Source: Methanobacteriota archaeon
GTDB taxonomy: Archaea; Thermoplasmatota; Thermoplasmata; RBG-16-68-12; SOIM01
Length of the DNA stretch: 47,504 nucleotides
Direction of reading: 5' to 3'
NCBI GenBank assembly: GCA_020345725.1
Contig: CP070767.1
Span: forward strand, 1,782,276-1,829,779
In this document: positions 1 to 47,504 of the stretch, in pieces
Position numbering within the stretch: the stretch's first letter is position 1
Layout: each line of letters starts with the position of its first letter
Position numbers and translations under genes: made by a program
The notes under the pieces: generated by a model
Databases searched by the model: none
Told to the model about the DNA's origin: nothing
The model's input: the letters and a program-made list of their open reading frames with translations, nothing else

Positions 1-9
1 CAAGTAGCA

Positions 10-822
10 GTGGCAGGCAAATGCGTTCTATTTCACAGTAGCAAGGAGTCTTTCTGCTCTGGGTGTACCGTTGAAGAGGGTGATGATGCCGGAATCATGG
101 CCAACAAATGCGTTTTCACCCTCTCAAAATTCGATAGCTGGGACGAGATAGAACTGAAGAGATACCTGGCGAGAACACTGGAGAACAGCAAGAAGAATGA
201 GCTCTCCCCAGAGAACAAGACCAGATTGGCCGAAACACTTAGTTCAATATTGGAATACTCTGCCAAAATGGACGATATTGCTAGGATTGTGGGGAGCACC
301 TACGCATATCTGGGACAGAACGACCAGGCCATGAAGAGCTTCGAACTTGCGTTGACCTTGAAGGAAGATGACACAACCGCACTCAATAACAAGGGTGTAC
401 TGCTTGCCAGGAGCGGGAAGATCAAGGATGCCATTACCTGCTATGATGAAGTCACCGATCTGGATCCCGACAACGAGAAGGCCTGGTTCAACAAAGGAAA
501 GGCGTACATTCGATTGAAAGAACCGAGCAAGGGCTCTGAATGTTTCAAGAATGTTGTGGAGATAAACCCGAAGAATGTGAGTGCCTGGAACAATCTGGGT
601 GTCTCCCTCCGAATGATGGGGAAGCCCAAGGAAGCCGTGAAATACTACAACTCGGCCCTGAGATTGAAAAAGGACTACAAGTGGGCGTGGAACAACAAAG
701 GCATTGCACTCATGTTCAGAAGGAAATACAGGGAGGCCGAGAAGTGTTTCAAGAAGGTCTTGGAGATTGATCCAGACTTCAAAGAAGCAAAAGAAGGTCT
801 TCTGGTTTGCGGAGCGAAATAG
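10..822 (+). CDS. TPR-repeat protein
   Basis: 270-codon ORF. The C-terminal two-thirds consists of consecutive ~34-aa TPR-like units (AWFNKGKAYIRLKEPSKGSECFKNVVEINPKN; VSAWNNLGVSLRMMGKPKEAVKYYNSALRLKKD; KWAWNNKGIALMFRRKYREAEKCFKKVLEIDPD). The start is ambiguous (GTG at 10 or ATG at 97). Confidence 0.75.
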   Translation: MAGKCVLFHSSKESFCSGCTVEEGDDAGIMANKCVFTLSKFDSWDEIELKRYLARTLENSKKNELSPENKTRLAETLSSILEYSAKMDDIARIVGSTYAYLGQNDQAMKSFELALTLKEDDTTALNNKGVLLARSGKIKDAITCYDEVTDLDPDNEKAWFNKGKAYIRLKEPSKGSECFKNVVEINPKNVSAWNNLGVSLRMMGKPKEAVKYYNSALRLKKDYKWAWNNKGIALMFRRKYREAEKCFKKVLEIDPDFKEAKEGLLVCGAK

Positions 823-825
823 AAT

Positions 826-1659
826 TCAGAATTTCCTAGTCACATATTCGAGGACGGATTCGAAGATGACTCTTCCGTCCCCTTTTTCCTTTGGTCCCTC
901 TCTCGTCCAATCAGGGTGCTGATATCCGTGGAAGATTCTCTCCGGATGTGGCATCATCCCGAAGACGTTCCCTTCACTGTTGCATATGCCAGCGATGTTG
1001 TCCAACGAACCATTCGGATTCCAGAAATATCCGGCGTACTCCCCTTCGGGATCTACGTACTTGAAAACGATCATGTCCAAGTCTTCCATTCTCTTCAGTA
1101 GCTCACTTTCCTTTCCTCTTGGAAGTGTAAACTTGCCCTCTGTGTGTGCGACTGGACAGACTATTACTTCACCTTCCGGCAACTTCTTGGTGAAAACGCA
1201 GTTCCCCTTGTTCTCGTGTTTCAGTAGTGATGGTCTGCACTCATATCTGGCAGAATCGTTCGTAGCCAGGACGGCTTGAGGAACAGATGACATGAAACCA
1301 TTGAATGACGGCAATAGACCTATCTCAACGAGAACCTGGAAGCCATTGCAGACACCGAGGATTGGCCTTCCCTCTTTACCAAACTCCACCAGCTCCTTCT
1401 CCAAAGAGCTCTTGACCCTCGCACCGAGAATCGCCCCAGCCCTCACATAATCGCCAGATGAGAACCCACCGGGAATCATCACAATGTCATAGTCCAGGAG
1501 GTCCCTTTTCTCATCATCATATGTGTCCATGCCTATGAGTAGCTTTAGATGAACCTTCTCTGGCTTAGCTCCCAATCTCTTGAAAACCCAGTACGATTCC
1601 TCTTCGCAGTTGGTTCCTTCAATATATAGGACGCAGACCTTCACATCTTCGACTCTCAT
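826..1659 (-). CDS. purQ: phosphoribosylformylglycinamidine synthase, glutaminase subunit PurQ
   Basis: 277 aa with class-I glutamine amidotransferase motifs: GVCNGFQVL (nucleophile Cys) and MMPHPER (His/Glu). A 4-nt ATGA overlap with the upstream purL suggests an operon. The stop codon is TGA. Confidence 0.9.
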   Translation of the reverse strand: MRVEDVKVCVLYIEGTNCEEESYWVFKRLGAKPEKVHLKLLIGMDTYDDEKRDLLDYDIVMIPGGFSSGDYVRAGAILGARVKSSLEKELVEFGKEGRPILGVCNGFQVLVEIGLLPSFNGFMSSVPQAVLATNDSARYECRPSLLKHENKGNCVFTKKLPEGEVIVCPVAHTEGKFTLPRGKESELLKRMEDLDMIVFKYVDPEGEYAGYFWNPNGSLDNIAGICNSEGNVFGMMPHPERIFHGYQHPDWTREGPKEKGDGRVIFESVLEYVTRKF

Positions 1660-4004
1660 GCCATCCCTCCCATGAGCTCGGTGAGAGTGTCGGTCCAGGC
1701 CTTTCGGACATCGTTCAGAGAGAGTTTGATCCTCCTTCCATTATCCTTGAATAATATTTCTTTTCCAGAAACCTCTCCAATTCTGTTTATGGATAATCCA
1801 TCTAGTCTCCTGAGTATTTCTTCCTCATTGTCAGGATCGACCTCCAACAGCCAGCGGGTGTTGGATTCCGAGAACAGCTTGAAGTCGAATCTCAAATCAC
1901 CAAGAGTGGACAAATCCACGTTCGCACCCAAGTCCCCACCTAGACACATCTCGGAAAGGGCAACAGCCAGACCACCGTGAGAGATGTCATGGCATGATCG
2001 AATCAGACCTTTATTGATTGAAGAGAGAATAGAGCTCATTGATCTCTTGAGCACGTCTATCTCAACAGTCGGAACTGCTGGACTGAATGCGCCCCTGAGA
2101 GAGTAGTACTCGGAACCGCCCATCTCCTTTCTCGTTTCACCAACCAGGTAGATCAGATTTCCCTCTTTCTTGAAATCCGAAGTCACACATCTCATGAAAT
2201 CTTCAACAATCCCTATGCCCAGAATGACAGGTGTCGGCTTGACAGGAGCAAAGGATGTCTCATTGTAGAAACTCACGTTCCCAGAAGGTACTGGCAGACC
2301 AAGCTCAGAAGCCATTTCACCTATGCCTCTGACAGTCTCTCGGAAGGCTCCAAGCCTATCGGGTTTCTCGGGATTTCCGAAGTTCAAACAGTTTGAGAAC
2401 GAGTGTGGCTTACCTCCCACTGCTACCAGATTTCTGCACATCTCGTCCATTGCGGACGCCCCTCCCAAATATGGATTGATTGCAGTGTATTGCGGTGTGG
2501 TGGCTGTTGTTATCGCTAAAGACTTGTTGGAATGCTCAAGAGGTTTCATGACAACAGCGTCACCGTGACATGCCAGCCCAATCTTTCCTTGGAGTGGTTT
2601 CAGGATTGTGGAAGCTCTAATCTCGTGATCGTACTGCCTAATGACCCAATCCTTACTGGAGACATTCTGGGAAGACAAGATGCCAAGCAGCGTATCTTCA
2701 TAGTTCTCAGGTTCGTCTAAGGATGTTTCCTCGGCATTCATGGATTCGAACTCTGTGACGAACGGTCTGCAATACTCCGGTCCGGCCGTGAGGAATTCCA
2801 GGTCTAGCTCCAGAACCACTTGTCCTTGATATTTCACTCGGACTATCTTGTCATGTATGACATGTCCAATGGGAGTGGCCAGAACATCGTACAACTTGAA
2901 GATGTGGAGCACTTTCTCAACGTTCTTTGGATCAACTGCGAGCATCATCCTCTCTTGCGATTCGCTAACCCAGATCTCCCAACAAAGAAGGCCTTCTTCT
3001 TTCAGGGGGACCTTTTCAAGATCGACCTCAGCCCCAAAACCTCCGGCAAGGGCCATCTCACCCACGACGCACGACAGCCCGCCTCCGCCAAGGTCCTTCA
3101 TACCGTTCAGCAGGCCTCTCTCTGCAGCTTCCAGGCAGGCGTGAATGAGTGGTTCTTTCAGAATCGGATCACCCAGCTGTACTGCACCGCCCCTCCATTC
3201 TTCTTCCATATCCTCGGTGAGTTCCACGGACGCGAAAGTTACGCCATGTATCCCGTCCCTTCCAGTTCTGCCACCCACCAGTATGAACACGTCACTCTCC
3301 GTCTTCACCCTGTTTCTGGCCAGGTTCTTCTTCTTGGCGATTCCTACACATCCGACATTGATGATGCAGTTCCCGATGTATCCTTCGTCAAAGAGAACGG
3401 CTCCAGATACGGTCGGAATGCCTAATCGGTTCCCGTAATCCCTTATCCCGGCTACAACTCCGCCCATGAGATAACGCGGATGCTTGACACCTGCAGGAAG
3501 GTCTCGATACCTGAAATCCAGAGGTCCGAAGTGTAGCGGGTCGATGAGTGCGATTGGCTGGGCACCCATGCATAGTACATCTCTGATTATTCCTCCGATT
3601 CCAGTAGCTGCACCACCGTAGGGTTCCACCGCACTGGGATGATTGTGGCTCTCTATCCTAATCGCATAGGCATGCTCCTCGTCGAAGTCAACAACGCCAG
3701 CATCTCCTCGATCGATAACATCATCAGATTCTATGCTGACGAGATATTCTTTCAGAAAGACCTTGGAGGATTTGTAGCAACAATGCTCTGACCATGCCTG
3801 ACCAAGAGATTGAAGCTCTACGTCAGTGGGGTTTCTCCCTTTCGATTTGAAATATGACTTGATTCTATGCATTTCCTCAACGTTAAGGGCCAGACCAGCG
3901 TCGTCGCTCATCTTCTGCAGTTCTTCTGGTGAGGCCGAGAGGATGTCAACTTCGTACAACCCAAATGGAAGGTCTTTCCTACTGAACAGGTTTCTCATCC
4001 CCAA
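1656..4004 (-). CDS. purL: phosphoribosylformylglycinamidine synthase subunit PurL (FGAM synthase II)
   Basis: 782 aa with typical PurL blocks: AIRIESHNHPSAVEPYGGAATGIGGIIRD, DLGGGGLSC and CHDISHGGLAVAL. It is flanked by purS and purQ. Confidence 0.92.
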   Translation of the reverse strand: MGMRNLFSRKDLPFGLYEVDILSASPEELQKMSDDAGLALNVEEMHRIKSYFKSKGRNPTDVELQSLGQAWSEHCCYKSSKVFLKEYLVSIESDDVIDRGDAGVVDFDEEHAYAIRIESHNHPSAVEPYGGAATGIGGIIRDVLCMGAQPIALIDPLHFGPLDFRYRDLPAGVKHPRYLMGGVVAGIRDYGNRLGIPTVSGAVLFDEGYIGNCIINVGCVGIAKKKNLARNRVKTESDVFILVGGRTGRDGIHGVTFASVELTEDMEEEWRGGAVQLGDPILKEPLIHACLEAAERGLLNGMKDLGGGGLSCVVGEMALAGGFGAEVDLEKVPLKEEGLLCWEIWVSESQERMMLAVDPKNVEKVLHIFKLYDVLATPIGHVIHDKIVRVKYQGQVVLELDLEFLTAGPEYCRPFVTEFESMNAEETSLDEPENYEDTLLGILSSQNVSSKDWVIRQYDHEIRASTILKPLQGKIGLACHGDAVVMKPLEHSNKSLAITTATTPQYTAINPYLGGASAMDEMCRNLVAVGGKPHSFSNCLNFGNPEKPDRLGAFRETVRGIGEMASELGLPVPSGNVSFYNETSFAPVKPTPVILGIGIVEDFMRCVTSDFKKEGNLIYLVGETRKEMGGSEYYSLRGAFSPAVPTVEIDVLKRSMSSILSSINKGLIRSCHDISHGGLAVALSEMCLGGDLGANVDLSTLGDLRFDFKLFSESNTRWLLEVDPDNEEEILRRLDGLSINRIGEVSGKEILFKDNGRRIKLSLNDVRKAWTDTLTELMGGMA

Positions 4005-4049
4005 CCCCCTTGACAGAGGTCTCTGCTTCTAACGAACTCTCTGCCATTC

Positions 4050-4298
4050 TCATTCCTTTAGAGTGATTGTGTAATCATGAATCACGGGATTTGCGAGGAG
4101 CTTCTGACACATCTCCTCAACAATCTCCTTCGCTCTGGCTTCATCGTTCTCATCTATGTTGATACTGAAAAGCCGAGCAGATTTTACTTCAATGGCGGAA
4201 TCAAAACCGAGAAGCTTCAAGGCCTTCAGCGTGTTGGTCCCCTCCGGGTCCGCCACCCCCTTCTTCAGATGAACCTGCACCTCTGCGGTCACCATCAA
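4050..4298 (-). CDS. purS: phosphoribosylformylglycinamidine synthase subunit PurS
   Basis: 82-aa ORF immediately upstream of purL. It shows the PurS-like pattern (VHLKKGVADPEGTNTLKALKLLGFD...VKSARLFSINIDE). Confidence 0.8.
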   Translation of the reverse strand: MMVTAEVQVHLKKGVADPEGTNTLKALKLLGFDSAIEVKSARLFSINIDENDEARAKEIVEEMCQKLLANPVIHDYTITLKE

Positions 4299-4446
4299 AC
4301 CACTTGGGAGGTGTATGTTCGTTTCGATATTAATTGTGTTGGTGTGGTGACAAGAGACTGCTACAGTCCAACAGTTAGCGTACCAATACTGATTCGATTT
4401 ATAGGTTGCCCTGGTCTGTGGAAGCCCCCTACTAGGAGGCTAGCCA

Positions 4447-5370
4447 ATGACAAGCAAGACAAAGAAGAACAAGCAGAGATACTCATCAATGCAAGAGATA
4501 GGTAAGGACGTCCTCGGCAAACTAAAGACTTCCATGAAGAAAGAGGACAAAGCTCCAGAAGAGACCAAGATCGAGAGGATACAACCAGAGGATTTCAAGC
4601 TGGAACATACAACAGTGTGGAACTTCCAGAAACGCGGTGATTGGGCCACCCACAAAGGTGATTTTAGAGGTAATTGGGCGCCTCAGATACCTAGGAACAT
4701 ACTCCTTCGTTACAGCAAGGTGGGAGATACTATCCTGGACCCAATGGTCGGAAGCGGGACGACACTCATAGAGGCGAAGGTCACAGGAAGGAACGGCATT
4801 GGACTGGACGTGGACCCGAGTGCCCTCCTTGTGGCATTGAGCAGACTGGAGTTTGATGTCTCGGACGAGGACATACCAGAGAGCAGTCAGCAGGTCTTCA
4901 TCGGTGATGCAAGGAATCTGGACATGATAGAGAATGAGTCTGTCGACCTGGGATTGATACACCCACCACAACCCGACTACATAGGGAACGTGAACGGAAG
5001 GAACTCGGCAGATCTGTCCTTTGTTTCCAGCTTTGATGAATACTGTAAGGAGATGAAGGAAGTGGCAAAGGAGATGTTCAGAACTCTGAAGCCTGGGAAG
5101 TATTGCTCCATCCTAGTCGGAGACACAAGGAGACACAAGCACTACGTGCCCATTTCGCACAGGATTATGCAGAATTTCCTTGATGTGGGATTCACCCTGA
5201 AAGAGAACGTGATCAAGAAGCAATGGAACTGCTCCCAATCTGGCTTCTGGGCCAGGAGGTCCAAGAGGGACAATTTCCTGCTAATCTCTCACAAGAACTT
5301 GTTTGTGTTCAGAAAACCCGATCCAGAGGAGGATACTGCCAAGCTGGAGAACAGTATGAAGTGGTGGTAG
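4447..5370 (+). CDS. SAM-dependent methyltransferase with N4/N6 DNA-methylase-like motifs (orphan)
   Basis: GGAGG lies upstream of the ATG. The SAM-binding motif I context is WAPQIPRNILLRYSKVGDTILDPMVGSGTTLIEA. It is followed by GDARNLD...SVDLGLIHPPQPDY in the place of a (D/N/S)PPY motif IV. The N-terminus is Lys-rich. No restriction-enzyme partner is adjacent. Confidence 0.6.
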   Translation: MTSKTKKNKQRYSSMQEIGKDVLGKLKTSMKKEDKAPEETKIERIQPEDFKLEHTTVWNFQKRGDWATHKGDFRGNWAPQIPRNILLRYSKVGDTILDPMVGSGTTLIEAKVTGRNGIGLDVDPSALLVALSRLEFDVSDEDIPESSQQVFIGDARNLDMIENESVDLGLIHPPQPDYIGNVNGRNSADLSFVSSFDEYCKEMKEVAKEMFRTLKPGKYCSILVGDTRRHKHYVPISHRIMQNFLDVGFTLKENVIKKQWNCSQSGFWARRSKRDNFLLISHKNLFVFRKPDPEEDTAKLENSMKWW

Positions 5371-5371
5371 G

Positions 5372-5902
5372 TCAGAAAGCCTCCCAATGTACCCTTTCGG
5401 ACATGAATTCGCTGTCTTCGTGGGGAGATTTGTCCTGGGCTGGATAACCAGTGGCAACCATGCACAGCACACGGATGGTCGAAGGGATGCCCAACACTTC
5501 CCTAGCGTATTCCTCGGCTGTTTGATCTTCAGAGTGGACACTGTCCCGTATGTGTATCCAGCAGCTGCCCAGTCTCAGCTCAGTGACCATCAGTTGAATC
5601 ATTATTGCAGAGATACTGCTATCCTCAATCCAGCGGCCAGCAATCTCAGAATCTGCGCATACGACAATCACAAGTGGTGCTCCTGATGCGAACCTGGAGC
5701 TTCCATCTCGGGCTCTTGAAAGCTTCTCAATGGTATCTTTCTCAGTTACCAGCACAAAATGCCAGGGTCTTCGGTTTGAGGCAGAAGGCGAGAAGAACGC
5801 GGCCGTGAGGATCTTGTCAATCAGTTCCCTTGGAACCTCTTTCTCTTCATACTTCCTTATGGACCTTCTCTTCCGCATAACGTCAAGGATTGAATTGGTC
5901 AT
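5372..5902 (-). CDS. nitroreductase family protein
   Basis: 176 aa with the typical N-terminal RRSIRKY...P and SASNRRPWHFVLV nitroreductase blocks. Confidence 0.8.
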   Translation of the reverse strand: MTNSILDVMRKRRSIRKYEEKEVPRELIDKILTAAFFSPSASNRRPWHFVLVTEKDTIEKLSRARDGSSRFASGAPLVIVVCADSEIAGRWIEDSSISAIMIQLMVTELRLGSCWIHIRDSVHSEDQTAEEYAREVLGIPSTIRVLCMVATGYPAQDKSPHEDSEFMSERVHWEAF

Positions 5903-5965
5903 GGAACCACATCATGTGTAAGATGACATCCCATAAATATCGGTTGCGCCATTGCAACGAGGAAG

Positions 5966-6721
5966 ATGTACGACCCTGTCAAAAGAGCGAAATCTCTGGA
6001 AAAGATAGCTTATCAAGGAAGGAATAGAAGGTACTACCGCTTCCGAGGCGCAAAATGGTATGGAGGGATAGCGACCGGTGATGTAGCAGTGTGTAATCTA
6101 AGATGTGTCTTCTGCTGGGCAGGAGACAACATCATGAACAGACCGCAGGACGTGGGGAAGTTCTACTCTCCCGAAGAGGCTTTCTCAAAACTGGACAAGA
6201 TTGCTAGTGGAGAGGGATTTTCGCAGTTGAGATTGAGCGGACAGGAACCTACAATTGGCAAGGAGCACCTTGTGGACCTACTGGGACTTGTGGAGGAATC
6301 ACCCTACAGATTCATTCTCGAAACGAACGGTATTCTCCTGGGGGCTGACCCAAACTATGCGCCAGATCTCTCTGGTTTTCGAAAACTCCACGTACGGATT
6401 TCTCTAAAGGGGACTTGTGAGGATGAGTACGAAATGCTGACCGGAGCAAACCCAGAATCGTTCAAGTTGCAGCTCAAAGCCATATCAAATCTGAAGGATG
6501 CCGGAGTCAGTTGCCACCCAGCGGTGATGGTTTCCTTCTCCTCCAAGGAGAGTTTCGTGGGTTTGTCCGATAGATTGGACGCCATAGATAGGGACTTATT
6601 TGAGAGCCTAGAGATTGAAGAGTTGATCACTTATCCACACGTCATAAAGAGGCTCAAGAAGGCGGGACTGGTCTCCTCGGCTTCACATGATCCATCCGAT
6701 GTTCCAACAGAGCTCGTGTAG
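5966..6721 (+). CDS. radical SAM protein (subfamily unresolved)
   Basis: CX3CX2C cluster motif CNLRCVFCW, then a LRLSGQEPT glycine-rich SAM motif and ILETNG. 251 aa. Confidence 0.75.
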   Translation: MYDPVKRAKSLEKIAYQGRNRRYYRFRGAKWYGGIATGDVAVCNLRCVFCWAGDNIMNRPQDVGKFYSPEEAFSKLDKIASGEGFSQLRLSGQEPTIGKEHLVDLLGLVEESPYRFILETNGILLGADPNYAPDLSGFRKLHVRISLKGTCEDEYEMLTGANPESFKLQLKAISNLKDAGVSCHPAVMVSFSSKESFVGLSDRLDAIDRDLFESLEIEELITYPHVIKRLKKAGLVSSASHDPSDVPTELV

Positions 6722-6735
6722 TTCATTCTCGCGCC

Positions 6736-7488
6736 CTAATCTTCCACAACTTTTCTTGCATAGGTGATGTAGCCGGTATGACCCAGTGTTTCATAGCTCG
6801 GTCTGGATCCAAGTTCCCCGACTTCCATCTCCCGTTGGATTATTTCTATAGAACTAACATCAAAGAAGGAACGGTTCTTCATCTCCCTGACCACCTTTTC
6901 CATTTGATTCACAGTTGGCACGTACACGGCAAGATGACCACCCGGTTTCATGGATTGGTGGATATGGTCCAACACATCCCAAGGATTCGGGATGTCAACA
7001 ACAGCGCTGTTGAAACCTCTTTCCTCTATTCCATCAACCGCGTCCTGAACCTTGATCTGCACACAATCTTCGAACCCAGCCCTTTTGACATTCTTTCCTG
7101 CCAGTATGGCGAAGTCTTCCCTCTTCTCATAACTGATTACCTTGCCTTCAGGGGCCACAAAATAGGCGAGGACTATCGTCATTGCCGCGGAGCCGGTACC
7201 AACTTCCAGAACGGTATCTCCTGACTTCACGTCGCAGTTTAGGACGATGGAGGCACTGTCCTTGGGAGTGATTATCTGGGCTTCGCGCTCAATCGTCTGG
7301 ACTAGATCTAATACACTGGGCTTGAGACAGATAAACTCTTTGCCTGCAATCTCAATCTTCTTTCCTTCTGGATTACTCGGGAACTTGGAGAAATCAACCA
7401 CACCAAGGCCTGGAATCTTCTCCACTCCTTCCTTGACGGCAACCAACCTCTTTCTGCCCTCTTTGTCCACAAGAACGAGTCTCTCCAT
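6736..7488 (-). CDS. trmI: tRNA (adenine-N1)-methyltransferase TrmI/GCD14 family
   Basis: 250 aa with SAM motif VLEVGTGSAAMT and the DIPNPW motif (AVVDIPNPWDVLDH) typical of TrmI. Confidence 0.8.
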   Translation of the reverse strand: MERLVLVDKEGRKRLVAVKEGVEKIPGLGVVDFSKFPSNPEGKKIEIAGKEFICLKPSVLDLVQTIEREAQIITPKDSASIVLNCDVKSGDTVLEVGTGSAAMTIVLAYFVAPEGKVISYEKREDFAILAGKNVKRAGFEDCVQIKVQDAVDGIEERGFNSAVVDIPNPWDVLDHIHQSMKPGGHLAVYVPTVNQMEKVVREMKNRSFFDVSSIEIIQREMEVGELGSRPSYETLGHTGYITYARKVVED

Positions 7489-7550
7489 CCAGCATCTGGG
7501 ATGATACTGCGATTTAAAAGGGTTTCTAATGGCAGTAAACAGTACCCGGA

Positions 7551-8321
7551 CTAGAATCCAGCGATTGACAACTTGTCGTTACTCGTGGAGTAAACCCAAT
7601 AGCCTTCACCGGGGACCAGATAATCAGCGGGGTTGGTCATCTTCTTCAGATGGTAGGGTGGATTCAACGAGTCAAAGCCCTCAACCAGCTCAATAGATGG
7701 ATGGCTGAGCAAGTCGCCAACCGTCATTCCGGTCGTGTTCATGGACGGATATCCAATCAGGTTCCAGCCTGGATACAGTTGAATCTCTGTAATGTAGGCT
7801 ACAAGGCCAGCAAGGCGCAGTGTTGCACCACCTGTCATATGCACCCAGATACCCATCGTCTTGTCAACCTCGGTAAGTGTCTGCGCGTATGATTTGAAGG
7901 TCATATATGAGAGCCATTGACCTGTCTGTGAATCATACACCCTGACCTGATCATAGAACCCATCTATGGAAATAAACGTGTTCTGGACTGATTTGTCTGA
8001 CAACGCCACTGGGAAGGATATCAGATACCATCCCGCTGCAGCAAAGGTCATGTTGAACCATTCGAACACGGGCTTCTGTCCTATCGTCATAACATCGACG
8101 CAGGCTCCAATGCCCCAGTTGCTGAACTCGTCCTGTCCTCTTGCGCATATCTTGTGGGTTTCTCCACCGTCCCAGGTTGTTGGTATGTGCGTGGCCAAGC
8201 CCAATTCAGTCGGTGAGTCATTGCCTATCGTCATGGGCAGCGCGCCGGTCCAGTCAATGAGTGTTGGATCGGTAACGTTCAGCGGAACTTCCTTCCACTC
8301 GGCAGCACTGATGTTGCTCAT
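7551..8321 (-). CDS. C-terminal beta-rich fragment, probably the frameshifted 3' end of the upstream subtilase gene
   Basis: The listed ORF starts at a Met, but the frame stays open upstream to 8477 (…YHKDWEIDPDTIGPVVDPIVGYPDPFDVSIDGADLKIFATVSDVSTGMSNISAAEW…). It overlaps the last 73 nt of ORF 8405..12412. No RBS or promoter of its own was seen. It contains repeated GWxLI(S/G)xP … G(E)GYWV beta-sandwich-like units. Confidence 0.6.
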   Translation of the reverse strand: MSNISAAEWKEVPLNVTDPTLIDWTGALPMTIGNDSPTELGLATHIPTTWDGGETHKICARGQDEFSNWGIGACVDVMTIGQKPVFEWFNMTFAAAGWYLISFPVALSDKSVQNTFISIDGFYDQVRVYDSQTGQWLSYMTFKSYAQTLTEVDKTMGIWVHMTGGATLRLAGLVAYITEIQLYPGWNLIGYPSMNTTGMTVGDLLSHPSIELVEGFDSLNPPYHLKKMTNPADYLVPGEGYWVYSTSNDKLSIAGF

Positions 8322-8404
8322 TCCCGTGGAAACGTCCGAAACAGTAGCGAATATCTTCAGATCTGCACCATCGATGGAAACATCGAATGGATCGGGATAT
8401 CCAA

Positions 8405-11400
8405 CTATTGGATCGACAACGGGTCCAATCGTATCAGGATCAATCTCCCAGTCTTTGTGGTATACGAGCAGTACACGTCATAGTTCACTTCAGTCACTGT
8501 TCCCTTGCTTGCATGGTAGACCTCGTAGACGTTGTGATACATTCCGCCAATCGTCAAGGAATCCGTCATCTGATGACCTTTCGCAAAGGGATCTGCCGTC
8601 AGCTTTGATAAAGATGGGGCCGTTGCGAAGCCATCTATAGAATCATAGGTCCAGAGATTGGGCTCGTTAAACTCGTTAGCGTTCTCGATGTACTGGATCC
8701 AAGTGTACCCATCGTCAGTGCCAACCATATTGAGTATAGGTCTTCTATCATAGTTGGAGTTGGACACCGAAGTGGCAAATGGTCCAGCAGGCAGTGGCTG
8801 TGGGTGTAGATTTGGACTCACACCTTCCAGCTCTGTCAAGTTAAGTCCCCACGGACGATTGAATATTCCAGAGGTCGTATTGTACTCGTAGTGACCGTCC
8901 AGATATCCTACATACAGGCGGAGATCCACTGCGCCCTCGTCATTGGTCACCACGACATACATCCTGTTGCCTGCAGGACCTTCGGTGGTTGCGACACAGG
9001 CGGGCCATTGTATGTTGGTTCCATCCGTGTTCCACAGAAGGGAGACATCGTCTCTGGGATTGATGGGTGTGTCATCTCCCATCCATCTACCATCATCGTA
9101 GAGCCTAACCAACAGGTCTCTGTCATCGCCTGCTGGCAGCCTGTAGTAGAAGAAGACCCAAAGGACATTCCGCGAATCAACACAGGAATTGGGGAAGAAG
9201 TAGTAGTTGTTGTCGAAGGGACTGATTCTCCTGCAGTCATCATCGAGCGGGTCACTACAGTTTCCCCAAGTCTCACCGCTGTCTCTCGAGATGGCTATCC
9301 ATGTTTGGACGGCAATCGGATTGCCTGAATCTGGACCTGTATAGTCCAAATGCTCCCAGACCCAGATGACTTCACCGTCGGTTGTTCCATCATCTCTCCA
9401 ATTGGGAATGTTCATTCTTGCCTCGTTCATTGCCTGGCTTCCCGCATTCCTCTCAATGACAACTCTATGCCAGTTGTCGTACAGGGGTGGATCAGCGTGT
9501 GCTGACACACCGTAGGAATCGTAGTCCGGTAAGAACGCATCCGGGTCATCGCCAGTCCATGTTAAGATTACTCTGAAGGATTTATTCTTTCCTCCAGGCA
9601 TATAAGTCCACCTCAAGTCGTTCGGGTCATCATTCCAGTTGGAAACCAAGGTGTGGTTGAATGGCTGCACTGGCATGCCTTGAGCATCCAATGTCGTGTG
9701 AGCCACATAGACATTCCCTCCTCCAAAGCGTCCAGTTGGATCAACTGGGTTCGTCTTATTGTAAGCGATGAATATGTGGTCCGCAGTGCCGTTGTTGAAG
9801 GTTAAGACCGACTGATCCAATTCATCAACCGGGTCTGTTGTTATTTGAATCGGTGTGACAACTATGTCGCAGGACACGGCAAGCTCCAACTCCAGCCGGT
9901 CCGTGATGGAGGTGTTGCCGTGATATGTTCCAGTTATCTTCAAGTCTTGAATACCACAGGAGGGGAAGGCTTGGTCAACATCTATCGTGACCCAAGTTGA
10001 GACAGTCTCCCGGGGCTCCAAATCAGCGATGAAAGACGATTCGAAGTTCATGGTCATCTGAGCAGGTCCTGCCGCAGACAGGAAGACGTTGTCGGTGTTC
10101 GTACCGAAGTTGGTCACTTCGAACGGGAAGAAGACCTGTCCACCCTTGGTGATTTCGAGGGACGTTGGGTAGTCAGAATCCAAGTCAATCTTGTGCTCGG
10201 TCTGTGGCCCGAAATCAGCGGAAACCACGAGGGCAAAAGGTGCGGTAGACGGGAGACTTCGACCAATGACTTCAACCTGCCAGGTCCCTACTTCAGGGAA
10301 CTGGACTTCCACTTGCTCCACGTTGTTGAGGTCGTCAAAGGCATCGCTGTTGTATCTGTCCCAAAGCGGGTTTGCGTCCGAAGCGATTGGGTTGGGAATT
10401 GACCAGCCGTCAAACTGTCCCACAGTTCCGTAGACATTTCCCTTGTATACGTCTCCGCTTGGGGATGTCACAAGGAGGTCAACATCTCTGAAGAGGTCCC
10501 TGCCCCATCGATCCACCCAAGTCAGTGTTATCTTCAGGGGAACATCGTCGGACTGAACAGAAGTGGTGAATGAGGGGAACCAAGAACCAGGAGTGGCCAT
10601 TGTTCCTTCCTCCCACCTACTGGTTCTAGGAACAGGTGGAAAGAGTGAGTTTATCAGATTGACTCGCCCCCATCCCTGATCGTATCCAGGATACTCATAG
10701 AGGGCCTCATCCATCCTGACCGCGCCGTTGACCATCAGAGCCTTGACCAGCTGGGAGTTGATCGCATAAGGATCGGAGTATCCAGCAATTTCTCGCAGGT
10801 ACTCTCTAACCAACAGTGTCAGCCCCGCCATATGCGGAGAAGCGACTGAGGTTCCGTCCATGTATCTGTAATCATTTATGCCGTCCCCGTCCAGTGCGGT
10901 CGGATTGTTCTGGTTGTAGACATCCACAGTCATGATGAATGAAGGCTGGGGATTATTGATTCCCACCATCAAGTTATGTTCCCATTCACCCGGTCCCATA
11001 GGGGCGATGGATGCTGTTCCCACACTGACCATATCAGGCTTCAATCTGCACAGGCTCTGCCCAGGGCCTCCCCTGCTGCTGAAATCCGCCATAATGTTGG
11101 GGTTGTCTGCCTGGAACCAATCCGGTCGGAAGTTCAAAGAAGCCCCTGCAGTGATACCATTCTTCGCTTGTGATCCAGGACCAAGAGTATTCAAGTCCGG
11201 TCCTTCATTGGAAGCAGCAAACACAACCAACCTGTTGTTCTCTGCGTCCATTCTCATATCGGCCGCAGGTGAAGATCCACCGTAATCCCCGGGGTTCCTG
11301 CCATAGCTGTTGGAATAGACATGGGCACCATCCACATATTGAGAGTCCCAGTACGAGGGGTCAGCGGCTAGCCCACCAAGGCCTTGGACGCCGTCCATTG

Positions 11401-12412
11401 AGAGCATTGCCTCGGGAGCCATGCCCACTCCCTCGGAGTTCTCCCAATTAGCATCATTAGTCGGATAACCGCGAGCATATTCCCAGGCGAATCCATTTCC
11501 AATTGCATCTCCGGCGACGTGGGTTCCATGAGCAGTTCCGCTTTGCATCCCATCGGGATTGGATCGCCCAGTTCTGTCTATATATCTGATAACCCTGTCA
11601 CCGACGGGTCCCAAGAAGAAGTCTGGATGCCCAGCGTCTTGATTACCAACGTCGAAACCTGAATCCTGTATGCCAACGACCTCGTAGATGTCGTCCGGGG
11701 TATAGTCTATGCCATCAGGTCCAGGCGATCTCCCTGTCAAGGAAGATGGCAACCCACTTCGAGCGGGATCCCAAGAGTCGAAAGCTCCCATAATCTCTGC
11801 TGCTACAACATCCTGTACTGTGGATACGCCTGTTCTATGGACTTCCATTACCTCGGGCATAGATACTACCCAAGGAAGAATCCGAGAGTCGAGATAGGCA
11901 ACCACGAAACCAGGAGAATAAGTTGTTATCACACTTGCTCCAAGGTCCACGAGTTTGGAAGAGAGTGAATCCCTCATCGAGTCATCAAAGGCCATAATTT
12001 CTACTCGAAGTCCGCCCTCTGTGTCAAGCACGTCACTTGAGATCTTGTGCCAAGGTTGGTACGCACCTACCCATTGCACGAATGGTTGCTCGCTTACCAT
12101 TGATTTGACGTCCGGGGACATCTTCACGACTGCCGAATATCTCTGAGCAAGTTTGCCAACACTCGCGCCCATGTCCTCGATGGCCACAAGCCAACCAGGC
12201 GTATAGGGTCCGATGAACTGTACTATGTAGCTCTGCCGATCCCAACCGAACCCATCCATTGCGGACGGGGCAGCTGGAACTGCCTCTGTCGTGTCAAAGA
12301 CAACATCATAAGGATACAAATCCAGAGTTCGATAGCTGTCTGAAGGTATGATGTTGAATTCATAAGCCTCCATCGCGACCAGCTCGGATTCTGTCGCCTC
12401 AACGATGTACAT
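8405..12412 (-). CDS. large subtilisin-like (S8) serine protease with C-terminal BNR/Asp-box-containing region; gene apparently disrupted at both ends
   Basis: Canonical S8 triad motifs are present: VVGIQDSGFDVG (Asp), GTAHGTHVAGDAIGNG (His), SNSYG (oxyanion Asn) and GTSVASPHMAGL (Ser). There is one clear Asp-box, SRDSGETW (~9262-9294). There is no signal peptide or RBS at the 12412 ATG. Confidence 0.9.
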   Translation of the reverse strand: MYIVEATESELVAMEAYEFNIIPSDSYRTLDLYPYDVVFDTTEAVPAAPSAMDGFGWDRQSYIVQFIGPYTPGWLVAIEDMGASVGKLAQRYSAVVKMSPDVKSMVSEQPFVQWVGAYQPWHKISSDVLDTEGGLRVEIMAFDDSMRDSLSSKLVDLGASVITTYSPGFVVAYLDSRILPWVVSMPEVMEVHRTGVSTVQDVVAAEIMGAFDSWDPARSGLPSSLTGRSPGPDGIDYTPDDIYEVVGIQDSGFDVGNQDAGHPDFFLGPVGDRVIRYIDRTGRSNPDGMQSGTAHGTHVAGDAIGNGFAWEYARGYPTNDANWENSEGVGMAPEAMLSMDGVQGLGGLAADPSYWDSQYVDGAHVYSNSYGRNPGDYGGSSPAADMRMDAENNRLVVFAASNEGPDLNTLGPGSQAKNGITAGASLNFRPDWFQADNPNIMADFSSRGGPGQSLCRLKPDMVSVGTASIAPMGPGEWEHNLMVGINNPQPSFIMTVDVYNQNNPTALDGDGINDYRYMDGTSVASPHMAGLTLLVREYLREIAGYSDPYAINSQLVKALMVNGAVRMDEALYEYPGYDQGWGRVNLINSLFPPVPRTSRWEEGTMATPGSWFPSFTTSVQSDDVPLKITLTWVDRWGRDLFRDVDLLVTSPSGDVYKGNVYGTVGQFDGWSIPNPIASDANPLWDRYNSDAFDDLNNVEQVEVQFPEVGTWQVEVIGRSLPSTAPFALVVSADFGPQTEHKIDLDSDYPTSLEITKGGQVFFPFEVTNFGTNTDNVFLSAAGPAQMTMNFESSFIADLEPRETVSTWVTIDVDQAFPSCGIQDLKITGTYHGNTSITDRLELELAVSCDIVVTPIQITTDPVDELDQSVLTFNNGTADHIFIAYNKTNPVDPTGRFGGGNVYVAHTTLDAQGMPVQPFNHTLVSNWNDDPNDLRWTYMPGGKNKSFRVILTWTGDDPDAFLPDYDSYGVSAHADPPLYDNWHRVVIERNAGSQAMNEARMNIPNWRDDGTTDGEVIWVWEHLDYTGPDSGNPIAVQTWIAISRDSGETWGNCSDPLDDDCRRISPFDNNYYFFPNSCVDSRNVLWVFFYYRLPAGDDRDLLVRLYDDGRWMGDDTPINPRDDVSLLWNTDGTNIQWPACVATTEGPAGNRMYVVVTNDEGAVDLRLYVGYLDGHYEYNTTSGIFNRPWGLNLTELEGVSPNLHPQPLPAGPFATSVSNSNYDRRPILNMVGTDDGYTWIQYIENANEFNEPNLWTYDSIDGFATAPSLSKLTADPFAKGHQMTDSLTIGGMYHNVYEVYHASKGTVTEVNYDVYCSYTTKTGRLILIRLDPLSIQ

Positions 12413-12613
12413 TCAATTGCCGTAGTTCACAAGGACATTTGTCCCTATCATTCCGAATGCTTCCGTAGAAGCATCATTCTCCAAACTAACCAAATACATA
12501 GCCTTCTCATTGGAGGTCGCCACCGAAAAAATCGAGACAGTCGACCAAACCATCAAGAGGGCTATACCCACCGCGGAAAGCGTTCTAATCGCTCTCGCTC
12601 TAGTTGAGCTCAT
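12413..12613 (-). CDS. signal peptide plus start of the propeptide of the subtilase, separated from it by one in-frame TGA
   Basis: A strong RBS (GGAGGAGGCTCAAAA) precedes the ATG at 12613. The 66 aa include a signal-peptide-like segment, RARAIRTLSAVGIALLMVWSTVSIFSVA. The ORF ends ...VLVNYGN-TGA-ATG and is in the same frame as 8405..12412. Confidence 0.6.
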   Translation of the reverse strand: MSSTRARAIRTLSAVGIALLMVWSTVSIFSVATSNEKAMYLVSLENDASTEAFGMIGTNVLVNYGN

Positions 12614-12750
12614 TTTTGAGCCTCCTCCATATCAAGTAGTGAATAATTTCCATGGTGTCTGCCCACACCACCACTTGTTGTAATCGAGTTATGATTGTCT
12701 TATTATATATAACTTATCACATTGGTCCAATGGCGAAGAAAAACGCAGTT

Positions 12751-14169
12751 CTAGACAGTCCATTCCATGGGCGGATCTGTAGCGACTCTGTTCCCTGCCA
12801 AATCGTACGCTTCCACGTATGCTTTCACATTGTTTCCTGCGCTCACGGTGATTGTTGCCATCCAAGAATCTCCACTGATTAGAGTCATGGCTTCGCTGCT
12901 CCAAGGTGAGGCGTCTATCTGATAGTGCAGGGTTGCATTGTCCATAAGTATCAGATTGGTGATGTTCGCATACAATTTGGGATTGGCGGGATTGTCATCA
13001 TCTCTGTAGAAGGTCTCAATTGCGGGTACGCTGAAGTAAGGATGGTTCAAAATTGCGAACCCTCTTCCAGAAGCTGAAATGCCCTCAATTATGCCACTGA
13101 TGACAACGGACCCTTCCCAGTGGAATCCGTCCAACTGATTTGAAGAGGAAGTTGACAAAGAGATATGAGTCCCGACTCCGGTCAGATGGAAATCCCATTG
13201 TGAGGGCAGGCAGCGTTCGGTGGAAGGTAGGAATCGTGGATCTACCCAGTACCTGAGAATATCGACCGTGTAGTCGGCAAGTTCCAGCTTGATAATCTGT
13301 TCGTTCGGTTTTGAGTAGTAGGCTATTTCTTTGAAGATACCTCCACTCGTCGGATCGTAGAACCTGAGGATGTGCAATTCGCTCGCAGTGGAGAGATGAA
13401 ACCTGTATTCCTCCATATCGAAAAGAGTCCATCCACCCCAATGATGCTGTATCCAGGCGTATCCATTCACCGTGTGAGTCTGATCTGAGAACTCCAGCGT
13501 TCCAGTGACCGTCAGTCTTGTAATCGAATAACCTCTAATGGTTCCGTACGTTTTGGTCTCGTTCTTCAGTAGAACCGTCCCGTTTTCCCCAAGAAGTATG
13601 GGATCCTTCATGGAAGTCATTTGCACATTTAGATCGTAGACCTCTGCTCCTCCTTTCTCCATTCGCCCTCTATAATCATAGTCAAACCCAGTGGCGTATT
13701 CTCCATTCCAGGTGTCAGTTTCGTATGGTGATACAAAGGTCAGATTGAGCTTTTCGTATCCAATCATGAGACTTCCATCATGCTCAGCAGCGTAAAACTC
13801 CTGTCCCGAGATATTCCCCTCATCTGTCAATGAGGCGAATCTCTTCTGATCGCCGTTCTCATATATTGCATAGTCAACATTTACTGCAAACTTGTCTCCA
13901 CCTAGATTCTGAAGTAGGAAGTCGACCTTCCAGAACTCGTAACTATCATTGTGTTGCCCCTCGTCCCTTGGGAATTCGATCTCAAACTTAGGTGGTGTGA
14001 TTTGATCATCAGGTCCAGGCTGAGTGAGATACAGGCCTGCAAGTGCTGAGGCGAAAACCAGCGCTATGACGATGAAAGCAGCGACGAGAGCCTTCCGCTT
14101 CCTAGCCCTTTCTTCTTCCTTCTTCTTCAACTCGGTATACTTCTTTCCTTTCTTCCCCCGATGAGCCAT
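12751..14169 (-). CDS. membrane-anchored extracellular protein with AttH/CrtC-like lipocalin domain
   Basis: A Lys/Arg-rich N-terminus is followed by one TM helix (ALVAAFIVIALVFASALAGLYL). FPRDEGQHNDSYEFWKVDF and AWIQHHWGGW resemble the AttH/hydroxyneurosporene-synthase-like (PF07143-type) signature as I recall it. Confidence 0.55.
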   Translation of the reverse strand: MAHRGKKGKKYTELKKKEEERARKRKALVAAFIVIALVFASALAGLYLTQPGPDDQITPPKFEIEFPRDEGQHNDSYEFWKVDFLLQNLGGDKFAVNVDYAIYENGDQKRFASLTDEGNISGQEFYAAEHDGSLMIGYEKLNLTFVSPYETDTWNGEYATGFDYDYRGRMEKGGAEVYDLNVQMTSMKDPILLGENGTVLLKNETKTYGTIRGYSITRLTVTGTLEFSDQTHTVNGYAWIQHHWGGWTLFDMEEYRFHLSTASELHILRFYDPTSGGIFKEIAYYSKPNEQIIKLELADYTVDILRYWVDPRFLPSTERCLPSQWDFHLTGVGTHISLSTSSSNQLDGFHWEGSVVISGIIEGISASGRGFAILNHPYFSVPAIETFYRDDDNPANPKLYANITNLILMDNATLHYQIDASPWSSEAMTLISGDSWMATITVSAGNNVKAYVEAYDLAGNRVATDPPMEWTV

Positions 14170-14327
14170 AGTGCACCTTTTTGTGTTATTTTATACGAGT
14201 GTTGCTATATAAGTATTTTCAATGCCTACGAATAGCCAAATCAATACAAATGGCTTTACAACAAAATATAAATAAACGGCGAAACATGACTTTAATTGTC
14301 ATTAATCTGACCTGGAGAGGTTATCCT

Positions 14328-17300
14328 ATGGCAAAGGATGTGAGGAGGCAATTGTGGGGCGCAATTTTGGCTGCGGTCTTGATGGTTTTGATGACGTTCT
14401 CAACTCTTGCAGCCCCCTCGACGCCTTCTATTAGTGAGCTAGAAGAAGATGTAGATACGATTCTTGAGGAGATCACACCAGATATGGAGTCAGAAGATGC
14501 AGAGATCTCCGAGAAGACAATTGGACCCGAAATGACTGATCTTGAATATCCAGACGTGTACTATCCGAGCGGTCTTGAAATGAAGGAACCTCTTGGTGAT
14601 GAGCCTGCTGAGACTCAATCGAATGGGCTATTGGATTATCAAGGTGTTCAAGGTGCATGGGCCCAGGGTGTCAATGGTTCTGGAGTCAACGTAGCCCTGA
14701 TTGATACTGGGATAGACCTTGGACATCCTGACCTTATCGGAACGTACGCGATCGATGAGAGGGTTCTAGGTCAAGTCACGAACGAGGTTGTTGTTCAGGG
14801 AGCTTCAAGTCAAGGCGTAGATGTGGCCAATCTCGCACATGACTATGTCATGAACTATGCAATCAAGAGAAATGGAACGGGTATGACCGAGTTTGCGGAT
14901 TACACTCTATACCCAGGAAACGGAACGATCATCTTCACACCGACCTTGGGGTCCAACATGGAGATAACCGCGGATTACACGTATACCTCTCCGTATTACG
15001 GATGGCCTATTGCTTTTGATCCGGTATCCATGTCCAATTTCCTGGAGCAGAATCACACCAGAGATACCTGGTTTGCGAACACAACCCAGGTCGGCCCAGG
15101 ACCATTTGAGTATTCCCACACTTTGATAGTTGACGGAGAGACTGAATTCGGAGGTACCTACGAGAAATGGGGGACAGACCCACAAGAGAAATCAGCCACA
15201 CTGCCGGGTGGGAACAAGGAAGACTTCGATTTGACCTCATTGAACTTGACCTATGATAAGGATTATTGGTACGTAGGGTTCGATACTTGGATGAGAGTCA
15301 CAACCGAGAACGCGTCTATAGAGGAGTTCGTGCCCCATGCGCTTTTCGGAGTCATGTTCGATGTTGACAACGAAACAGGAGGAACGACAACCGTTCCTGA
15401 AGGAAAGTTGATCGATACTAACACATCACACGGTGATGACGTATTGGATGCTGAGATTAGCCCTGACGGTACAATGGTTGCAACCGCTTCCAGAGATGGA
15501 CTTGTCAGAATTTGGTTCACTTCTAATGCGACCAGGATAAAGACGCTGTATGGCCATGATGCCAGCAATCCACCTTTTTCAGTTGCTTGGTCACCTGACA
15601 GTACCAAGATTGCGAGCCTCTCTGACGACAAATTGTTTGTCTGGAATACTCTTGACTGGGGAAACCCTTGGGGGAAGTCTGCTACAGTCTCTAGCTCAGG
15701 AGATGCACTCGGAGACTACGGAATTTACGGCCTTGCTTCAATACTTGATTTCAGTCCCAACGGAACTACGGTGGCATACGGAGGTAACAATATTGGCGGT
15801 GTATTTAGAAGCGTAGTCAACTTCTACGACTACGCTACTGGCTACAGTTATCACATGGTTCTGAGTGATGGAGCTGAATTCGTCCAGAGTGTCGCATTCA
15901 ATCCTTCAAATGCAGATGAAATTGCGGCAAATGTGATTTTCCATTTTATTCCACCAGGAACCCTCATTGAAAATGACATAGGTATATACGACCTCTCGAC
16001 AGCATCACTCAATACCGGAACTGGCACAACCGTGACCGTCGGAACATACCTGGATGGGCACAGCCCAAATTCGATTGTGAACTCTGTTGCATGGTCCCCA
16101 AATGGACAAAGGCTTGTCTCCGGGAGTGAAGACAATACAGTCAAGGTCTGGTTGTCTGACGGTACCAACATCGCCACAATCAATGTCGGGAAGATAGTCA
16201 CATGTGTGGATTGGTCTCCCTCACCACTCAACAAGATAGTGTATTCCACAGTTAGATCTGGGTCCCCTGCAAGCGCCCTGCTTGCCACAGCCGATGAGAA
16301 TGGCAATCCCATCGACAGTGATTCAATCAGACTCGACTATTACTCGGCGAAGTGGTCACCTCTTGCTGGTGACGACTTGCTAGTCACAGCCTCAGCCGAT
16401 TTCTCCGCCCGACTGTGGTACGATGATTTCACACTTGTCAGAGTGCTCGTAGCCCAGAAACCCGATTACGCTTTGTATGTTGAGGGTGGAGGAAGATGGA
16501 ACCAGAAGGACGAGAAATGGGAACCTGGTTTCAACTCAACCAGATTCTACACATGGAACGACGCAACTGGTTGGACTTATGTTGTCCTCTCCAATCTGAC
16601 CACGGAACAGATAGAGGCAAGCCAGAATTGGGGAGGCTCACAGTTTATAGAAGTCGCGATTCCAAGAAGTCTCCTAGGTAATCCTGTATCAATGGCAGTG
16701 GAAATGTTCTCGGCACCTCACAATGACACTCATCATGCTCAGGACTCCGTCCCCGAGGATCGGAATGTATTCGACATTCCGGAGAGAGGAGCAGAGGCCA
16801 AAAATGGAATAGACTGGCTCCCAATAGTCACCTCCCTGAGCACCTTCACATGGAAAGAAATCAAGTACTACTACACCAACGTTTCCCTATCCAAATCAGG
16901 GGTCTTCCACTTCGGCTTCCATCCCTCACCACACATCATACAGAAGAAGGGAGCGGTTGGCGTTCTAGTGGTGGATTCCAAGAGACCATTCGACTACGAT
17001 ACCGTCTATGTGGATTTGAACATTGACAATGTTTTCGATAGTCAGGATGTCATCTTGACGAGAGATTCTCCCACAGCCACGGTGGATGAGGTTTTGCCTT
17101 TGGATGGGATTCCAGATACCTCTGCCGGGATCATGTACTACATGTCGGACGGATTCACACCGATTCCATATTCTGAGAAATACACCGAGAGGAGACAAGC
17201 GACCGAACAGGACTTCAGGAACGTCATACCTCTGAACGGGGACATGGTTGCTTTCATCGGAGAGTTCTTCATTGACGAGGACACGGGAGAGAAGGCAGAG

Positions 17301-20300
17301 CACGGGACGGCCATGGCTTCGGTAATCGCCGCTCAGGGCGTCATAGGGGCTACGCCGGATGAGAAAATAATGGGTGTTGCACCGGGGGCCAAGTTCATAA
17401 TTCTTGCCAACACAAGGGATGAGATAGAGCACTCCTGGAACTTCGCGGTGGAAGGTTATGACGGCAAGATAGCCACTGGAGATGAAGCCCAGATAATACT
17501 CAATGCGTTCAACTATCCAAGAGTCGTGGAAAAGGGCTGGGATCGCTATTCCAGAAAAGTGGACGAGATGTCGATGGTATATGGCAAGGAAAAGAACATC
17601 TTCGTCGGACCGGCCGGAGATTATGGTTGGGGTTACGGAACAGTTGCCTCACCGAACGCTGCTCCAGGTACCGTAACGGTGGGCAGGGCGAGCGACTTCT
17701 CCTATTGGGCAGGAGGGCTTGAAGGACCGAATCCGCACTATGGTGATGTTGAGATATCCTCTTCGAGAGGACCGACTCCGGTAGGCATTTCCAAGCCAGA
17801 TGTAGTTGCCATTGGCTCAGGAAGAATCGATATTCCGCTCTTCAATAAGATGGTCTCTGATGGTACGACCGCAAAACAACTTGTTCCAACCAAAGGTTCG
17901 GACATCTCGGCAGCATCCGTGACAGGCGTCCTGGCGCTGATATATGAAGCTTACAAATCGAAGCATGGTGTCATCCCCACCGCTACCGAAGCAAAGGAAA
18001 TACTGATGTCCGGAGCGGATGATATCAGCTATGACACGCTATCTCAGGGTGCTGGATTCGTGAATGCCACAAGAAGTGTCTCAATAGCCCTGGGCAATGG
18101 AGGGTTGGCCGTCTCACCATCGACTTTCTCTTACGGTTATTTCCTCGGTAAGAGATATCCATCGTTCGCCAACATTCTCGCTGCTGGGGACACGGATGTC
18201 AAGCAGTTCACGCTTGAGAACAGTGGAAGCACTCCGACGAGTGCAGTTGTGAGCACGACCATCTTCAACAACACTGGGTATTACAATTTCACAACCAACA
18301 ACACTGTGGACACATACGCAACAGATGGAGAGATAATATTCTGGATCAACTCATCTGGAGTGTGGAAGGTAAAGGATGAAGGAATGGGCGTCTATAACGT
18401 AACTAGCCAGGTAACTCCCTACGACGCGAGTCTGTGGAATAACGCAGATTTGGTGAAGATCACTGCCTACAGTTCCTATGAAATGATGGTGAAGCTTGGA
18501 GGCGTTTCTCCCACAGGGCGCAAGACGTACGTCCAGAACTACTCATTCACAATGAAGGTCTATGATTGGAACAATGTCAGTATCGATCCATTCCCGAACC
18601 CTGAGGCATATCCAACAGAGCTCAACACAATAGCAGAGGTGCACAGCGAAGCGAACTACGTATTGGGCGTAGACCCGATGACAAACTACTTTGAGGCAAG
18701 GATTCACGATCCTGCAGCAAGGATTGATGATGGGCTCGTGGTCGTCATAGAGCCTTGGGATGAGAGGCCCGATGAGGATTATACGTGGGAGATCTTGATC
18801 GAGACATATGAGAAGGTCAACTGGCCTTGGCTGAATATCACTCCAATAACACCCATAAACATACCAGCATCAGGACAGGCCACCTTTGACGCGACCATGC
18901 GAGTACCCACGAACGCAATGGTCGGTTCGTACGAAGGAGCCATCACAGTAGCCGATACTGGAAGCGGGAAGAACATCACAATACCCATCCTCGTGAACGT
19001 GGCAATGAACTCACCCAATGTGAGATTCGGAGGGGTCAACGGCACATCAGATCTTTATGACAACAACAGGATCTTCGGAGGATACGAGAAAGGCATGAGG
19101 GGATCTACCAGGCTAGCTAGGCCCTATACTGGCGACTGGAGGTTCTATTACTTCAACATCCCAGATGCCGGATTCTTCAAGAGTGCTGGACTGAAACTGT
19201 GGATAGAGGGAAATTGGACGCTCAAGCCTTCGGACATGGACTTCTACATACTCGGATACAGGGCTCCCAACGAGAACGTGACAAGATACGGGCCATACTA
19301 TCTGGGAGTTCTCGGGAAGAGCGAGGAGGCCAGGGAACCGGGATTCGAAACGAACACCAACGAAAGTTCGGAAGTGATAGCGTTCGATATGAAGACTGGA
19401 ATCAATGTTCTCGCACTGCATGGTGTCATACTCAACGGCAGCAAGCCATTTGAGTTCGTATTTGGTGGAGGCGGAGGATGGATCCAGGTCACTCCTCCGG
19501 AAATCAGAGAACGAAGAAGCGTGAGATACGGGCAGAAAGATCTGAGAATCATTTCCAATATGGACTTCACGGAAGGGATGACAGCTTCGGCTGTTGGTCC
19601 TGCTATAACAGAGAGCTACAGGGAAGTGGAAATCGAGCAAGACTACCAGACCTGGTGGCAGTTCGACAACTGGGGCGAGTACCTGATGAGAGGCAGCTAC
19701 ACCTGGATCATCAATGTCTCCAATGCCTACATCCTGGACGTCCACATAGTCGGAGATGACAAGGCTCCAGATCTGGACTTAGGTGTCTTCACCGATGAGA
19801 ACTTGGACGGAGAGCTGGAACTCGAAGAAGTCAAGGACATCTATTGCGTTAAGATAGGCGGAACGAAATGGGATTACGATGCGGACGCAGATGCTGACGA
19901 AAGGGTAGTTTGGATACAACCTCCAGACGGACAATACATAATCAAGGTCTTAGGATTCGACATTAACGGAAAATTCGGCCATTTCGACATTGACATTGCA
20001 ATCACACTGGGATCAGGAGAGGAAGGATACACCATCGCAGGTACTGGACCTGACGACATCATTATCGGAACAGAAGGAGGGCTCTTGCGTCTCACACCCG
20101 TGGGAGTGACCATGCATTGGAATCTCCAAGGAAGCACGCCACCAGGAGAATATGGAGGAGCGGTGATGATTGGTACACCACAGGCGCCTACCATAGTCAT
20201 CGTACCCGTCACAATAATATACGACCCAGATCCACCAGAGATCATCAGCTTTGCTCTCAGTGCCACCGGATATGAGATCGAGGTGATGACCAATAGAACG

Positions 20301-21632
20301 ACCAATCACCCGCGGCCCACTTTACAGGTGGGTCTGGCGGATCCCACTAGAGGTGAGCTTGATTGGCGAACCATAGGCATATACCTTGACGGAGTGAACA
20401 TCACCTCCCAGTCCCTGATAAGTCTGCCATTTGGAGAATGGGAAGGTAAGTTTGGATATTGGGACGGAACAATCACCTACACTCCACCAGAAAGATTGGT
20501 GAATGGGATCCACACTCTAGATGTCAGAGTTGGAGATTTGACGGGTAATACTATCGATGCAAACTTCACATTTGTCATAGACACGCAACCCCCATTCATA
20601 AATCTCATAGGGCCTTCGATATACTCAACGCGCCAGCCTACAGCGATCGTCAGCGGTCAGACCGAGGCCGAGAAGAACGTCGTGATCAGAGAGCTGGAGC
20701 TGGTGGCAGATGAGAGCGGTTACTTCCAAGCAGAGATAGCGCTGGTAGAGGGAGAGAACCGGATAGATGTGACTGCCATAGACTGGTTCGGAAAGACCGT
20801 TGCAGGGGACATAGTCAGATCGAATCCAAATTCAGTGATACAGACCATCATCTACGATCTGGAGGACCCGGTCCTGACCGGAGTCAGATTCCAGGAAGGC
20901 ACCCTCACAAACCAAGATCATGGCACGTTGGGTGGAACAGTGGAGGAATACATAGCCGAAGGAACCACATACGACCCGAGGACTGTCACTCTGAAGATAA
21001 ACGGAGAAGAAGTGGAAATCCACTATAACGGGATGTTCAGCAGAGTATTGACCCTTAACGAAGGACATAACACCTTCCTCCTGGAGGCAACAGACGCGGC
21101 AGGGAACAGCGTATCAATGTACAAGAACATCACAAGGGACACGGCACCACCGTCCTTAATCCTTGACGAAGTACCATCCTCCACTGAGGATGCTGAAGTG
21201 GTAATCTCTGGAACTGTAGATCCGGGATCGATACTGACAATCAACGGCAAGTTCGTGAGCACGGCAGGCGGGACGTTCGAGGACACGGTGGCGTTGCAGC
21301 CTGGACCCAATGTGATTTACATGGAAGCGGCCGATTCCGCAGACAACGTCAGGAGCTTGCAGGTCGTCATTGTCAGAGAGACGGGAGACATTCTCCCTTA
21401 CATCATAATGGCGGTCCTCATAATAGTGGGACTGCTCCTTGGATACCTAGTCGGGTCGCGGATGAGAAGAGGGGAAATCGAACCCGGCGAGGAAGAGGTT
21501 GAGGAGGAGGTTCTGGCTGAGGAACCTACCGAAGAGGAAGCTGAGGAAGTCCTCGAGGCCGAGGCTCTGGTCGAAGAAGAAGACATGGTCGAAGTAGGAG
21601 CCCAGGAAGAATTGATAGAAGAAGAGGTTTGA
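14328..21632 (+). CDS. giant membrane-anchored subtilase-like surface protein with inserted WD40 propeller and Ig-like domains
   Basis: The start is chosen at ATG 14328 (GGAGAGG 8 nt upstream; signal peptide MAKDVRRQLWGAILAAVLMVLMTFSTLAAP). The track ORF start at 14181 is probably a spurious extension. S8 Asp motif VNVALIDTGIDLGHPDL (14703), His motif AEHGTAMASVIAAQG (17301) and Ser-region GSDISAASVTGVLAL (17895). Seven WD40-like blades lie at ~15421-16430. There are several DxxPP-initiated Ig-like modules. The C-terminus has a TM helix (ILPYIIMAVLIIVGLLLGYLVGS) and a Glu-rich tail. Confidence 0.85.
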   Translation: MAKDVRRQLWGAILAAVLMVLMTFSTLAAPSTPSISELEEDVDTILEEITPDMESEDAEISEKTIGPEMTDLEYPDVYYPSGLEMKEPLGDEPAETQSNGLLDYQGVQGAWAQGVNGSGVNVALIDTGIDLGHPDLIGTYAIDERVLGQVTNEVVVQGASSQGVDVANLAHDYVMNYAIKRNGTGMTEFADYTLYPGNGTIIFTPTLGSNMEITADYTYTSPYYGWPIAFDPVSMSNFLEQNHTRDTWFANTTQVGPGPFEYSHTLIVDGETEFGGTYEKWGTDPQEKSATLPGGNKEDFDLTSLNLTYDKDYWYVGFDTWMRVTTENASIEEFVPHALFGVMFDVDNETGGTTTVPEGKLIDTNTSHGDDVLDAEISPDGTMVATASRDGLVRIWFTSNATRIKTLYGHDASNPPFSVAWSPDSTKIASLSDDKLFVWNTLDWGNPWGKSATVSSSGDALGDYGIYGLASILDFSPNGTTVAYGGNNIGGVFRSVVNFYDYATGYSYHMVLSDGAEFVQSVAFNPSNADEIAANVIFHFIPPGTLIENDIGIYDLSTASLNTGTGTTVTVGTYLDGHSPNSIVNSVAWSPNGQRLVSGSEDNTVKVWLSDGTNIATINVGKIVTCVDWSPSPLNKIVYSTVRSGSPASALLATADENGNPIDSDSIRLDYYSAKWSPLAGDDLLVTASADFSARLWYDDFTLVRVLVAQKPDYALYVEGGGRWNQKDEKWEPGFNSTRFYTWNDATGWTYVVLSNLTTEQIEASQNWGGSQFIEVAIPRSLLGNPVSMAVEMFSAPHNDTHHAQDSVPEDRNVFDIPERGAEAKNGIDWLPIVTSLSTFTWKEIKYYYTNVSLSKSGVFHFGFHPSPHIIQKKGAVGVLVVDSKRPFDYDTVYVDLNIDNVFDSQDVILTRDSPTATVDEVLPLDGIPDTSAGIMYYMSDGFTPIPYSEKYTERRQATEQDFRNVIPLNGDMVAFIGEFFIDEDTGEKAEHGTAMASVIAAQGVIGATPDEKIMGVAPGAKFIILANTRDEIEHSWNFAVEGYDGKIATGDEAQIILNAFNYPRVVEKGWDRYSRKVDEMSMVYGKEKNIFVGPAGDYGWGYGTVASPNAAPGTVTVGRASDFSYWAGGLEGPNPHYGDVEISSSRGPTPVGISKPDVVAIGSGRIDIPLFNKMVSDGTTAKQLVPTKGSDISAASVTGVLALIYEAYKSKHGVIPTATEAKEILMSGADDISYDTLSQGAGFVNATRSVSIALGNGGLAVSPSTFSYGYFLGKRYPSFANILAAGDTDVKQFTLENSGSTPTSAVVSTTIFNNTGYYNFTTNNTVDTYATDGEIIFWINSSGVWKVKDEGMGVYNVTSQVTPYDASLWNNADLVKITAYSSYEMMVKLGGVSPTGRKTYVQNYSFTMKVYDWNNVSIDPFPNPEAYPTELNTIAEVHSEANYVLGVDPMTNYFEARIHDPAARIDDGLVVVIEPWDERPDEDYTWEILIETYEKVNWPWLNITPITPINIPASGQATFDATMRVPTNAMVGSYEGAITVADTGSGKNITIPILVNVAMNSPNVRFGGVNGTSDLYDNNRIFGGYEKGMRGSTRLARPYTGDWRFYYFNIPDAGFFKSAGLKLWIEGNWTLKPSDMDFYILGYRAPNENVTRYGPYYLGVLGKSEEAREPGFETNTNESSEVIAFDMKTGINVLALHGVILNGSKPFEFVFGGGGGWIQVTPPEIRERRSVRYGQKDLRIISNMDFTEGMTASAVGPAITESYREVEIEQDYQTWWQFDNWGEYLMRGSYTWIINVSNAYILDVHIVGDDKAPDLDLGVFTDENLDGELELEEVKDIYCVKIGGTKWDYDADADADERVVWIQPPDGQYIIKVLGFDINGKFGHFDIDIAITLGSGEEGYTIAGTGPDDIIIGTEGGLLRLTPVGVTMHWNLQGSTPPGEYGGAVMIGTPQAPTIVIVPVTIIYDPDPPEIISFALSATGYEIEVMTNRTTNHPRPTLQVGLADPTRGELDWRTIGIYLDGVNITSQSLISLPFGEWEGKFGYWDGTITYTPPERLVNGIHTLDVRVGDLTGNTIDANFTFVIDTQPPFINLIGPSIYSTRQPTAIVSGQTEAEKNVVIRELELVADESGYFQAEIALVEGENRIDVTAIDWFGKTVAGDIVRSNPNSVIQTIIYDLEDPVLTGVRFQEGTLTNQDHGTLGGTVEEYIAEGTTYDPRTVTLKINGEEVEIHYNGMFSRVLTLNEGHNTFLLEATDAAGNSVSMYKNITRDTAPPSLILDEVPSSTEDAEVVISGTVDPGSILTINGKFVSTAGGTFEDTVALQPGPNVIYMEAADSADNVRSLQVVIVRETGDILPYIIMAVLIIVGLLLGYLVGSRMRRGEIEPGEEEVEEEVLAEEPTEEEAEEVLEAEALVEEEDMVEVGAQEELIEEEV

Positions 21633-21717
21633 TTCGGCCAGAACGCTCAATCCTACGGCTTTTGCCGACTGAAAAGAAATAATATGAATGAGGTCATTCT
21701 GCAGGAGGGTGGGCCCC

Positions 21718-22986
21718 ATGGTTACATCAAATGTCCCTGGTTTCTACAAGATGACTCCGGAAGAGAGACTGGACTTCGTAAAGGAATTCGCAGACCTGGA
21801 CCAAGAGGATGTGAAGATTCTCTCGAACACAGGCGCGATGAAGATGGACGAAGTCGACAGGATGATAGAGAACGTCATCGGAACAATGCCCCTCCCATTG
21901 GGGATAGCCACCAACTTCCTCATCAATGGAAAGGATTACATGATACCAATGGCCCTCGAGGAACCGTCCGTGGTGGCCGCGGCATCCAACGCTGGTAAGA
22001 TGGCCAGGGAGAAGGGTGGATTCAACACGAGCAGCACGCCCCCTCTAATGATTGGACAGATTCAGCTCACGAACGTGGAGGATGCCCAGGAAGCCAAAAG
22101 AATCATAGAAGAGAACAAGGAAGAGATACTGAGGATTGCGAACGAGATGGATCCCATACTCCTGAAGGTCGGCGGCGGAGCCAAGGATGTACAGGTGAGG
22201 GTCCTTGAAACGATCAGGGGTCCAATGGTTGTCGCTCATCTCATAGTAGACTGCAGGGACGCGATGGGTGCGAACGCGGTCAATACGATGGCTGAAGGAG
22301 TAGCACCGTTCATTGAGAGACTTACAAAAGGGAGAGTCTACCTCAGGATAATCTCCAATCTAGCTGATTTAAGAATCGCGAAGGCCGAAGCGGTGTTCGG
22401 AAAAGGCGAGATCGGGGGTGAGGAGGTTGTTGATGGTATCCTGGAAGCCTATGCCTTTGCTGCCGCGGACCCTTACAGAGCTGCAACACACAACAAGGGT
22501 GTGATGAACGGGATAAGCGCAGTTGTGATTGCGACCGGGAACGATTTCCGTGCAGTTGAATCAGGTGCGCATTCGTATGCATCCATAACAGGACGATACG
22601 GGCCCCTTACAAAATATGAGAAGAATGAAGATGGAGACCTAGTAGGTCGGATCGAAATCCCCATGGCCGTGGGGCTTGTAGGTGGTGCCACGGCCGTCCA
22701 TCCCACAGCCAGGAGAAACGTGAAGATACTCGGTGTGAAGACCGCTTCAGAACTCGGAGAGATTATTGCAGCCGTAGGTCTTGCCCAGAACTTCGCCGCC
22801 TTGAGAGCACTTGCGACCGAGGGAATACAAAGGGGGCACATGTCCCTGCATGCGCGTAACATTGCCGTCACGGTCGGAGCGGAAGGGGAAGAAGTCGAAA
22901 AGATTGTTGAGAGACTCGTTGCCGAGAAGAAGGTTAGGATGGACCGAGCGGAAGAAATCTTGAAGGAACTGCGAGGAGAGAGTTAG
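21718..22986 (+). CDS. hmgA: hydroxymethylglutaryl-CoA reductase, class II type
   Basis: [25 protein letters not shown] (the class II hallmark, where class I has TTEGCLVAS), [11 protein letters not shown] and GHMSLHARN. The start is chosen at ATG 21718, preceded by GGAGGG. Confidence 0.9.
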
Positions 22987-23399
22987 ATATCTCGTCGGTT
23001 CGGACGTTTTTCCCCTTTGTTAATCTATGAGATATATTTTATTATCTTATAGCGCTACGAGATTACTTAGTTTAGCTTTATATTAAACATAGATGTTCCG
23101 GAGTAGCGACGAGTTTGCCGTAATCCTATCAGTTTACATTAGACAGCAAAATATATCGACGATATCGTTATGACATATAATAATAGTTTTAAGACCTTAA
23201 CCACACAGAGAGAGCACTTGCTCTCGATCGATAACGTGCACGGAATAGCATTTTTCGGTGTCAAAAGAAGGGGGTTAGAGATTGATTTGTACGAATCTAG
23301 GCGATTTCTTTCATTCAGGACTAAAAATAAAAACACACAAATAAAAATGAAAAGCTTTTTATATTCACTTTGTGATACCTCCTACACTCGGGATGGGAT

Positions 23400-24272
23400 A
23401 TGAAAAGAGCTGCAGTTTACGCCAGAGTTTCTACGGAAGACCAGGCCAAGGAAGGATACTCGCTGGACGCCCAGAAGGACCGGTTGAGAGCATACTGCCA
23501 GGCTAAAGGTTGGGAGATTGCCAGTGAATACATAGACGACGGACATTCTGGAAGAGATACGAAGAGGCCAGCCTATCAAAGAATGCTTGAGGATAAGGAC
23601 GATTGGGACACCATTCTCGTAATCAAAATGGACAGGATCCACAGGAACAGCAAGAACTTCATGGAGATGATGGACGACCTCAAGAGGTGGGGCAAGGAGT
23701 TCTCAAGCATGCAGGAGTCTCTGGACACCAGTACGGCAATGGGCAGATTTGTCATGGATATAATACAGAGGATTGCGCAGCTGGAGAGCGAGCAAATCGG
23801 CGAAAGAGTGTACATGGGGATGAAGCAGAAGGCTTCCACGGTGGGTGGACCGTTGGGAGGTTGTGCACCCTTTGGATATAATCAGCAGGATGGGGAGCTA
23901 GTTATTGACAAAACCAAAGCCGAAAGCGTGAGCCTGATCTTCAGTGAGTATCTGGATGGTCAGACCACCCAGAAAATCGCAGACATGCTGAATTCGAAAG
24001 GAGTCTCCACGAAGAAAGGAAGACCATGGACCAAACAGACAGTTGCTTGGATTCTGAAGAATCCGGTCTACTGCGGTTACATGGAATGGGACAACGTAGT
24101 CAGAAAGGGAGACCATGAGGGAATAATCGACGTCCAGACTTTCAATGAAGTTCAAAAGGAGCTCGTGAGAAGAATAAGAATATCTCCACAGAAATACGAA
24201 CCCAGATTGCTTCCGGATGAGTCAACTTCTATTCAGGAAGAACGTACTGTCGAGACATGCTCGGAAGCTTAG
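23400..24272 (+). CDS. serine recombinase (resolvase/invertase catalytic domain + recombinase domain)
   Basis: N-terminal AAVYARVSTEDQ (nucleophile Ser), then DDGHSGRDTKRPAYQRML, MDRIHRN, and a recombinase-domain block (PFGY...DGQTTQKIADMLNSKGVSTKKGRPWTKQTVAWILKNPVYCG). A TATA-like TTTTTATATT lies at 23356-23365. Confidence 0.9.
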   Translation: MKRAAVYARVSTEDQAKEGYSLDAQKDRLRAYCQAKGWEIASEYIDDGHSGRDTKRPAYQRMLEDKDDWDTILVIKMDRIHRNSKNFMEMMDDLKRWGKEFSSMQESLDTSTAMGRFVMDIIQRIAQLESEQIGERVYMGMKQKASTVGGPLGGCAPFGYNQQDGELVIDKTKAESVSLIFSEYLDGQTTQKIADMLNSKGVSTKKGRPWTKQTVAWILKNPVYCGYMEWDNVVRKGDHEGIIDVQTFNEVQKELVRRIRISPQKYEPRLLPDESTSIQEERTVETCSEA

Positions 24273-24363
24273 ATCAAAGTCTTTTCACACTAGTATCTGT
24301 CTAGTTCGGACTACGGGACTAGACTAGATAGTCCGAAAAACCCTTCGACTATGTATAGTTCAC

Positions 24364-24397
24364 ATAGTACAATATGTACTATATGATTCAATTGAAT
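24364..24397. promoter_or_regulatory. two palindromes upstream of the RHH ORF (candidate operator sites)
   Basis: ATAGTACA-ATA-TGTACTAT (24364-24382) and the perfect 12-bp palindrome ATTCAATTGAAT (24386-24397). A TATA-like ATATATATAAATAG at 24471-24484 sits ~25 nt before the ATG at 24507. Confidence 0.3.
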
Positions 24398-24506
24398 TAT
24401 TATAATACTTTATTCTATAGCTGATAAGAGATTCTATCATATCAATAATACACATAGATAACATAAAACAATATATATAAATAGAACTATACACGGCCGG
24501 ACAAAA

Positions 24507-24656
24507 ATGCCGAAACCTGCAAAAAAGAAACTCACAAGCATACAACTCACGACGGATACTAGAGATCGACTCTACAAACTCAAATTCCGCAAAACCTATG
24601 ACGAGTTCCTGAGCGAACTCTGTGATCTGTACGAAGAAAGCCAAGAAGAAGAGTAG
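24507..24656 (+). CDS. small ribbon-helix-helix (CopG/Arc-like) protein, 49 aa, below the ORF-track cutoff
   Basis: Own translation: MPKPAKKKLTSIQLTTDTRDRLYKLKFRKTYDEFLSELCDLYEESQEEE. It has a basic N-terminus, a beta-strand-like TSIQLTTD segment and two short helices, as in RHH repressors. A TATA box at the right distance suggests a leaderless mRNA. Confidence 0.5.
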   Translation: MPKPAKKKLTSIQLTTDTRDRLYKLKFRKTYDEFLSELCDLYEESQEEE

Positions 24657-24806
24657 TATCACATCCGAGTCCCTCTGTTAGCCTTTCCAGAAAGCTCTAG
24701 ACGTTATTCGAAATCGAGGTAATGACACTAGATTATCTATCCAATGTAGCACCTTAATCAATGTTTCTGCAACAACCTAATGTATCGGGTTCGTGATTCC
24801 CCTTCA

Positions 24807-26207
24807 ATGAAAGATTGGGCCGAGAAGTATCGCCCTAAAACGTTGGGGGAGGTGGCAGGAAATTCACAAGCAATAGGCCAACTCCGTCGCTGGGCAGAGT
24901 CCTGGAGCCACAAAATCCCTGCTAAGAGGGCAGTTGTCTTGGCGGGTGATCCAGGCATTGGGAAGACCTCTGCTGCGCTCGCACTGGCGAATGACTTCGG
25001 ATGGATCGTGGTGGAGATGAACGCCTCGGACAAGAGGAACGCTCAGGCTGTCAGGGACATTGCTCTTAGGGGGGCCGTAGGTGAGACCTTTGCCGATGAT
25101 GGAAGATTCCTCTCCGCCAAAGAAGGTGACAGGAAGATAATCATTCTGGATGAGGCCGACAATCTCTTCGGCAAGGAAGATTTCGGGGGAATGGGGGCGA
25201 TAGCGGACGTCCTCAGACAGGCCAAACAGCCGATAATACTCATCGCCAATGACCTCTACAGCCTGACCAGACGGTCTTCTGCAATTAAGCAGAGGTGTAC
25301 GATAATCAGATTTCGGAGACCCGATACATCAGCGGTCATCAAGGTCCTCAGGGATATCGCAAGAAATGAGGGCGTGAAGGTGGCCGAAGAGGCAATAAGA
25401 TTTGTGGCGGAGCGGAATGATGGGGATATGAGGTCATCCATAAACGATCTGCAATCACTGGTCGAGGGAAGAGAGGAGGTGCTAGCCGACGACGTGGAGA
25501 GCTTGGGATACCGGGACAGGAAGAAGGACATCTACAAGGCCTTGTCCGATATCTTCAGAACTTCCAGCTGCAAGAAGTCCAGGGAAAGCGTGTTTCAGTT
25601 GGACGAATCTCCTGATTACTTCATTCTCTGGATCGAGCACAATGTGCCCTTGGACTACAAGGACCCGGAAGACCTTTCAAGGGCTTTCAACGCCCTCTCG
25701 CGAGCGGACGTGTATTTGGGCAGGGTCAACAAGCTTCGTTACTATGGTCTGTGGAGCTATGCCACGGACATGATGTCCTGCGGGGTCTCGATGGCCAGAA
25801 AAGGCAGGTACAGTGGAGGCAGATACAACTTCCCATTGTGGCTGTCAAAGATGTCGCGGTCTAGGGGAATCAGGAACACCATCAAGAGCATAAGCAAGAA
25901 GGTGGGAGATTACTGTCACACCTCCTCAGGGGTAGTATCCCGGGACATGTTCCCAAACTTCAAATTCCTGTTCAACTCCGATTCGGACTTCAGGTTCCAC
26001 ATAACTGAGAGACTCGATCTCACAGAGAGGGAAGTGGGATTCCTTATGGGCGAAAAGGAGGACTCAGCAGCTGTGAGACATCTCATCGAAGCAATCCGAA
26101 AAATGAAGAGCAAGGATGAGGAAGGAAAGGAGATTTTTCAAGATTACGAGAAGAAGGACAAGGTCAGAAGGCAGAAGAAGTCCCAGAAAAGCCTGGGAGA
26201 ATACTGA
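24807..26207 (+). CDS. rfcL: replication factor C large subunit
   Basis: MKDWAEKYRPKTLGEVAGN, Walker A GDPGIGKTS, Walker B IIILDEADNL, and a Lys-rich C-terminus typical of archaeal RfcL. The start is taken at ATG 24807 (the track ORF begins at 24780). Confidence 0.88.
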   Translation: MKDWAEKYRPKTLGEVAGNSQAIGQLRRWAESWSHKIPAKRAVVLAGDPGIGKTSAALALANDFGWIVVEMNASDKRNAQAVRDIALRGAVGETFADDGRFLSAKEGDRKIIILDEADNLFGKEDFGGMGAIADVLRQAKQPIILIANDLYSLTRRSSAIKQRCTIIRFRRPDTSAVIKVLRDIARNEGVKVAEEAIRFVAERNDGDMRSSINDLQSLVEGREEVLADDVESLGYRDRKKDIYKALSDIFRTSSCKKSRESVFQLDESPDYFILWIEHNVPLDYKDPEDLSRAFNALSRADVYLGRVNKLRYYGLWSYATDMMSCGVSMARKGRYSGGRYNFPLWLSKMSRSRGIRNTIKSISKKVGDYCHTSSGVVSRDMFPNFKFLFNSDSDFRFHITERLDLTEREVGFLMGEKEDSAAVRHLIEAIRKMKSKDEEGKEIFQDYEKKDKVRRQKKSQKSLGEY

Positions 26208-26244
26208 ACCCATCAATACAAAACAATTTATTGTCAGATGTCAA

Positions 26245-27180
26245 TTGAGCCTTGTGGACACGAACTCAAGACGGCTTTTCGAAAGGCAAGGGTACAAGAT
26301 AGTGGGAGGGCACAGCGGCGTCAAGCTCTGCCACTGGATGAGACAGAAATTGCTCCACGGGAGACCCTGCTACAAGGAACATTTCTACGGGATCGAGAGC
26401 CACCGATGCCTCCAGATGAGCCCCACGTTGGAACAGTGCAATCTCAACTGCATTTTCTGTTGGAGGATACAGAACTTCTCTGGTTGGGAGTTCGAAAGTG
26501 TCGATGAGCCAGAGGTTATCCTGGAGAAATCAATAGAAGCACAGAAATTGCTGGTATCAGGCTTCAAAGGGGATGAAAGATGCGATCCAAAGATGTGGGA
26601 GGAATCCAGGAATCCCAACCAAGTGGCCATCTCGCTAACTGGCGAACCTACACTCTACCCAAGACTGAATGAATTCATAGAAATCTGTAAAAGCAAGGAT
26701 ATGACCACATTTCTGGTCACGAATGGTACAACTCCAAGAGCGCTGGAGAAGCTGGACCCACTGCCCACTCAATTATACATAACGGTCGCCGCGCCAAATC
26801 CTGACATCTACGGGAAGCTCTGCGCACCGCAAAGCGAAAAGAACTGGGAGAGACTGAAGAGAAGCATGGAACTGTTGCCCTCTCTCGACACAAGAACGGT
26901 GATCCGGCTCACACTTGTGGATGGACTGAACATAGGATGGGAGGATGAATACTCCAAGCTCATTGAAAAGGCAGAGCCAGACTTTGTAGAACCCAAGGCG
27001 TATGTGTTCGTAGGAGCTTCCAGGGAGAGGCTGACAATCGAGAACATGCCCAGCCATGAGACAGTGAAGGATTTTGGAGGAAGGCTTGCAAGGAGACTGG
27101 GATTCGAGACGGTCAGTGAGAAGGCGGATAGCAGGGTTGTTCTCCTCAGTTCGGGAAAGACCTCTCCTAAGCTGCAATAG
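26245..27180 (+). CDS. taw1: tRNA 4-demethylwyosine synthase (Taw1/TYW1 radical SAM)
   Basis: QGYKIVGGHSGVKLCHWMRQ...CYKEHFYGIESHRC and the radical SAM motif CNLNCIFCWR. The track ORF starts at 26116 inside rfcL. The real start is more likely TTG 26245 or GTG 26254, just after the rfcL stop. Confidence 0.85.
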   Translation: MSLVDTNSRRLFERQGYKIVGGHSGVKLCHWMRQKLLHGRPCYKEHFYGIESHRCLQMSPTLEQCNLNCIFCWRIQNFSGWEFESVDEPEVILEKSIEAQKLLVSGFKGDERCDPKMWEESRNPNQVAISLTGEPTLYPRLNEFIEICKSKDMTTFLVTNGTTPRALEKLDPLPTQLYITVAAPNPDIYGKLCAPQSEKNWERLKRSMELLPSLDTRTVIRLTLVDGLNIGWEDEYSKLIEKAEPDFVEPKAYVFVGASRERLTIENMPSHETVKDFGGRLARRLGFETVSEKADSRVVLLSSGKTSPKLQ

Positions 27181-27225
27181 AATCTCATTTTTATATTCGC
27201 AGTAGTATTCGATGGGTGACTAGAC

Positions 27226-27732
27226 ATGGATTGGTTCACAGGAATCCTTGAGGCGTTGCTGAGTCAGCCATTACTATTCTTTTTCCTATTATTCATATAC
27301 AGCGTACTAGTAGCCATCATTCTCCCCATACCCATTGAGATCGCACTCGTTTTCGCCATAGGGGACATCCCATTCCTAATAGGTGTGGCAATCACAATAG
27401 GATTAGGAAAGACGGTAGGGGCCATGGGAATCTTCTATCTGGGATTGAAAGTGGAAGACAATATCAGACGATGGTCCTCCAAATACAAGTGGATTGATAA
27501 TTTTGTAAAGGCAATGATAAAGTTCGTTGACAAGACAGGTTACTGGGGCTTCTTCATCCTTCTGAGCATCCCGTTCATGTTGGACACTGTGCCGATATAC
27601 ATCTACTCGCTCTTCAACGAAGAGGGGCGGCTCATGAGCCGCAATTATTTCCTATTCACCAACTTCGTGGCTGGGATTGTCAGATCGGTACTCTTCCTCA
27701 TACTGTGGAACGTGGGTATCCATTTAGTATAG
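27226..27732 (+). CDS. small integral membrane protein (possibly DedA/VTT-like)
   Basis: 168 aa with about four hydrophobic helices. The LPIPIEIALVFAIGD segment resembles the VTT/DedA re-entrant motif. The family assignment is weak. Confidence 0.55.
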   Translation: MDWFTGILEALLSQPLLFFFLLFIYSVLVAIILPIPIEIALVFAIGDIPFLIGVAITIGLGKTVGAMGIFYLGLKVEDNIRRWSSKYKWIDNFVKAMIKFVDKTGYWGFFILLSIPFMLDTVPIYIYSLFNEEGRLMSRNYFLFTNFVAGIVRSVLFLILWNVGIHLV

Positions 27733-27772
27733 GGTACTGCAACGATAGACTTATTTTCCTAATTCCCTTCTT

Positions 27773-28762
27773 ATGAGCGTGTTCAGCATACCCACAATCC
27801 TAAGATCGGACGAGCTTCTTGACAAGGCTTTCAAGAAAGCATCCAAGGTGAGCATCTCTGGGAAGGGAATTGGTAGAAAGAAGAAGCTGGCCAGAGGGAA
27901 AATCGAATCCCTCTCTCAGACTATTGATTCCACCTTGAGGAAATATGTGAAATCATTTCCCACCATCGACAGCCTGCATCCATTCTACAAGGCGTTGATT
28001 GATATCCTCCTAGATACGGACAGACTGAAGAAGAGCCTGGCTTCACTAGATTGGTGCAGGAGGACCTGTATTGAGGTCGCCAGGGAGAATTCAAGGAAGA
28101 TCTTCAAGACGAAGAACCCCCAGCAGATCGATTCGATACGTAAGGCAGTATATGGCAGAGTGTCCTCAATTGTTGATGATATCTCCAAGGAGCTATTGTA
28201 TCTAAACGAGGCAAGGCAAGAGATACGGAAGATGCCGACCATTGACCCAGACATACCTACGATTGTTGTTTCTGGCTATCCCAATGTTGGTAAATCCCAA
28301 CTTGTCAGAGCAATGTCAAGCGCCAAGCCTCGAATAGCAAGCTACCCTTTCACTACACAGAGAGTCTCCATCGGACATTTCGAAAGAGACCGTACCTCCT
28401 ACCAAGTAATTGACACTCCCGGACTGTTGGACAGAGAACTTGAGGACAGAAACGCGATTGAGAGGCAGGCGATAAACGCCTTGGAACATCTTGCAGACTT
28501 GGTGATCTTTGTCTTGGACCCGACCGAAACCTGTGGGTACGATATCGGTAAACAGGAGAACCTGCTGAACACAATCAAGAAGGAATTCACCGAGATTCCA
28601 GTGATTCAAGTTGAGAATAAGATGGACATTTCCAAAACATCCTCTGAAAACAGGAAGATATCCGCCCTTACTGGAATCGGAGTGGAAGAACTGGTTGAGA
28701 ACGCTGTGGAGACTATTACCAGCCTCTCTCCTGAAGCCTCTGGTCCGCTGGAATATCACTGA
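27773..28762 (+). CDS. Nog1-like GTP-binding protein (Obg/HflX superfamily)
   Basis: N-terminal NOG1-type helical domain, then G1 GYPNVGKS, G2 PFTT, G3 DTPGLLD and G4 NKMD. Confidence 0.85.
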
Positions 28763-29735
28763 TCTCGAGACCTTTCATAGCATCTCCGAGCCCTTTTGAC
28801 ACCTCTGCTATCACTGCGGGGTCATCGAAGTTAGTAGTTGCTTCTACTATTGCCTTACCTCTCTCCTTCGGGTTCTCTGATTTGAATATTCCAGATCCGA
28901 CAAAGACTCCATCGCAGCCCAGCTGCATCATGAGGGCCGCGTCTGCGGGTGTCGCAAGTCCTCCAGCTGCGAAGTTCACGACCGGAAGTCGGGATTTCTC
29001 CTTTATCTCCAGGAGGACTTCGTACACTCCATTGGTCACCTCACCCAGGCTGAGTTCCTCGAAAACAAGGTCGTTGTTAGCGATCGCGAATTCGTCTTGG
29101 CTGGCCTTTCTCACTTCTCCCAGCAGATTCCCATAGCTTTTGGAATAGGCCGTGGCCAGTCTTTTCGTTTCGTCGTCGTTGAGGGTCTTCAGTTCCTCAA
29201 TAGCTCGCGTCATCAATCTCTGATGGCGGACCGCTTCAATGACATTACCTGTTCCGGCCTCGCCCTTGGTTCTAATCATGGCGGCTCCTTCGAAGATCCT
29301 TCTTGCCGCTTCGCCCAGGTTCCTTGCCCCGCATACGAAAGGAATGTCGAACTTCCTCTTGTCGATGTGATAGAAGGGGTCTCCAGGTGTGAGCACCTCG
29401 GATTCGTCTATCATGTCCGCTCCAAGCGTCTGAAGCGCCTGTGCCTCCACGAAATGTCCGATTCTTGCCTTGGCCATAACAGGTATGGATACCGAATCTA
29501 TGATCTCCTTGACCTTCAGCGGGTCTGCCATTCGGGCCACACCACCAGCCGTCCTTATGTCCGCTGGAACCCTCTCCAGGGCCATTACGGCAACAGCTCC
29601 AGCTTCCTCAGCGATGAGTGCTTGATCTGCGTTAGTGACATCCATTATCACTCCGCCCTTCTGCATTTTGGCAAAACCTCTCTTGAGCAATTCGGTTCCG
29701 AATCGAAGCGTTTTCAAGTCTAAGTCCAGAGGCAC
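28716..29735 (-). CDS. pdxS: pyridoxal 5'-phosphate synthase lyase subunit PdxS
   Basis: [68 protein letters not shown] and the C-terminal ERGW. The start is taken at GTG 29735, preceded by GGGGAGGTGG. The track ORF extends to 29846. Confidence 0.92.
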
Positions 29736-29896
29736 AAAACCACCTCCCCATTTATGCGGTCTATAAGAAGTTGGGTATTTATTTCTACTTTTCGGTATTC
29801 CTGATCCCGATTCATTACCCCTCTTAGCCAAATCTGCATTCAGCAAACCCTAAATATCGTCTTCCGAATGCACTGAGAGGAGGAAGGTCCATACCT

Positions 29897-30436
29897 TTGA
29901 AGGTTGTTTGCGTCACAGGCATGCCTGGAAGCGGCAAAGAAGAATTCGTAAAGGTGGCCAGGGAGTTGGAATTCGATATAATCCGCATGGGGGACCTCGT
30001 GAGAGATGAGGCCGAGAAACGCGGTCTGGATATGGATGACAGATCAGTGGGCAATCTAGCCAATGAAGAAAGGGAGCTTTTCGGGCAAGGCATTTGGGCT
30101 GTGCGTACTCTTCCAAGAATCAAGGGTCAAAGGATCATCATCGATGGCATAAGAGGAATTGCTGAGATTGAGGTTTTTCGAAAGGCATTCAAATCGGATT
30201 TGCTGGTCATCTCGATCGAGGCTGGCAGTGATGTCAGATATGAAAGAATAGTGCAAAGGAAAAGAAGGGACGCCACTCTCACAAAAGAGCAGTTCACCAA
30301 CCGGGACGAGAGGGAAAGGAGATGGGGAATCGAACAAGCACTGGACGAAGCAGATTTCGTCATAGTGAATGAAGGGTCTCTTGAGGAGTTCCAGAAAGAA
30401 GCAGAAAGGGTGCTTGAAGAGATAGTCAGGATGTGA
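29897..30436 (+). CDS. P-loop nucleotide kinase, archaeal UPF0200 / dephospho-CoA-kinase-like family
   Basis: TTG start after GAGAGGAGGAAGG. P-loop VTGMPGSGK; MGDLVRDEA; IDGIRG..E...F; RDERE; IVNEGSLEEF. This pattern matches UPF0200 proteins as I recall them. Confidence 0.75.
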   Translation: MKVVCVTGMPGSGKEEFVKVARELEFDIIRMGDLVRDEAEKRGLDMDDRSVGNLANEERELFGQGIWAVRTLPRIKGQRIIIDGIRGIAEIEVFRKAFKSDLLVISIEAGSDVRYERIVQRKRRDATLTKEQFTNRDERERRWGIEQALDEADFVIVNEGSLEEFQKEAERVLEEIVRM

Positions 30437-30864
30437 GCCGGGTGTTTCTAAACGTTCGACTTAGAGCCTTCTGTCATGCCACGGAGAATCCTTCGAAGGT
30501 CAAGGATGCCCTTGAATTCCTTCTTCCAGGAGGAATTGTGCAGGAGAACACAACGACTGGGCATCATGGCAATCCAATTGTCATCTACGAAGTCAGAAGC
30601 GAGAAGAAGAGCGAAGTCAAGAGTTTCTGGGATAGAATCACTTCCTCGGTGCCGAAAGGCCCATTACTGGAAGATCTTGAGAACAGAATAGATGATGACT
30701 GCGTTCTGCACGCAAGGATGGATAAGCAAAAAGCATATCTAGGCAGCATTGAAATGGTGAGACACGAAGACGTGGTCACAGTCATGTCCAAGATCGAGAG
30801 CTATCCAAGGAACAGGAGAGTTGCGATCCAAAAGGCGATTGAGTTCTTCGGTGAGGTGAGGTGA
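30433..30864 (+). CDS. UPF0201/COG1931-like predicted RNA-binding protein
   Basis: The GTG start overlaps the upstream stop (GTGA). The N-terminal VRLRAFCHATENPSKVKDALEFLLP resembles the UPF0201 pattern (..v.pTEd.eKV..Al..l.P). It sits next to the UPF0200 gene. Confidence 0.6.
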   Translation: MSRVFLNVRLRAFCHATENPSKVKDALEFLLPGGIVQENTTTGHHGNPIVIYEVRSEKKSEVKSFWDRITSSVPKGPLLEDLENRIDDDCVLHARMDKQKAYLGSIEMVRHEDVVTVMSKIESYPRNRRVAIQKAIEFFGEVR

Positions 30865-32029
30865 GCCCCTGGAACTGTCACGAGAGCAAGAAGCACTCCT
30901 CAAGGATGGGAGTTTTGGGGAAAGAAAGGCCTTGGAGCTGTTGATAGCCCTTGGGGACATCTATGATGCAACTAGGCTGATTCCAGTAACCTCGGTGCAT
31001 ATCTCCGGAGCCTCCTACAAGACAATAGGTGACGCGGGTCTGAAATTCTTATCTGAAATATGTAAAGGTTGCCACACCAAGGCGAAATCGACGGTCAATC
31101 CCATAGGAATGGATAGGGAAAGATACGAGGAGATGAAGGTTACAGAGGAGTTTGTGTCCAAACAGAAAGAGATAATAGACCACTATAAGAGCCTCGGAGT
31201 TCTTGACAGCTGGACATGCACACCATATCTGATCGGCAACAGACCCGGACTTGGAGAGGACATTGCGTGGGCTGAGTCTTCAGCAGTGGTCTTCGCCAAC
31301 TCAGTACTGGGAGCCAGAACAAACAGGGAAGGGGGACCTTCCGCATTGGCTTCATCTATAACTGGACTGACACCGGACTATGGGTTGCATAGAGAAGACA
31401 ATCGGAAGGGGAATGCGCTCTTTGAATTGGATTTCGAATTGGAGGAGAAGGACTTCGCATCCCTCGGTTCTTTCGCAGGTGAGATATGCGGCACAAGAAC
31501 CCCTTATTTCAGGAATCTCTCAGCGAGCGAGGACAATCTCAAGACACTGTCTGCGGCGCTGGCATCTTCAGGTTCAGTCTCAATGTTTCATGTCGAAGGA
31601 TTGACGCCAGAGTGGAAGCTAGGCTATGAAGAGGATTGTGAGAAGGTTACGGTTGAGAGGAAGGACTTGGAAGAGATTGCGAATAGCTGGAACACAAACG
31701 ATAGCCCCAACCTGATTGCGTTTGGATGCCCTCACTGCTCAACAGCGGAGCTCAAGAGGATTGCGGATATGCTGAGAGACGGCTGGAAGGGTCCAGAACT
31801 CTGGGTATGCACCAGCAGGGAGGCTTGCAGGAAAGCCCCGGATTCCGTCCAGGAGATCGATAAACAGGGAAAGGTCCTCTGCGATACTTGCGTTATAGTC
31901 TCGAGTGTGGAAGACTTCTCAGAGACTGTTGCCACGAACTCCGGAAAAGCCTCAACCTATCTTCCTTCACTGTGCAAGCAGAAGACAATGTTCGATGATA
32001 TGGAGACACTCATAAGGCGGTTCCAATGA
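30857..32029 (+). CDS. aconitase X catalytic (large) subunit, DUF521; putative phosphomevalonate dehydratase large subunit
   Basis: LSREQEALLKDGSFGERKALELLIALG...VTSVHISGASYK, CTPYL and ESSAVVFANSVLGARTNREGG are typical of the AcnX catalytic domain. The start is taken at GTG 30857; the track ORF begins at an internal TTG at 30932. Confidence 0.8.
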
Positions 32030-32835
32030 TACTCAAGGGAAGAGGCCTCTCAAAGGGAACAGGCGAAGCTAATCTGATTGTCTCATCTGAGCCAGTCTCC
32101 TTCTTGGGTGGAGTCGATGCCAAATCTGGAAGAATCATTGACGAAAGGAGTGACGTCTTCGGAGAGAGCATTGCTGGAAAGGTCTTTGCGTTTCCATCTG
32201 GGAAAGGAAGCACGGTGGGATCGTACGTGCTGTACGGTCTGGTCATCAACGATTGCGCTCCTGTCGCAATACTGAACGAGAGAAGCGAGGTTGTTGTGAC
32301 TGTCGGAGTGATCATATCTGGTATCCCTCTGGTTGACTGTTTGGACCTCTCCTTGCTGAGAACTGGGGACATGGTGGAAGTGAACGGGGATGAAGGATCA
32401 GTGAATGTTGAGGGAGTGGAGGAAGTCCACGTTGTCACATCCTTCCTTGAGAATGAAGGTAAGATACTCCTGTTGAAGAGAAGCGAGCTTGTGGGAACGT
32501 ATCAAGGCATGTGGGCAGGTATCTCTGGGTATCTGGAGAAGGGTGATGAAGCGGTTGAGAGAGCAGTCATCGAAATCGAAGAAGAAGTGGGAATCTCGAG
32601 TCCAAGGCTTCTGAAGGAAGGAAAACCAGTGAGTTCCAGAGACGAGAACACCCTTTGGGTCGTCCATCCGTTCCTCTTTCATGTGGATTCGCCGAAGGTC
32701 AAGCTTGACTGGGAACACAAGGAACACAAGTGGATTCCACAATCACAGATTCCAGAGTTCGAGACAGTGCCGAGGCTGATAAAGGCTTTCGAGGCCGTCG
32801 TCCAAGGTTTGCGCCATGAAGATGGGGAAAGGTAA
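32026..32835 (+). CDS. aconitase X swivel (small) subunit, DUF126, fused to a C-terminal Nudix hydrolase domain
   Basis: ATGA overlap with the large subunit. DUF126 block GESIAGKVFAFPSGKGSTVGSYVLYGL...APVAIL. The C-terminal half carries a Nudix-box-like GYLEKGDEAVERAVIEIEEEVGI, preceded by GKILLLKR...GMWAGISG. Confidence 0.75.
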   Translation: MILKGRGLSKGTGEANLIVSSEPVSFLGGVDAKSGRIIDERSDVFGESIAGKVFAFPSGKGSTVGSYVLYGLVINDCAPVAILNERSEVVVTVGVIISGIPLVDCLDLSLLRTGDMVEVNGDEGSVNVEGVEEVHVVTSFLENEGKILLLKRSELVGTYQGMWAGISGYLEKGDEAVERAVIEIEEEVGISSPRLLKEGKPVSSRDENTLWVVHPFLFHVDSPKVKLDWEHKEHKWIPQSQIPEFETVPRLIKAFEAVVQGLRHEDGER

Positions 32836-32889
32836 ATCCACCTAATGATGGGATAACTTTTTTATATAGTATTCAGATTCAATGATTGA

Positions 32890-33942
32890 ATGAAATCGGA
32901 CTACACAACTGCAGAGAAGAAGGTTCTATATGGCCTGGTCAAGCATCCAACGCTCAATGACAGGGAATTGTCTGAGGCAATCGGCGTGAAACCATCCACA
33001 ACGACTGCCATTAGGAGACGTCTCAGAAAGGCGGAAGTATTCTCTACCAAGCGAATCCCGATGGCCGATAGACTGGGCTACGAGCTACTGGGCGTATTCT
33101 GCGGTAGGATGGGGCCAGGTACAAAAGATTCCGTCAAGAAGAAGTTCTTGGAAGCTGTTCACAACATGCCCCAGATCTTCTACACAATTGTGTCCTCGGA
33201 CAGTGTATTTGCAATTGGCTATTTCAAGAACTTCAGCGAATACAGGGCCTTTGCTGACGCTGCATGGGAGCAGTTCGGAGGATCAGCCGTGATTGAACCA
33301 GGCATGTGGTCCTGGGCCATATTCAGCTTTGAGAGGTCCAAGATTGCATACTTCTTCGATTATGGACCTCCTTTGAAGTACATTTTTAACATAAAGGAGA
33401 GAATGAAGTTCATGGAGTCAGCAGAAGAGCCTTCCTCGATTAAGTTGAGCAAGAAGGAGAAGGTAGTGCTTCAAGGGTTGGTGAACCTCCCAGAGTCATC
33501 AGACAAGGAAGTGGCTGAGAGAATAGGGGCATCCAGACAGGCAGTCTCGGCCATGAGAAAGAGATTCGAGAAGATGGGTGTGATGAAGACCCTCCGGGTG
33601 GTCAACTTGGAGAAGGTGGGATATCACCTGGTTGCGCTGGCACACAATCAATTCACTCCTCCAGCAACTCTCGAAGCTAGAAGAAAAGATCTAATGAAGA
33701 TCGCAGAGATGGTCCCCCAATTCTTGAGTGTGGTCAGCAACCCCGAGAGCATTCTTATGGCGTGTGCTACGAACTACGAGATGTATCACGAGGTCAGGAA
33801 TAGGGCCCTCAAATTGTATGCTGAAAAGGGATACCTGCGAGATGAACCCATGATGATGCTTTTCCCGCTTTCGGATACCCATACCATCAAGGACTTCGAC
33901 TTTGTGGGCTTCATGGAGAGGATTGTAGGAGAAGAGGAGTAG
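32890..33942 (+). CDS. double winged-HTH (Lrp/AsnC-like) transcriptional regulator, paralog 1
   Basis: 350 aa with an internal duplication. Unit 1: EKKVLYGLVKHPTLNDRELSEAIGVKPSTTTAIRRRLRKAEVFSTKRIPMADRLGYELL. Unit 2: EKVVLQGLVNLPESSDKEVAERIGASRQAVSAMRKRFEKMGVMKTLRVVNLEKVGYHLV. Each HTH is followed by a ~100-aa alpha/beta region. Confidence 0.65.
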   Translation: MKSDYTTAEKKVLYGLVKHPTLNDRELSEAIGVKPSTTTAIRRRLRKAEVFSTKRIPMADRLGYELLGVFCGRMGPGTKDSVKKKFLEAVHNMPQIFYTIVSSDSVFAIGYFKNFSEYRAFADAAWEQFGGSAVIEPGMWSWAIFSFERSKIAYFFDYGPPLKYIFNIKERMKFMESAEEPSSIKLSKKEKVVLQGLVNLPESSDKEVAERIGASRQAVSAMRKRFEKMGVMKTLRVVNLEKVGYHLVALAHNQFTPPATLEARRKDLMKIAEMVPQFLSVVSNPESILMACATNYEMYHEVRNRALKLYAEKGYLRDEPMMMLFPLSDTHTIKDFDFVGFMERIVGEEE

Positions 33943-34078
33943 GTATCTGCATTCTGGGAGTCATCATTCGGAGCGATCCACATCATTTATTCATTATGGG
34001 CACCACACTAATAGAAAAAGGTGAACTGTCTCCGAGATGAGATAGCTTTATTACATCGAAACATGATTCTCCGACACT

Positions 34079-35131
34079 ATGGCGTTAGATTTCACTTCCA
34101 CCGAGAAGATAGTCCTCTACGGCCTTGTGAAACATCCTACGCTCAATGACAGGCAACTGTCTGAACTAATCGGTGTGAAACCATCCACTACGACTGCCAT
34201 AAGGACACGTCTGAGGCAAAAAGATGTATTCCGCACAAAGCGGATACCAATCGCTCACAAGTTGGGATATGAACTGCTTGTGACCGTCTTTGGAAGTATG
34301 GAGCCTGGAGTGAAGGAGTCCGATAGGAAGAAGTTCTCGAAATGGATACGAGGAATCCCAGGTGTGTTCCTCTCCCTTGAATCATCGAACAGCATGTTCT
34401 TCACTGGCTACTTCAAGAACTTCAGCGAGTACAGGAGTGTTGCTGATGAAGCCTGGGAGAAGTTTGGCGAATCAACTCTATTCCAAACAGATAAGTGGTA
34501 TTGGCCCATGTTCAGCTTCGCAAGAAGCAAACTTGTGAACTTTTTTGACTACTCTTCGCCGCTGAGGTTCGCATTCAAGATAAAGGAGAAAGCAAAGGTT
34601 GAGCGAGAACGTGAGACGCTTTCCAAGGAAAGACTGACCAGAAAAGAGAGAACGGTTCTGCAGGGTCTGATCAACTATCCCGAGATATCTGACAAAGCCG
34701 TTGCCGAGAAGATAGGTGCATCCAGACAGGCCGTTGCGAGTATGAGAAAGAGATTCGAGGAAAAGGGAATCCTCCGTACAATCCGGATTGTGGACATGGA
34801 GAAGGTGGGCTATCAGATATTGGCTGTTGGAAGCATTCATTTTCAACCGAAAGCATCCCTAAATTCCAGGTGGATTGGAGTAGAGAGAACGGTGGAGACC
34901 GTTCCCATGATCCTGAATGTGGCAAGTAGTCCCGAGACAGTTGTGATGAGCTACATGAAGGACTATGAGGAATACCACGCGACCAAGAAGGAAGCATTGG
35001 AGTTCTATGCGAAGAGCGACTTCTACAGGGAGGAGCCTACCAGTTTGATATTCCCACTCTCAGATACTAAGATTACGAAAGATTTCGACTTCTCTAGATT
35101 CATGGAGAGATTCGTTCAAGAAGAAGACTAG
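34079..35131 (+). CDS. double winged-HTH (Lrp/AsnC-like) transcriptional regulator, paralog 2
   Basis: Also exactly 350 aa and collinear with 32890..33942 along the whole length, with long identical runs (VLYGLVKHPTLNDR, IGVKPSTTTAIR, GYFKNFSEYR, IGASRQAV, MRKRFE, FPLSDT, KDFDF). Confidence 0.65.
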   Translation: MALDFTSTEKIVLYGLVKHPTLNDRQLSELIGVKPSTTTAIRTRLRQKDVFRTKRIPIAHKLGYELLVTVFGSMEPGVKESDRKKFSKWIRGIPGVFLSLESSNSMFFTGYFKNFSEYRSVADEAWEKFGESTLFQTDKWYWPMFSFARSKLVNFFDYSSPLRFAFKIKEKAKVERERETLSKERLTRKERTVLQGLINYPEISDKAVAEKIGASRQAVASMRKRFEEKGILRTIRIVDMEKVGYQILAVGSIHFQPKASLNSRWIGVERTVETVPMILNVASSPETVVMSYMKDYEEYHATKKEALEFYAKSDFYREEPTSLIFPLSDTKITKDFDFSRFMERFVQEED

Positions 35132-38100
35132 GATAGCGTGTCGATGACAGAATCCACCTCTCTCTCCAGGAGTTTCAGTTGATTGGAGTCCAGGGTCGCG
35201 GGATTCACGTTCACTATCATCGTGGATTTGTTCATAGCAACCAAATCTCTGACGGACTGTAAAAGCCGAAGAACGATTATGAAGTTGTTGTTTGTGATCA
35301 GGTACTCCAGACCATCAAGTAGAACTACTCCACCAGTATCCGTCACGAATTTCTCCAGAGAGAGGCTGAGCTTCTCAAGATCCTTAGGTCTTACTGACTC
35401 CTCCTTCCCGATGTTGGATAACCATAGCAGGGTGGAATCGCCCATATCATGCATCTCAGTGACCTTATCTGGATATGTCCTTGTCACGCAAAGGCCTGGT
35501 CTGCCAGATTTCACCGTCGTGAGGAACATGTCGAATGCCCTCTCCGCCCTTTCTTCCTTGACCAAGTAGATGTGGGACGTTTCAAGTGCAACCTTCCCGA
35601 TCTCCTCCTCGAACGGTGGGACCTCAATCGCTTCCTCTGCTCCTACTTCGGCTTCGGAAATGGGTTCCTCTTCAGGGGCCTCCGCTTCTTCCTCGGTGAT
35701 GAAGACTGTACCGCACTGAGTACAATGAGTCGCATCTGCATTAGCTGGAGCATTGCAGAGGGGACAGACGAGTTCTTCCAGCCACTCCTCAAAGTAGACA
35801 GATATCTTCCGTGCCAGAGGAACGGTTATGCCCTCAATCTTAAGAAGCTCCTCTTCGGATGTGTTCGCCAGTGTATCCAGATCATAACCCAAGTTATTGA
35901 GCATCCTGGCTTTCTCCAGACCCAACCCGGGGATCTGCATTATCTCTTTCACCGCTTCCGAAATCTCTTCCTCTTCCTCCTTCTCAACCAGAGCAGAACC
36001 GCAACTATCGCATTCCTCAGCATCCAATGGAACCTGTGCTCCGCAACTGGGACACGCCTGCATCTCAGGCAGTAGAGAAGCACCGCAGCGATGACATTCT
36101 GTCGTTCCCATCTCGAGCTCTATCTCGCACACCGGGCACGTCATCTTCTCCTCGGCCCTCAGCTCTTCGGGCTGATCGAAGAATCTCCTAATCTTCCTGG
36201 CCTCGATCTCGTCAATCCCTTCAACTTGAACAAGCTCATCTATTGCCGCTTGCTGCAGTGAAAGTGGGCTGGCGTAACCAGCGTCAAAGAGAGACATTGC
36301 CTCCTTCTCATCTATTCCCGGAATGTTGGTGAATGCATCAATGGTCTGTTTCATGTAGAGCGGAGTGATAGCCAATCCTATGACCTCGCCTTCCACATTC
36401 CATTCCACTATGTACTCCTCAGTGAGCTCTTCCGGCACAAACTCAAAGCTCCTTGACCGAGTCTCAGTGGAAATGTAGTCCTCCCATTCCTCTAGCATCT
36501 TGGTGAGCTCCACCTTGACTTTGACCTGGGTTCTTATGAAATCCTCCACGTCCAGATCTATCTCCTTCCTCATCTGCTGGATTCTTCGCACGATTTCTCT
36601 CGAGAACCCCTCTGCCTTGATTTCTGGGGTTATTTCCATATCGATGTACAGGTCTCCTTGTTCAAAACCGATGCTAACCACATGCTCTGGGAGCCTTTCC
36701 GAGAATTCGACCATATCAGGTTCGATACGTATGACCTGGCCCTCTATGCCTATCTTGTAGACCCCTTTGTCGATGGCCTCTTTGACCTCATCGACGGGGC
36801 GACTTTCCAGCATAGTGGCAATCTTGCTCCACCACTGCTTGTAGACCCGTCCAATTGCTTCCACCTTCGGGCGGACGTTGAGGACCATACCATCCCAAGC
36901 CTCTCCAGGCCAAAGAACCTCGATCTCCTTGCTGTTCGTCTGGTCCATCAGGATTTCTTTCAGAGCCTCGACCGTCTTGGCCGTCTCTTCATCGTTAGCC
37001 TTCAAGACAATCTTCTTCACTGGCCATCGGAGCTTCATTCCCACCTTCTGCCTGGCCTTGGACACGAGCTCCACCAGTTCCTGGACGAGCGTCATTCTTT
37101 GTTCCAGTCTCTTATCTATCAATGACTCATCATAGGACGGCCAATCACACATGTGGACGGATAGCAATTCCGCGTCAAGGGATTGGTACATGGACTCCGA
37201 GATGTGGGGGGTCAGTGGAGCCAACACCTTTGCGATTGTGAGAAGCGATTCGTGCAGTGCCTTGTATGCACCGAACTTCTCTCTGGCATCGCCTTCAATC
37301 CAAGTTCTGTTGCGTATAAGCTTGATGTACCATCTGGATAGATCGTTAAGAATGAATTCTTCTACCGTTCTGCAGGCCTTGTGGATATTGAAGTCTTCAA
37401 TCTCGTTCTCGACCTTTGCCTTCAGTCCCTCTGTCTTCGAGAGCAGCCAATGATCTTCGGGTCTCATGCTTCCCGATAGTGAATCGATGGTCCAACTCGT
37501 GGGGTCGAACCCGTCCATTGCCATGTAGAGGGATCCGAACCTGTGAACATTCCAAAGGATGTTGAGTGTGCGGTTGGATGTACGGACATCCTCTTTGTTG
37601 AAATTCAGGTCTTCCCAGGGTGGATTGGTCTTCAGAAGGTAGAATCGCAGGGAATCCGCCCCGAACTCTTGAATGACATCGAAGGGGTCCACCACATTGC
37701 CGAGACTTTTTGACATGGGCTGACCCTTCAAATCTAGGATCCATCCGTGCATCAGAACGGCCTTGTAGGGAGACTCATCAAATGCAATCGTACCTGCAAC
37801 CAGAAGCGAATAGAACCAGCCTCGTGTCTGATCATGAGCCTCGGTAATCCACCTGCAAGGCCACCATTCCTTGTACTCCTTCTTCTTGGAAGGGTATTCA
37901 AGCTGGGCCCACATGCACACGCCTGAATCGAACCATACGTCCAGAACGTCGGGTGTTCTTCTCATCTCCGCACCGCATTCCTGGCAGTTGAAGGTGACAC
38001 TATCAATCCAGGGGCGGTGAAGGTCCATGTCATCGGTGTAGTTGTTCCCTTTGGAAAGGTCCTTGACCGAACCCACAATCAGTCTCTCCCCGCATTCACA

Positions 38101-39516
38101 ATCCCAGACCGGGACAGGTATGCCCCAATACCGCTGGCGTGAGATGCACCAGTCCCTGGCATTCTCTACCCAGTTCTTCTGCCTCGAGCTTCCTGCCCAA
38201 TCGGGGGTCCACTTGACCTTTTCCACTTCCTCAAGCATTATGTCCCGCACTTCAGTTGCTCTTATGAACCACTGGATTGAGGCCCGGTAGATAATTGGAG
38301 ATTTGCATCTCCAGCAGTGACCGTATCTGTGAGAGATCTTGCCATCATGAAAGAGCCACCTCTCCTTTCTAAGGTCGTCCATGATGAGACTGTTCGCTTC
38401 CCGGACGTGCTTGCCGAAATACTCTCCAGCATCTTCCGTGAAGTATCCACCTTCGTCCACGGGACAGAAGGGGGGAATCCCGTGTTCCTCGCCGACTTCG
38501 AAATCTTCCGGACCGTGTCCCGGCGCGATATGTACTACTCCTGTGTTCTCCTCGGTCACTATGTCCGAAGCAATGACTTTGTGAATCCACTCCCCCGTGA
38601 GCTGATTGTGATATGGGACCTTGGATGTCAGTGGATGGAAGTACTCCCAACCCACCAAGTCCGTTCCTTTCTTAATGTCAATTATCCTGAAATCCGTAGC
38701 ACCCACAAGAGAGGCCACCTCTTCCGCCCTATCCTTCATGAGCCAGAGGATCTCGTTCCTGTCCTCTATTGTCATCTCCACCTTAGCATACTCGAAATCC
38801 GGATGCACGGCAACAGCCATGTTCGCCGGCAAAGTCCAGGGCGTGGTTGTCCATATCAGAATGGCCTCTCCACCCCGTCCCTTCAGGAGGAACCTGACAA
38901 AGATGGAGTAGTCCTCCACATCTTCATATTCGATCTCGGCCTCAGCCAAGGCGGTCTCGCATCTGGCACACCAGGTAAGAACTCTAGTGTACTGTGTCAG
39001 AAGGTTCTTCTCATGGGCCTTCTTCAAGGTCCACCATGCCGCCTCGATGTAGCTGTTCCTTATCGTCAGGTAAGGATTGTCCCAGTCCATCCACACGCCA
39101 AGTGATGCGAACTGAGAGGTCATCCTGCCCTGGAGCTCGGAGGCAAATTCCCTGCAACTATTCACAAAGGACTCTATTCCGACCAGTTCCTCTATCTGCT
39201 TCTTATTGACAATGCTCAGCTTCTTCTCCACCTTGACCTCAATTGGGAGGCCGTGCATGTCAAAACCTGGCTGATCTCTCACGTTGAGACCTTGCATCCT
39301 CCTGTACCGGACTATCACATCCTTCAGGATTTTGTTGTAGGCAGTTCCCATGTGGATGGAGCCAGTTGTGTATGGTGGTCCGTCCACGAAGTAGTACTCC
39401 TTCCCTCTCTCTCTGTGAGATTTCGTCTTCTCATAGGCCCTTGAGAGCTTCCAAAAGTTTTGCACCTTTTTCTCCAATTCAACTGGAGAATACTCTTTCT
39501 CGGCTTGCTTTATCAT
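35128..39516 (-). CDS. ileS: isoleucyl-tRNA synthetase fused to a C-terminal HhH / zinc-ribbon / DUF835-like extension
   Basis: Start at ATG 39516 (GGGGGAGGATTGCG upstream). The track ORF runs on to 39744 across a tRNA gene, so that part is spurious. HIGH-type PPYTTGSIHMGTAYNK, KMSKS-type GQPMSKSLGN, the CP1 editing region, and the archaeal-type C-terminal domain. Then ~410 extra residues follow with no stop. Confidence 0.92.
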   Translation of the reverse strand: MIKQAEKEYSPVELEKKVQNFWKLSRAYEKTKSHRERGKEYYFVDGPPYTTGSIHMGTAYNKILKDVIVRYRRMQGLNVRDQPGFDMHGLPIEVKVEKKLSIVNKKQIEELVGIESFVNSCREFASELQGRMTSQFASLGVWMDWDNPYLTIRNSYIEAAWWTLKKAHEKNLLTQYTRVLTWCARCETALAEAEIEYEDVEDYSIFVRFLLKGRGGEAILIWTTTPWTLPANMAVAVHPDFEYAKVEMTIEDRNEILWLMKDRAEEVASLVGATDFRIIDIKKGTDLVGWEYFHPLTSKVPYHNQLTGEWIHKVIASDIVTEENTGVVHIAPGHGPEDFEVGEEHGIPPFCPVDEGGYFTEDAGEYFGKHVREANSLIMDDLRKERWLFHDGKISHRYGHCWRCKSPIIYRASIQWFIRATEVRDIMLEEVEKVKWTPDWAGSSRQKNWVENARDWCISRQRYWGIPVPVWDCECGERLIVGSVKDLSKGNNYTDDMDLHRPWIDSVTFNCQECGAEMRRTPDVLDVWFDSGVCMWAQLEYPSKKKEYKEWWPCRWITEAHDQTRGWFYSLLVAGTIAFDESPYKAVLMHGWILDLKGQPMSKSLGNVVDPFDVIQEFGADSLRFYLLKTNPPWEDLNFNKEDVRTSNRTLNILWNVHRFGSLYMAMDGFDPTSWTIDSLSGSMRPEDHWLLSKTEGLKAKVENEIEDFNIHKACRTVEEFILNDLSRWYIKLIRNRTWIEGDAREKFGAYKALHESLLTIAKVLAPLTPHISESMYQSLDAELLSVHMCDWPSYDESLIDKRLEQRMTLVQELVELVSKARQKVGMKLRWPVKKIVLKANDEETAKTVEALKEILMDQTNSKEIEVLWPGEAWDGMVLNVRPKVEAIGRVYKQWWSKIATMLESRPVDEVKEAIDKGVYKIGIEGQVIRIEPDMVEFSERLPEHVVSIGFEQGDLYIDMEITPEIKAEGFSREIVRRIQQMRKEIDLDVEDFIRTQVKVKVELTKMLEEWEDYISTETRSRSFEFVPEELTEEYIVEWNVEGEVIGLAITPLYMKQTIDAFTNIPGIDEKEAMSLFDAGYASPLSLQQAAIDELVQVEGIDEIEARKIRRFFDQPEELRAEEKMTCPVCEIELEMGTTECHRCGASLLPEMQACPSCGAQVPLDAEECDSCGSALVEKEEEEEISEAVKEIMQIPGLGLEKARMLNNLGYDLDTLANTSEEELLKIEGITVPLARKISVYFEEWLEELVCPLCNAPANADATHCTQCGTVFITEEEAEAPEEEPISEAEVGAEEAIEVPPFEEEIGKVALETSHIYLVKEERAERAFDMFLTTVKSGRPGLCVTRTYPDKVTEMHDMGDSTLLWLSNIGKEESVRPKDLEKLSLSLEKFVTDTGGVVLLDGLEYLITNNNFIIVLRLLQSVRDLVAMNKSTMIVNVNPATLDSNQLKLLEREVDSVIDTLS

Positions 39517-39607
39517 CGCAATCCTCCCCCTGGAGGTAAACCGGTGAGCCGCGAATTTGTCATCATCGCAACCCAGAGGTAGGACAGCGGTATGCTCAAT
39601 TTGACTT

Positions 39608-39612
39608 AAAAA
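39608..39612 (-). terminator. oligo-T tract downstream of tRNA-His
   Basis: The minus strand reads GGAAAGATTTTTAAG about 19 nt after the tRNA 3' end. Archaeal terminators are typically oligo-T runs. Confidence 0.3.
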
Positions 39613-39630
39613 TCTTTCCGACGATAGGAG

Positions 39631-39735
39631 GGCCGGGACCGAGAATTCCAACGTCATGGTGCGCCCAAGACGATTTTGAACTCGGGTCAAGGGATCCACA
39701 GTCCCTGAGGATAACCCAGCTACCCCACCCCGGCC
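39631..39735 (-). tRNA. tRNA-His (anticodon GTG) with a ~30-nt intron in the T-loop
   Basis: Hand fold of the minus strand.
- Acceptor: G-1 (39735), then GCCGGGG paired with TCCCGGC (39638-39632), and discriminator C73 (39631) opposite G-1.
- D-arm: U8, D-stem GGG/CCT, and a D-loop with A14, G18 G19 and A21.
- Anticodon arm: AGGGA-CTGTGGA-TCCCT, anticodon at 39699-39697.
- Variable loop: TGAC.
- T-arm: T-stem CCGAG (39685-39681) / CTCGG (39643-39639), enclosing 37 nt. These begin TTCAA and contain a stable hairpin, CGTCTTGG-GCGCA-CCATGACG.
The 105-nt gene equals a 75-nt tRNA plus 30 nt. Confidence 0.8.
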
Positions 39736-39757
39736 GCGGGACAAATAACCCCTTCAT

Positions 39758-39765
39758 GGATAAAG
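39758..39765 (-). promoter_or_regulatory. TATA-like box for tRNA-His
   Basis: The minus strand reads CTTTATCC, centred about 26 nt upstream of G-1. Confidence 0.35.
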
Positions 39766-39793
39766 AGTTTTTCTCAGAATGAAAGAGAGGAAT

Positions 39794-42700
39794 CTATGAT
39801 TCTGCTTCAGCCAATTCCTTGAGGTAGATCACAATCTCTTCATCACCAAGCTGCAACGCAAGTGAGAAAGCGTCCTCGTCTCCCTCCCAGTCCACAGGAC
39901 GGTACTTGAAAGAAGTGCATCGGACTTCTGTGATTATGTCGTCCATCCAGTCCTCTAGAAGAGCCTTCAGCTCATCACTGATGCAAAGCCTGATCTCCAC
40001 GGGAGTCTCTTCCTCAAGACCTGCCTCTCGCTTGGTATTTGCAATCTCCTTAATGATCTCGCCTGCAACTCCCTCGGCCCATAGTTCCTCGGTCTGCCTC
40101 TTGTCCACCCAGACCTTCCCCTTATCAAACTCGTACTCGGCCACACGCTCAGGAACGGATATCTCATAGGACACCATTGTGGAATCGAGGATGACCTGTT
40201 GACCCTCTATCCCAACTGCATAGCTACCTTTGTCAAGTCCAGATTTTATCTTCCACGGGGATTGGGAATTGAGCAGCATCTCGATCTTCCTGCTCCACTG
40301 AGGATACTTCTCCTTGATCTTGTCGCTATTGACGGTTATCTCCAGGTCCAGTCCATCCCAATCTTCACCTGGCCCTAGAACTACCAGTTCCTTGGTCCTC
40401 AAGTGGTCCTGTAGCACTCTCTTGAAGTCGGAAATCATTGTGGCGGAGCTGTCGTCTACCGATTTTATCGCCACCAGCAAGAGGGGCATCTTCTTGTCTA
40501 GATCGATGTCCTTTCGTGCCTGAGATACGCACTGAACGATATCACTCAAGGTTGCTATGTGTCCTCTGAATTCTGGACTGTCGGCCAGATCACCCAGGTC
40601 CTCTATGAACTCTGGAGATAGCTGGACATCTGGAGAGACAACACCCACACCCAAGTCTCTTGGTGGGACACCATCGCCCATATCAGATATGAATTCCCAT
40701 GCAGTGTCCATATCTTCGGTTTCCACGACTTTCCTGGCTTCTTCGATAATCTGGTGCGCACCCTCCGCACCGAATGTGGCGGTAACGAGTGACGACTGCA
40801 GGGATTCAGTGATTGCTTCCTTCTTATCCGTCACAAATATGAGTTCCTTGACAAATTCGTCAATTCCCGACAGTTCGCTCATCAATCCGCTCCAGCTTTC
40901 CAGAATCTGTCCGAACTGATCTTCAATTCTGGCAATGACTTCCAGAACATGTAGGGGCAGTAACATCGGTTCCTGACCAACAACTACTGCTGCGACACTC
41001 ACATACTTCCCCCTTTCCAAGAGTATCTTGCTCTCACCGAAATCCAACCTCTTTAGGCCCACCTTCTCTTTACTTCGGAAGGAGTCCTGCACGAAATCCT
41101 GTACGACGGAGAGCATGCCACTGAAGACATCCTCATCAATCTCCTCACGATACTTCCTGGTCTCGTGGATTATCAATCTTCCATCCCTGTGAATAAGGAA
41201 AACGTCCTCAACGAGGTATGTCCCTTGGGATTCCACTGAGACATTCTTCAGGTCGTCCAGGCGATATTCCTTTTCATCGAAATACCTTTGATAGGAGATC
41301 TTCACATCAATGGGGATGTCCCCTTCCCTGGCAGGTTTCAAGCCGACCTCCACTTCCTTCTTCTCTTTGGCGTCTATGTGAGGTATCTCTTCCAGGCCTT
41401 TCACTTCGAACTCGCCTGAAAGGTCTATGTTTAGGTTCCTTGCAGCAATATTGCCTTCATTTGCTACCTCGAATGTGTATTTGTTCCACGCATCCGTCTG
41501 GAGACCTTTTCTCGGCAACTGCAACTTGATGTCCGGAACCTTGCCCTTGAGATAATCTCCAATCTTCTTGGTAGCTGAACTCTCTGCCCTCTCAATGATG
41601 GTCCTGAGATTCTCAACATCCTCCGGAGCCAACTGTTGGGCATCCCCGAGTATCTTCTCTGCATCGGTAACCTCTATCCCAATCGATCTTGCTCTTTCGA
41701 CCATGTCGCGAACCGAATCCAAGTATCCATCCACCTCAGTTGCAGATAGGAGGTTGCGAGCTTCCACAAGGAGCTTACCAATCTCTTCAAGCGAATCCTG
41801 TGCTGCTTTGTCATCTCCCTTGTCCAAAGCCTCTTCCGCCTGACTGATCTTCTGCTCAACCTCGGCCACATCGATGCCCAAATCCTTCGCCCTTTTAGTC
41901 ATCTGGTCGAACTCGCTCAGCTTTGTCTTGAGGACTTCCGAGGTCAGACTCTCCTCAGTCTTCTTCATCGACTCCCGGAACAACTCCAGATACTTTTCGG
42001 CAGATTCAAAGTCGTCAACCAATCTGGCATCTCTGGCCTTCATCATCAGTTCCCCAGCTTCGCCAGTATCGAAGCCTTGGTTCTGGAGTCTTGTCATGAG
42101 TTCCTTTGCCTTGTCCAGTTGGGTCGCAATTTCGAGTTCTAGTTTCTTGGACTTGGCATCTCCCACGACCCTGTCTATCTTCCTTACTATCGAGTTCACT
42201 TCCCTGGCATCGAACTCTTCGGCTGCTTTGTCTGCATCATCCAACATCAGCTCGGCCTCGTCGATCTCCAAGCCTTCTTTGATGGCTTCCTTGATGGAAT
42301 TCTGAGCCTGCACCAGGGCGTTCTCCAACTGTCCCCGTATTCTGGCCTTTGATTTGGACGCGCTATCTGCAGCATCTTCCACGAACTTCCAAGCAGACGC
42401 ATAATCTTCCTCTTCCAGCAGTTTCTTGGCCTTGTGTAACAGGTCCTGGGCCTGAGAGACATCCGCACCTGCTGCCTGAGCCTCCCTCAGCATTTGGAGC
42501 GTGGACGTTATGACGCTCTCTTCCAGTTCTCCGATGTCCGCCTCTTCATCATCGCTCACGAATATAATCTTCTTGACGATTTCCTCGACACCTTCCATCT
42601 CGCCCAACAGCCCGCTCCAGTTATCCAGCACATCAGCGTACTTCTCTTCGATCTCTTTGACAATCTCGGCCATATAAAGGGGAAGTAGGGAGGGTTCATC

Positions 42701-45700
42701 TCCGGTGAGAACGGTTGCTAGATAGATGTAAAAGCCTCTTTCAATCACTATCTTGTTGTCGCCGAAATCCAGTCTACTGAGGCTCGTGCTCGACCTAGTC
42801 TGAAAAGAGTCTCTGACGAACTCCTGCATCACAGTCAGCATTCCACTGAAAATGTCATCGTCCACATCCTCTCTGAATTCCCGCGTTTCATGAAGAATCA
42901 GCCTTCCGTCATTGTGAACCAGGAAGACGTCATCCACCAGATAGGTGCCCAGTCTGCTGATGTTCAGAGTGGCATCATCTTTTGATTCGAAATTGGTCTC
43001 GTCAAATGGTCTTTTGAAGGAAACCTTAACATCCACAGGAAGCTCACCGTCCTGTCTGGGTTTGAGACCCACCTCCATCTTCTTCTTCTCCTGTGGAAGT
43101 AGACTGGAAATCTTCCTGAGTCCTTTGACCTCGAAGTCTCCCTTGAGGCTTACGTTCACGTCCTCTGCAGTTGTGTTCCCTTCGTTGGTCACTTCAAGAG
43201 TGTATTTGTTCCAGACATCTGATTGGACAGCTCCAACAGGAAGATTGACCATGATCTTTGGATATTTGCCGCGAAGGAACTGCTCGACACGACCGCGAGC
43301 CAGATCTTCCGATTGCTCTATCAACCTCAGAGCGCTTTCATAGTCATGTTCTGCGAAACTCTCCTGGGCAGTCCGGAGCATGTCCTGCAGCTCTTCCGCC
43401 CCCATTCCTGCCTCATCCGATTTTTCAATCAAACGTGTGATCATCTTGCTCTTCTCAACGAATTGCTGGATGAGCTTCTTGGATCTGGATTCCCCGAGCA
43501 TCTCCTTTGCGGTATCGGTGAGCATGGTGACTATTCCATAGTCCTCGGTTTCGTACGCGTCCTCGGCTTTCTTAAAGACGATTTCCGCTTCAGCGATTTC
43601 CCCGAGTCCACTGGTCTTTGCTTCTCCAATCATAATCTGGACTTCTTCCATCTCTCTCCTTGCCCTGTCGCTCAAGAATAACTTCTCGGCCTCAATCAAT
43701 GATCCTCTGGCCATTTCAGCCAGATTATTGAATTTGGAGTATTCCTTTGTATCAATTGCTGCACTCGCCTCTTCAATAAGATCCTCTGCTTCATCCACAT
43801 GTGCTCCGGTGGACCTTGCCAGTTCGATCCCTTTGATGATCGAACCTATGTTCTCCTTTGCTTTCCTCTCAATCAACTTCTCGGTTTCTTCCAGCACTTT
43901 CTGTGCCATTCTTGCGTATTCGATAGATGCTTGGTACTTCCCCTCATCGAAGTAGGTCTTGGCAGTGTGGAGCATTTCCTCAACTTGAGGAGCGGACACA
44001 CCAATCTCCTTCATCCTGTCCAATGAAGATTCCAATGTGTGAATGAATTCCTCCGACCCTTCTCTCAAGGAGGCCATTATTTCCTGCCCGAGCTCCTCAA
44101 TCGTAATGACCGCTTTCTCAGCCTCTTTGAGCTTGCCTTGTTCTGTGGCAGTCTCGGCCTCTGAGAGAAGCTTTTCGGCCTCCGAGACATCTATGTTGGC
44201 CTTCCTAGCGTCATCCAAAAGAAGTCTGACCTTTCCGAGCCTATCCTCTATCTCCTTTCTCCTGGCTATTGCTTCCTCCGGCACCCGTCTCTCCACCATG
44301 CGGTGGGCCGCCTTTGCCCTCTCTATGGATTCCAAGAAACTCTCTTCGCCCAGTAGGTTCTCGGCCGCAAGCAAAGTCTCTTCAACGTCTTCTATGTCGA
44401 ACCCATGAGTCCTGGCATGCATCATAGAGGACTTCGCTTTGAGAAGCAAGTTTTTCGCTCTCTTCTTGGCGAGCCTCACAATCGATTCGAATCTCTCTAC
44501 TTCCTCCATTAGGCCCTCTGCCCTTTCAATATCGCCACTCTCGAACGACCTTTCAATCTTCACCATCATTTCTTCAAGCTCGGACGTATCTTCTCCGTAT
44601 TCCGAGATATCCCTCACGAGATTCCTAAGTCGGAGTATGCGGCGCTGAATCCTATTCTTGCGCTCCTCCAACTCCCAAGCCTGCATGTCCTTCTCCAACA
44701 ATTCCTGAAGATCCCCGACCTTGTCGCTCATTATGGCCCTCTTGAAGTTCTTCAGAAGTTCTTTGGCTCCTACGAGTTCCTTCCCACCCTTGCTTGCCTT
44801 CTCGATAAGTGTTCCAACAGCCCCGACCAGTAGCTCTGTTTCTCTCTTCTTCCTTTCCCTTACGATCCATCTTCGGTTCCTCGTGACCAGGTTCTGCATC
44901 TTGGAGTACTTACCTTCACTCATCGCCTTACTGGCCTCTTCCAAAAGGTCTTCTCCGGCCGAGGTGTCCACACCCATCGATCTTAGTTCTTCCAGATCCA
45001 TGCGGACACTCTGTAGCTTGTCCTCCATCTTCTTCTTGAGCTTGGCATCGGATATCGCTTTCTTCAGACGCCGGGAGAGTTTCTGGACATCTGCGAATCT
45101 CTCGTCCAGAACGGCTTCTCTAGCCTCATTTAGCAACTCCCTCGCCCGAGTCACATCGAGTTCCAGCTTCTCAGACTTCGTGATCTGGTCCCGCATCTTG
45201 TCGATAACATCCTCCACTCTCTTCCTCTTCTTGGCTCGTCTGATTGCATTACGGATATTCTTGACATTCTCGGAAACCTCACCGAAATTTCGATCTTCCA
45301 GCGATGTCTGAGCGGCATGGAGGAACTCCATTGCTTCCGAGATATCCGCACCCATTTCGTTTGCCTGGTCGACGAAAGGAATGACGTTCCCAATCATTCT
45401 CTGGGAACGGAAGAACCTCTTCGCTGCCATCGTCTCCGTTCTTGCCTCTCGAACTAGACCCGGGATCTCTTGGAAGCTGGCTGACTTGAGTGCATTCTCA
45501 GCTTTTCCTATCAGCTCTGACGATACGGACACATCAGCTCCCTGGGCTTTTGCATCCTTTATGAGCGCTTTTGCATTCCTGATCAGAGTCCGCATCCTTT
45601 TCTCTTTCTTGGCATCTGCGGTTTTCTTAGTGCCCTGTTTTTCTGAAGCACTATCTTTGCTATCTGTCTCCGACCGAGATTTTGCACTCAATTTGATCAC
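39794..45700 (-). CDS. giant (1968 aa) cytoplasmic helical-repeat protein with duplicated Ig-like + alpha/beta modules and an IleRS-C-terminal-domain paralog
   Basis: One uninterrupted ORF with a GTG start and GGAGAC 10 nt upstream (an alternative ATG lies at codon 36). No signal peptide or TM segment was seen. Domain order is given in the findings. Confidence 0.85.
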   Translation of the reverse strand: MIKLSAKSRSETDSKDSASEKQGTKKTADAKKEKRMRTLIRNAKALIKDAKAQGADVSVSSELIGKAENALKSASFQEIPGLVREARTETMAAKRFFRSQRMIGNVIPFVDQANEMGADISEAMEFLHAAQTSLEDRNFGEVSENVKNIRNAIRRAKKRKRVEDVIDKMRDQITKSEKLELDVTRARELLNEAREAVLDERFADVQKLSRRLKKAISDAKLKKKMEDKLQSVRMDLEELRSMGVDTSAGEDLLEEASKAMSEGKYSKMQNLVTRNRRWIVRERKKRETELLVGAVGTLIEKASKGGKELVGAKELLKNFKRAIMSDKVGDLQELLEKDMQAWELEERKNRIQRRILRLRNLVRDISEYGEDTSELEEMMVKIERSFESGDIERAEGLMEEVERFESIVRLAKKRAKNLLLKAKSSMMHARTHGFDIEDVEETLLAAENLLGEESFLESIERAKAAHRMVERRVPEEAIARRKEIEDRLGKVRLLLDDARKANIDVSEAEKLLSEAETATEQGKLKEAEKAVITIEELGQEIMASLREGSEEFIHTLESSLDRMKEIGVSAPQVEEMLHTAKTYFDEGKYQASIEYARMAQKVLEETEKLIERKAKENIGSIIKGIELARSTGAHVDEAEDLIEEASAAIDTKEYSKFNNLAEMARGSLIEAEKLFLSDRARREMEEVQIMIGEAKTSGLGEIAEAEIVFKKAEDAYETEDYGIVTMLTDTAKEMLGESRSKKLIQQFVEKSKMITRLIEKSDEAGMGAEELQDMLRTAQESFAEHDYESALRLIEQSEDLARGRVEQFLRGKYPKIMVNLPVGAVQSDVWNKYTLEVTNEGNTTAEDVNVSLKGDFEVKGLRKISSLLPQEKKKMEVGLKPRQDGELPVDVKVSFKRPFDETNFESKDDATLNISRLGTYLVDDVFLVHNDGRLILHETREFREDVDDDIFSGMLTVMQEFVRDSFQTRSSTSLSRLDFGDNKIVIERGFYIYLATVLTGDEPSLLPLYMAEIVKEIEEKYADVLDNWSGLLGEMEGVEEIVKKIIFVSDDEEADIGELEESVITSTLQMLREAQAAGADVSQAQDLLHKAKKLLEEEDYASAWKFVEDAADSASKSKARIRGQLENALVQAQNSIKEAIKEGLEIDEAELMLDDADKAAEEFDAREVNSIVRKIDRVVGDAKSKKLELEIATQLDKAKELMTRLQNQGFDTGEAGELMMKARDARLVDDFESAEKYLELFRESMKKTEESLTSEVLKTKLSEFDQMTKRAKDLGIDVAEVEQKISQAEEALDKGDDKAAQDSLEEIGKLLVEARNLLSATEVDGYLDSVRDMVERARSIGIEVTDAEKILGDAQQLAPEDVENLRTIIERAESSATKKIGDYLKGKVPDIKLQLPRKGLQTDAWNKYTFEVANEGNIAARNLNIDLSGEFEVKGLEEIPHIDAKEKKEVEVGLKPAREGDIPIDVKISYQRYFDEKEYRLDDLKNVSVESQGTYLVEDVFLIHRDGRLIIHETRKYREEIDEDVFSGMLSVVQDFVQDSFRSKEKVGLKRLDFGESKILLERGKYVSVAAVVVGQEPMLLPLHVLEVIARIEDQFGQILESWSGLMSELSGIDEFVKELIFVTDKKEAITESLQSSLVTATFGAEGAHQIIEEARKVVETEDMDTAWEFISDMGDGVPPRDLGVGVVSPDVQLSPEFIEDLGDLADSPEFRGHIATLSDIVQCVSQARKDIDLDKKMPLLLVAIKSVDDSSATMISDFKRVLQDHLRTKELVVLGPGEDWDGLDLEITVNSDKIKEKYPQWSRKIEMLLNSQSPWKIKSGLDKGSYAVGIEGQQVILDSTMVSYEISVPERVAEYEFDKGKVWVDKRQTEELWAEGVAGEIIKEIANTKREAGLEEETPVEIRLCISDELKALLEDWMDDIITEVRCTSFKYRPVDWEGDEDAFSLALQLGDEEIVIYLKELAEAES
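40826..41545 (-). repeat. intragenic duplicated module B (aa 1386-1625 of the giant protein)
   Basis: Collinear with module A over ~240 aa, with shared blocks WNKYTFEV.NEGN, FEVKGL, EVGLKP, GTYLVEDVFLIHRDGRLIIHETR, DVFSGML, QDFVQDSF, RLDFGE and WSGL. Confidence 0.8.
42551..43270 (-). repeat. intragenic duplicated module A (aa 811-1050 of the giant protein)
   Basis: See module B. Roughly half or more of the residues are identical by eye. Confidence 0.8.
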
Positions 45701-45944
45701 CGCTTGGTGAGTCTCCGGGCCATTTCTGTTCTCAATTCTGAAAATGGCTCTCGGAAGCAGTAGTGGGGAAAAAGCAAAATAAAGATACTCATGCCTTTAT
45801 CATAAGCGATATTCAGGCTTCATCTCTCTCTGCAAACTGGAGAGGAACATGAAATTGTCTTGAAATTGGCATCAATCAACCATTATCCAGATATTCTCCA
45901 AAATACTGCTCATACAACTGCTCCTCCTCTTAAAATGAAATATT

Positions 45945-46045
45945 AGCGGGTCTGCGGATTTCAACCGCAGGGTCCAGGCATCCTACAACTCTGAGTCCTT
46001 GGGAAGGTTTGTTGGGGAAATACCTAAGCAACCCGTTTGACCCGC
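45945..46045 (-). ncRNA. candidate ~100-nt structured small RNA with tRNA-like acceptor/T-arm geometry (identity unresolved)
   Basis: On the minus strand, GCGGGTC (46045-46039) pairs perfectly with GACCCGC (45952-45946). The 3' strand directly abuts a TGCGG-TTGAAAT-CCGCA hairpin (45969-45953). T-rich tracts flank both sides. I could not fold a D-arm or an anticodon arm. Confidence 0.3.
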
Positions 46046-46119
46046 ACGCTCTTGAAAGAAATATAAGAGAAATGGGAAGAGTGTTGGTTTTGTGTGTTTT
46101 GGCTTTAGGCTATGGGATC

Positions 46120-47504
46120 TTAGAACCCATATACGTCCTTGCGGTCTTGTCCAGTCAGTCCACCGTTGCCGTTACCCTCGTTGCCTTCCTCTTGGCCAGG
46201 TGCAAAGCCCCAGTACTCCATACCCATGCCGTAGTGTCCAGTCAGACTCGAAGAGGCTGAATGGGCATGTTCGACATCGTTATGGCCTGATGCTTGGCAT
46301 CCGCCCTCATAGTAGCTGAGCAACATTAGGATAGCTTCCTCGGGAGCCAAAGCGCTTCCGTCCAGCAAGACTAGGTCACCAGGTTCCAGGTTGTGCAACA
46401 TACCGTCGTCGTCATCCATGTCGAATGCTCTGAGGGTTCTGAGCGCATTCTGCCTGTGCCGATAACACGATTGATCGTCACCGAACATCTTGAGGATTAT
46501 CGGTAACGTCAGTGTATCCTGCTTGTCCACACCGCCAAAGGACACGATGATTGCCACGTCCATTGGACCTATTGGTGAACCGGCAGAAACTGTCATGGCA
46601 AAGTAGAATGTAGCTGTCTCCCTGGGCTCCATCTTGCCGTCTGGTCCTATCGTATCTTTGGCAGATAGGCCTTGCATCTTGAATCCCTTGTCGTTCTCGA
46701 TGGCACCGTCTTCCTTGATCTTTATGTCGGTACCGCCAGTGTTCTCTAGTCTGAATGTTCCAACGACTGTACCGCCGGGTTGGACATCACCAGTGAATGC
46801 CCATCTCAGCGAGCCAGGAACGAACTCGAAGTCAGGTTTGGTCAGTGTAATCCAGTAGTAGGTAGGTCCTGCACCATAGTTGCTTGTTCGGACCACCAGG
46901 TCACCGTCCAAGTCGTCAGTGTAGAAGTAGGGTTCCATCTGATTCATCGGAATCATGACCAGTCCAGCTGCCATACCAGCTGCGTCGTAGTAGTACGAGT
47001 AGGTGACTGTCGCCACGACCGGTAATGGAGTTATGTACTGTCCTTTGGCAAACTTCGAAGTTGGTTCAACGATGAAGTTGCCTCCTGGGCCTGCTTCATT
47101 TGGACAGAAGATCAGTATCGCAAACTGGAATATCACGTTGTCCCCGTTTGCGTCACCAGCGTACGAACCTGGGTACAGCCAGATGTTGGCTGTTCTCAGA
47201 TAGGACTCACGAGCGTTTATGAAGAGACAGGCACCACCTAGTGCTTGTCCCGGATATCCCACTGATACGTCCTCACGTGGGAGCAAGGTGTGGCGGTTGC
47301 CATCCTCGTCCGCTGTTCGTACGACCATGGTATGGTAGTACCCTTGGGATGGACCCACATACTGCTGGAATCCTACACCGAACTTCATCGGATAGGTCCT
47401 GAATGTGGTTGTGTCGTATATGGCCCACCATCCGAATCCCCATGCGGGGACAGGTGCTGTCCATGTGAACGATGTGTACACATGGCCGGCCATCGGAAGG
47501 GTTG
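46120..47504 (-). CDS. hypothetical beta-rich (probably secreted or surface) protein, 5'-truncated by the window edge
   Basis: The frame is open to the window end, with no stop upstream of the Met at 47493. It has an Ig/CARDB-like stretch (GTVVGTFRLENTGGTDIKI), a poly-Asp patch (FDMDDDDGM) and a Gly/Asn/Glu-rich C-terminus. No recognisable catalytic motif. Confidence 0.55.
   Translation of the reverse strand, partial: TLPMAGHVYTSFTWTAPVPAWGFGWWAIYDTTTFRTYPMKFGVGFQQYVGPSQGYYHTMVVRTADEDGNRHTLLPREDVSVGYPGQALGGACLFINARESYLRTANIWLYPGSYAGDANGDNVIFQFAILIFCPNEAGPGGNFIVEPTSKFAKGQYITPLPVVATVTYSYYYDAAGMAAGLVMIPMNQMEPYFYTDDLDGDLVVRTSNYGAGPTYYWITLTKPDFEFVPGSLRWAFTGDVQPGGTVVGTFRLENTGGTDIKIKEDGAIENDKGFKMQGLSAKDTIGPDGKMEPRETATFYFAMTVSAGSPIGPMDVAIIVSFGGVDKQDTLTLPIILKMFGDDQSCYRHRQNALRTLRAFDMDDDDGMLHNLEPGDLVLLDGSALAPEEAILMLLSYYEGGCQASGHNDVEHAHSASSSLTGHYGMGMEYWGFAPGQEEGNEGNGNGGLTGQDRKDVYGF

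Follow-up and report, generated by a model that had tools for sequence, protein, structure and literature searches.

Can the Asp and His motifs of a subtilase belong to one domain when hundreds of residues separate them, and is the protein that carries them still a protease? We address this question for a gene within a 47,504-nucleotide stretch of an archaeal genome, hereafter the window. A preliminary description had presented its product (the window protein) as a subtilase fold carrying a WD40 propeller in its Asp-His interval. The open reading frame is unbroken from 14181 to 21632 on the forward strand. Because orthologues L001, L003 and L004 begin to align at M50 (nt 14328), we take this codon as the real start, which gives a gene at 14328..21632 (+) with a 2434-aa product; residue numbers are counted throughout from the ORF start at 14181.

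Hydropathy analysis recovered an N-terminal hydrophobic stretch and a C-terminal transmembrane segment followed by an acidic tail, in agreement with the earlier suggestion of an exported, C-terminally membrane-anchored protein. A 70-aa acidic low-complexity linker (31% D+E by regional composition) separates the signal-peptide-like N-terminus from the start of the S8 domain, and inspection of the sequence ahead of that start revealed no obvious I9-like propeptide. The protein also contains 35 NxS/T sequons and, judged by these features, looks like a type-I, C-terminally anchored surface protein (Table 1). Tandem-repeat, tRNA and Rfam scans gave no matches.

Table 1. Coordinates of the gene parts and neighbouring genes in the window.
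Feature	Position (nt)	Strand	Basis
Canonical subtilase, 1335 aa, D/H/N/S intact, KP-43/SubHal-like	8405..12412	-	Pfam, PDB alignment
CrtC/lipocalin-like gene, N-terminal TM anchor, between both subtilase genes	12751..14169	-	Pfam, TM
Signal-peptide-like N-terminus MAKDVRRQLWGAILAAVLMVLMTFSTLAA	14328..14414	+	Hydropathy segment 8-32
S8 N-terminal piece, residues 149-195, catalytic Asp175 at 14703..14705	14625..14765	+	Pfam, furin and subtilisin alignments
Lineage-specific extra 73 aa, residues 196-268	14766..14984	+	Alignment A1 columns 340-417
Conserved SPYYGWPIAFDP segment and N-terminal half of beta-sandwich, residues 269-417	14985..15431	+	P0118 alignment
Seven-bladed WD40 propeller, residues 418-756, in a beta-sandwich loop	15432..16448	+	Pfam, AF2 model, Foldseek
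C-terminal half of beta-sandwich, residues 757-850	16449..16730	+	P0118 alignment
Distal part of family-wide Asp-His insert, residues 906-1030	16896..17270	+	Motifs FHFGFHPS, YDTVYVD, SAGIMYYM
S8 C-terminal part, residues 1031-1310, His1041 at 17301..17303	17271..18110	+	Pfam, SubHal/KP-43 and family alignments
C-terminal domains, motifs LYDN..FGGY, GDWRFYYF, DLDLGVF	18111..20210	+	Common to canonical family members (alignment A1; hhalign of A3 against A4)
Stalk of Ig-like domains, Big_13 and three Glucodextran_B-like	20211..21377	+	Pfam
TM anchor (residues 2400-2429), then acidic cytoplasmic tail of ~54 aa	21378..21629	+	Hydropathy, sequence

The split subtilase domain and its nested insert

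D175 of the ALIDTGID motif (nt 14703) and H1041 of the EHGTAMAS motif (nt 17301) are 866 residues apart, with 865 residues between them, whereas the Asp-His spacing in ~50 canonical family members is 192-270. A Pfam scan of the whole protein, of which the best 25 of 39 matches were listed, placed both of the expected domains above cut-off: Peptidase_S8 (PF00082; E 3.5e-21, 76.2 bits against a cut-off of 21.8) in two stretches, and WD40 (PF00400; E 5.5e-26, 90.3 bits against 27) in three, together with many WD40-propeller family models. The two S8 stretches are complementary, with residues 166-194 corresponding to profile positions 1-31 and residues 1035-1292 to positions 50-286 of 288. These profile parts and the WD40 match support the earlier reading of one subtilase domain with a long Asp-His split and a seven-bladed propeller.

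In the AlphaFold model, the S8 N-terminal piece, isolated in the sequence, has a pLDDT of 87-95, and that of the C-terminal half is also very high. The model of a canonical relative with a 211-aa Asp-His insert (P0123; pTM 0.81) aligns structurally with the complete subtilisin BPN' (TM 0.79-0.81) and, at TM ~0.7, with pro-Tk-subtilisin, whose propeptide it also matches. Since this model superposes on the whole of subtilisin, the split halves form one S8 fold in the family, and the two S8 halves of the window protein itself would be expected to pack into one domain in the same way. The Asp-His insert of TPPII is ~200 aa long, and the comparison with TPPII drawn in the preliminary description is borne out in that pyrolysin-group enzymes are the closest solved relatives and an interval of ~200 aa is normal in the family.

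The idea of a single ~865-residue insertion did not hold, as the interval is a nested series made up of a family-wide insert, a beta-sandwich, the WD40 propeller and the lineage-specific piece of 73 aa. The last of these is also found in P0003; it has low pLDDT and its fold is uncertain. The distal part of the family-wide insert (pLDDT 80-92) is kept throughout the family, even where the Asp-His interval is only ~200 aa long. The two sandwich halves were recognized by comparison with a group of sister paralogues (P0118 type, n=13) that carry WD40 at another site: residues 269-417 match P0118 204-331, which run straight into the other half of the sandwich there, and residues 757-952 match P0118 329-539, which adjoin the first half. 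The propeller boundaries were set by comparison with paralogues that lack a propeller at that site. A Pfam search of the sandwich gave no match, either in its intact P0118 form or with the halves from the window protein joined, and a DOMON- or CBM9-like assignment was dropped for this reason.

The AlphaFold model contains seven sets of A-D strands, one for each blade that had been listed from the sequence at 15421-16430, close to the extent that we assign to the propeller. The modelled propeller resembles solved seven-bladed WD40 structures (7bie_A, TM 0.85; 5yzv_A, TM 0.80, rmsd 3.6 Å) and is predicted to be closed. When the full 1191-residue model was compared with the PDB and BFVD by Foldseek, the best 50 matches listed were all WD40 propellers.

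Substitutions at the former active site and their conservation

The preliminary description treated the protein as a protease scaffold, but overlooked that the nucleophile and the oxyanion residue are both replaced by Asp, and a competent serine protease is not supported. The nucleophilic Ser is replaced by Asp1241 (17901..17903) in the motif GSDISAAS, and the oxyanion Asn (Asn155 in BPN' numbering) by Asp1147 (17619..17621), where PAGDYG aligns with AAGNEG. Both substitutions were seen in residue-by-residue pairwise alignments to SubHal and KP-43 as well as in the family alignments. The Asp-His-Ser triad is thus incomplete, with Asp175 and His1041 in place and Asp1241 at the Ser position. The substrate-cleft segment, SNSFG in canonical members, reads LNAFNYP in the window protein (alignment A1).

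The homologue survey proposed earlier recovered the same arrangement in 27 proteins, both orthologues and paralogues, encoded by Thermoplasmata MAGs (31-84% identical), and conservation was assessed in a MAFFT alignment of 28 clade members. Asp175 is kept in 24/24 and His1041 in 27/28 of these, and both fall within the top ~10% most conserved S8 columns. The nucleophile position is occupied by Asp in 16 members, Glu in five, His in four and Val in one, with Ser in none of the 26 aligned members and in 0/28 loci with the same arrangement; the oxyanion position holds Asp in 18, Asn in seven, Glu in two and Ser in one. G1239 is retained and position 1240 keeps a small hydroxyl residue, yet several members have Gly or Thr there, and position 1243 is variable. 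In the P0118-type paralogues, Asn and Ser are kept in all. Conserved loss of the nucleophile in a subtilase fold, one mark of a subtilase pseudoprotease, is found across the clade. Given that the Ser and the oxyanion Asn are both Asp and that the sequence shows no obvious I9-like propeptide, the protein most probably does not cleave by a serine-protease mechanism. The near-invariance of Asp175 and His1041, together with the Asp/Glu preference at 1241, looks more like the mark of a maintained functional site than of a dead one, so that catalysis or metal binding may still occur there.

Proposed role, genomic setting and alternatives

We consider it fairly likely that the window protein is a non-proteolytic, subtilase-derived surface binding protein (a pseudo-protease) with a remodelled acidic pocket; that it has lost proteolytic activity and that it binds ligands are what we infer. 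In a Thermoplasmata (Methanomassiliicoccales-related) host, the product would be glycosylated and anchored at the cell surface by its C-terminus. Its head would be a pyrolysin/TPPII-like subtilase domain whose two halves would come together around the long Asp-His interval bearing the beta-sandwich, with the propeller spliced into one sandwich loop. Such a rigid, subtilase-shaped platform on an Ig-like stalk could expose both the propeller and the strongly acidic former active site (Asp175, His1041, Asp1147 and Asp1241) to ligands outside the cell, for example proteins, peptides or cations. Ligand capture or a place in the surface layer, both suggested in the preliminary description, are plausible on this sequence evidence, whereas it is unlikely that the protein captures substrates in order to cleave them itself.

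Parts in this order are found at 28 loci from independent MAGs and in ~30 clusters formed at 50% identity, and several paralogues occur per genome. An hhalign comparison of family alignments A3 and A4 gave a probability of 100, for a match shown over the C-terminal block only. The canonical subtilase encoded alongside is kept as a divergent neighbour in 15 loci, even where identity falls to 28-32%, and the two proteins may act jointly. This neighbour has no signal peptide recognizable by hydropathy, which makes a direct partnership at the surface doubtful. The CrtC/lipocalin-like gene is present at L001, L003, L004, L017, L021 and L022.

Among the alternatives, it is unlikely, though less so than the others, that the protein is a purely structural, S-layer-like component of the envelope whose modules are inert and bind no specific ligand. 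Its giant size, C-terminal anchor, many sequons, Ig-like stalk and several paralogues per genome would all fit such a role. However, invariant Asp175 and His1041 and a preference for Asp/Glu at 1241 would be surprising in an inert spacer, and the conserved proximity of a gene for a canonical subtilase suggests a more specific function.

Slightly less probable is that the protein is still an enzyme, in which Asp175-His1041-(Asp/Glu)1241 and Asp1147 form a new catalytic or metal centre to which the WD40 propeller delivers substrate. A carboxylate could act there as nucleophile or general base, in the manner of the Asp-His-Asp triads of haloalkane dehalogenases and epoxide hydrolases, although no subtilase is known to use a carboxylate as its nucleophile. 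The strict conservation of the Asp-His pair and the retention of G1239 and the small hydroxyl at 1240 are consistent with such a centre, as is position 1241, which is acidic in 21/26 members with Asp and Glu exchanging in a manner that suggests selection for a carboxylate. It is harder to reconcile with the His or Val found at 1241 in the remaining members, with the altered cleft and with the apparent lack of an I9-like propeptide. Somewhat more doubtful again is the fuller proposal of a converted subtilisin site at the cell surface, fed by the propeller, in which the Asp-His pair, the carboxylate and the oxyanion Asp make up a metal site or a carboxylate-based catalytic triad new to the subtilase fold.

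It is very improbable that the protein is a normal, active serine protease with S1240 or S1243 as its nucleophile and that the Ser-to-Asp change is an alignment artefact. GSDISAAS does have a Ser one position before and two after the aligned position, but phmmer alignment to SubHal and KP-43, MAFFT alignment A1 and the MAFFT alignment of 28 members all place Asp in the Ser column without gaps nearby, neither serine position is constant in the clade, and the oxyanion Asn is replaced too. Two unrelated partial domains or an assembly chimera, for which only the unusual spacing speaks, are scarcely credible given the complementary profile coordinates, the canonical relatives that model as one S8 fold and the recurrence of the same part order across independent MAGs.

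The protein is a clear natural instance of nesting at three levels, with a WD40 propeller within a beta-sandwich within the Asp-His insert of a subtilase, and this insert is a hot spot that has taken up different domains across related archaeal proteins. No relevant paper came from literature searches on WD40 domains in subtilases, on subtilases of Thermoplasmata, on propeller insertions and on TPPII Asp44/His264, and this sizeable, lineage-wide family of giant surface proteins in Thermoplasmata is apparently undescribed in the literature searched. Thermoplasmata are a group known almost only from metagenomes, with a poorly understood cell envelope. The family is also a natural experiment on how pseudoenzymes evolve, in which one paralogue type retains Ser and Asn and the other has carboxylates with the Asp and His frozen; the site may be dead, may bind a ligand or metal, or may perform new chemistry, and these alternatives are directly testable.

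Comparison with known systems

A published survey assigns KP-43, SubHal, Tk-SP, Vpr, TPPII and pyrolysin to the pyrolysin group of S8A, of which large, multidomain extracellular proteases of Archaea and Bacteria are typical (PMC9549277). The closest solved relatives by family profile are KP-43 (1WMD), SubHal (5FAX), Tk-SP (3AFG), Vpr (8JMW) and TPPII (3LXU), and the first four provide the best sequence and fold matches to the S8 core of the window family. These four and pyrolysin are active enzymes with propeptides, and have neither a propeller between Asp and His nor an Asp at the nucleophile position.

TPPII (MEROPS S08.090; family profile E 1e-22; Foldseek E 1.8e-12 with the P0123 model, ranked 22nd) shares a large Asp-His insert and a long C-terminal extension with the window protein, but is cytosolic, has intact Asp/His/Asn/Ser, forms giant spindle assemblies and carries neither WD40 nor a beta-sandwich in its insert. 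The family profile match to 3LXU begins ~20 positions ahead of the His. Homology between the basal Asp-His insert and that of TPPII was considered and not established, as no similarity was detected more than ~20 residues before the His and the two have only their position in common.

In Clostridioides difficile, CspC and CspA are subtilase-fold ligand sensors with incomplete triads that are encoded with the active CspB (PMC7200643, PMC12880746). The window gene likewise has a conserved canonical S8 neighbour, and the Csp proteins are a known precedent for pseudoprotease receptors beside an active paralogue. They differ in that they are soluble proteins of bacterial spores, have an ordinary size, lack nested domains and carry other substitutions, and no close relationship of Csp to the archaeal family was detected.

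C5a peptidase, lactocepin and plant SBTs, which contain a PA domain, also have a whole domain nested within the S8 catalytic domain and are envelope-anchored, and C5a peptidase is among the weaker matches to the window protein. The PA domain, however, is placed in the His-Ser interval rather than between Asp and His, and these subtilases are active enzymes. Prolyl oligopeptidase/DPP-IV and the tricorn protease of Thermoplasma combine a seven-bladed propeller with a peptidase, and the propeller selects access to the active site. Their peptidase parts are alpha/beta-hydrolase or S41-like, and their propellers are neither nested within the catalytic domain nor of the WD40 type, and the window protein lacks the nucleophile; for the P0118-type paralogues that keep the Ser, propeller-gated peptidases could nevertheless be a model of how such proteins work.

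Architecture of a split subtilase

The surface-protein gene lies within an uninterrupted open reading frame (14181..21632, + strand), from whose start residues are numbered; because orthologue alignments begin at M50 (MAKDVRRQLWG..., nt 14328), we place the gene at 14328..21632, with a product of 2434 residues. An assembly chimera is effectively excluded as its origin. Hydropathy analysis revealed a hydrophobic N-terminal stretch and a single strong C-terminal transmembrane segment followed by an acidic tail of ~54 aa. The signal peptide is succeeded by a 70-aa linker that is 31% Asp+Glu, and inspection of the sequence found no I9-like propeptide. Together with 35 NxS/T sequons and two cysteines, this layout would fit an archaeal surface protein that is exported, carries glycans and has a type-I anchor. 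Pfam also detects Ig-like stalk domains (Big_13 and Glucodextran_B).

The preliminary description had recognized the Asp and His of a subtilase at D175 (nt 14703) and H1041 (nt 17301), and the sequence bears out both, at a spacing of 866 residues. The Pfam scan it proposed returned Peptidase_S8 in two stretches (E 3.5e-21) and WD40 (E 5.5e-26). A separate scan of the N piece assigned it to S8 profile positions 1-31; the C piece covers positions 50-286, and the two are thus complementary parts of one S8 profile. In sequence alignments the N piece pairs with the region around the Asp in enzymes including furin and subtilisin BPN', and the C piece with SubHal and KP-43.

An AlphaFold model of residues 130-1320 (mean pLDDT 69) gave high confidence for the S8 pieces (pLDDT 87-95 in the N piece, mostly 80-98 in the C half) and medium confidence for the propeller, in which the seven blades claimed earlier appear as seven four-strand blades. 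Foldseek TM scores against seven-bladed WD40 propellers reached 0.85; for the full model, the matches listed were WD40 propellers, none reporting S8 packing directly. For a canonical relative, P0123 (Asp204, His415, Asn519, Ser598), the model has pTM 0.81 and, throughout the insert, pLDDT 90-98; complete subtilisin BPN' superposes on it at TM 0.79-0.81 and pro-Tk-subtilisin at TM ~0.7. The split halves therefore form a single S8 fold in this family, the canonical members of which have a propeptide. Given this family result and the confident N-terminal strand, the two halves of the window protein are also predicted to pack together.

The pieces of the Asp-His interval were delimited by comparison with paralogues. 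The beta-sandwich domain that encloses the propeller has no Pfam match, and its halves are contiguous in paralogues of the Ser-retaining P0118 type (window 270-417 = P0118 204-331; window 757-952 = P0118 329-539).

Features of the window protein (residues) and of its surroundings (nucleotides)
Feature	Position	Strand	Remarks
S8 N piece	166-194
Extra segment	196-268		also in homologue P0003
Family-wide segment	269-330		includes SPYYGWPIAFDP
Beta-sandwich, two halves	331-417 and 757-850
WD40 propeller	418-756
Linker	851-905		low-confidence
Family-wide distal insert	906-1030		motifs FHFGFHPS, YDTVYVD, SAGIMYYM
S8 C piece	1035-1292
Transmembrane segment	2400-2429
Catalytic Asp	175		D in 24/24 of conservation set
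Catalytic His	1041		H in 27/28 of conservation set
Oxyanion position	1147		D18, N7, E2, S1 in conservation set
Nucleophile position	1241		D16, E5, H4, V1 in conservation set
Canonical subtilase, 1335 aa	8405..12412	-	upstream and divergent of the window gene; Asp/His/Asn/Ser intact; most like KP-43 and SubHal
CrtC/lipocalin-like protein	12751..14169	-	N-terminal TM anchor; between the two subtilase genes
Divergent intergenic region	14170..14327		AT-rich; TATA-like elements TTTATA, CTATATAAG, AATATAAATAAA
Large serine recombinase	23400..24272	+	Resolvase and Recombinase domains; directly downstream of HMG-CoA reductase
Isoleucyl-tRNA-synthetase-like protein, 1538 aa	35128..39744	-	unusual fusion: C-terminal helix-hairpin-helix motifs, double zinc ribbon, DUF835
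Highly charged protein, 1968 aa	39794..45700	-	21% Asp+Glu, 15% Lys+Arg; CARDB domain; no signal peptide or TM

Domain insertion between Asp and His

Word-indexed and exhaustive searches gathered about 50 large S8 homologues, archaeal and some bacterial, in which Asp/His/Asn/Ser are canonical and Asp is separated from His by 192-270 residues, so that a long insert here is the family norm. The closest solved relatives by profile are KP-43, SubHal, Tk-SP, Vpr and TPPII, all assigned to the pyrolysin group in a published survey (PMC9549277).

Three Thermococcus S8 proteins of ~1880 aa (P0005, P0006, P0008) keep the canonical triad and carry an insert of ~230 aa (VLLVDDDGGD...LWLISDDY) at the site of the window protein's sandwich and WD40, with an Asp-His spacing of ~446; the insert of another homologue, P0010, is larger still (spacing 602). 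In this comparison the Asp-His insert site is an insertion hot spot. FN3 arrays occupy it in a Thermoplasmata clade of the same S8 family (P0003, P0116, P0124), whose members lack both His and Ser. Five loci that go with this clade (L029, L036, L043, L047, L054) carry FN3 arrays or different large inserts there; across the clade and these loci Asp, His and/or Ser are lost (patterns such as T-DA, S/G), and pseudo-subtilases thus appear to have evolved repeatedly.

The homologue survey suggested in the preliminary description, carried out as an exhaustive search, yielded ~30 clusters (50% identity) whose Asp-His interval contains WD40. Most of these proteins are 2100-3700 aa long; the best WD40-bearing match, P0180, is 62% identical over query residues 1-1190. 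Scanning GTDB species representatives recovered 69 loci, all from Thermoplasmata, Methanomassiliicoccales or 'Methanobacteriota' MAGs, including the orthologue, L001 (Methanomassiliicoccales archaeon E29_bin30; ~84% identical overall). The window arrangement, with WD40 between the N- and C-halves of the sandwich, occurs in 28 loci; in 13 others the sandwich is intact and WD40 lies further on, between YDTVYVD and SGGMxYFI. The same genomes can hold both types (L001 with L040, L003 with L037, L004 with L039). WD40 arrangement correlates cleanly with active-site state: Asn and Ser are kept in 13/13 loci of the second type, and Ser in 0/28 of the window type.

The remodelled active site

When aligned to SubHal and KP-43, the window protein has Asp1241 (in GSDISAAS) where the catalytic Ser belongs (GGTSMATP) and Asp1147 (in PAGDYG) at the position of the oxyanion Asn (AAGNEG), two replacements that the preliminary description overlooked. 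MAFFT alignments with homologues put both residues in the same columns, and an alignment artefact behind the Ser-to-Asp reading is effectively excluded. Conservation was assessed in the window protein and 27 relatives of the same WD40 type (31-84% identical), where Asp175 and His1041 are among the ~10% most conserved S8 columns. With a carboxylate preferred for the serine and the Asp-His pair frozen, the pattern does not look like free decay.

In subtilisin geometry, the equivalents of Asp175, His1041, 1147 and 1241 cluster within a few ångströms. Four such side chains would make an acidic pocket, able to hold a cation or a basic ligand. The main rival to a binding role takes the same conserved Asp-His-carboxylate set as a new catalytic or metal centre, which we consider unlikely. 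The best-supported reading makes the window protein a pseudo-protease that derives from a subtilase and is exposed at the cell surface. A rigid subtilase head would stand on the Ig-like stalk and may present the WD40 face and the remodelled acidic cleft for binding.

Genomic neighbourhood and known systems

The window is archaeal chromosome that also encodes FGAM synthase, HMG-CoA reductase and the IleRS fusion; no tRNA genes were found within it. The serine recombinase is no recent insertion, because it occupies the same place in L001-L004. The canonical subtilase, which has no signal peptide or TM by hydropathy, holds the same divergent position at 15 window-type loci, down to 28-32% identity, and no such neighbour was found at the second-type, Ser-retaining loci. 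The CrtC/lipocalin-like gene is kept in the closer genomes (L001, L003, L004, L017, L021, L022), and the intergenic region probably serves both it and the pseudo-subtilase gene.

The nearest functional precedent is the Clostridioides difficile pseudoprotease pair CspC/CspA, which works with active CspB (PMC7200643, PMC12880746). Our literature search found no description of WD40 nested in a subtilase, nor of this Thermoplasmata family. An Asp-His insert is already known from TPPII, nested domains from PA-subtilases and pseudo-subtilases from the Csp proteins, as is the S8 fold itself; the apparent novelty lies in the triple nesting, in WD40 at two independent sites, and in a carboxylate taking the place of the serine while Asp and His stay frozen.

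Follow-up and report, generated by a model that had tools for sequence, protein, structure and literature searches.

An isoleucyl-tRNA synthetase fused to a predicted RadA/KaiC-like module, next to an intron-containing tRNA-His gene and a giant repeat protein, in Thermoplasmata archaea

Introduction

The appending of domains to aminoacyl-tRNA synthetases is the usual path by which these enzymes take on regulatory or non-translational roles. Examples of synthetase-derived or appended domains include AlaX, YbaK, Trbp111/Arc1p/EMAPII and HisZ, as well as the WHEP and UNE appendages of eukaryotic synthetases. To our knowledge, almost all known synthetases with appended domains are eukaryotic, and we know of no description of the ARD2-INS-ARD3 region of isoleucyl-tRNA synthetase (IleRS) as a donor or of a 2000-2400-aa Ig-like/longin-like scaffold as its recipient. 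Archaeal tRNA genes can themselves be interrupted, and non-canonical bulge-helix-bulge introns are common in Thermoproteales and some DPANN. These introns are short, lie outside position 37/38 and possess two 3-nt bulges across a 4-bp helix, and their presence or absence varies among orthologues.

Archaeal/eukaryote-type IleRS (IleRS2 or IleRS-A; TIGR00392; structures 8wnd, 8c8v and 7d5c) comprises catalytic, editing and Anticodon_1 domains followed by an ARD2-INS-ARD3 C-terminus with a G34 pocket of the form QxxRKxxxL. Inactivated KaiC was reportedly defined by Makarova et al. in 2017. In RadA/Rad51 and the archaeal KaiC-like ATPases (FlaH/ArlH, PH0284 and KaiC), a RecA-fold alpha/beta core comes after an N-terminal HhH domain, and DUF835 has been classed as an inactivated KaiC-like output domain, 'iKaiC' (PMC5847659). 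In PmIleRS2, the roles of the G34-pocket residues Q961, R964, K965 and L969 have been described, and ARD1 of IleRS is known to read A35 and U36 (bioRxiv 10.64898/2026.02.03.703510). Here we describe a locus in which an extended IleRS, an intron-containing tRNA-His and a giant protein with an IleRS-derived tail lie side by side.

Results

Organization of the locus

The window, by which we mean the whole 47,504-nucleotide stretch of DNA that was analysed, derives from an uncultured Methanomassiliicoccales-related Thermoplasmata archaeon and contains two long minus-strand ORFs of relevance here: that of the giant protein (Table 1) and a mechanical ORF at 35128..39744 encoding 1538 aa. Because the tRNA gene sits within the 5' extension of the latter, we place the true ileS start at the ATG at 39516 (MIKQAEKEY..., 1462 aa). 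Translation of the giant gene from an ATG further in, at 45595, yields 1933 aa, as in database entry P0001. A mechanical ORF that passes through a tRNA gene, together with database entries that are frameshifted or truncated (P0103, L092), could be taken to mean that the juxtaposition is an assembly chimera or pseudogene artefact and that the long ileS ORF is a read-through of separate genes. Against this, the order giant - tRNA-His - ileS is repeated in at least 11 independent assemblies (L001, L002, L008-L011, L013, L015-L018), the identical order and the fused single ORF recur on contigs that include megabase-sized ones, and nucleotide composition is even across the junctions, so we regard an artefact as extremely improbable. 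The three co-oriented genes of the original prediction are thus all present, and a chimeric junction at 36.3 kb or 39.7 kb, which it had named as a possible flaw, is rejected by the recurrence of the order. Another giant ORF, which lies at 14181-21632 of the window and encodes WD40 and subtilase domains, is unrelated to the 1968-aa protein.

Table 1. Positions of the features of the locus within the window
Feature	Position	Strand	Evidence
Giant repeat protein gene, 1968 aa from GTG 45700	39794..45700	-	ORF; full-length homologue family
N-terminal helical region, ~12 repeats of ~63 aa	43301..45595	-	Self-BLAST; motif spacing
CARDB-type Ig-like beta-sandwich, copy 1	42977..43267	-	Pfam CARDB; AF2 beta-sandwich
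Longin-like alpha/beta module, copy 1	42536..42961	-	AF2 pLDDT 82; Foldseek; own profile
Second helical repeat region, ~5 repeats	41531..42493	-	Self-BLAST, motif spacing
CARDB-type Ig-like domain, copy 2	41252..41542	-	50% identical to copy 1
Longin-like alpha/beta module, copy 2	40814..41236	-	51% identical to copy 1; own profile
C-terminal domain homologous to IleRS ARD2-INS-ARD3 (Pfam DUF5915)	39797..40558	-	BLASTP, alignment, profile
TATA-like box TTTATC after A-rich BRE-like stretch	39759..39764	-	By eye; ~27 nt upstream of tRNA-His G-1
tRNA-His(GUG), encoded G-1 (39735), discriminator C73 (39631), no encoded CCA	39631..39735	-	Rfam, ARAGORN, orthologues
30-nt tRNA intron, position 59/60, T-loop	39645..39674	-	Intron-less orthologues; spliced cloverleaf
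TATA-like box TTTTTAA and GAAAG BRE-like stretch, putative ileS promoter	39606..39612	-	By eye
Conserved ileS leader hairpin, 8-bp stem, 11-nt loop YGAYGANNAAA	39547..39573	-	RNAalifold
Anti-SD/SD hairpin CCUCC-AGGG-GGAGG directly upstream of ileS start codon	39523..39536	-	By eye
ileS, isoleucyl-tRNA synthetase with C-terminal extension	35128..39516	-	1462 aa plus stop; TIGR00392, Pfam
Canonical IleRS body (catalytic, editing, Anticodon_1, ARD2-INS-ARD3/DUF5915)	36352..39516	-	Pfam, NCBIfam; G34 pocket intact
(HhH)2 domain 1	36187..36336	-	Pfam HHH_5; AF2 helices
Two zinc ribbons (CPVC..CHRC, CPSC..CDSC)	36001..36138	-	Pfam DZR, Zn_Ribbon_1; motifs
(HhH)2 domain 2	35785..35934	-	Pfam HHH_2
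Third zinc ribbon (CPLC..CTQC)	35713..35766	-	Motif
Acidic, predicted-disordered linker	35572..35688	-	AF2 pLDDT <50, tail residues 226-258
DUF835, predicted inactivated KaiC/RadA-like (RecA-fold), without Walker A	35143..35571	-	Pfam, Foldseek

A T-loop intron conceals the tRNA-His gene

ARAGORN called no tRNA gene in the window and Rfam at its gathering threshold gave no match, a false negative that arises from an intron in the T-loop and that leaves standard tRNA finders reporting no tRNA-His at this position. At an E-value threshold, Rfam returned a tRNA match of 21.5 bits with anticodon GUG, and in silico removal of the intron allowed ARAGORN to call a canonical 75-nt tRNA-His(gtg). In seven other lineages, the orthologue that precedes ileS is missing precisely the 30-nt insert (CCGAGTTCAAATCTCGG), and the identity elements that can be read from the sequence are the GUG anticodon and the G-1:C73 pair. 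The intron that had been predicted is therefore confirmed both by its intron-less orthologues and by the spliced sequence.

The intron boundaries form a bulge-helix-bulge in which the T-stem is followed by helix H (UUCA/UGGA), bulges AA|A and AU|U, and an inner helix CGUC/GACG that displays compensatory changes across four clades. The intron of L002 is a strict hBHBh' motif (CCGCA/UGCGG, UUCA/UGAA) and that of the window has one U-U beside the bulge. From this architecture, the splicing endonuclease would be expected to excise the 30 nucleotides at 59/60. In its small size, its location outside 37/38, its two 3-nt bulges across a 4-bp helix and its variable presence among orthologues, the intron resembles those of Thermoproteales and DPANN, but it occurs in a Thermoplasmata lineage.

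Promoter-like elements and a structured ileS leader

TATA-like boxes with adjacent BRE-like stretches precede both the tRNA and ileS, assignments that were made by eye rather than with an archaeal promoter model. The TTTATC box before tRNA-His is conserved in L001 and L002, and TTTTAA, TTAAATA or TTTTAATAG is found at the place equivalent to the putative ileS promoter in 18 loci, where the T-run may also terminate the tRNA transcript. These elements argue against an obligate operon, and the giant gene, tRNA-His and ileS are probably transcribed separately. No functional tie between tRNA-His and its neighbours is evident.

Between the putative ileS promoter and the start codon lie two further structures. 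In the leader hairpin, 90.6% of cells are paired, compared to 30-45% in slid controls, and seven of its eight pairs show compensatory changes. Equivalents of the anti-SD/SD hairpin were found in all clades.

The IleRS body is canonical and its C-terminal extension resembles RadA and KaiC by fold

The ileS product scores 962 bits with the TIGR00392 equivalog model of NCBIfam over residues 6-849, for which the cut-off is 621, and Pfam assigns tRNA-synt_1 (18-638), Anticodon_1 (688-836) and DUF5915 (854-1050) to its core. As in other enzymes of the IleRS2/IleRS-A type, the catalytic, editing and Anticodon_1 domains are complete and the ARD2-INS-ARD3 C-terminus retains an intact G34 pocket, QQMRKEIDL, which aligns with Q961, R964, K965 and L969 of PmIleRS2. 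It differs from these enzymes in its signature motifs, HMGT and PMSKS, which are variants of HIGH and KMSKS. Because such variants are lineage-wide (H[LMI]GT and [QL]PMSKS, with the second lysine kept), the enzyme is probably active, and it would serve as the organism's housekeeping IleRS.

A further difference from IleRS2/IleRS-A is the presence of approximately 410 additional C-terminal residues. In agreement with the original prediction, Pfam and motif searches resolve these into an HhH2 domain (HHH_5, 1061-1110), two zinc ribbons (DZR, 1127-1173), a second HhH2 domain (HHH_2, 1195-1244), a third zinc ribbon, an acidic linker and DUF835 (PF05763, 1322-1453; 110.4 bits versus a gathering cut-off of 33.1). 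The three CxxC...CxxC ribbons span residues 1127-1144, 1155-1172 and 1251-1268. We found no published description of this IleRS-HhH-DUF835 extension, and the main text of a 2026 survey of IleRS C-terminal remodelling makes no mention of extension, fusion, helix-hairpin, Thermoplasmat- or Methanomassiliicocc-.

An AlphaFold2 model of the tail (pLDDT 86) shows alternating beta and alpha elements in DUF835 (pLDDT >90), and its best structural matches in Foldseek are RAD51/RadA/Dmc1 over ~300 columns and FlaH (4yds), PH0284 (2dr3) and KaiC (3k0c) over 165-172 columns with an rmsd of ~4 A. TM-scores for this model and for that of the giant-protein module described below are modest (0.3-0.6), and the multi-domain models align only partly. 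NCBIfam RadA models also touch the HhH region of IleRS, and a PDB sequence search with DUF835 gave no match. Strand 1 of DUF835 is followed by IYLVKEERAERA in place of a Walker A motif (GxxxxGK[ST]), and a glycine-rich loop is present in none of 28 aligned tails, so the module, unlike RadA and KaiC, would not be an ATPase. The DUF835 motifs RPKDLEKL, LDGLEYLxTNNNF and LLEREVD are invariant despite 33-44% overall identity. By fold, then, the modelled HhH and DUF835 domains constitute a RadA/KaiC-like module without a P-loop, which differs from its ATPase relatives in being fused to a synthetase and in the insertion of zinc ribbons and a second HhH2 domain.

A giant protein with tandem Ig-like and longin-like units

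The N-terminal helical repeats of the giant protein share the motif ..A...G.D.SEAE.LL..A...L..G.Y..A with a spacing of 63-66 aa or multiples thereof. An internal duplication (aa 629-1099 versus aa 1206-1663; 37% identity, E 1e-99, self-BLAST) is evident, and CARDB (PF07705) is detected in two stretches at 43.7 bits against a cut-off of 22.7. No transmembrane segment or signal peptide was found in the protein. The same architecture recurs in three clades at identities as low as 26-35%, each time with the IleRS-derived (ARD) tail, and is that expected of a soluble cytoplasmic scaffold consisting of 63-aa helical repeats, two [Ig-like CARDB + longin-like] units and the ARD tail.

The alpha/beta module has no Pfam model of its own (Robl_LC7 matched one of 14 members with an E-value of 0.072), and a PDB sequence search with a CARDB-plus-module profile gave no match. 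Its predicted topology, beta-beta-alpha-beta-beta-beta-alpha-alpha (DSSP of the AlphaFold2 model), is nevertheless that of longin and roadblock proteins such as AP sigma, COPI zeta, LAMTOR and MglB, and Foldseek matched it to AP-1/AP-2 sigma, COPI zeta and Ragulator (E 2.7e-5 to 4e-4; TM by target 0.5-0.58 for AP sigma and COPI zeta). Unlike these relatives, the module is a member of a family with over 3000 clusters, which mostly forms cytoplasmic tails of FG-GAP/PKD membrane proteins. Longin-like units of the giant protein might form dimers, either among themselves or with the identical modules of membrane-receptor tails. The original prediction had paired the small alpha/beta modules with the DUF835 domain of IleRS; given the size of this family and its association with membrane proteins, such a specific pairing is unlikely.

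The tail of the giant protein derives from IleRS

The prediction that the last ~255 aa of the giant protein are homologous to the IleRS C-terminal domain proved correct: residues 1715-1966 align with IleRS residues 808-1061 at 31% identity over 260 columns (BLASTP, E 6e-41). NCBIfam places the tail on positions 787-979 of IleRS (MupA model), and a profile built from the ARD alignment matches the solved IleRS structures 8wnd, 8c8v, 9w01 and 7d5c. The giant tail as a single sequence found no match in the PDB; searches with the ARD profile and with the IleRS ARD were the only ones to arrive at these structures. Spurious similarity, an objection that the prediction itself had raised, is thus refuted by the BLASTP and profile searches. 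We fetched 54 proteins that combine the longin-like module with an ARD tail, and this tail would represent an ancient duplicate of IleRS ARD2-INS-ARD3. As with AlaX, YbaK, Trbp111/Arc1p/EMAPII and HisZ, a piece of a synthetase has been reused outside the enzyme, here the anticodon-recognition module.

In the G34 pocket of the giant tail, the glutamine is lost in all giant clades while the basic pair and the leucine are kept (ANTKREAGL in the window, in which Arg964 is replaced by lysine; R-K or R-R in other clades). We infer that the tail would bind structured RNA, be it the anticodon arm of a tRNA or some other molecule, with relaxed base specificity. Since an isolated ARD2-ARD3 lacks ARD1, such tRNA binding may be weak or absent. 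These losses, and the fact that helical repeats, Ig-like and longin-like domains are typical of scaffolds and that the module family is tied to membrane proteins, could also be explained if the tail no longer binds RNA and has become a protein-protein or structural domain in a giant protein unrelated to translation. One example of such a protein would be a cortical or cytoskeletal adaptor for membrane receptors bearing the same longin-like module. We consider this unlikely, as the structural core and basic pocket residues have been preserved in three clades, GIEGQ..MV in the INS region is unchanged throughout IleRS and the giant proteins, and nothing positively points to a protein partner.

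The fused ileS is widespread and its neighbourhood is old

A genome search yielded 193 matches, and the best 80 of these, with Methanomassiliicoccus spp. as well as single ORFs of 1429-1439 aa among them, are all contiguous fusions of core, ARD, HhH and DUF835. The fused gene is therefore the standard ileS of Methanomassiliicoccales and related Thermoplasmata and is not peculiar to this locus; relatives with a plain ileS were not encountered among these 80. Apparent stand-alone HhH-DUF835 proteins of ~240 aa (P0115, P0130), considered as 'Rosetta stone' precursors, are gene-calling artefacts that derive from one continuous ORF of 1439 aa (L090) or from an ileS with a frameshift (L092), and 600-650-aa entries that start inside Anticodon_1 (P0096, P0103), considered as split genes, are read as broken ileS; the alignment of P0103 contains a garbled stretch suggestive of a frameshift.

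Most of the best 80 fusions lack a giant gene upstream, and in at least 65 species-level genomes that encode IleRS-DUF835 the 6.8 kb upstream contain no giant gene. Co-occurrence of the giant gene with the extended ileS was borne out in part: the two are adjacent and co-oriented in two clades, that of the window and that of L013/L015-L018, with giants only ~33% identical, while throughout a third clade the giant has retained the tail derived from IleRS but adjoins FEN1. Adjacency across such divergence could reflect selection for linkage rather than inertia. However, synteny in all of these lineages extends far beyond the giant-ileS pair to the neighbourhood as a whole, AcnX and other genes included, so adjacency is not specific evidence of function. 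The three genes would instead have been inherited separately within an old syntenic block, Rpe - (giant) - FEN1 / tRNA-His - ileS - AcnX.

These observations bear on whether IleRS and the giant protein are parts of one dedicated, translation-linked complex in which the modules dock on DUF835 and the ARD brings tRNA-Ile or IleRS to the scaffold. The conserved adjacency, the universal retention of the ARD tail in the giant family and the nesting of giant-bearing clades in a group that possesses IleRS-DUF835 would all fit such a complex. It would gain further if the high-GC giant-FEN1 clade and a high-GC soil clade with tRNA-His-ileS-DUF835 were the same organisms, which they may be given their similar GC content (0.58-0.69), the one feature in favour; their accessions do not overlap. 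Yet the many extended synthetases without a neighbouring giant, the FEN1-linked clade, the extent of the flanking synteny, the separate promoter-like elements and a module family so broad that an IleRS-specific partner is improbable lead us to regard this complex as distinctly unlikely. Of the functional link that had been read into the shared ARD module, the domain sharing itself and the adjacency in a second clade therefore stand, but the adjacency is non-specific and the giants located beside FEN1 speak against the link.

Discussion

The analysis establishes the anatomy, the homologies, the folds, the phyletic pattern and the intron. The extended IleRS, the intron-bearing tRNA-His and the giant protein are lineage-wide traits in an old syntenic block, and not a demonstrated new system. 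On balance, we favour as reasonably probable the interpretation that the locus comprises three separately inherited and probably separately transcribed genes, encoding a housekeeping extended IleRS, an intron-containing tRNA-His and a soluble scaffold. The binding functions are deduced from domain identity; the partners, and cross-talk of the giant protein with IleRS, are likewise inferences. Under the favoured interpretation, the HhH and zinc-ribbon segments of IleRS would add non-specific nucleic-acid (tRNA) affinity and the catalytically dead RecA-fold domain would provide a surface for oligomerisation or for docking, KaiC-family ATPases being one candidate partner, with the outcome that IleRS might be tethered or regulated within a higher-order assembly.

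A more elaborate scenario, which we hold to be very unlikely, would make the giant protein an adaptor whose longin-like units insert into the FG-GAP/PKD receptor modules and whose tail captures tRNA-Ile or docks IleRS-iKaiC, thereby coupling envelope sensing to isoleucine charging, with iKaiC as the receiving hub and the leader hairpin (loop GAU) as an autoregulatory operator.

The attachment of non-catalytic domains to a synthetase recalls the WHEP/UNE-type appendages of eukaryotes. Our data add an order-wide archaeal case, in a lineage that includes Methanomassiliicoccales, of a housekeeping IleRS joined to what by its modelled fold is a dead RadA/KaiC-like module, together with a large family of scaffold-like proteins that has borrowed the IleRS anticodon-recognition module. 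The longin-like module represents a very large unnamed domain family, and the structured ileS leader would join a small number of candidate cis-regulatory RNAs in archaea. The extended IleRS and the giant protein are clonable targets for understanding how archaea organise or regulate aminoacylation.

Gene anatomy of the locus and the IleRS body

ORF calling on the window placed two long ORFs within 35128-45700, both on the minus strand, with the gene for the 1968-aa repeat protein (hereafter the giant protein) lying upstream of ileS (see the table of features below). The first 76 codons of the mechanically called ileS ORF are not IleRS; the first in-frame ATG yields the N-terminus MIKQAEKEY, and a protein translated from it matches the TIGR00392 ileS model end to end at 962 bits (cut-off 621). 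The spacer between the two real genes is 277 nt and contains tRNA-His. GC content varies little across the region (0.48-0.53), and names on close homologues place the host among uncultured Thermoplasmata / Methanomassiliicoccales. Elsewhere in the window, a GC dip at 23-25 kb (0.43-0.44 versus ~0.50 elsewhere) coincides with a serine recombinase gene, and this patch may be an integrated mobile element.

Features of the window
Feature	Position	Strand	Remark
1335-aa subtilase	8405-12412	-
2483-aa protein	14181-21632	+	WD40 repeats, subtilase, Big_13 and glucodextranase-B-like domains
Serine recombinase	23400-24272	+	Resolvase and Recombinase domains
Winged-helix protein, first paralogue	32890-33942	+	350 aa
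Winged-helix protein, second paralogue	34079-35131	+	350 aa; stop overlaps ileS stop region
ileS ORF, mechanical call	35128..39744	-	1538 aa; downstream ORF of the pair
ileS	35128..39516	-	1462 aa, from first in-frame ATG
PMSKS signature	about 37700
HMGT signature	about 39360-39400
Anti-SD/SD hairpin	39523..39536	-	CCUCC..GGAGG; follows leader hairpin and abuts ileS start codon
ileS leader hairpin	39547..39573	-	8-bp stem, conserved 11-nt loop YGAYGANNAAA
tRNA-His C73	39631	-	encoded
tRNA-His intron	39674..39645	-	AUCGUCUUGGGCGCACCAUGACGUUGGAAU
Sub-threshold Rfam tRNA match	39734..39662	-	21.5 bits, anticodon GUG
tRNA-His G-1	39735	-	encoded
Giant protein ORF	39794..45700	-	1968 aa; upstream ORF of the pair
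Longin-like module, copy 2	40814-41236
Longin-like module, copy 1	42536-42961

By Pfam, the window IleRS possesses the usual IleRS domains through DUF5915 (residues 854-1050), the counterpart of the ARD2-INS-ARD3 module with which type-2 IleRS recognises the anticodon. The G34 pocket of Priestia megaterium IleRS2 consists of Q961, R964, K965 and L969 (bioRxiv 10.64898/2026.02.03.703510), and the window enzyme carries QQMRKEIDL exactly at these positions. Its catalytic signatures, HMGT and PMSKS, belong to lineage-wide variants found across relatives' loci L008-L087, in which H[LMI]GT stands for HIGH and [QL]PMSKS for KMSKS. Convergent on the ileS 3' end lie two paralogous genes whose products have two winged-helix (MarR/TrmB/HTH_24) regions apiece; the window clade has the pair, and the L013 clade (L013 and L015-L018) and the soil clade lack it.

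An IleRS-HhH-DUF835 fusion is the norm in a large lineage

As originally noted, ileS continues into HhH motifs, three zinc ribbons and a DUF835 domain: Pfam assigns HHH_5, a double zinc ribbon, HHH_2 and DUF835 (110 bits) after DUF5915, and a third CxxC..CxxC ribbon occupies residues 1251-1268. An AlphaFold2 model of this 413-aa tail, built from a 28-sequence alignment (mean pLDDT 86), has two HhH bundles, ribbons formed by beta-hairpins, an acidic linker that is disordered, and a domain in which beta and alpha elements alternate. Foldseek searches of the PDB with the model returned RAD51/RadA/Dmc1 over ~300 columns, spanning the HhH and core, and KaiC-like FlaH, PH0284 and KaiC over 165-172 columns at ~4 A. 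The glycine-rich P-loop is absent from DUF835, where KEERAERA stands after strand 1; its sharply invariant motifs are RPKDLEKL, LDGLEYLxTNNNF and LLEREVD. This is consistent with PMC5847659, which lists DUF835 among the output domains of archaeal response regulators, as an inactivated KaiC-like one. Given the fold matches, the missing P-loop and this listing, the tail is best regarded as a RadA/KaiC-like module that is catalytically dead and has additional HhH and zinc-ribbon inserts.

Searching proteins with the tail yielded over 100 matches, many combining DUF5915, HHH_5 and DUF835 and some named isoleucyl-tRNA synthetase by JGI. Scanning one genome per GTDB species, we found 193 relatives; in all of the best 80 a DUF835 tail sits downstream of ileS sequence, contiguous with the IleRS core, ARD and HhH wherever the contig was long enough. 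Carriers among these 80 include Methanomassiliicoccales, Methanomassiliicoccus spp. and other Thermoplasmata MAGs, and single ORFs of 1429 aa and 1439 aa encode the fusion in relatives. Apparent stand-alone HhH-DUF835 proteins were rejected as internal gene calls or frameshifts inside fused ileS ORFs. The fusion is therefore the normal ileS of a large lineage and is not peculiar to this locus. In one relative's locus (L092, 2507-6711) a frameshift divides the ileS body from the DUF835 tail, leaving overlapping ORFs of 1184 aa and 507 aa, and the ileS of database protein P0103 has garbled stretches; both are probably sequencing errors.

A covarying hairpin precedes ileS

Across 16 loci of several clades, 90.6% of cells in the leader hairpin are paired versus 30-45% when the partner strand is slid, compensatory changes occur in seven of the eight pairs, and the covariation score is 0.795 versus at most 0.19 in the slid controls. 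The leader matches no Rfam family, and its UGAUGA loop gives only chance-level C/D-box matches. Because the loop contains the Ile anticodon, GAU, in most clades whereas the soil clade has GAC, the idea of an anticodon-mimic operator is speculation. We consider the leader a candidate cis-regulatory element of archaeal ileS.

The tRNA-His gene is interrupted in its T-loop

ARAGORN found no tRNA in the window, nor did Rfam at its gathering threshold; with an E-value threshold, Rfam gave a sub-threshold match whose T-arm and acceptor are broken. Reading the sequence, we found the 3' strands of the acceptor (UCCCGGC-C) and of the T-stem (CUCGG) displaced 30 nt downstream, the T-loop UUCAAA|U being split after position 59 by an insert. 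The junctions fit a bulge-helix-bulge motif, with the T-stem as outer helix, a 4-bp central helix (UUCA/UGGA), 3-nt bulges (AA|A and AU|U) and CGUC/GACG as inner helix. This inner helix varies yet pairs in four clades (CGUC/GACG, CCGCA/UGCGG, GGAUCUCAG/CUGAGGUCC and GAAUCCCAG/CUGGGGUUC), and the element is kept in relatives' loci L001 and L002, where the anticodon stem and intron helix show compensatory changes. At the corresponding site upstream of ileS, seven further lineages have an orthologue without the intron, reading CCGAGTTCAAATCTCGG, and in silico deletion of the insert allows ARAGORN to find a canonical 75-nt tRNA-His(gtg). Conservation, the covarying helix, the intron-less orthologues and this match make the predicted intron secure. 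CCA is not encoded. About 27 nt upstream of G-1, following an A-rich stretch, lies a TTTATC box, a putative promoter. At another locus (L064, ~6290-6850), a second, partial tRNA 3' half lies downstream of an intron-less tRNA-His, its T-arm broken by a much longer insert and its flanking sequence duplicated, apparently through a local duplication that took in the tRNA gene.

The giant protein ends in an anticodon-recognition-like tail

From its N-terminus, the giant protein comprises ~12 helical repeats with a period of 63 aa, a CARDB Ig-like domain (Pfam), an alpha/beta module, ~5 further helical repeats, a second CARDB and module, and a linker leading to the IleRS-like tail. The second CARDB and module belong to an internal duplication (37% identity), and no TM or signal-like segment was found in the protein. 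The window's 2483-aa and 1335-aa proteins bear no relation to it. Full-length homologues fall by identity into three groups: the window clade (58-79%), proteins of 1880-1970 aa with an N-terminal zinc ribbon (~33%) and proteins of 2300-2420 aa (26-35%). An ARD-like tail terminates the giants of all three, bearing out the reported IleRS homology, and 54 fetched proteins combine module(s) with such a tail.

The structural core of these tails and the INS-region motif GIEGQ..MV are invariant. At the G34 pocket the basic pair and Leu are retained and Gln is gone, and the window-clade tail has Lys for R964 (ANTKREAGL), which suggests that RNA-backbone binding has been retained and base reading relaxed. 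The zinc ribbon at the N-terminus of the L013, L015, L016 and L018 giants (~800-1000) reads CPGCQAKLEAGSRFCNHCG, and the precomputed Pfam list gives Prok-RING_1 (PF14446) for more distant relatives (P0028-P0033). The ancestral giant may have had such a zinc-binding head at its N-terminus, which the window clade would then have lost.

The module has no significant Pfam model. In an AlphaFold2 model of CARDB plus module (pLDDT 82), a beta-sandwich precedes a beta-beta-alpha-beta-beta-beta-alpha-alpha domain; the best PDB matches are AP-1/AP-2 and COPI longin-type small subunits, a roadblock protein of Ragulator, and two-domain adaptin appendages. A profile search of 1.84 billion representatives, clustered at 50% identity, gave 4608 clusters (3061 at E <= 1e-10). 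In most listed proteins checked (P0146-P0291) the module forms the last ~130 residues, right after a TM helix, and several such proteins are hydrophobic at the N-terminus and contain FG-GAP, PKD or Big domains; near-module-only proteins (135-160 aa) and tandem-module proteins (~570 aa) also exist. As judged from these architectures, the module is a generic cytoplasmic domain of archaeal surface receptors, which makes the proposed pairing of the giant's modules with the DUF835 of IleRS improbable. That the giant serves as a receptor-to-translation adaptor is highly unlikely.

Gene neighbourhoods do not support a dedicated giant-IleRS system

The first two groups of giants share the order giant - tRNA-His - ileS, so the reported adjacency holds in two clades. 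It fails in the third, which has Rpe - small ORF - giant - FEN1 - DUF92. In Methanomassiliicoccales proper the block reads Rpe - small ORF - FEN1 - ileS - AcnX and contains no giant, and all groups share synteny downstream of ileS. High-GC soil lineages have an ornithine carbamoyltransferase gene ahead of tRNA-His - ileS, and their GC content is similar to that of the giant-FEN1 clade, which hints that the two halves come from the same organisms. On the simplest reading, giant, FEN1, tRNA-His and ileS would once have been neighbours in one old block, the 3' portion of ileS would have been duplicated long ago to give the giant's tail, and rearrangements would have come later.

A physical link between the giant protein and IleRS is unlikely. 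A dedicated system does not follow from the comparative data, because many genomes carry the extended IleRS without an adjoining giant, the giant keeps its tail where its neighbour is not ileS, synteny extends over the entire block, and giant, tRNA-His and ileS each seem to have their own signals. In the literature searched we found no description of the IleRS-HhH-DUF835 fusion, of an aaRS-domain scaffold paralogue of this kind or of the tRNA-His intron. The locus brings together a synthetase with appended domains, a scaffold protein that carries a paralogue of an aaRS domain, and a non-canonical tRNA intron.

Follow-up and report, generated by a model that had tools for sequence, protein, structure and literature searches.

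A predicted T-loop intron at position 59/60 of a tRNA-His(GUG) gene from a Thermoplasmata genome and its conservation among relatives

The tRNA-His(GUG) locus

We analyzed a DNA stretch of 47,504 nt (hereafter, the window) and read a tRNA-His gene on its minus strand at 39735-39631, with the anticodon GTG and the combination of G-1 and C73. The G-1 (39735, minus strand) was encoded in the genome and lay opposite C73. The acceptor stem was formed by GCCGGGG (39734-39728) and UCCCGGC (39638-39632), which gave 7 bp including G7-U66. The anticodon loop CUGUGGA (39701-39695) comprised 7 nt and carried U33, the GUG anticodon (GTG, 39699-39697) and G37, and the variable loop comprised 4 nt. Further marks of a tRNA-His were U8, A14, G18G19, A21 and G53-C61. 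An earlier sequence-only reading had listed these hallmarks, and each of them was confirmed when the minus strand was read. The same reading had pointed to an unusual T-arm, and we observed it as claimed: the T-stem halves CCGAG (39685-39681) and CTCGG (39643-39639) were separated by 37 nt (39680-39644) instead of the usual 7 nt, and the insert after the 5' half of the T-stem opened with TTCAA. According to the sequence and in-silico splicing, exon 1 (39675..39734, minus strand) would comprise the 60 nt from G1 to A59, that is, from the 5' half of the acceptor stem to T-loop positions 54-59 (UUCAAA). As read from the sequence, exon 2 (39631..39644, minus strand) would comprise U60, CUCGG, UCCCGGC and C73. 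The CCA was not encoded after C73, where CUCC came next.

The gene was overlooked by the tRNA finders. ARAGORN, whose intron option covers anticodon-loop introns only, reported no tRNA gene in the window, and the Rfam scan of the window at the gathering score returned no match. At a permissive setting, the Rfam tRNA model matched 39734-39662 at 21.5 bits, short of the 29-bit cut-off, and this alignment built a false 3' half from the insert. A score below the cut-off is expected because of the 30-nt insert; thus, the tRNA call relies on in-silico splicing. After about 30 nt was excised from the T-loop, ARAGORN reported a tRNA-His with the anticodon gtg, and it did so at many neighbouring cut positions. 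This result confirms the gene and leaves the junction unset. The tRNA had been described as unlisted, which was correct in the sole sense checked, namely that neither ARAGORN nor the Rfam gathering-score scan lists anything here. SnoRNA-like Rfam matches beside the locus had E values of 0.95-4.5, lay outside the tRNA and were taken as chance. A C/D-box RNA within the intron was also rejected, because an insert of 30 nt leaves too little room for one and a pair of boxes could not be seen.

The tRNA-His gene was spanned by an open reading frame of 1538 aa on the minus strand (35128..39744) with a TTG start. The IleRS domain began only at residue 94 of this frame, corresponding to profile position 2, and GGAGG was found shortly upstream of an ATG at 39516. 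On the basis of the domain start and this GGAGG, the true start of ileS is likely the ATG at 39516, and 35128..39516 (minus strand) was our preferred call for the gene. These observations agreed with the earlier proposal that a spurious ileS extension hides the tRNA, with 39517-39744 as the extension. The nearest named relative of the window's IleRS was a 'Methanomassiliicoccales archaeon' MAG with 91% identity; the 79 other IleRS relatives listed showed 46-60% identity, and nearly all of them were Thermoplasmata, Methanomassiliicoccales or Methanomethylophilaceae MAGs. The sequence-only reading had considered a T-loop intron worth attention if the genome was Thermoplasmatota-like, and the IleRS relatives indicated that it is.

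Two promoter-like boxes, the purine-rich and BRE-like GAAAAA (39773-39768) and the TATA-like TTTAT (39764-39760), were read from the sequence upstream of the gene (39758..39773, minus strand). The arrangement GAAAAA-CTC-TTTAT was centred about 27 nt before G-1, in a 58-nt gap behind the stop codon of a 1968-aa ORF. An A-run together with TTTAT, TATAT, TTTAA or ATATA was observed at an equal distance in five relatives from four families. The two boxes are likely the BRE/TATA archaeal promoter of tRNA-His, judged by the archaeal promoter consensus. On the downstream side, the T-run ATTTTTAA (39608..39612, minus strand) was read 19-23 nt after C73 and was kept in genomes G001 and G002. This T-run may serve as a tRNA terminator, as the TATA box of ileS, or as both.

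Fold of the insert and the predicted splice junction

The insert could be folded with the T-arm into a motif of the bulge-helix-bulge (BHB) type with the hBHBh' layout, in which the outer helix h is the 5-bp T-stem, the 4-bp helix UUCA/UGGA lies between two 3-nt bulges, and h' is the intron hairpin (all features on the minus strand). The 5' strand of the central helix consists of U54, U55, C56 and A57 (39677..39680), which pair with the intronic 3' strand UGGA (39647..39650, read as 39650-39647) through U-A, U.G, C-G and A-U. The 5' bulge is A58 A59/A (39674..39676), with a cut predicted from the geometry of the sequence at 39675/39674. The 3' bulge is A U/U60 (39644..39646), with a cut predicted at 39645/39644 from the geometry and the anchored parse of relatives. 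The inner helix h' (39652..39672), indicated by both the fold and covariation, consists of CGUCUUGG (39672-39665), the loop GCGCA and CCAUGACG (39659-39652). It contains 7 pairs and one U.U, and it is preceded by a U.U mismatch at 39673/39651. The hairpin that had been given as 8 bp (CGTCTTGG/CCATGACG) is really 7 pairs plus one U.U mismatch.

The splicing endonuclease cleaves each BHB bulge behind its second nucleotide. Because of the two bulges and this rule, the intron is predicted to be the 30 nt at 39645..39674 (39674-39645, minus strand), with the junction at 59/60. Together, the two predicted cuts would yield the 7-nt T-loop UUCAAAU. The genome-wide BHB trial described below agreed with this length (L = 30) and placed the junction of tRNA-His after the 60th nucleotide, which corresponds to position 59 in standard numbering, given two additional D-loop nucleotides and a variable loop of 4 nt. 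The junction had earlier been considered impossible to fix by eye among 58/59, 59/60 and 60/61, and the BHB geometry sets it at 59/60. The T-arm with the intron folded at -17 kcal/mol, with a z-score of -3.06 against shuffles. The minimum-energy fold drew a central helix of 5 bp with an extra pair between A58 and U39651, a register whose cleavage would leave a loop of 8 nt. Because the optimum fold has this 5-bp central helix, the motif is near-strict and not textbook. The earlier description of the motif as a 'relaxed' BHB was not supported, since the geometry is close to strict. The helix GAGTTC/GAATTC, proposed at the same time as an alternative, does exist in this sequence; however, it is not the splicing motif and it rivals the T-stem. 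Its GAATTC half was absent from the other-order loci L113-L132.

We then evaluated the helices by their pairing in relatives. In an anchored, alignment-free count from the splice sites inward, the 8 positions of the inner helix were 87% paired. The figure fell to 36-49% with the partner displaced by 1-3 positions, and to 51.5 +/- 2.2% with the partners shuffled among sequences, a control in which 0/1000 shuffles attained the observed value; the shuffle counts overstate independence because the sequences are related, and the slid controls, which retain this relatedness, were equally clear. Each position of the inner helix showed two to six standard pair types, and changes on both sides were found in 8/8 pairs. 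RNAalifold, using a MAFFT alignment of 37 sequences, predicted the T-stem and the inner helix unaided, with double-sided changes in 7 pairs. For the full BHB structure in that alignment, 91.3% of the cells were paired, compared with 74.5 +/- 1.1 in shuffles (0/500 attained the observed value, to be read with the same relatedness in mind) and 24-59% in the slid controls, and the covariation score was 0.495 compared with 0.181 in shuffles.

Across the 37 distinct sequences, the T-stem (h) was 100% paired and the central helix 88.5% paired, with at least three of the four central pairs in 36 sequences and all four in 21. The exon places constraints on the central helix, whose third pair was C-G in 37/37 and whose fourth pair was A-U in 21 sequences, A.G in 15 and A.A in 1. 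The 5' bulge had the form AA/N in 32/37 distinct sequences, and the anchored parse gave three unpaired nucleotides from the central helix to the T-stem in 37/37. The U.U mismatch at the start of h', as well as the A.G or A.A fourth central pair in 16/37 relatives, counts against a strict motif and against the proposed splicing.

Conservation in relatives and related introns in the genome

When 41 related genomes were searched at the DNA level, 39 were found to carry the locus. We fetched 60 loci, 56 of which were parsed by a cloverleaf pattern, and the exons were near-invariant across the parsed tRNA-His loci. The G-1 was present in 56/56 parsed loci, as the parsing pattern itself demanded it. 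An insert of 28-37 nt was observed at the identical place in 45/56 parsed loci (for example, among the intron-bearing loci, L001, L027, L037, L059, L061 and L078); the inserts were alike in shape, and the set contained 37 distinct T-arm sequences. All 11 intronless parsed loci carried the T-loop TTCAAAT, which is identical to the predicted spliced product of the window gene. Four intronless loci were scanned with the Rfam tRNA model, of which three scored 48.8-55.3 bits and the fourth, L099, was unlisted at the gathering score; the intron-bearing loci L081 and L082 gave nothing at the gathering score. The loci left out of the parse were L130, L035, L052 and L073. By eye, L035, L052 and L073 were intronless, and L130 (genome G190, family f15) was intron-bearing by pattern match. 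Intronless examples were thus L004, L035, L073 and the Methanomethylophilaceae MAG L052. In several relatives, including the intronless L004, ileS lay directly downstream of tRNA-His as it does in the window. Eight secondary BLAST matches fetched from seven relatives were seven tRNA-Arg(GCG) and one tRNA-Pro(UGG), with no tRNA-His among them, so that in these genomes no tRNA-His other than the intron-bearing gene was seen.

Within the order, 26/79 genomes matched the intron pattern, and a control with the pattern reversed yielded 0 matches. By family, the intron form occurred in 5/5 genomes of f1 as well as in the window's genome, in 7/8 of f2, 1/1 of f5 and 12/14 of f7, and in 0/2 of f3, 0/44 of f4 and 0/4 of f6. 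The intronless pattern was detected in 30/79 genomes of the order, comprising 4/4 of f6, 2/2 of f3, 24/44 of f4 and 0/28 of f1, f2, f5 and f7 together. In a sample of the class, a looser intron pattern matched 83/401 genomes, including 58/59 of f17 and 1/13 of f15; without three f17 genomes flagged as unpublished, the counts were 80/398 for the class and 55/56 for f17, and of the two matches in genome G249, one had arisen by chance and did not represent a tRNA. The family f17 belongs to an order other than that of the window genome, and its intron measured 31-33 nt compared with 30 nt and a different inner helix in the window. Collectively, these distributions indicate that the intron is old and conserved across several Thermoplasmata families, as judged from the genome sequences.

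Other introns of this kind were found within the same genome. The assembly scanned consisted of 226 contigs joined by 100-N spacers, with a size of 1.99 Mb, a G+C content of 49% and a completeness of 76%. In the BHB trial, all sites on either strand able to fold into a perfect 3-4-3 motif flanked by pairs were collected, spliced in silico one by one and submitted to ARAGORN. From 106,151 candidate sites, two tRNAs were newly recovered, the tRNA-His and a tRNA-Gly(UCC). The latter lies on the adjacent contig, about 6 kb beyond the start of the window, and carries introns at 59/60 and 37/38. A T-loop-specific scan further revealed a tRNA-Met(CAU) with a 37-nt intron at 59/60, which explains a partial Rfam match of 24.7 bits, and a tRNA-Ser(UGA) interrupted twice, by 15 nt at 37/38 and by 25 nt at 59/60. 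The BHB trial had missed the tRNA-Met; the trial required a perfect 3-4-3 motif, so relaxed-motif introns elsewhere may escape it too. At least four tRNAs of the genome (His, Gly, Met and Ser) thus have a 59/60 intron, and all off-position introns found were at 59/60. The four shared a common architecture, with UUCR paired to YGAA or UGGA, a first bulge AA/A and a second bulge AN/U.

Across all scans of the assembly, about 34 tRNAs were found in total. None of the scans of this 76%-complete assembly in 226 contigs detected a second tRNA-His. The sequence-only reading had suggested that this may be the only tRNA-His and had proposed a search of the rest of the genome; that search, within the 76%-complete assembly, found no other. 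The locus is very probably the genome's only tRNA-His.

Proposed splicing, alternative explanations and comparison with known introns

We consider it highly probable that 39735-39631 (minus strand) is a working tRNA-His(GUG) gene with a 30-nt, protein-spliced, archaeal-type intron at 59/60. In-silico splicing, the BHB fold and the conservation in relatives supported the earlier proposal of a tRNA-His with an archaeal T-loop intron, all at the level of sequence. The candidate splicing machinery was also encoded. The endonuclease ORF (L111, 625..1773, 382 aa) contained two tRNA_int_endo (PF01974) units in one frame, scoring 85.8 and 78.4 bits, and the 76%-complete assembly yielded no further match to PF01974. 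Its residues 34-372 aligned to the fused two-unit EndA of M. kandleri (5x89, E 3e-39), and the A. fulgidus enzyme was also among its best solved relatives; the structures matched included PDB 1r0v, 2gjw and 2ohc. When aligned to the M. kandleri enzyme, the catalytic unit had no insertion. These alignments assign the predicted endonuclease to the two-unit single-chain, alpha'2-type architecture. A gene for the ligase RtcB was present as well, with 603.5 bits.

RNase P keeps the encoded G-1 of tRNA-His, and the CCA is added later. On the proposed pathway, a BRE/TATA promoter of the gene's own, lying within the 58-nt gap, would drive transcription. In the precursor, U54-A57 would pair with UGGA and form the hBHBh' structure, a step supported by the sequence and by covariation. 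The alpha'2-type endonuclease would then cleave both bulges and RtcB would ligate the exons; the genes are present, and the reactions are predicted from them. The T-loop would thereby become UUCAAAU, and the elbow between the T-loop and the D-loop, as well as modification of the T-loop, would be possible only afterwards. The G-1 would presumably be retained by RNase P, with the CCA added later.

Other explanations of the locus were weighed against this pathway. The tRNA-His could be a dead gene inactivated by the 30-nt insertion, with histidine decoded through a copy absent from the incomplete assembly. The assembly is only 76% complete and lies in 226 pieces, about 34 tRNAs were found in all, and the unspliced Rfam score is under the cut-off, all of which would suit a dead gene. 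However, an insert of equal place and shape recurs in the 26/79 order genomes and 83/401 class genomes; the exons are near-invariant, and the helix of the insert shows compensatory changes that a decaying gene would be unlikely to uphold. Moreover, an intronless tRNA-His was found in 0/28 genomes of f1, f2, f5 and f7, several of which are 92-97% complete, and the secondary matches in relatives were other tRNAs. We therefore regard a dead gene as quite improbable.

It is very improbable that the insert is retained and that the tRNA functions with a 37-nt T-loop bearing an extra hairpin. The extra hairpin is stable, as such a tRNA would have it, but U54-A57 would be locked in a helix with the insert, which is incompatible with the T-loop/D-loop elbow that, to our knowledge, all cytoplasmic elongator tRNAs need. 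In addition, two 3-nt bulges four pairs apart are the signal for the endonuclease, the genes for the enzyme and the ligase are present, and the intronless orthologues have a normal loop. A protein-coding explanation would make the frame from 39744 a true extension of IleRS at its N-terminus and the resemblance to a tRNA fold a coincidence. This explanation has an open frame from 39744 in its favour and is extremely improbable. The IleRS domain starts at residue 94, and the ATG at 39516 is accompanied by GGAGG; relatives keep the RNA pairs and not the frame, which is shifted by intron lengths of 28-37 nt, and tRNA-His precedes ileS also in intronless relatives such as L004.

The preferred reading, a functional tRNA-His with a spliced 59/60 intron, was compared with known systems. 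This kind of intron is already known, because Crenarchaeota and ARMAN-2 have it. In ARMAN-2 (Ca. Micrarchaeum acidiphilum), PMC3239211 describes 59/60 introns in pre-tRNA-Pro(GGG), with a strict hBHBh' motif, and in pre-tRNA-Cys(GCA), with a relaxed one. The present case resembles ARMAN-2 in having a T-loop insertion at 59/60 of the protein-spliced type, with splicing being predicted here, and differs in the host tRNA, which is Pro or Cys in ARMAN-2 and His here. [quoted passage not shown] According to PMC4090602, 59/60 is also a known non-canonical intron position in Crenarchaeota, including Thermoproteales. The likeness to Crenarchaeota lies in a BHB intron off the anticodon, at times together with a 37/38 intron in one gene, as in tRNA-Gly(UCC) and tRNA-Ser(UGA) here. 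Unlike the window lineage, Crenarchaeota and Thermoproteales possess (alpha-beta)2 enzymes, introns dispersed across many positions, and motifs that are often relaxed.

The euryarchaeal 37/38 introns, such as those of A. fulgidus and T. acidophilum, share the enzyme architecture and the 3-4-3 geometry with flanking helices; however, their exon half is the anticodon loop and their outer helix is the anticodon stem, compared with the T-loop UUCA and the T-stem here. In the literature, the two-unit single-chain endonuclease is classified as alpha'2 and regarded as strict (PMC3239211, PMC5829648, PMC4033280), and the alpha4 and alpha'2 endonucleases are stated to require a strict 3-4-3 motif (PMC3239211). 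Likewise, euryarchaeal tRNA genes are described as having a single intron at the canonical position only (PMC4090602), and Euryarchaeota with alpha4 or alpha'2 enzymes as having introns at 37/38 only (PMC4090602, PMC4033280, PMC5829648). The phyla named for multiple non-canonical introns are Crenarchaeota and Thaumarchaeota (PMC8450103). In the Methanomassiliicoccales paper of Borrel et al. 2014 (PMC4153887), a term search of the text gave no mention of tRNA introns. The literature searched contained no account of a T-loop intron in Thermoplasmata. The program tRNAscan-SE 2.0 was built to detect non-canonical introns (PMC8450103); curated tRNA sets may already contain the window intron, and the per-genome intron tables of that paper might list Thermoplasmata cases.

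What is new is the host lineage, Thermoplasmata, said to be without off-position introns, and the degree of conservation. These results would mean that the 37/38-only rule breaks down in a considerable number of Thermoplasmata. For the co-evolution proposed between introns and their enzymes, where an intron sits can be separated from how relaxed its motif is, since the motif here is near-strict and yet the position is off-canonical. For annotation, ARAGORN and Rfam tRNA overlook the sole tRNA-His, so such genomes would appear to lack a tRNA-His, and the open frame of ileS is readily over-extended across the gene.

We further offer a joint reading that is speculative and, taken as a whole, rather doubtful: 59/60 would be a self-templating landing site, its introns would have been kept for long in Thermoplasmata, and selection would maintain them. 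For the landing site, one strand of the central helix would come from the T-loop sequence UUCR, taken to be universal, and the outer helix from the T-stem; with the motif supplied in this way, any tRNA could therefore host a strict BHB intron that is cuttable by a 'strict' alpha'2 enzyme. For retention, the introns would extend over a large part of the class Thermoplasmata, with the His intron in at least five families and at least two orders, and with Gly, Met and Ser introns in the present genome. As to selection, the introns may gate T-loop modification and elbow formation until they are spliced; alternatively, they may break up the 3'-half attachment sites of integrating elements.

The locus also provides an uncomplicated natural substrate with which to learn if a T-loop BHB can be cut by a two-unit enzyme lacking the specificity loop. 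With the A.G variant of the central helix occurring in 15/37 distinct relatives, it can further be used to probe how well this variant is tolerated.

Predicted introns at position 59/60 in other tRNA genes

To describe the other tRNA genes with a predicted intron at position 59/60, we refer to C1, the joined contig sequence of the window's own genome (G000). The in-silico splicing scan detected a tRNA-Gly(UCC) on the plus strand (C1 1775798-1775931), which is located on a neighbouring contig of the assembly, about 6 kb ahead of the window. Two introns were predicted in this gene, one at 37/38 (29 nt) and one at 59/60 (29 nt). The intron at 59/60 exhibited a perfect 3-4-3 bulge-helix-bulge motif, with the helix UUCG/CGAA and the bulges AAA and ACU, each with the predicted cut after its second nucleotide. 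Using the T-loop-directed scan, a tRNA-Met(CAU) was found on the plus strand at about C1 1651068-1651178, with a predicted 37-nt intron at 59/60, the helix UUCG/CGAA and the bulges AAA and AAU, predicted to be cut after the second nucleotide. Because this gene with its 59/60 intron is located there, the genome yields a partial Rfam tRNA match of 24.7 bits.

The T-loop-directed scan also detected a tRNA-Ser(UGA) on the plus strand (C1 787698-787826), for which two introns were predicted: one of 15 nt interrupting the anticodon loop and one of 25 nt at 59/60. It is directly followed by tRNA-Leu(GAG) (C1 787833-787918), and ARAGORN placed a further tRNA-Ser(tga) of this genome at 595761-595849.

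ARAGORN also reported a tRNA-Ile(aat) (C1 588636-589550) whose 821-nt "intron" crosses a 100-N contig spacer; this is surely an artefact of joining the contigs. The same program assigned a 94-nt intron to a tRNA-Leu(caa) (C1 1412182-1412366) that is absent from the Rfam listing.

Central helix of the tRNA-His introns in relatives

Among the 37 distinct T-arm and intron sequences of the intron-bearing tRNA-His loci, 16 had a central helix with a mismatch in place of A-U as its fourth pair (A57.G in 15, A57.A in one). The carriers, from families f7 and f17, were loci L092, L094, L101, L116, L118-L123, L125-L129 and L132. This suggested either that a sheared pair is tolerated or that the endonucleases there can act on a helix of only 3 bp next to a bulge of 4 nt.

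Protein-coding neighbours of tRNA-His

On the minus strand, a 1968-aa ORF (window 39794-45700) ends 58 nt before the downstream tRNA-His. Its sole Pfam hits fall around residues 824-903, to CARDB and, weakly, to Ig-like domains; the product is probably a large surface protein.

At its C-terminal end (window 35128-36366, minus strand), the ileS ORF encodes an extension of about 400 aa on the window's IleRS, comprising HHH_5, a double zinc ribbon, HHH_2 and DUF835 in a single open frame. The IleRS frame was likewise long (1267-1544 aa, stop-to-stop) in the relatives with loci L001-L004, L007, L013, L016 and L037, and shorter (about 985-1139 aa) in those with L027, L052, L059, L061 and L078.

Follow-up and report, generated by a model that had tools for sequence, protein, structure and literature searches.

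Introduction

Domains derived from aminoacyl-tRNA synthetases (aaRS) are reused in Trbp111/Arc1p/EMAP-II-type tRNA-binding domains, AlaX, YbaK/ProX and HisZ, and free-standing modules of this kind often keep tRNA affinity without catalysis. At the C-terminus of isoleucyl-tRNA synthetase (IleRS), the module ARD2-INS-ARD3 forms a clamp that acts against the body of the enzyme; A35/U36 are read by the ARD1 bundle. The three subdomains of the module (C-ter A/B/C) clamp the tRNA anticodon arm and elbow, the N34 pocket being formed by Q996/R999/K1000/L1004 in ScIleRS and by Q961/R964/K965/L969 in PmIleRS2 (PMC11685878; bioRxiv 10.64898/2026.02.03.703510); in solved complexes, the tRNA elbow is bound by INS (PMC11685878). 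A literature search by DUF5915 found no report of ARD2-INS-ARD3 outside a synthetase, and no description of IleRS fusions in Thermoplasmata was found in the literature.

Here we describe a copy of this clamp at the end of a giant protein encoded in the window, i.e., the whole analyzed stretch of 47,504 nt from the Thermoplasmata contig CP070767.1. As in the Trbp111/Arc1p/EMAP-II, AlaX, YbaK/ProX and HisZ cases, a synthetase accessory module is found outside the enzyme; unlike them (OB fold, editing domains and catalytic-core paralogs), the fold is that of the IleRS clamp, here carried by a structural protein of 2,000 aa. The occurrence of synthetase accessory domains in non-translational proteins is a known theme; the case of the IleRS clamp appears to be new.

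Architecture of the giant protein

The features of the locus, in window coordinates, are as follows.

39794..45700, minus strand: giant ORF, 1968 aa, GTG start
43301..45595, minus strand: N-terminal helical-hairpin repeat region, residues 36-800, period ~63-66 aa
42476..43300, minus strand: module 1, residues 801-1075, Ig-like CARDB followed by a predicted longin/roadblock-like domain of ~130 aa
41561..42475, minus strand: helical repeats of the middle region, residues 1076-1380, roughly five units of 65-66 aa each
40721..41560, minus strand: module 2, residues 1381-1660, CARDB plus predicted longin/roadblock-like domain; model pLDDT 75.7
39797..40567, minus strand: C-terminal DUF5915 domain (the copy), residues 1712-1968, last ARD1 helix plus ARD2, INS and ARD3
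40184..40336, minus strand: INS (C-ter B) of the copy, residues 1789-1839 (with boundaries transferred from ScIleRS V897-N948), carrying the giant-specific SQxPWKIK motif; best conserved part
39815..40096, minus strand: ARD3 (C-ter C) of the copy, residues 1869-1962, with an altered N34-pocket motif
39631..39735, minus strand: tRNA-His(GUG) gene, G-1:C73, between the giant gene and ileS
35128..39516, minus strand: ileS, 1462 aa from the ATG at 39516 (ORF listed as 35128..39744)
36337..37116, minus strand: IleRS's own ARD2-INS-ARD3, residues 801-1060, the paralogous segment

The giant protein is predicted to be soluble (no 19-residue window with Kyte-Doolittle hydropathy >1.6; pI 4.8). Its CARDB domain (PF07705) is matched in two stretches with 43.7 bits vs. 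a gathering score of 22.7, and searches of Pfam, NCBIfam and PDB sequences with the helical repeats yielded nothing significant. No Anticodon_1 or tRNA-synt_1 match was obtained for the giant in a Pfam search, and it falls outside TIGR00392 (class Ia core plus editing domain), whose cutoff of 621 bits is exceeded by the resident IleRS ORF (962 bits). The copied module resides in a protein lacking the catalytic and Anticodon_1 domains of a synthetase, in line with the recruitment into a non-enzymatic protein proposed in the earlier note.

The ~130-aa domain following CARDB is modeled with the topology beta-beta-alpha-beta-beta-beta-alpha, that of the longin/roadblock core (DSSP: E122-129, E134-139, H148-167, E175-199 comprising three strands, H206-226). 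Its Foldseek matches are AP-1/AP-2 sigma (TMt 0.57-0.67), zeta-COP and MglB, and the Ig domain and the alpha/beta domain taken as a pair match the AP2 alpha appendage (E=7e-6); global TM-scores against longin/roadblock structures are low (0.2-0.3 on the query). Neither copy of the domain matched Pfam (including Robl_LC7 and longin) at E<=10, and sequence searches of PDB and NCBIfam with it returned nothing significant. Judging by its modeled fold, the domain probably resembles the platforms of MglB, AP sigma, zeta-COP and TRAPP as well as the adaptin appendages, with the difference that these likenesses have no sequence-level counterpart in Pfam. An Arf/Ras/Roc gene is located 55-100 nt downstream of the giant at four loci of one subclade (L086, L088, L090 and L091; P0068/P0079), whereas no small-GTPase gene is present in the window or at 85 other loci. 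The longin/roadblock-like domain also occurs in bacterial proteins fused to OmpA, histidine kinase or HerA.

The C-terminal domain and the IleRS clamp

When the last 300 aa of the giant were compared with the resident IleRS by BLASTP, a single collinear alignment was obtained (giant 47-298, IleRS 809-1062), with 80/260 identical residues (31%), 55% positives, 139 bits and E=8e-41. PF19302 (DUF5915), which covers residues 855-1051 of the resident IleRS, matches residues 120-267 of the same 300-aa segment above its gathering score (42.3 bits vs. 27, E=8e-11). The AlphaFold2 model of giant residues 1701-1968 has a pLDDT of 88.4, and its best PDB matches by Foldseek are solved IleRS C-terminal tRNA-binding domains (8c8v, E=3.8e-16, TMq 0.62; 8wnd_A, E=8.8e-14). 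The homology asserted in the earlier note is thereby upheld: it had named a non-significant alignment or a differing predicted fold as grounds for giving the idea up and, with a strongly significant alignment and the same predicted fold as solved IleRS C-termini, neither applies. Its coordinates for the giant segment (residues 1712-1968, nt 39797-40567) were exact and its IleRS segment is the right one, but the numbering of the latter, given as 885-1129, shifts to 809-1053 when counted from the ATG start. Its placement of the source module beyond the anticodon-binding helical bundle was likewise correct, the module being ARD2-INS-ARD3 of an archaeal-type IleRS.

In the copy, the three subdomains follow one another in the same order as in IleRS and terminate at the end point of a canonical IleRS. 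Giants and IleRS domains share 43 conserved alignment columns, among them the one equivalent to ScIleRS R999, so that the core of the fold is kept. The structural Arg of ARD2 (R838; R1729 in the giant) is R in 27/39 and K in 12/39 giants, and the central Arg/Lys of ARD3 (ScIleRS R999) is R in 33/39 and K in 6/39, with Lys in the window copy. Unlike its IleRS counterpart, the copy is detached from the synthetase core and from the ARD1 (Anticodon_1) bundle, of which only the last helix lies within it. The N34-pocket motif Q-x-x-R-K-x-x-x-L reads A-x-x-K-R-x-x-x-L in the window giant, within a stretch (KEIANTKREAGL) that differs from its 12-residue IleRS counterpart; the pocket Gln is retained in none of the 39 giants, the pocket K in 15 of them, and the preceding RR is not conserved. 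IleRS-specific positions lost in giants comprise R830, R973, R977, R978, Q980 and P883 (the Pro of INS), the IleRS-conserved R973, R977 and R978 being Arg/Lys in just 21-33% of giants. Conversely, eight giant-specific positions were gained that are 82-97% conserved among giants; the giant-specific SQxPWKIK motif has Q1813, W1816 and K1817 in the window copy. INS is the most conserved subdomain of the copy in giants, with a mean pairwise identity of 0.48 (0.48 for the IleRS-DUF835 proteins of this lineage and 0.26 for canonical IleRS). With a net charge of -26, the window copy is very acidic; as acidity is common to giants and IleRS alike, the two groups cannot be told apart by net charge or pI. 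The pattern of lost and retained residues speaks against an isoleucine-anticodon pocket that is still intact and is compatible with retained tRNA-elbow binding.

Extent, neighborhood and origin of the family

A single-sequence word-indexed protein search returned just 2 matches, so an exhaustive search of representatives was needed; phmmer against 1.84e9 representatives gave 313 matches. Among the best 150 of these are at least 22 full-length giants (<50% identical, 1,500-2,400 aa) with identical domain order, and the 80 loci retrieved from a metagenome scan with a 5-sequence alignment as query share the architecture, with ORFs of up to 2,737 aa. The common plan comprises ~65-aa helical repeats, 1-3 CARDB plus longin/roadblock-like modules and a terminal DUF5915 domain. 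All named giants come from Thermoplasmata, Thermoplasmatota or Methanomassiliicoccales MAGs, and they are annotated in databases as hypothetical or 'DUF5915 domain-containing'. The giant family is new, and we consider it very probable that it consists of soluble scaffold proteins spread across Thermoplasmata and always ending in one copy of the IleRS tRNA clamp, an assessment that covers the descriptive and evolutionary parts jointly.

The product of ileS has the domain order class Ia core, Anticodon_1, DUF5915, HhH, double zinc ribbon, HhH and DUF835, the latter being an inactivated KaiC (iKaiC) (PMC5847659); a PDB sequence search with this tail gave just weak HhH matches (RadA and Hel308). 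In the window and at L001-L005, giant and ileS lie on the same strand, ~280 nt apart. The two genes are not directly juxtaposed: between them lies an independent tRNA-His gene, which is conserved at this position and has flanking TATA-like elements (read by eye). The conservation of the spacer is explained by this intron-containing tRNA gene, by which a regulatory leader was ruled out. The adjacency is confined to the sublineage of the window (L001-L005) and is not a feature of the family: ileS is absent within 6-10 kb at 80/80 metagenome loci and at the loci of three other subclades (P0068/P0079, P0034 and P0031), which also rules out a conserved giant-ileS operon. In other subclades, FEN1 or an Arf/Ras-like GTPase is encoded downstream of the giant. 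The adjacency seen in the window is most likely incidental.

In distance-based NJ trees (250 columns), the C-terminal domains of giants form one clade with 87% bootstrap, the window copy groups with the resident IleRS domain in 0/200 replicates, and the nearest IleRS relatives of giants are almost all of the DUF835-tailed type. The clade of their own together with the missing local pairing indicates an old, family-wide duplication, and contradicts a derivation from the resident ileS at a distance of 3 kb, as implied in the earlier note. By these trees and alignments, the copy arose once, early, from an IleRS lineage with the HhH/zinc-ribbon/DUF835 tail and has diverged to ~31% identity from the resident enzyme. 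Between the window and L001, dN of the giant copy is 0.148 and dS is saturated, so that dN alone and the inequality dN << dS can be used. Identities of the window to L001/L003 are 77%/66% for the giant C-terminal domain vs. 95%/83% for that of IleRS, the giant copy evolving ~5 times faster than the IleRS copy at non-synonymous sites. The copy is under purifying selection, and its fold has been kept.

Discussion

The closest fit to these observations, to which we assign a probability of about 0.45 as a whole (RNA binding included), is an old, family-wide copy of the IleRS clamp carried on giant scaffolds and acting as their RNA-binding end-piece. The RNA-binding mechanism taken by itself is held slightly more tentatively, at somewhat under even odds, and the most likely role of the copy would be shape-based binding of tRNA or other RNA with no reading of the isoleucine anticodon. 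A tRNA-shaped RNA would be gripped via the elbow-binding INS subdomain and the retained central Arg/Lys; the isoleucine anticodon would no longer be read because the ARD1 bundle is absent and the Arg/Arg/Gln around the N34 pocket are lost. The scaffold may thus tether tRNA or tRNA-like RNA to assemblies formed by its longin/roadblock modules, the partner in one subclade probably being the small Arf/Ras-like GTPase encoded directly downstream; counting against this link, the GTPase gene occurs in one subclade only and not in the window. To our knowledge, tRNA binding by ARD2-INS-ARD3 on its own is without precedent. Because the retained Arg also serves the structure (PMC11685878), its conservation is no proof of RNA contact, and the loss of R830, R973, R977, R978 and Q980 as well as the net charge of -26 would count against RNA binding. 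The giant-specific Q1813, W1816 and K1817 could equally form a protein interface.

Such an interface is central to an alternative that we regard as unlikely yet the most serious, in which the copy would be a docking module that binds protein and no longer RNA. Such a module might bind the body of IleRS at the surface where the clamp of the enzyme itself packs, so that IleRS is recruited to or regulated on the scaffold, or it might bind another protein recognized via the SQxPWKIK surface. The loss of IleRS-specific basic and Gln residues near the anticodon pocket, the eight gained positions and the acidity of the domain are in keeping with this possibility, as are the nearly exclusive DUF835-tailed type of the nearest IleRS relatives, the interaction-type tail (HhH, zinc ribbons, DUF835/iKaiC) that the IleRS of this lineage has itself gained (PMC5847659), and the protein-protein assembly mediated by C-terminal add-ons of eukaryotic IleRS (Foldseek match 7wrs; PMC9643514). 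It is weakened by the occurrence of ileS adjacency in one sublineage only, where it is broken by a tRNA gene, and by INS, where conservation within the copy is highest, being the binder of the RNA elbow in every solved complex.

Two further explanations fare far worse. An inert relic of a gene-fusion accident, or a MAG misassembly artefact, could account for the ~5-fold faster non-synonymous evolution, but is very improbable given an ORF that runs unbroken to an identical end in 80 metagenome contigs of diverse samples and in 5 GTDB genomes, a dN far below saturated dS, a terminal domain that is always present and always last, and the 82-97% conservation of giant-specific positions. A recent local duplication from the resident ileS, making the pair a functionally coupled cassette, has practically no chance of being correct: the shared strand and ~280-nt distance in the window and L001-L005 would suit it, whereas the identity of just 31%, the single clade formed across at least 22 full-length giants with the local pair in none of the 200 bootstraps, the absence of ileS near the giants of the metagenome loci and the other three subclades, and the conserved tRNA-His gene with its TATA-like flanks all speak against it, and the phylogeny refutes it.

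Returning to the RNA-binding end-piece, the clamp is in any case an invariant end-piece of a widespread giant archaeal family of soil and sediment Thermoplasmata. If the domain binds tRNA, the giants would be the first large archaeal structural proteins tethering tRNA, as well as a natural experiment separating the parts of the clamp used for recognizing shape from those used for recognizing the anticodon; without tRNA binding, they would provide a clean example of an RNA-binding fold repurposed. A broader and quite improbable possibility is that the tRNA(Ile)/IleRS system is wired into a lineage-specific cellular machine in this Thermoplasmata clade, which may include giant coiled-coil scaffolds that have longin/roadblock modules, carry the elbow-binding clamp and work with small GTPases; the housekeeping IleRS tailed with HhH, zinc ribbons and inactivated KaiC; and degenerate IleRS paralogs and SAP-domain proteins with the clamp. 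If true, tRNA or IleRS would be localized or sensed by a machine comparable, in a prokaryote, to multi-synthetase or tRNA-channelling scaffolds and linked to GTPase signalling.

Additional observations

The giant protein has a weak local match to MupA (MupA residues 787-979). The tRNA-His gene carries an insertion or intron of ~30 nt in its T-loop (about 39644-39673), whose MFE fold is a hairpin with no textbook bulge-helix-bulge. In the same archaeal lineage, further proteins that are not synthetases combine DUF5915 with nucleic-acid-binding domains (SAP, HhH and zinc ribbon), and degenerate (pseudo-)IleRS paralogs occur as well.

The giant protein and its IleRS-type C-terminus

The giant protein is a soluble scaffold that ends in an old, selected and structurally intact copy of the terminal clamp of isoleucyl-tRNA synthetase (IleRS). 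The features involved are as follows.

39794..45700, minus strand: giant ORF, 1968 aa
35128..39744 as listed (real start ATG at 39516), minus strand: ileS ORF, 1462 aa
~39631-39735, minus strand: unannotated tRNA-His(GUG) gene, also present in the corresponding spacers of five GTDB genomes of the same sublineage (L001-L005)

The listed ileS start is a TTG located 76 codons 5' of the real ATG, which is preceded by GGAGG at a distance of 8 nt; the upstream frame (39744-39517, minus strand) crosses the tRNA-His gene and a promoter-like region and is, thus, non-coding. Judged by its profile matches (962 bits to TIGR00392, along with tRNA-synt_1, Anticodon_1 and DUF5915), this second ORF is a bona fide IleRS. 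The earlier note had described the giant's C-terminus as a paralog of the IleRS C-terminal domain encoded 3 kb away, and the likeness itself is borne out, with coordinates (residues 1712-1968, nt 39797-40567) and peptide pairs that are right. Indeed, BLASTP of the giant's last 300 residues against the resident IleRS gave a single collinear alignment (260 columns, 31% identity, 55% positives, E=8e-41) spanning IleRS residues 809-1062, and the giant segment alone scores 42.3 bits against PF19302/DUF5915, above the Pfam gathering threshold of 27. The predicted structure agrees: when residues 1701-1968 are modeled with AlphaFold2 (pLDDT 88.4), the only strong PDB matches are solved C-terminal tRNA-binding regions of IleRS, the best being those of Priestia megaterium IleRS2 (8c8v, E=3.8e-16) and the yeast IleRS-tRNA complex (8wnd, E=8.8e-14).

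Chen et al. (2024, PMC11685878) recognize three parts in this region of IleRS, C-ter A, C-ter B and C-ter C, which Modrusan et al. (2026, bioRxiv 10.64898/2026.02.03.703510) name ARD2, INS and ARD3. In IleRS, INS touches the tRNA elbow at G19/U20, the wobble base is recognized by ARD3 (Q996/R999/K1000/L1004 in yeast, equivalent to Q961/R964/K965/L969 in P. megaterium), and A35/U36 are read by the ARD1 bundle upstream. The giant's copy begins in the last ARD1 helix and its end point is exactly that of canonical IleRS, i.e., it is a complete terminal clamp without ARD1.

Distribution and origin of the copied domain

An exhaustive phmmer search with the 300-aa giant segment against 1.84 billion representative proteins yielded 313 hits, the best 150 of which were classified with phmmer probes taken from the window. 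These 150 include 22 full-length giants (1,500-2,400 aa) with one common order of parts, also seen in many fragments: helical repeats, then 1-3 modules of CARDB plus an unknown domain, then the terminal DUF5915. Also among the 150 are the true IleRSs nearest to the giants, almost all with a C-terminal DUF835, a third group of degenerate IleRSs (Anticodon_1, DUF5915, HhH, zinc ribbon and DUF835, the catalytic domain present as remnants only), and a fourth group combining SAP domains with a partial DUF5915. Library proteins P0086, P0113, P0139, P0150 and P0102 (~930-1,090 aa), in which the catalytic domain is reduced to remnants and Anticodon_1, DUF5915, HhH and zinc ribbon are retained (DUF835 in all but P0102), are likely pseudo-synthetases. 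In the Thermoplasmata proteins P0089, P0098, P0122 and P0092, 2-3 SAP domains accompany a partial DUF5915 consisting of ARD2 and INS, and P0092 additionally bears a CARDB/roadblock-like module.

All named hits come from Thermoplasmata, Thermoplasmatota or Methanomassiliicoccales MAGs and are annotated just as hypothetical or "DUF5915 domain-containing"; no mention of DUF5915 was found in the literature searched. The reuse of synthetase domains elsewhere is a known general idea. No description of an IleRS clamp in the context of a giant scaffold was found in the literature searched, and the family of giants is large and environmentally common.

When 124 DUF5915 domains were placed in a neighbour-joining tree, those of the giants formed one clade among the domains of DUF835-tailed IleRSs, with canonical IleRSs outside. 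Bootstrapping (200 replicates, 108 classified sequences) gave 87% support for the giants' clade and 100% for a clade of the local giants as well as for one of the local IleRSs, and grouped the window's giant domain with that of the resident IleRS in 0% of replicates. Thus, recruitment occurred once, long before the window's lineage, and the origin from the ileS 3 kb away that the earlier note had implied does not hold; the distance between the two genes is uninformative on this point.

Conservation and possible function of the clamp copy

Between the window and L001, the giant's copy shows a dN of 0.148 vs. a saturated dS, which indicates purifying selection. Its identity to the L001/L003 counterparts is 77%/66%, as compared with 95%/83% for the IleRS domain, so that the copy changes faster than the enzyme's own domain. 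A column comparison of 39 giants with 69 IleRS domains revealed 43 positions conserved in both groups, mostly in the hydrophobic core and including the position that corresponds to yeast R999 (R in 33/39 giants, K in 6/39) as well as giant R1729, the equivalent of a structural ARD2 Arg (yeast R838; R/K in 39/39 giants). Ten positions are conserved in IleRS and not in giants; half of them are basic/Gln residues that surround the anticodon-loop pocket in ARD2/ARD3 (R830, R973, R977, R978, Q980), and another is an INS Pro that matches yeast P901 or its neighbor. The pocket Gln occurs in 0/39 giants, and in the window's copy the 12-residue IleRS pocket motif is replaced by KEIANTKREAGL. Three of the eight giant-specific signature positions fall within an INS motif, SQxPWKIK. 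INS is the best-conserved subdomain both of the giants' copy and of the lineage's DUF835-tailed IleRSs (mean pairwise identity 0.48 in each), and the least conserved one in canonical IleRS (0.26).

With ARD1 missing, the surroundings of the N34 pocket degraded and INS the most constrained part, we tentatively favor (at a probability of roughly 40%) a reading in which the clamp copy would retain shape-based tRNA binding, via elbow and arm, and would have lost the reading of the isoleucine anticodon. The main rival is that the clamp copy would now bind a protein instead, perhaps IleRS; the loss of basic positions, an acidic surface and a new conserved motif speak for it, and we consider it somewhat less likely.

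The remaining part of the giant contains neither a transmembrane segment nor a signal-like N-terminus, and a zinc ribbon at the start of some relatives fits a cytoplasmic protein. Its helical regions have a repeat period of 63-66 residues and no match in Pfam or PDB. The CARDB match is significant, and the ~130-aa domain behind each CARDB, which belongs to no Pfam family, is predicted to adopt a longin/roadblock-like fold (beta-beta-alpha-beta-beta-beta-alpha, model pLDDT 75.7), with Foldseek matches to AP-1/AP-2 sigma subunits, zeta-COP, MglB and TRAPP. For the Ig-plus-alpha/beta pair, the matches are to adaptin appendage domains (E=7e-6, low TM-scores). The roadblock/longin-like domain is also seen in bacterial and archaeal proteins (P0182-P0197), fused to OmpA, HisKA_3/HATPase_c, a HerA-type ATPase, SH3 or TPR.

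Gene neighborhood

In the P0068/P0079 subclade of giants, the next gene, on the same strand and 55-100 nt downstream, encodes an Arf/Ras/Roc-family small GTPase of 276-287 aa. It was found in four loci, whose giants fall into two different clusters when grouped at 50% identity:

L086, 4717-5580
L088, 10848-11699
L090, 10687-11517
L091, 10101-10931

These GTPases bear a ~100-aa C-terminal extension. Together with the longin/roadblock modules, this gene neighborhood suggests, by association only, that the scaffold may act with small GTPases. No Arf/Ras/Roc-type GTPase gene is present in the window, and neither such a gene nor ileS lies beside the giant in the P0034 and P0031 loci.

In L001-L005 the giant is again followed by ileS-DUF835, which is not the case elsewhere; an IleRS core or DUF835 lies within 10 kb of the giant in 0/80 fetched metagenome loci. 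The giant ORFs of these loci, where listed, span 2,385-2,737 aa, and in 6 of the 12 loci with ORFs listed a ~340-aa ORF directly follows, both of the two scanned being FEN1 flap endonucleases. Within the window's sublineage, the 280-nt giant-ileS spacer is 89% identical across six sequences. The tRNA-His gene in this spacer and the TATA-like elements read directly from the sequence before the tRNA and before ileS make the giant gene and ileS separate units; most simply, their adjacency is probably incidental.

The tRNA-His gene shows the G-1:C73 pair specific to His, and its T-loop holds an insertion of ~30 nt (~39644-39673) that folds into a separate hairpin. The gene was missed by ARAGORN as well as by Rfam at the gathering threshold; Rfam gives a sub-threshold tRNA match (21.5 bits), and ARAGORN reports tRNA-His after deletion of the insertion. 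Aligned sequences read by eye show apparently compensatory base-pair changes in the anticodon stem and insertion hairpin between window/L001 and L002-L005.

The resident IleRS has an unusual C-terminal extension, and other ORFs of the window are listed with it:

35131-36336, minus strand: IleRS extension, 400 aa (HhH_5, double zinc ribbon, HhH_2, DUF835)
14181-21632, plus strand: very large ORF, 2,483 aa (WD40 repeats, subtilase domain, Ig-like/glucodextranase-B domains)
8405-12412, minus strand: very large ORF, 1,335 aa (subtilase-domain protein)
32890-33942 and 34079-35131, plus strand: tandem 350-aa ORFs, convergent with ileS

DUF835 is classed as an inactivated KaiC (Galperin et al., 2018). 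Among the nearest relatives, DUF835-tailed IleRSs fall into ~30 clusters at the 50% identity level and, thus, represent a lineage-wide fusion, of which no report was found in the literature searched. The two 350-aa ORFs look like tandem paralogs; each has winged-helix Pfam matches (HTH_24, MarR, TrmB) at two places, around residues 1-50 and 186-240, and ORFs of matching sizes lie downstream of ileS in L001 and L003-L005.
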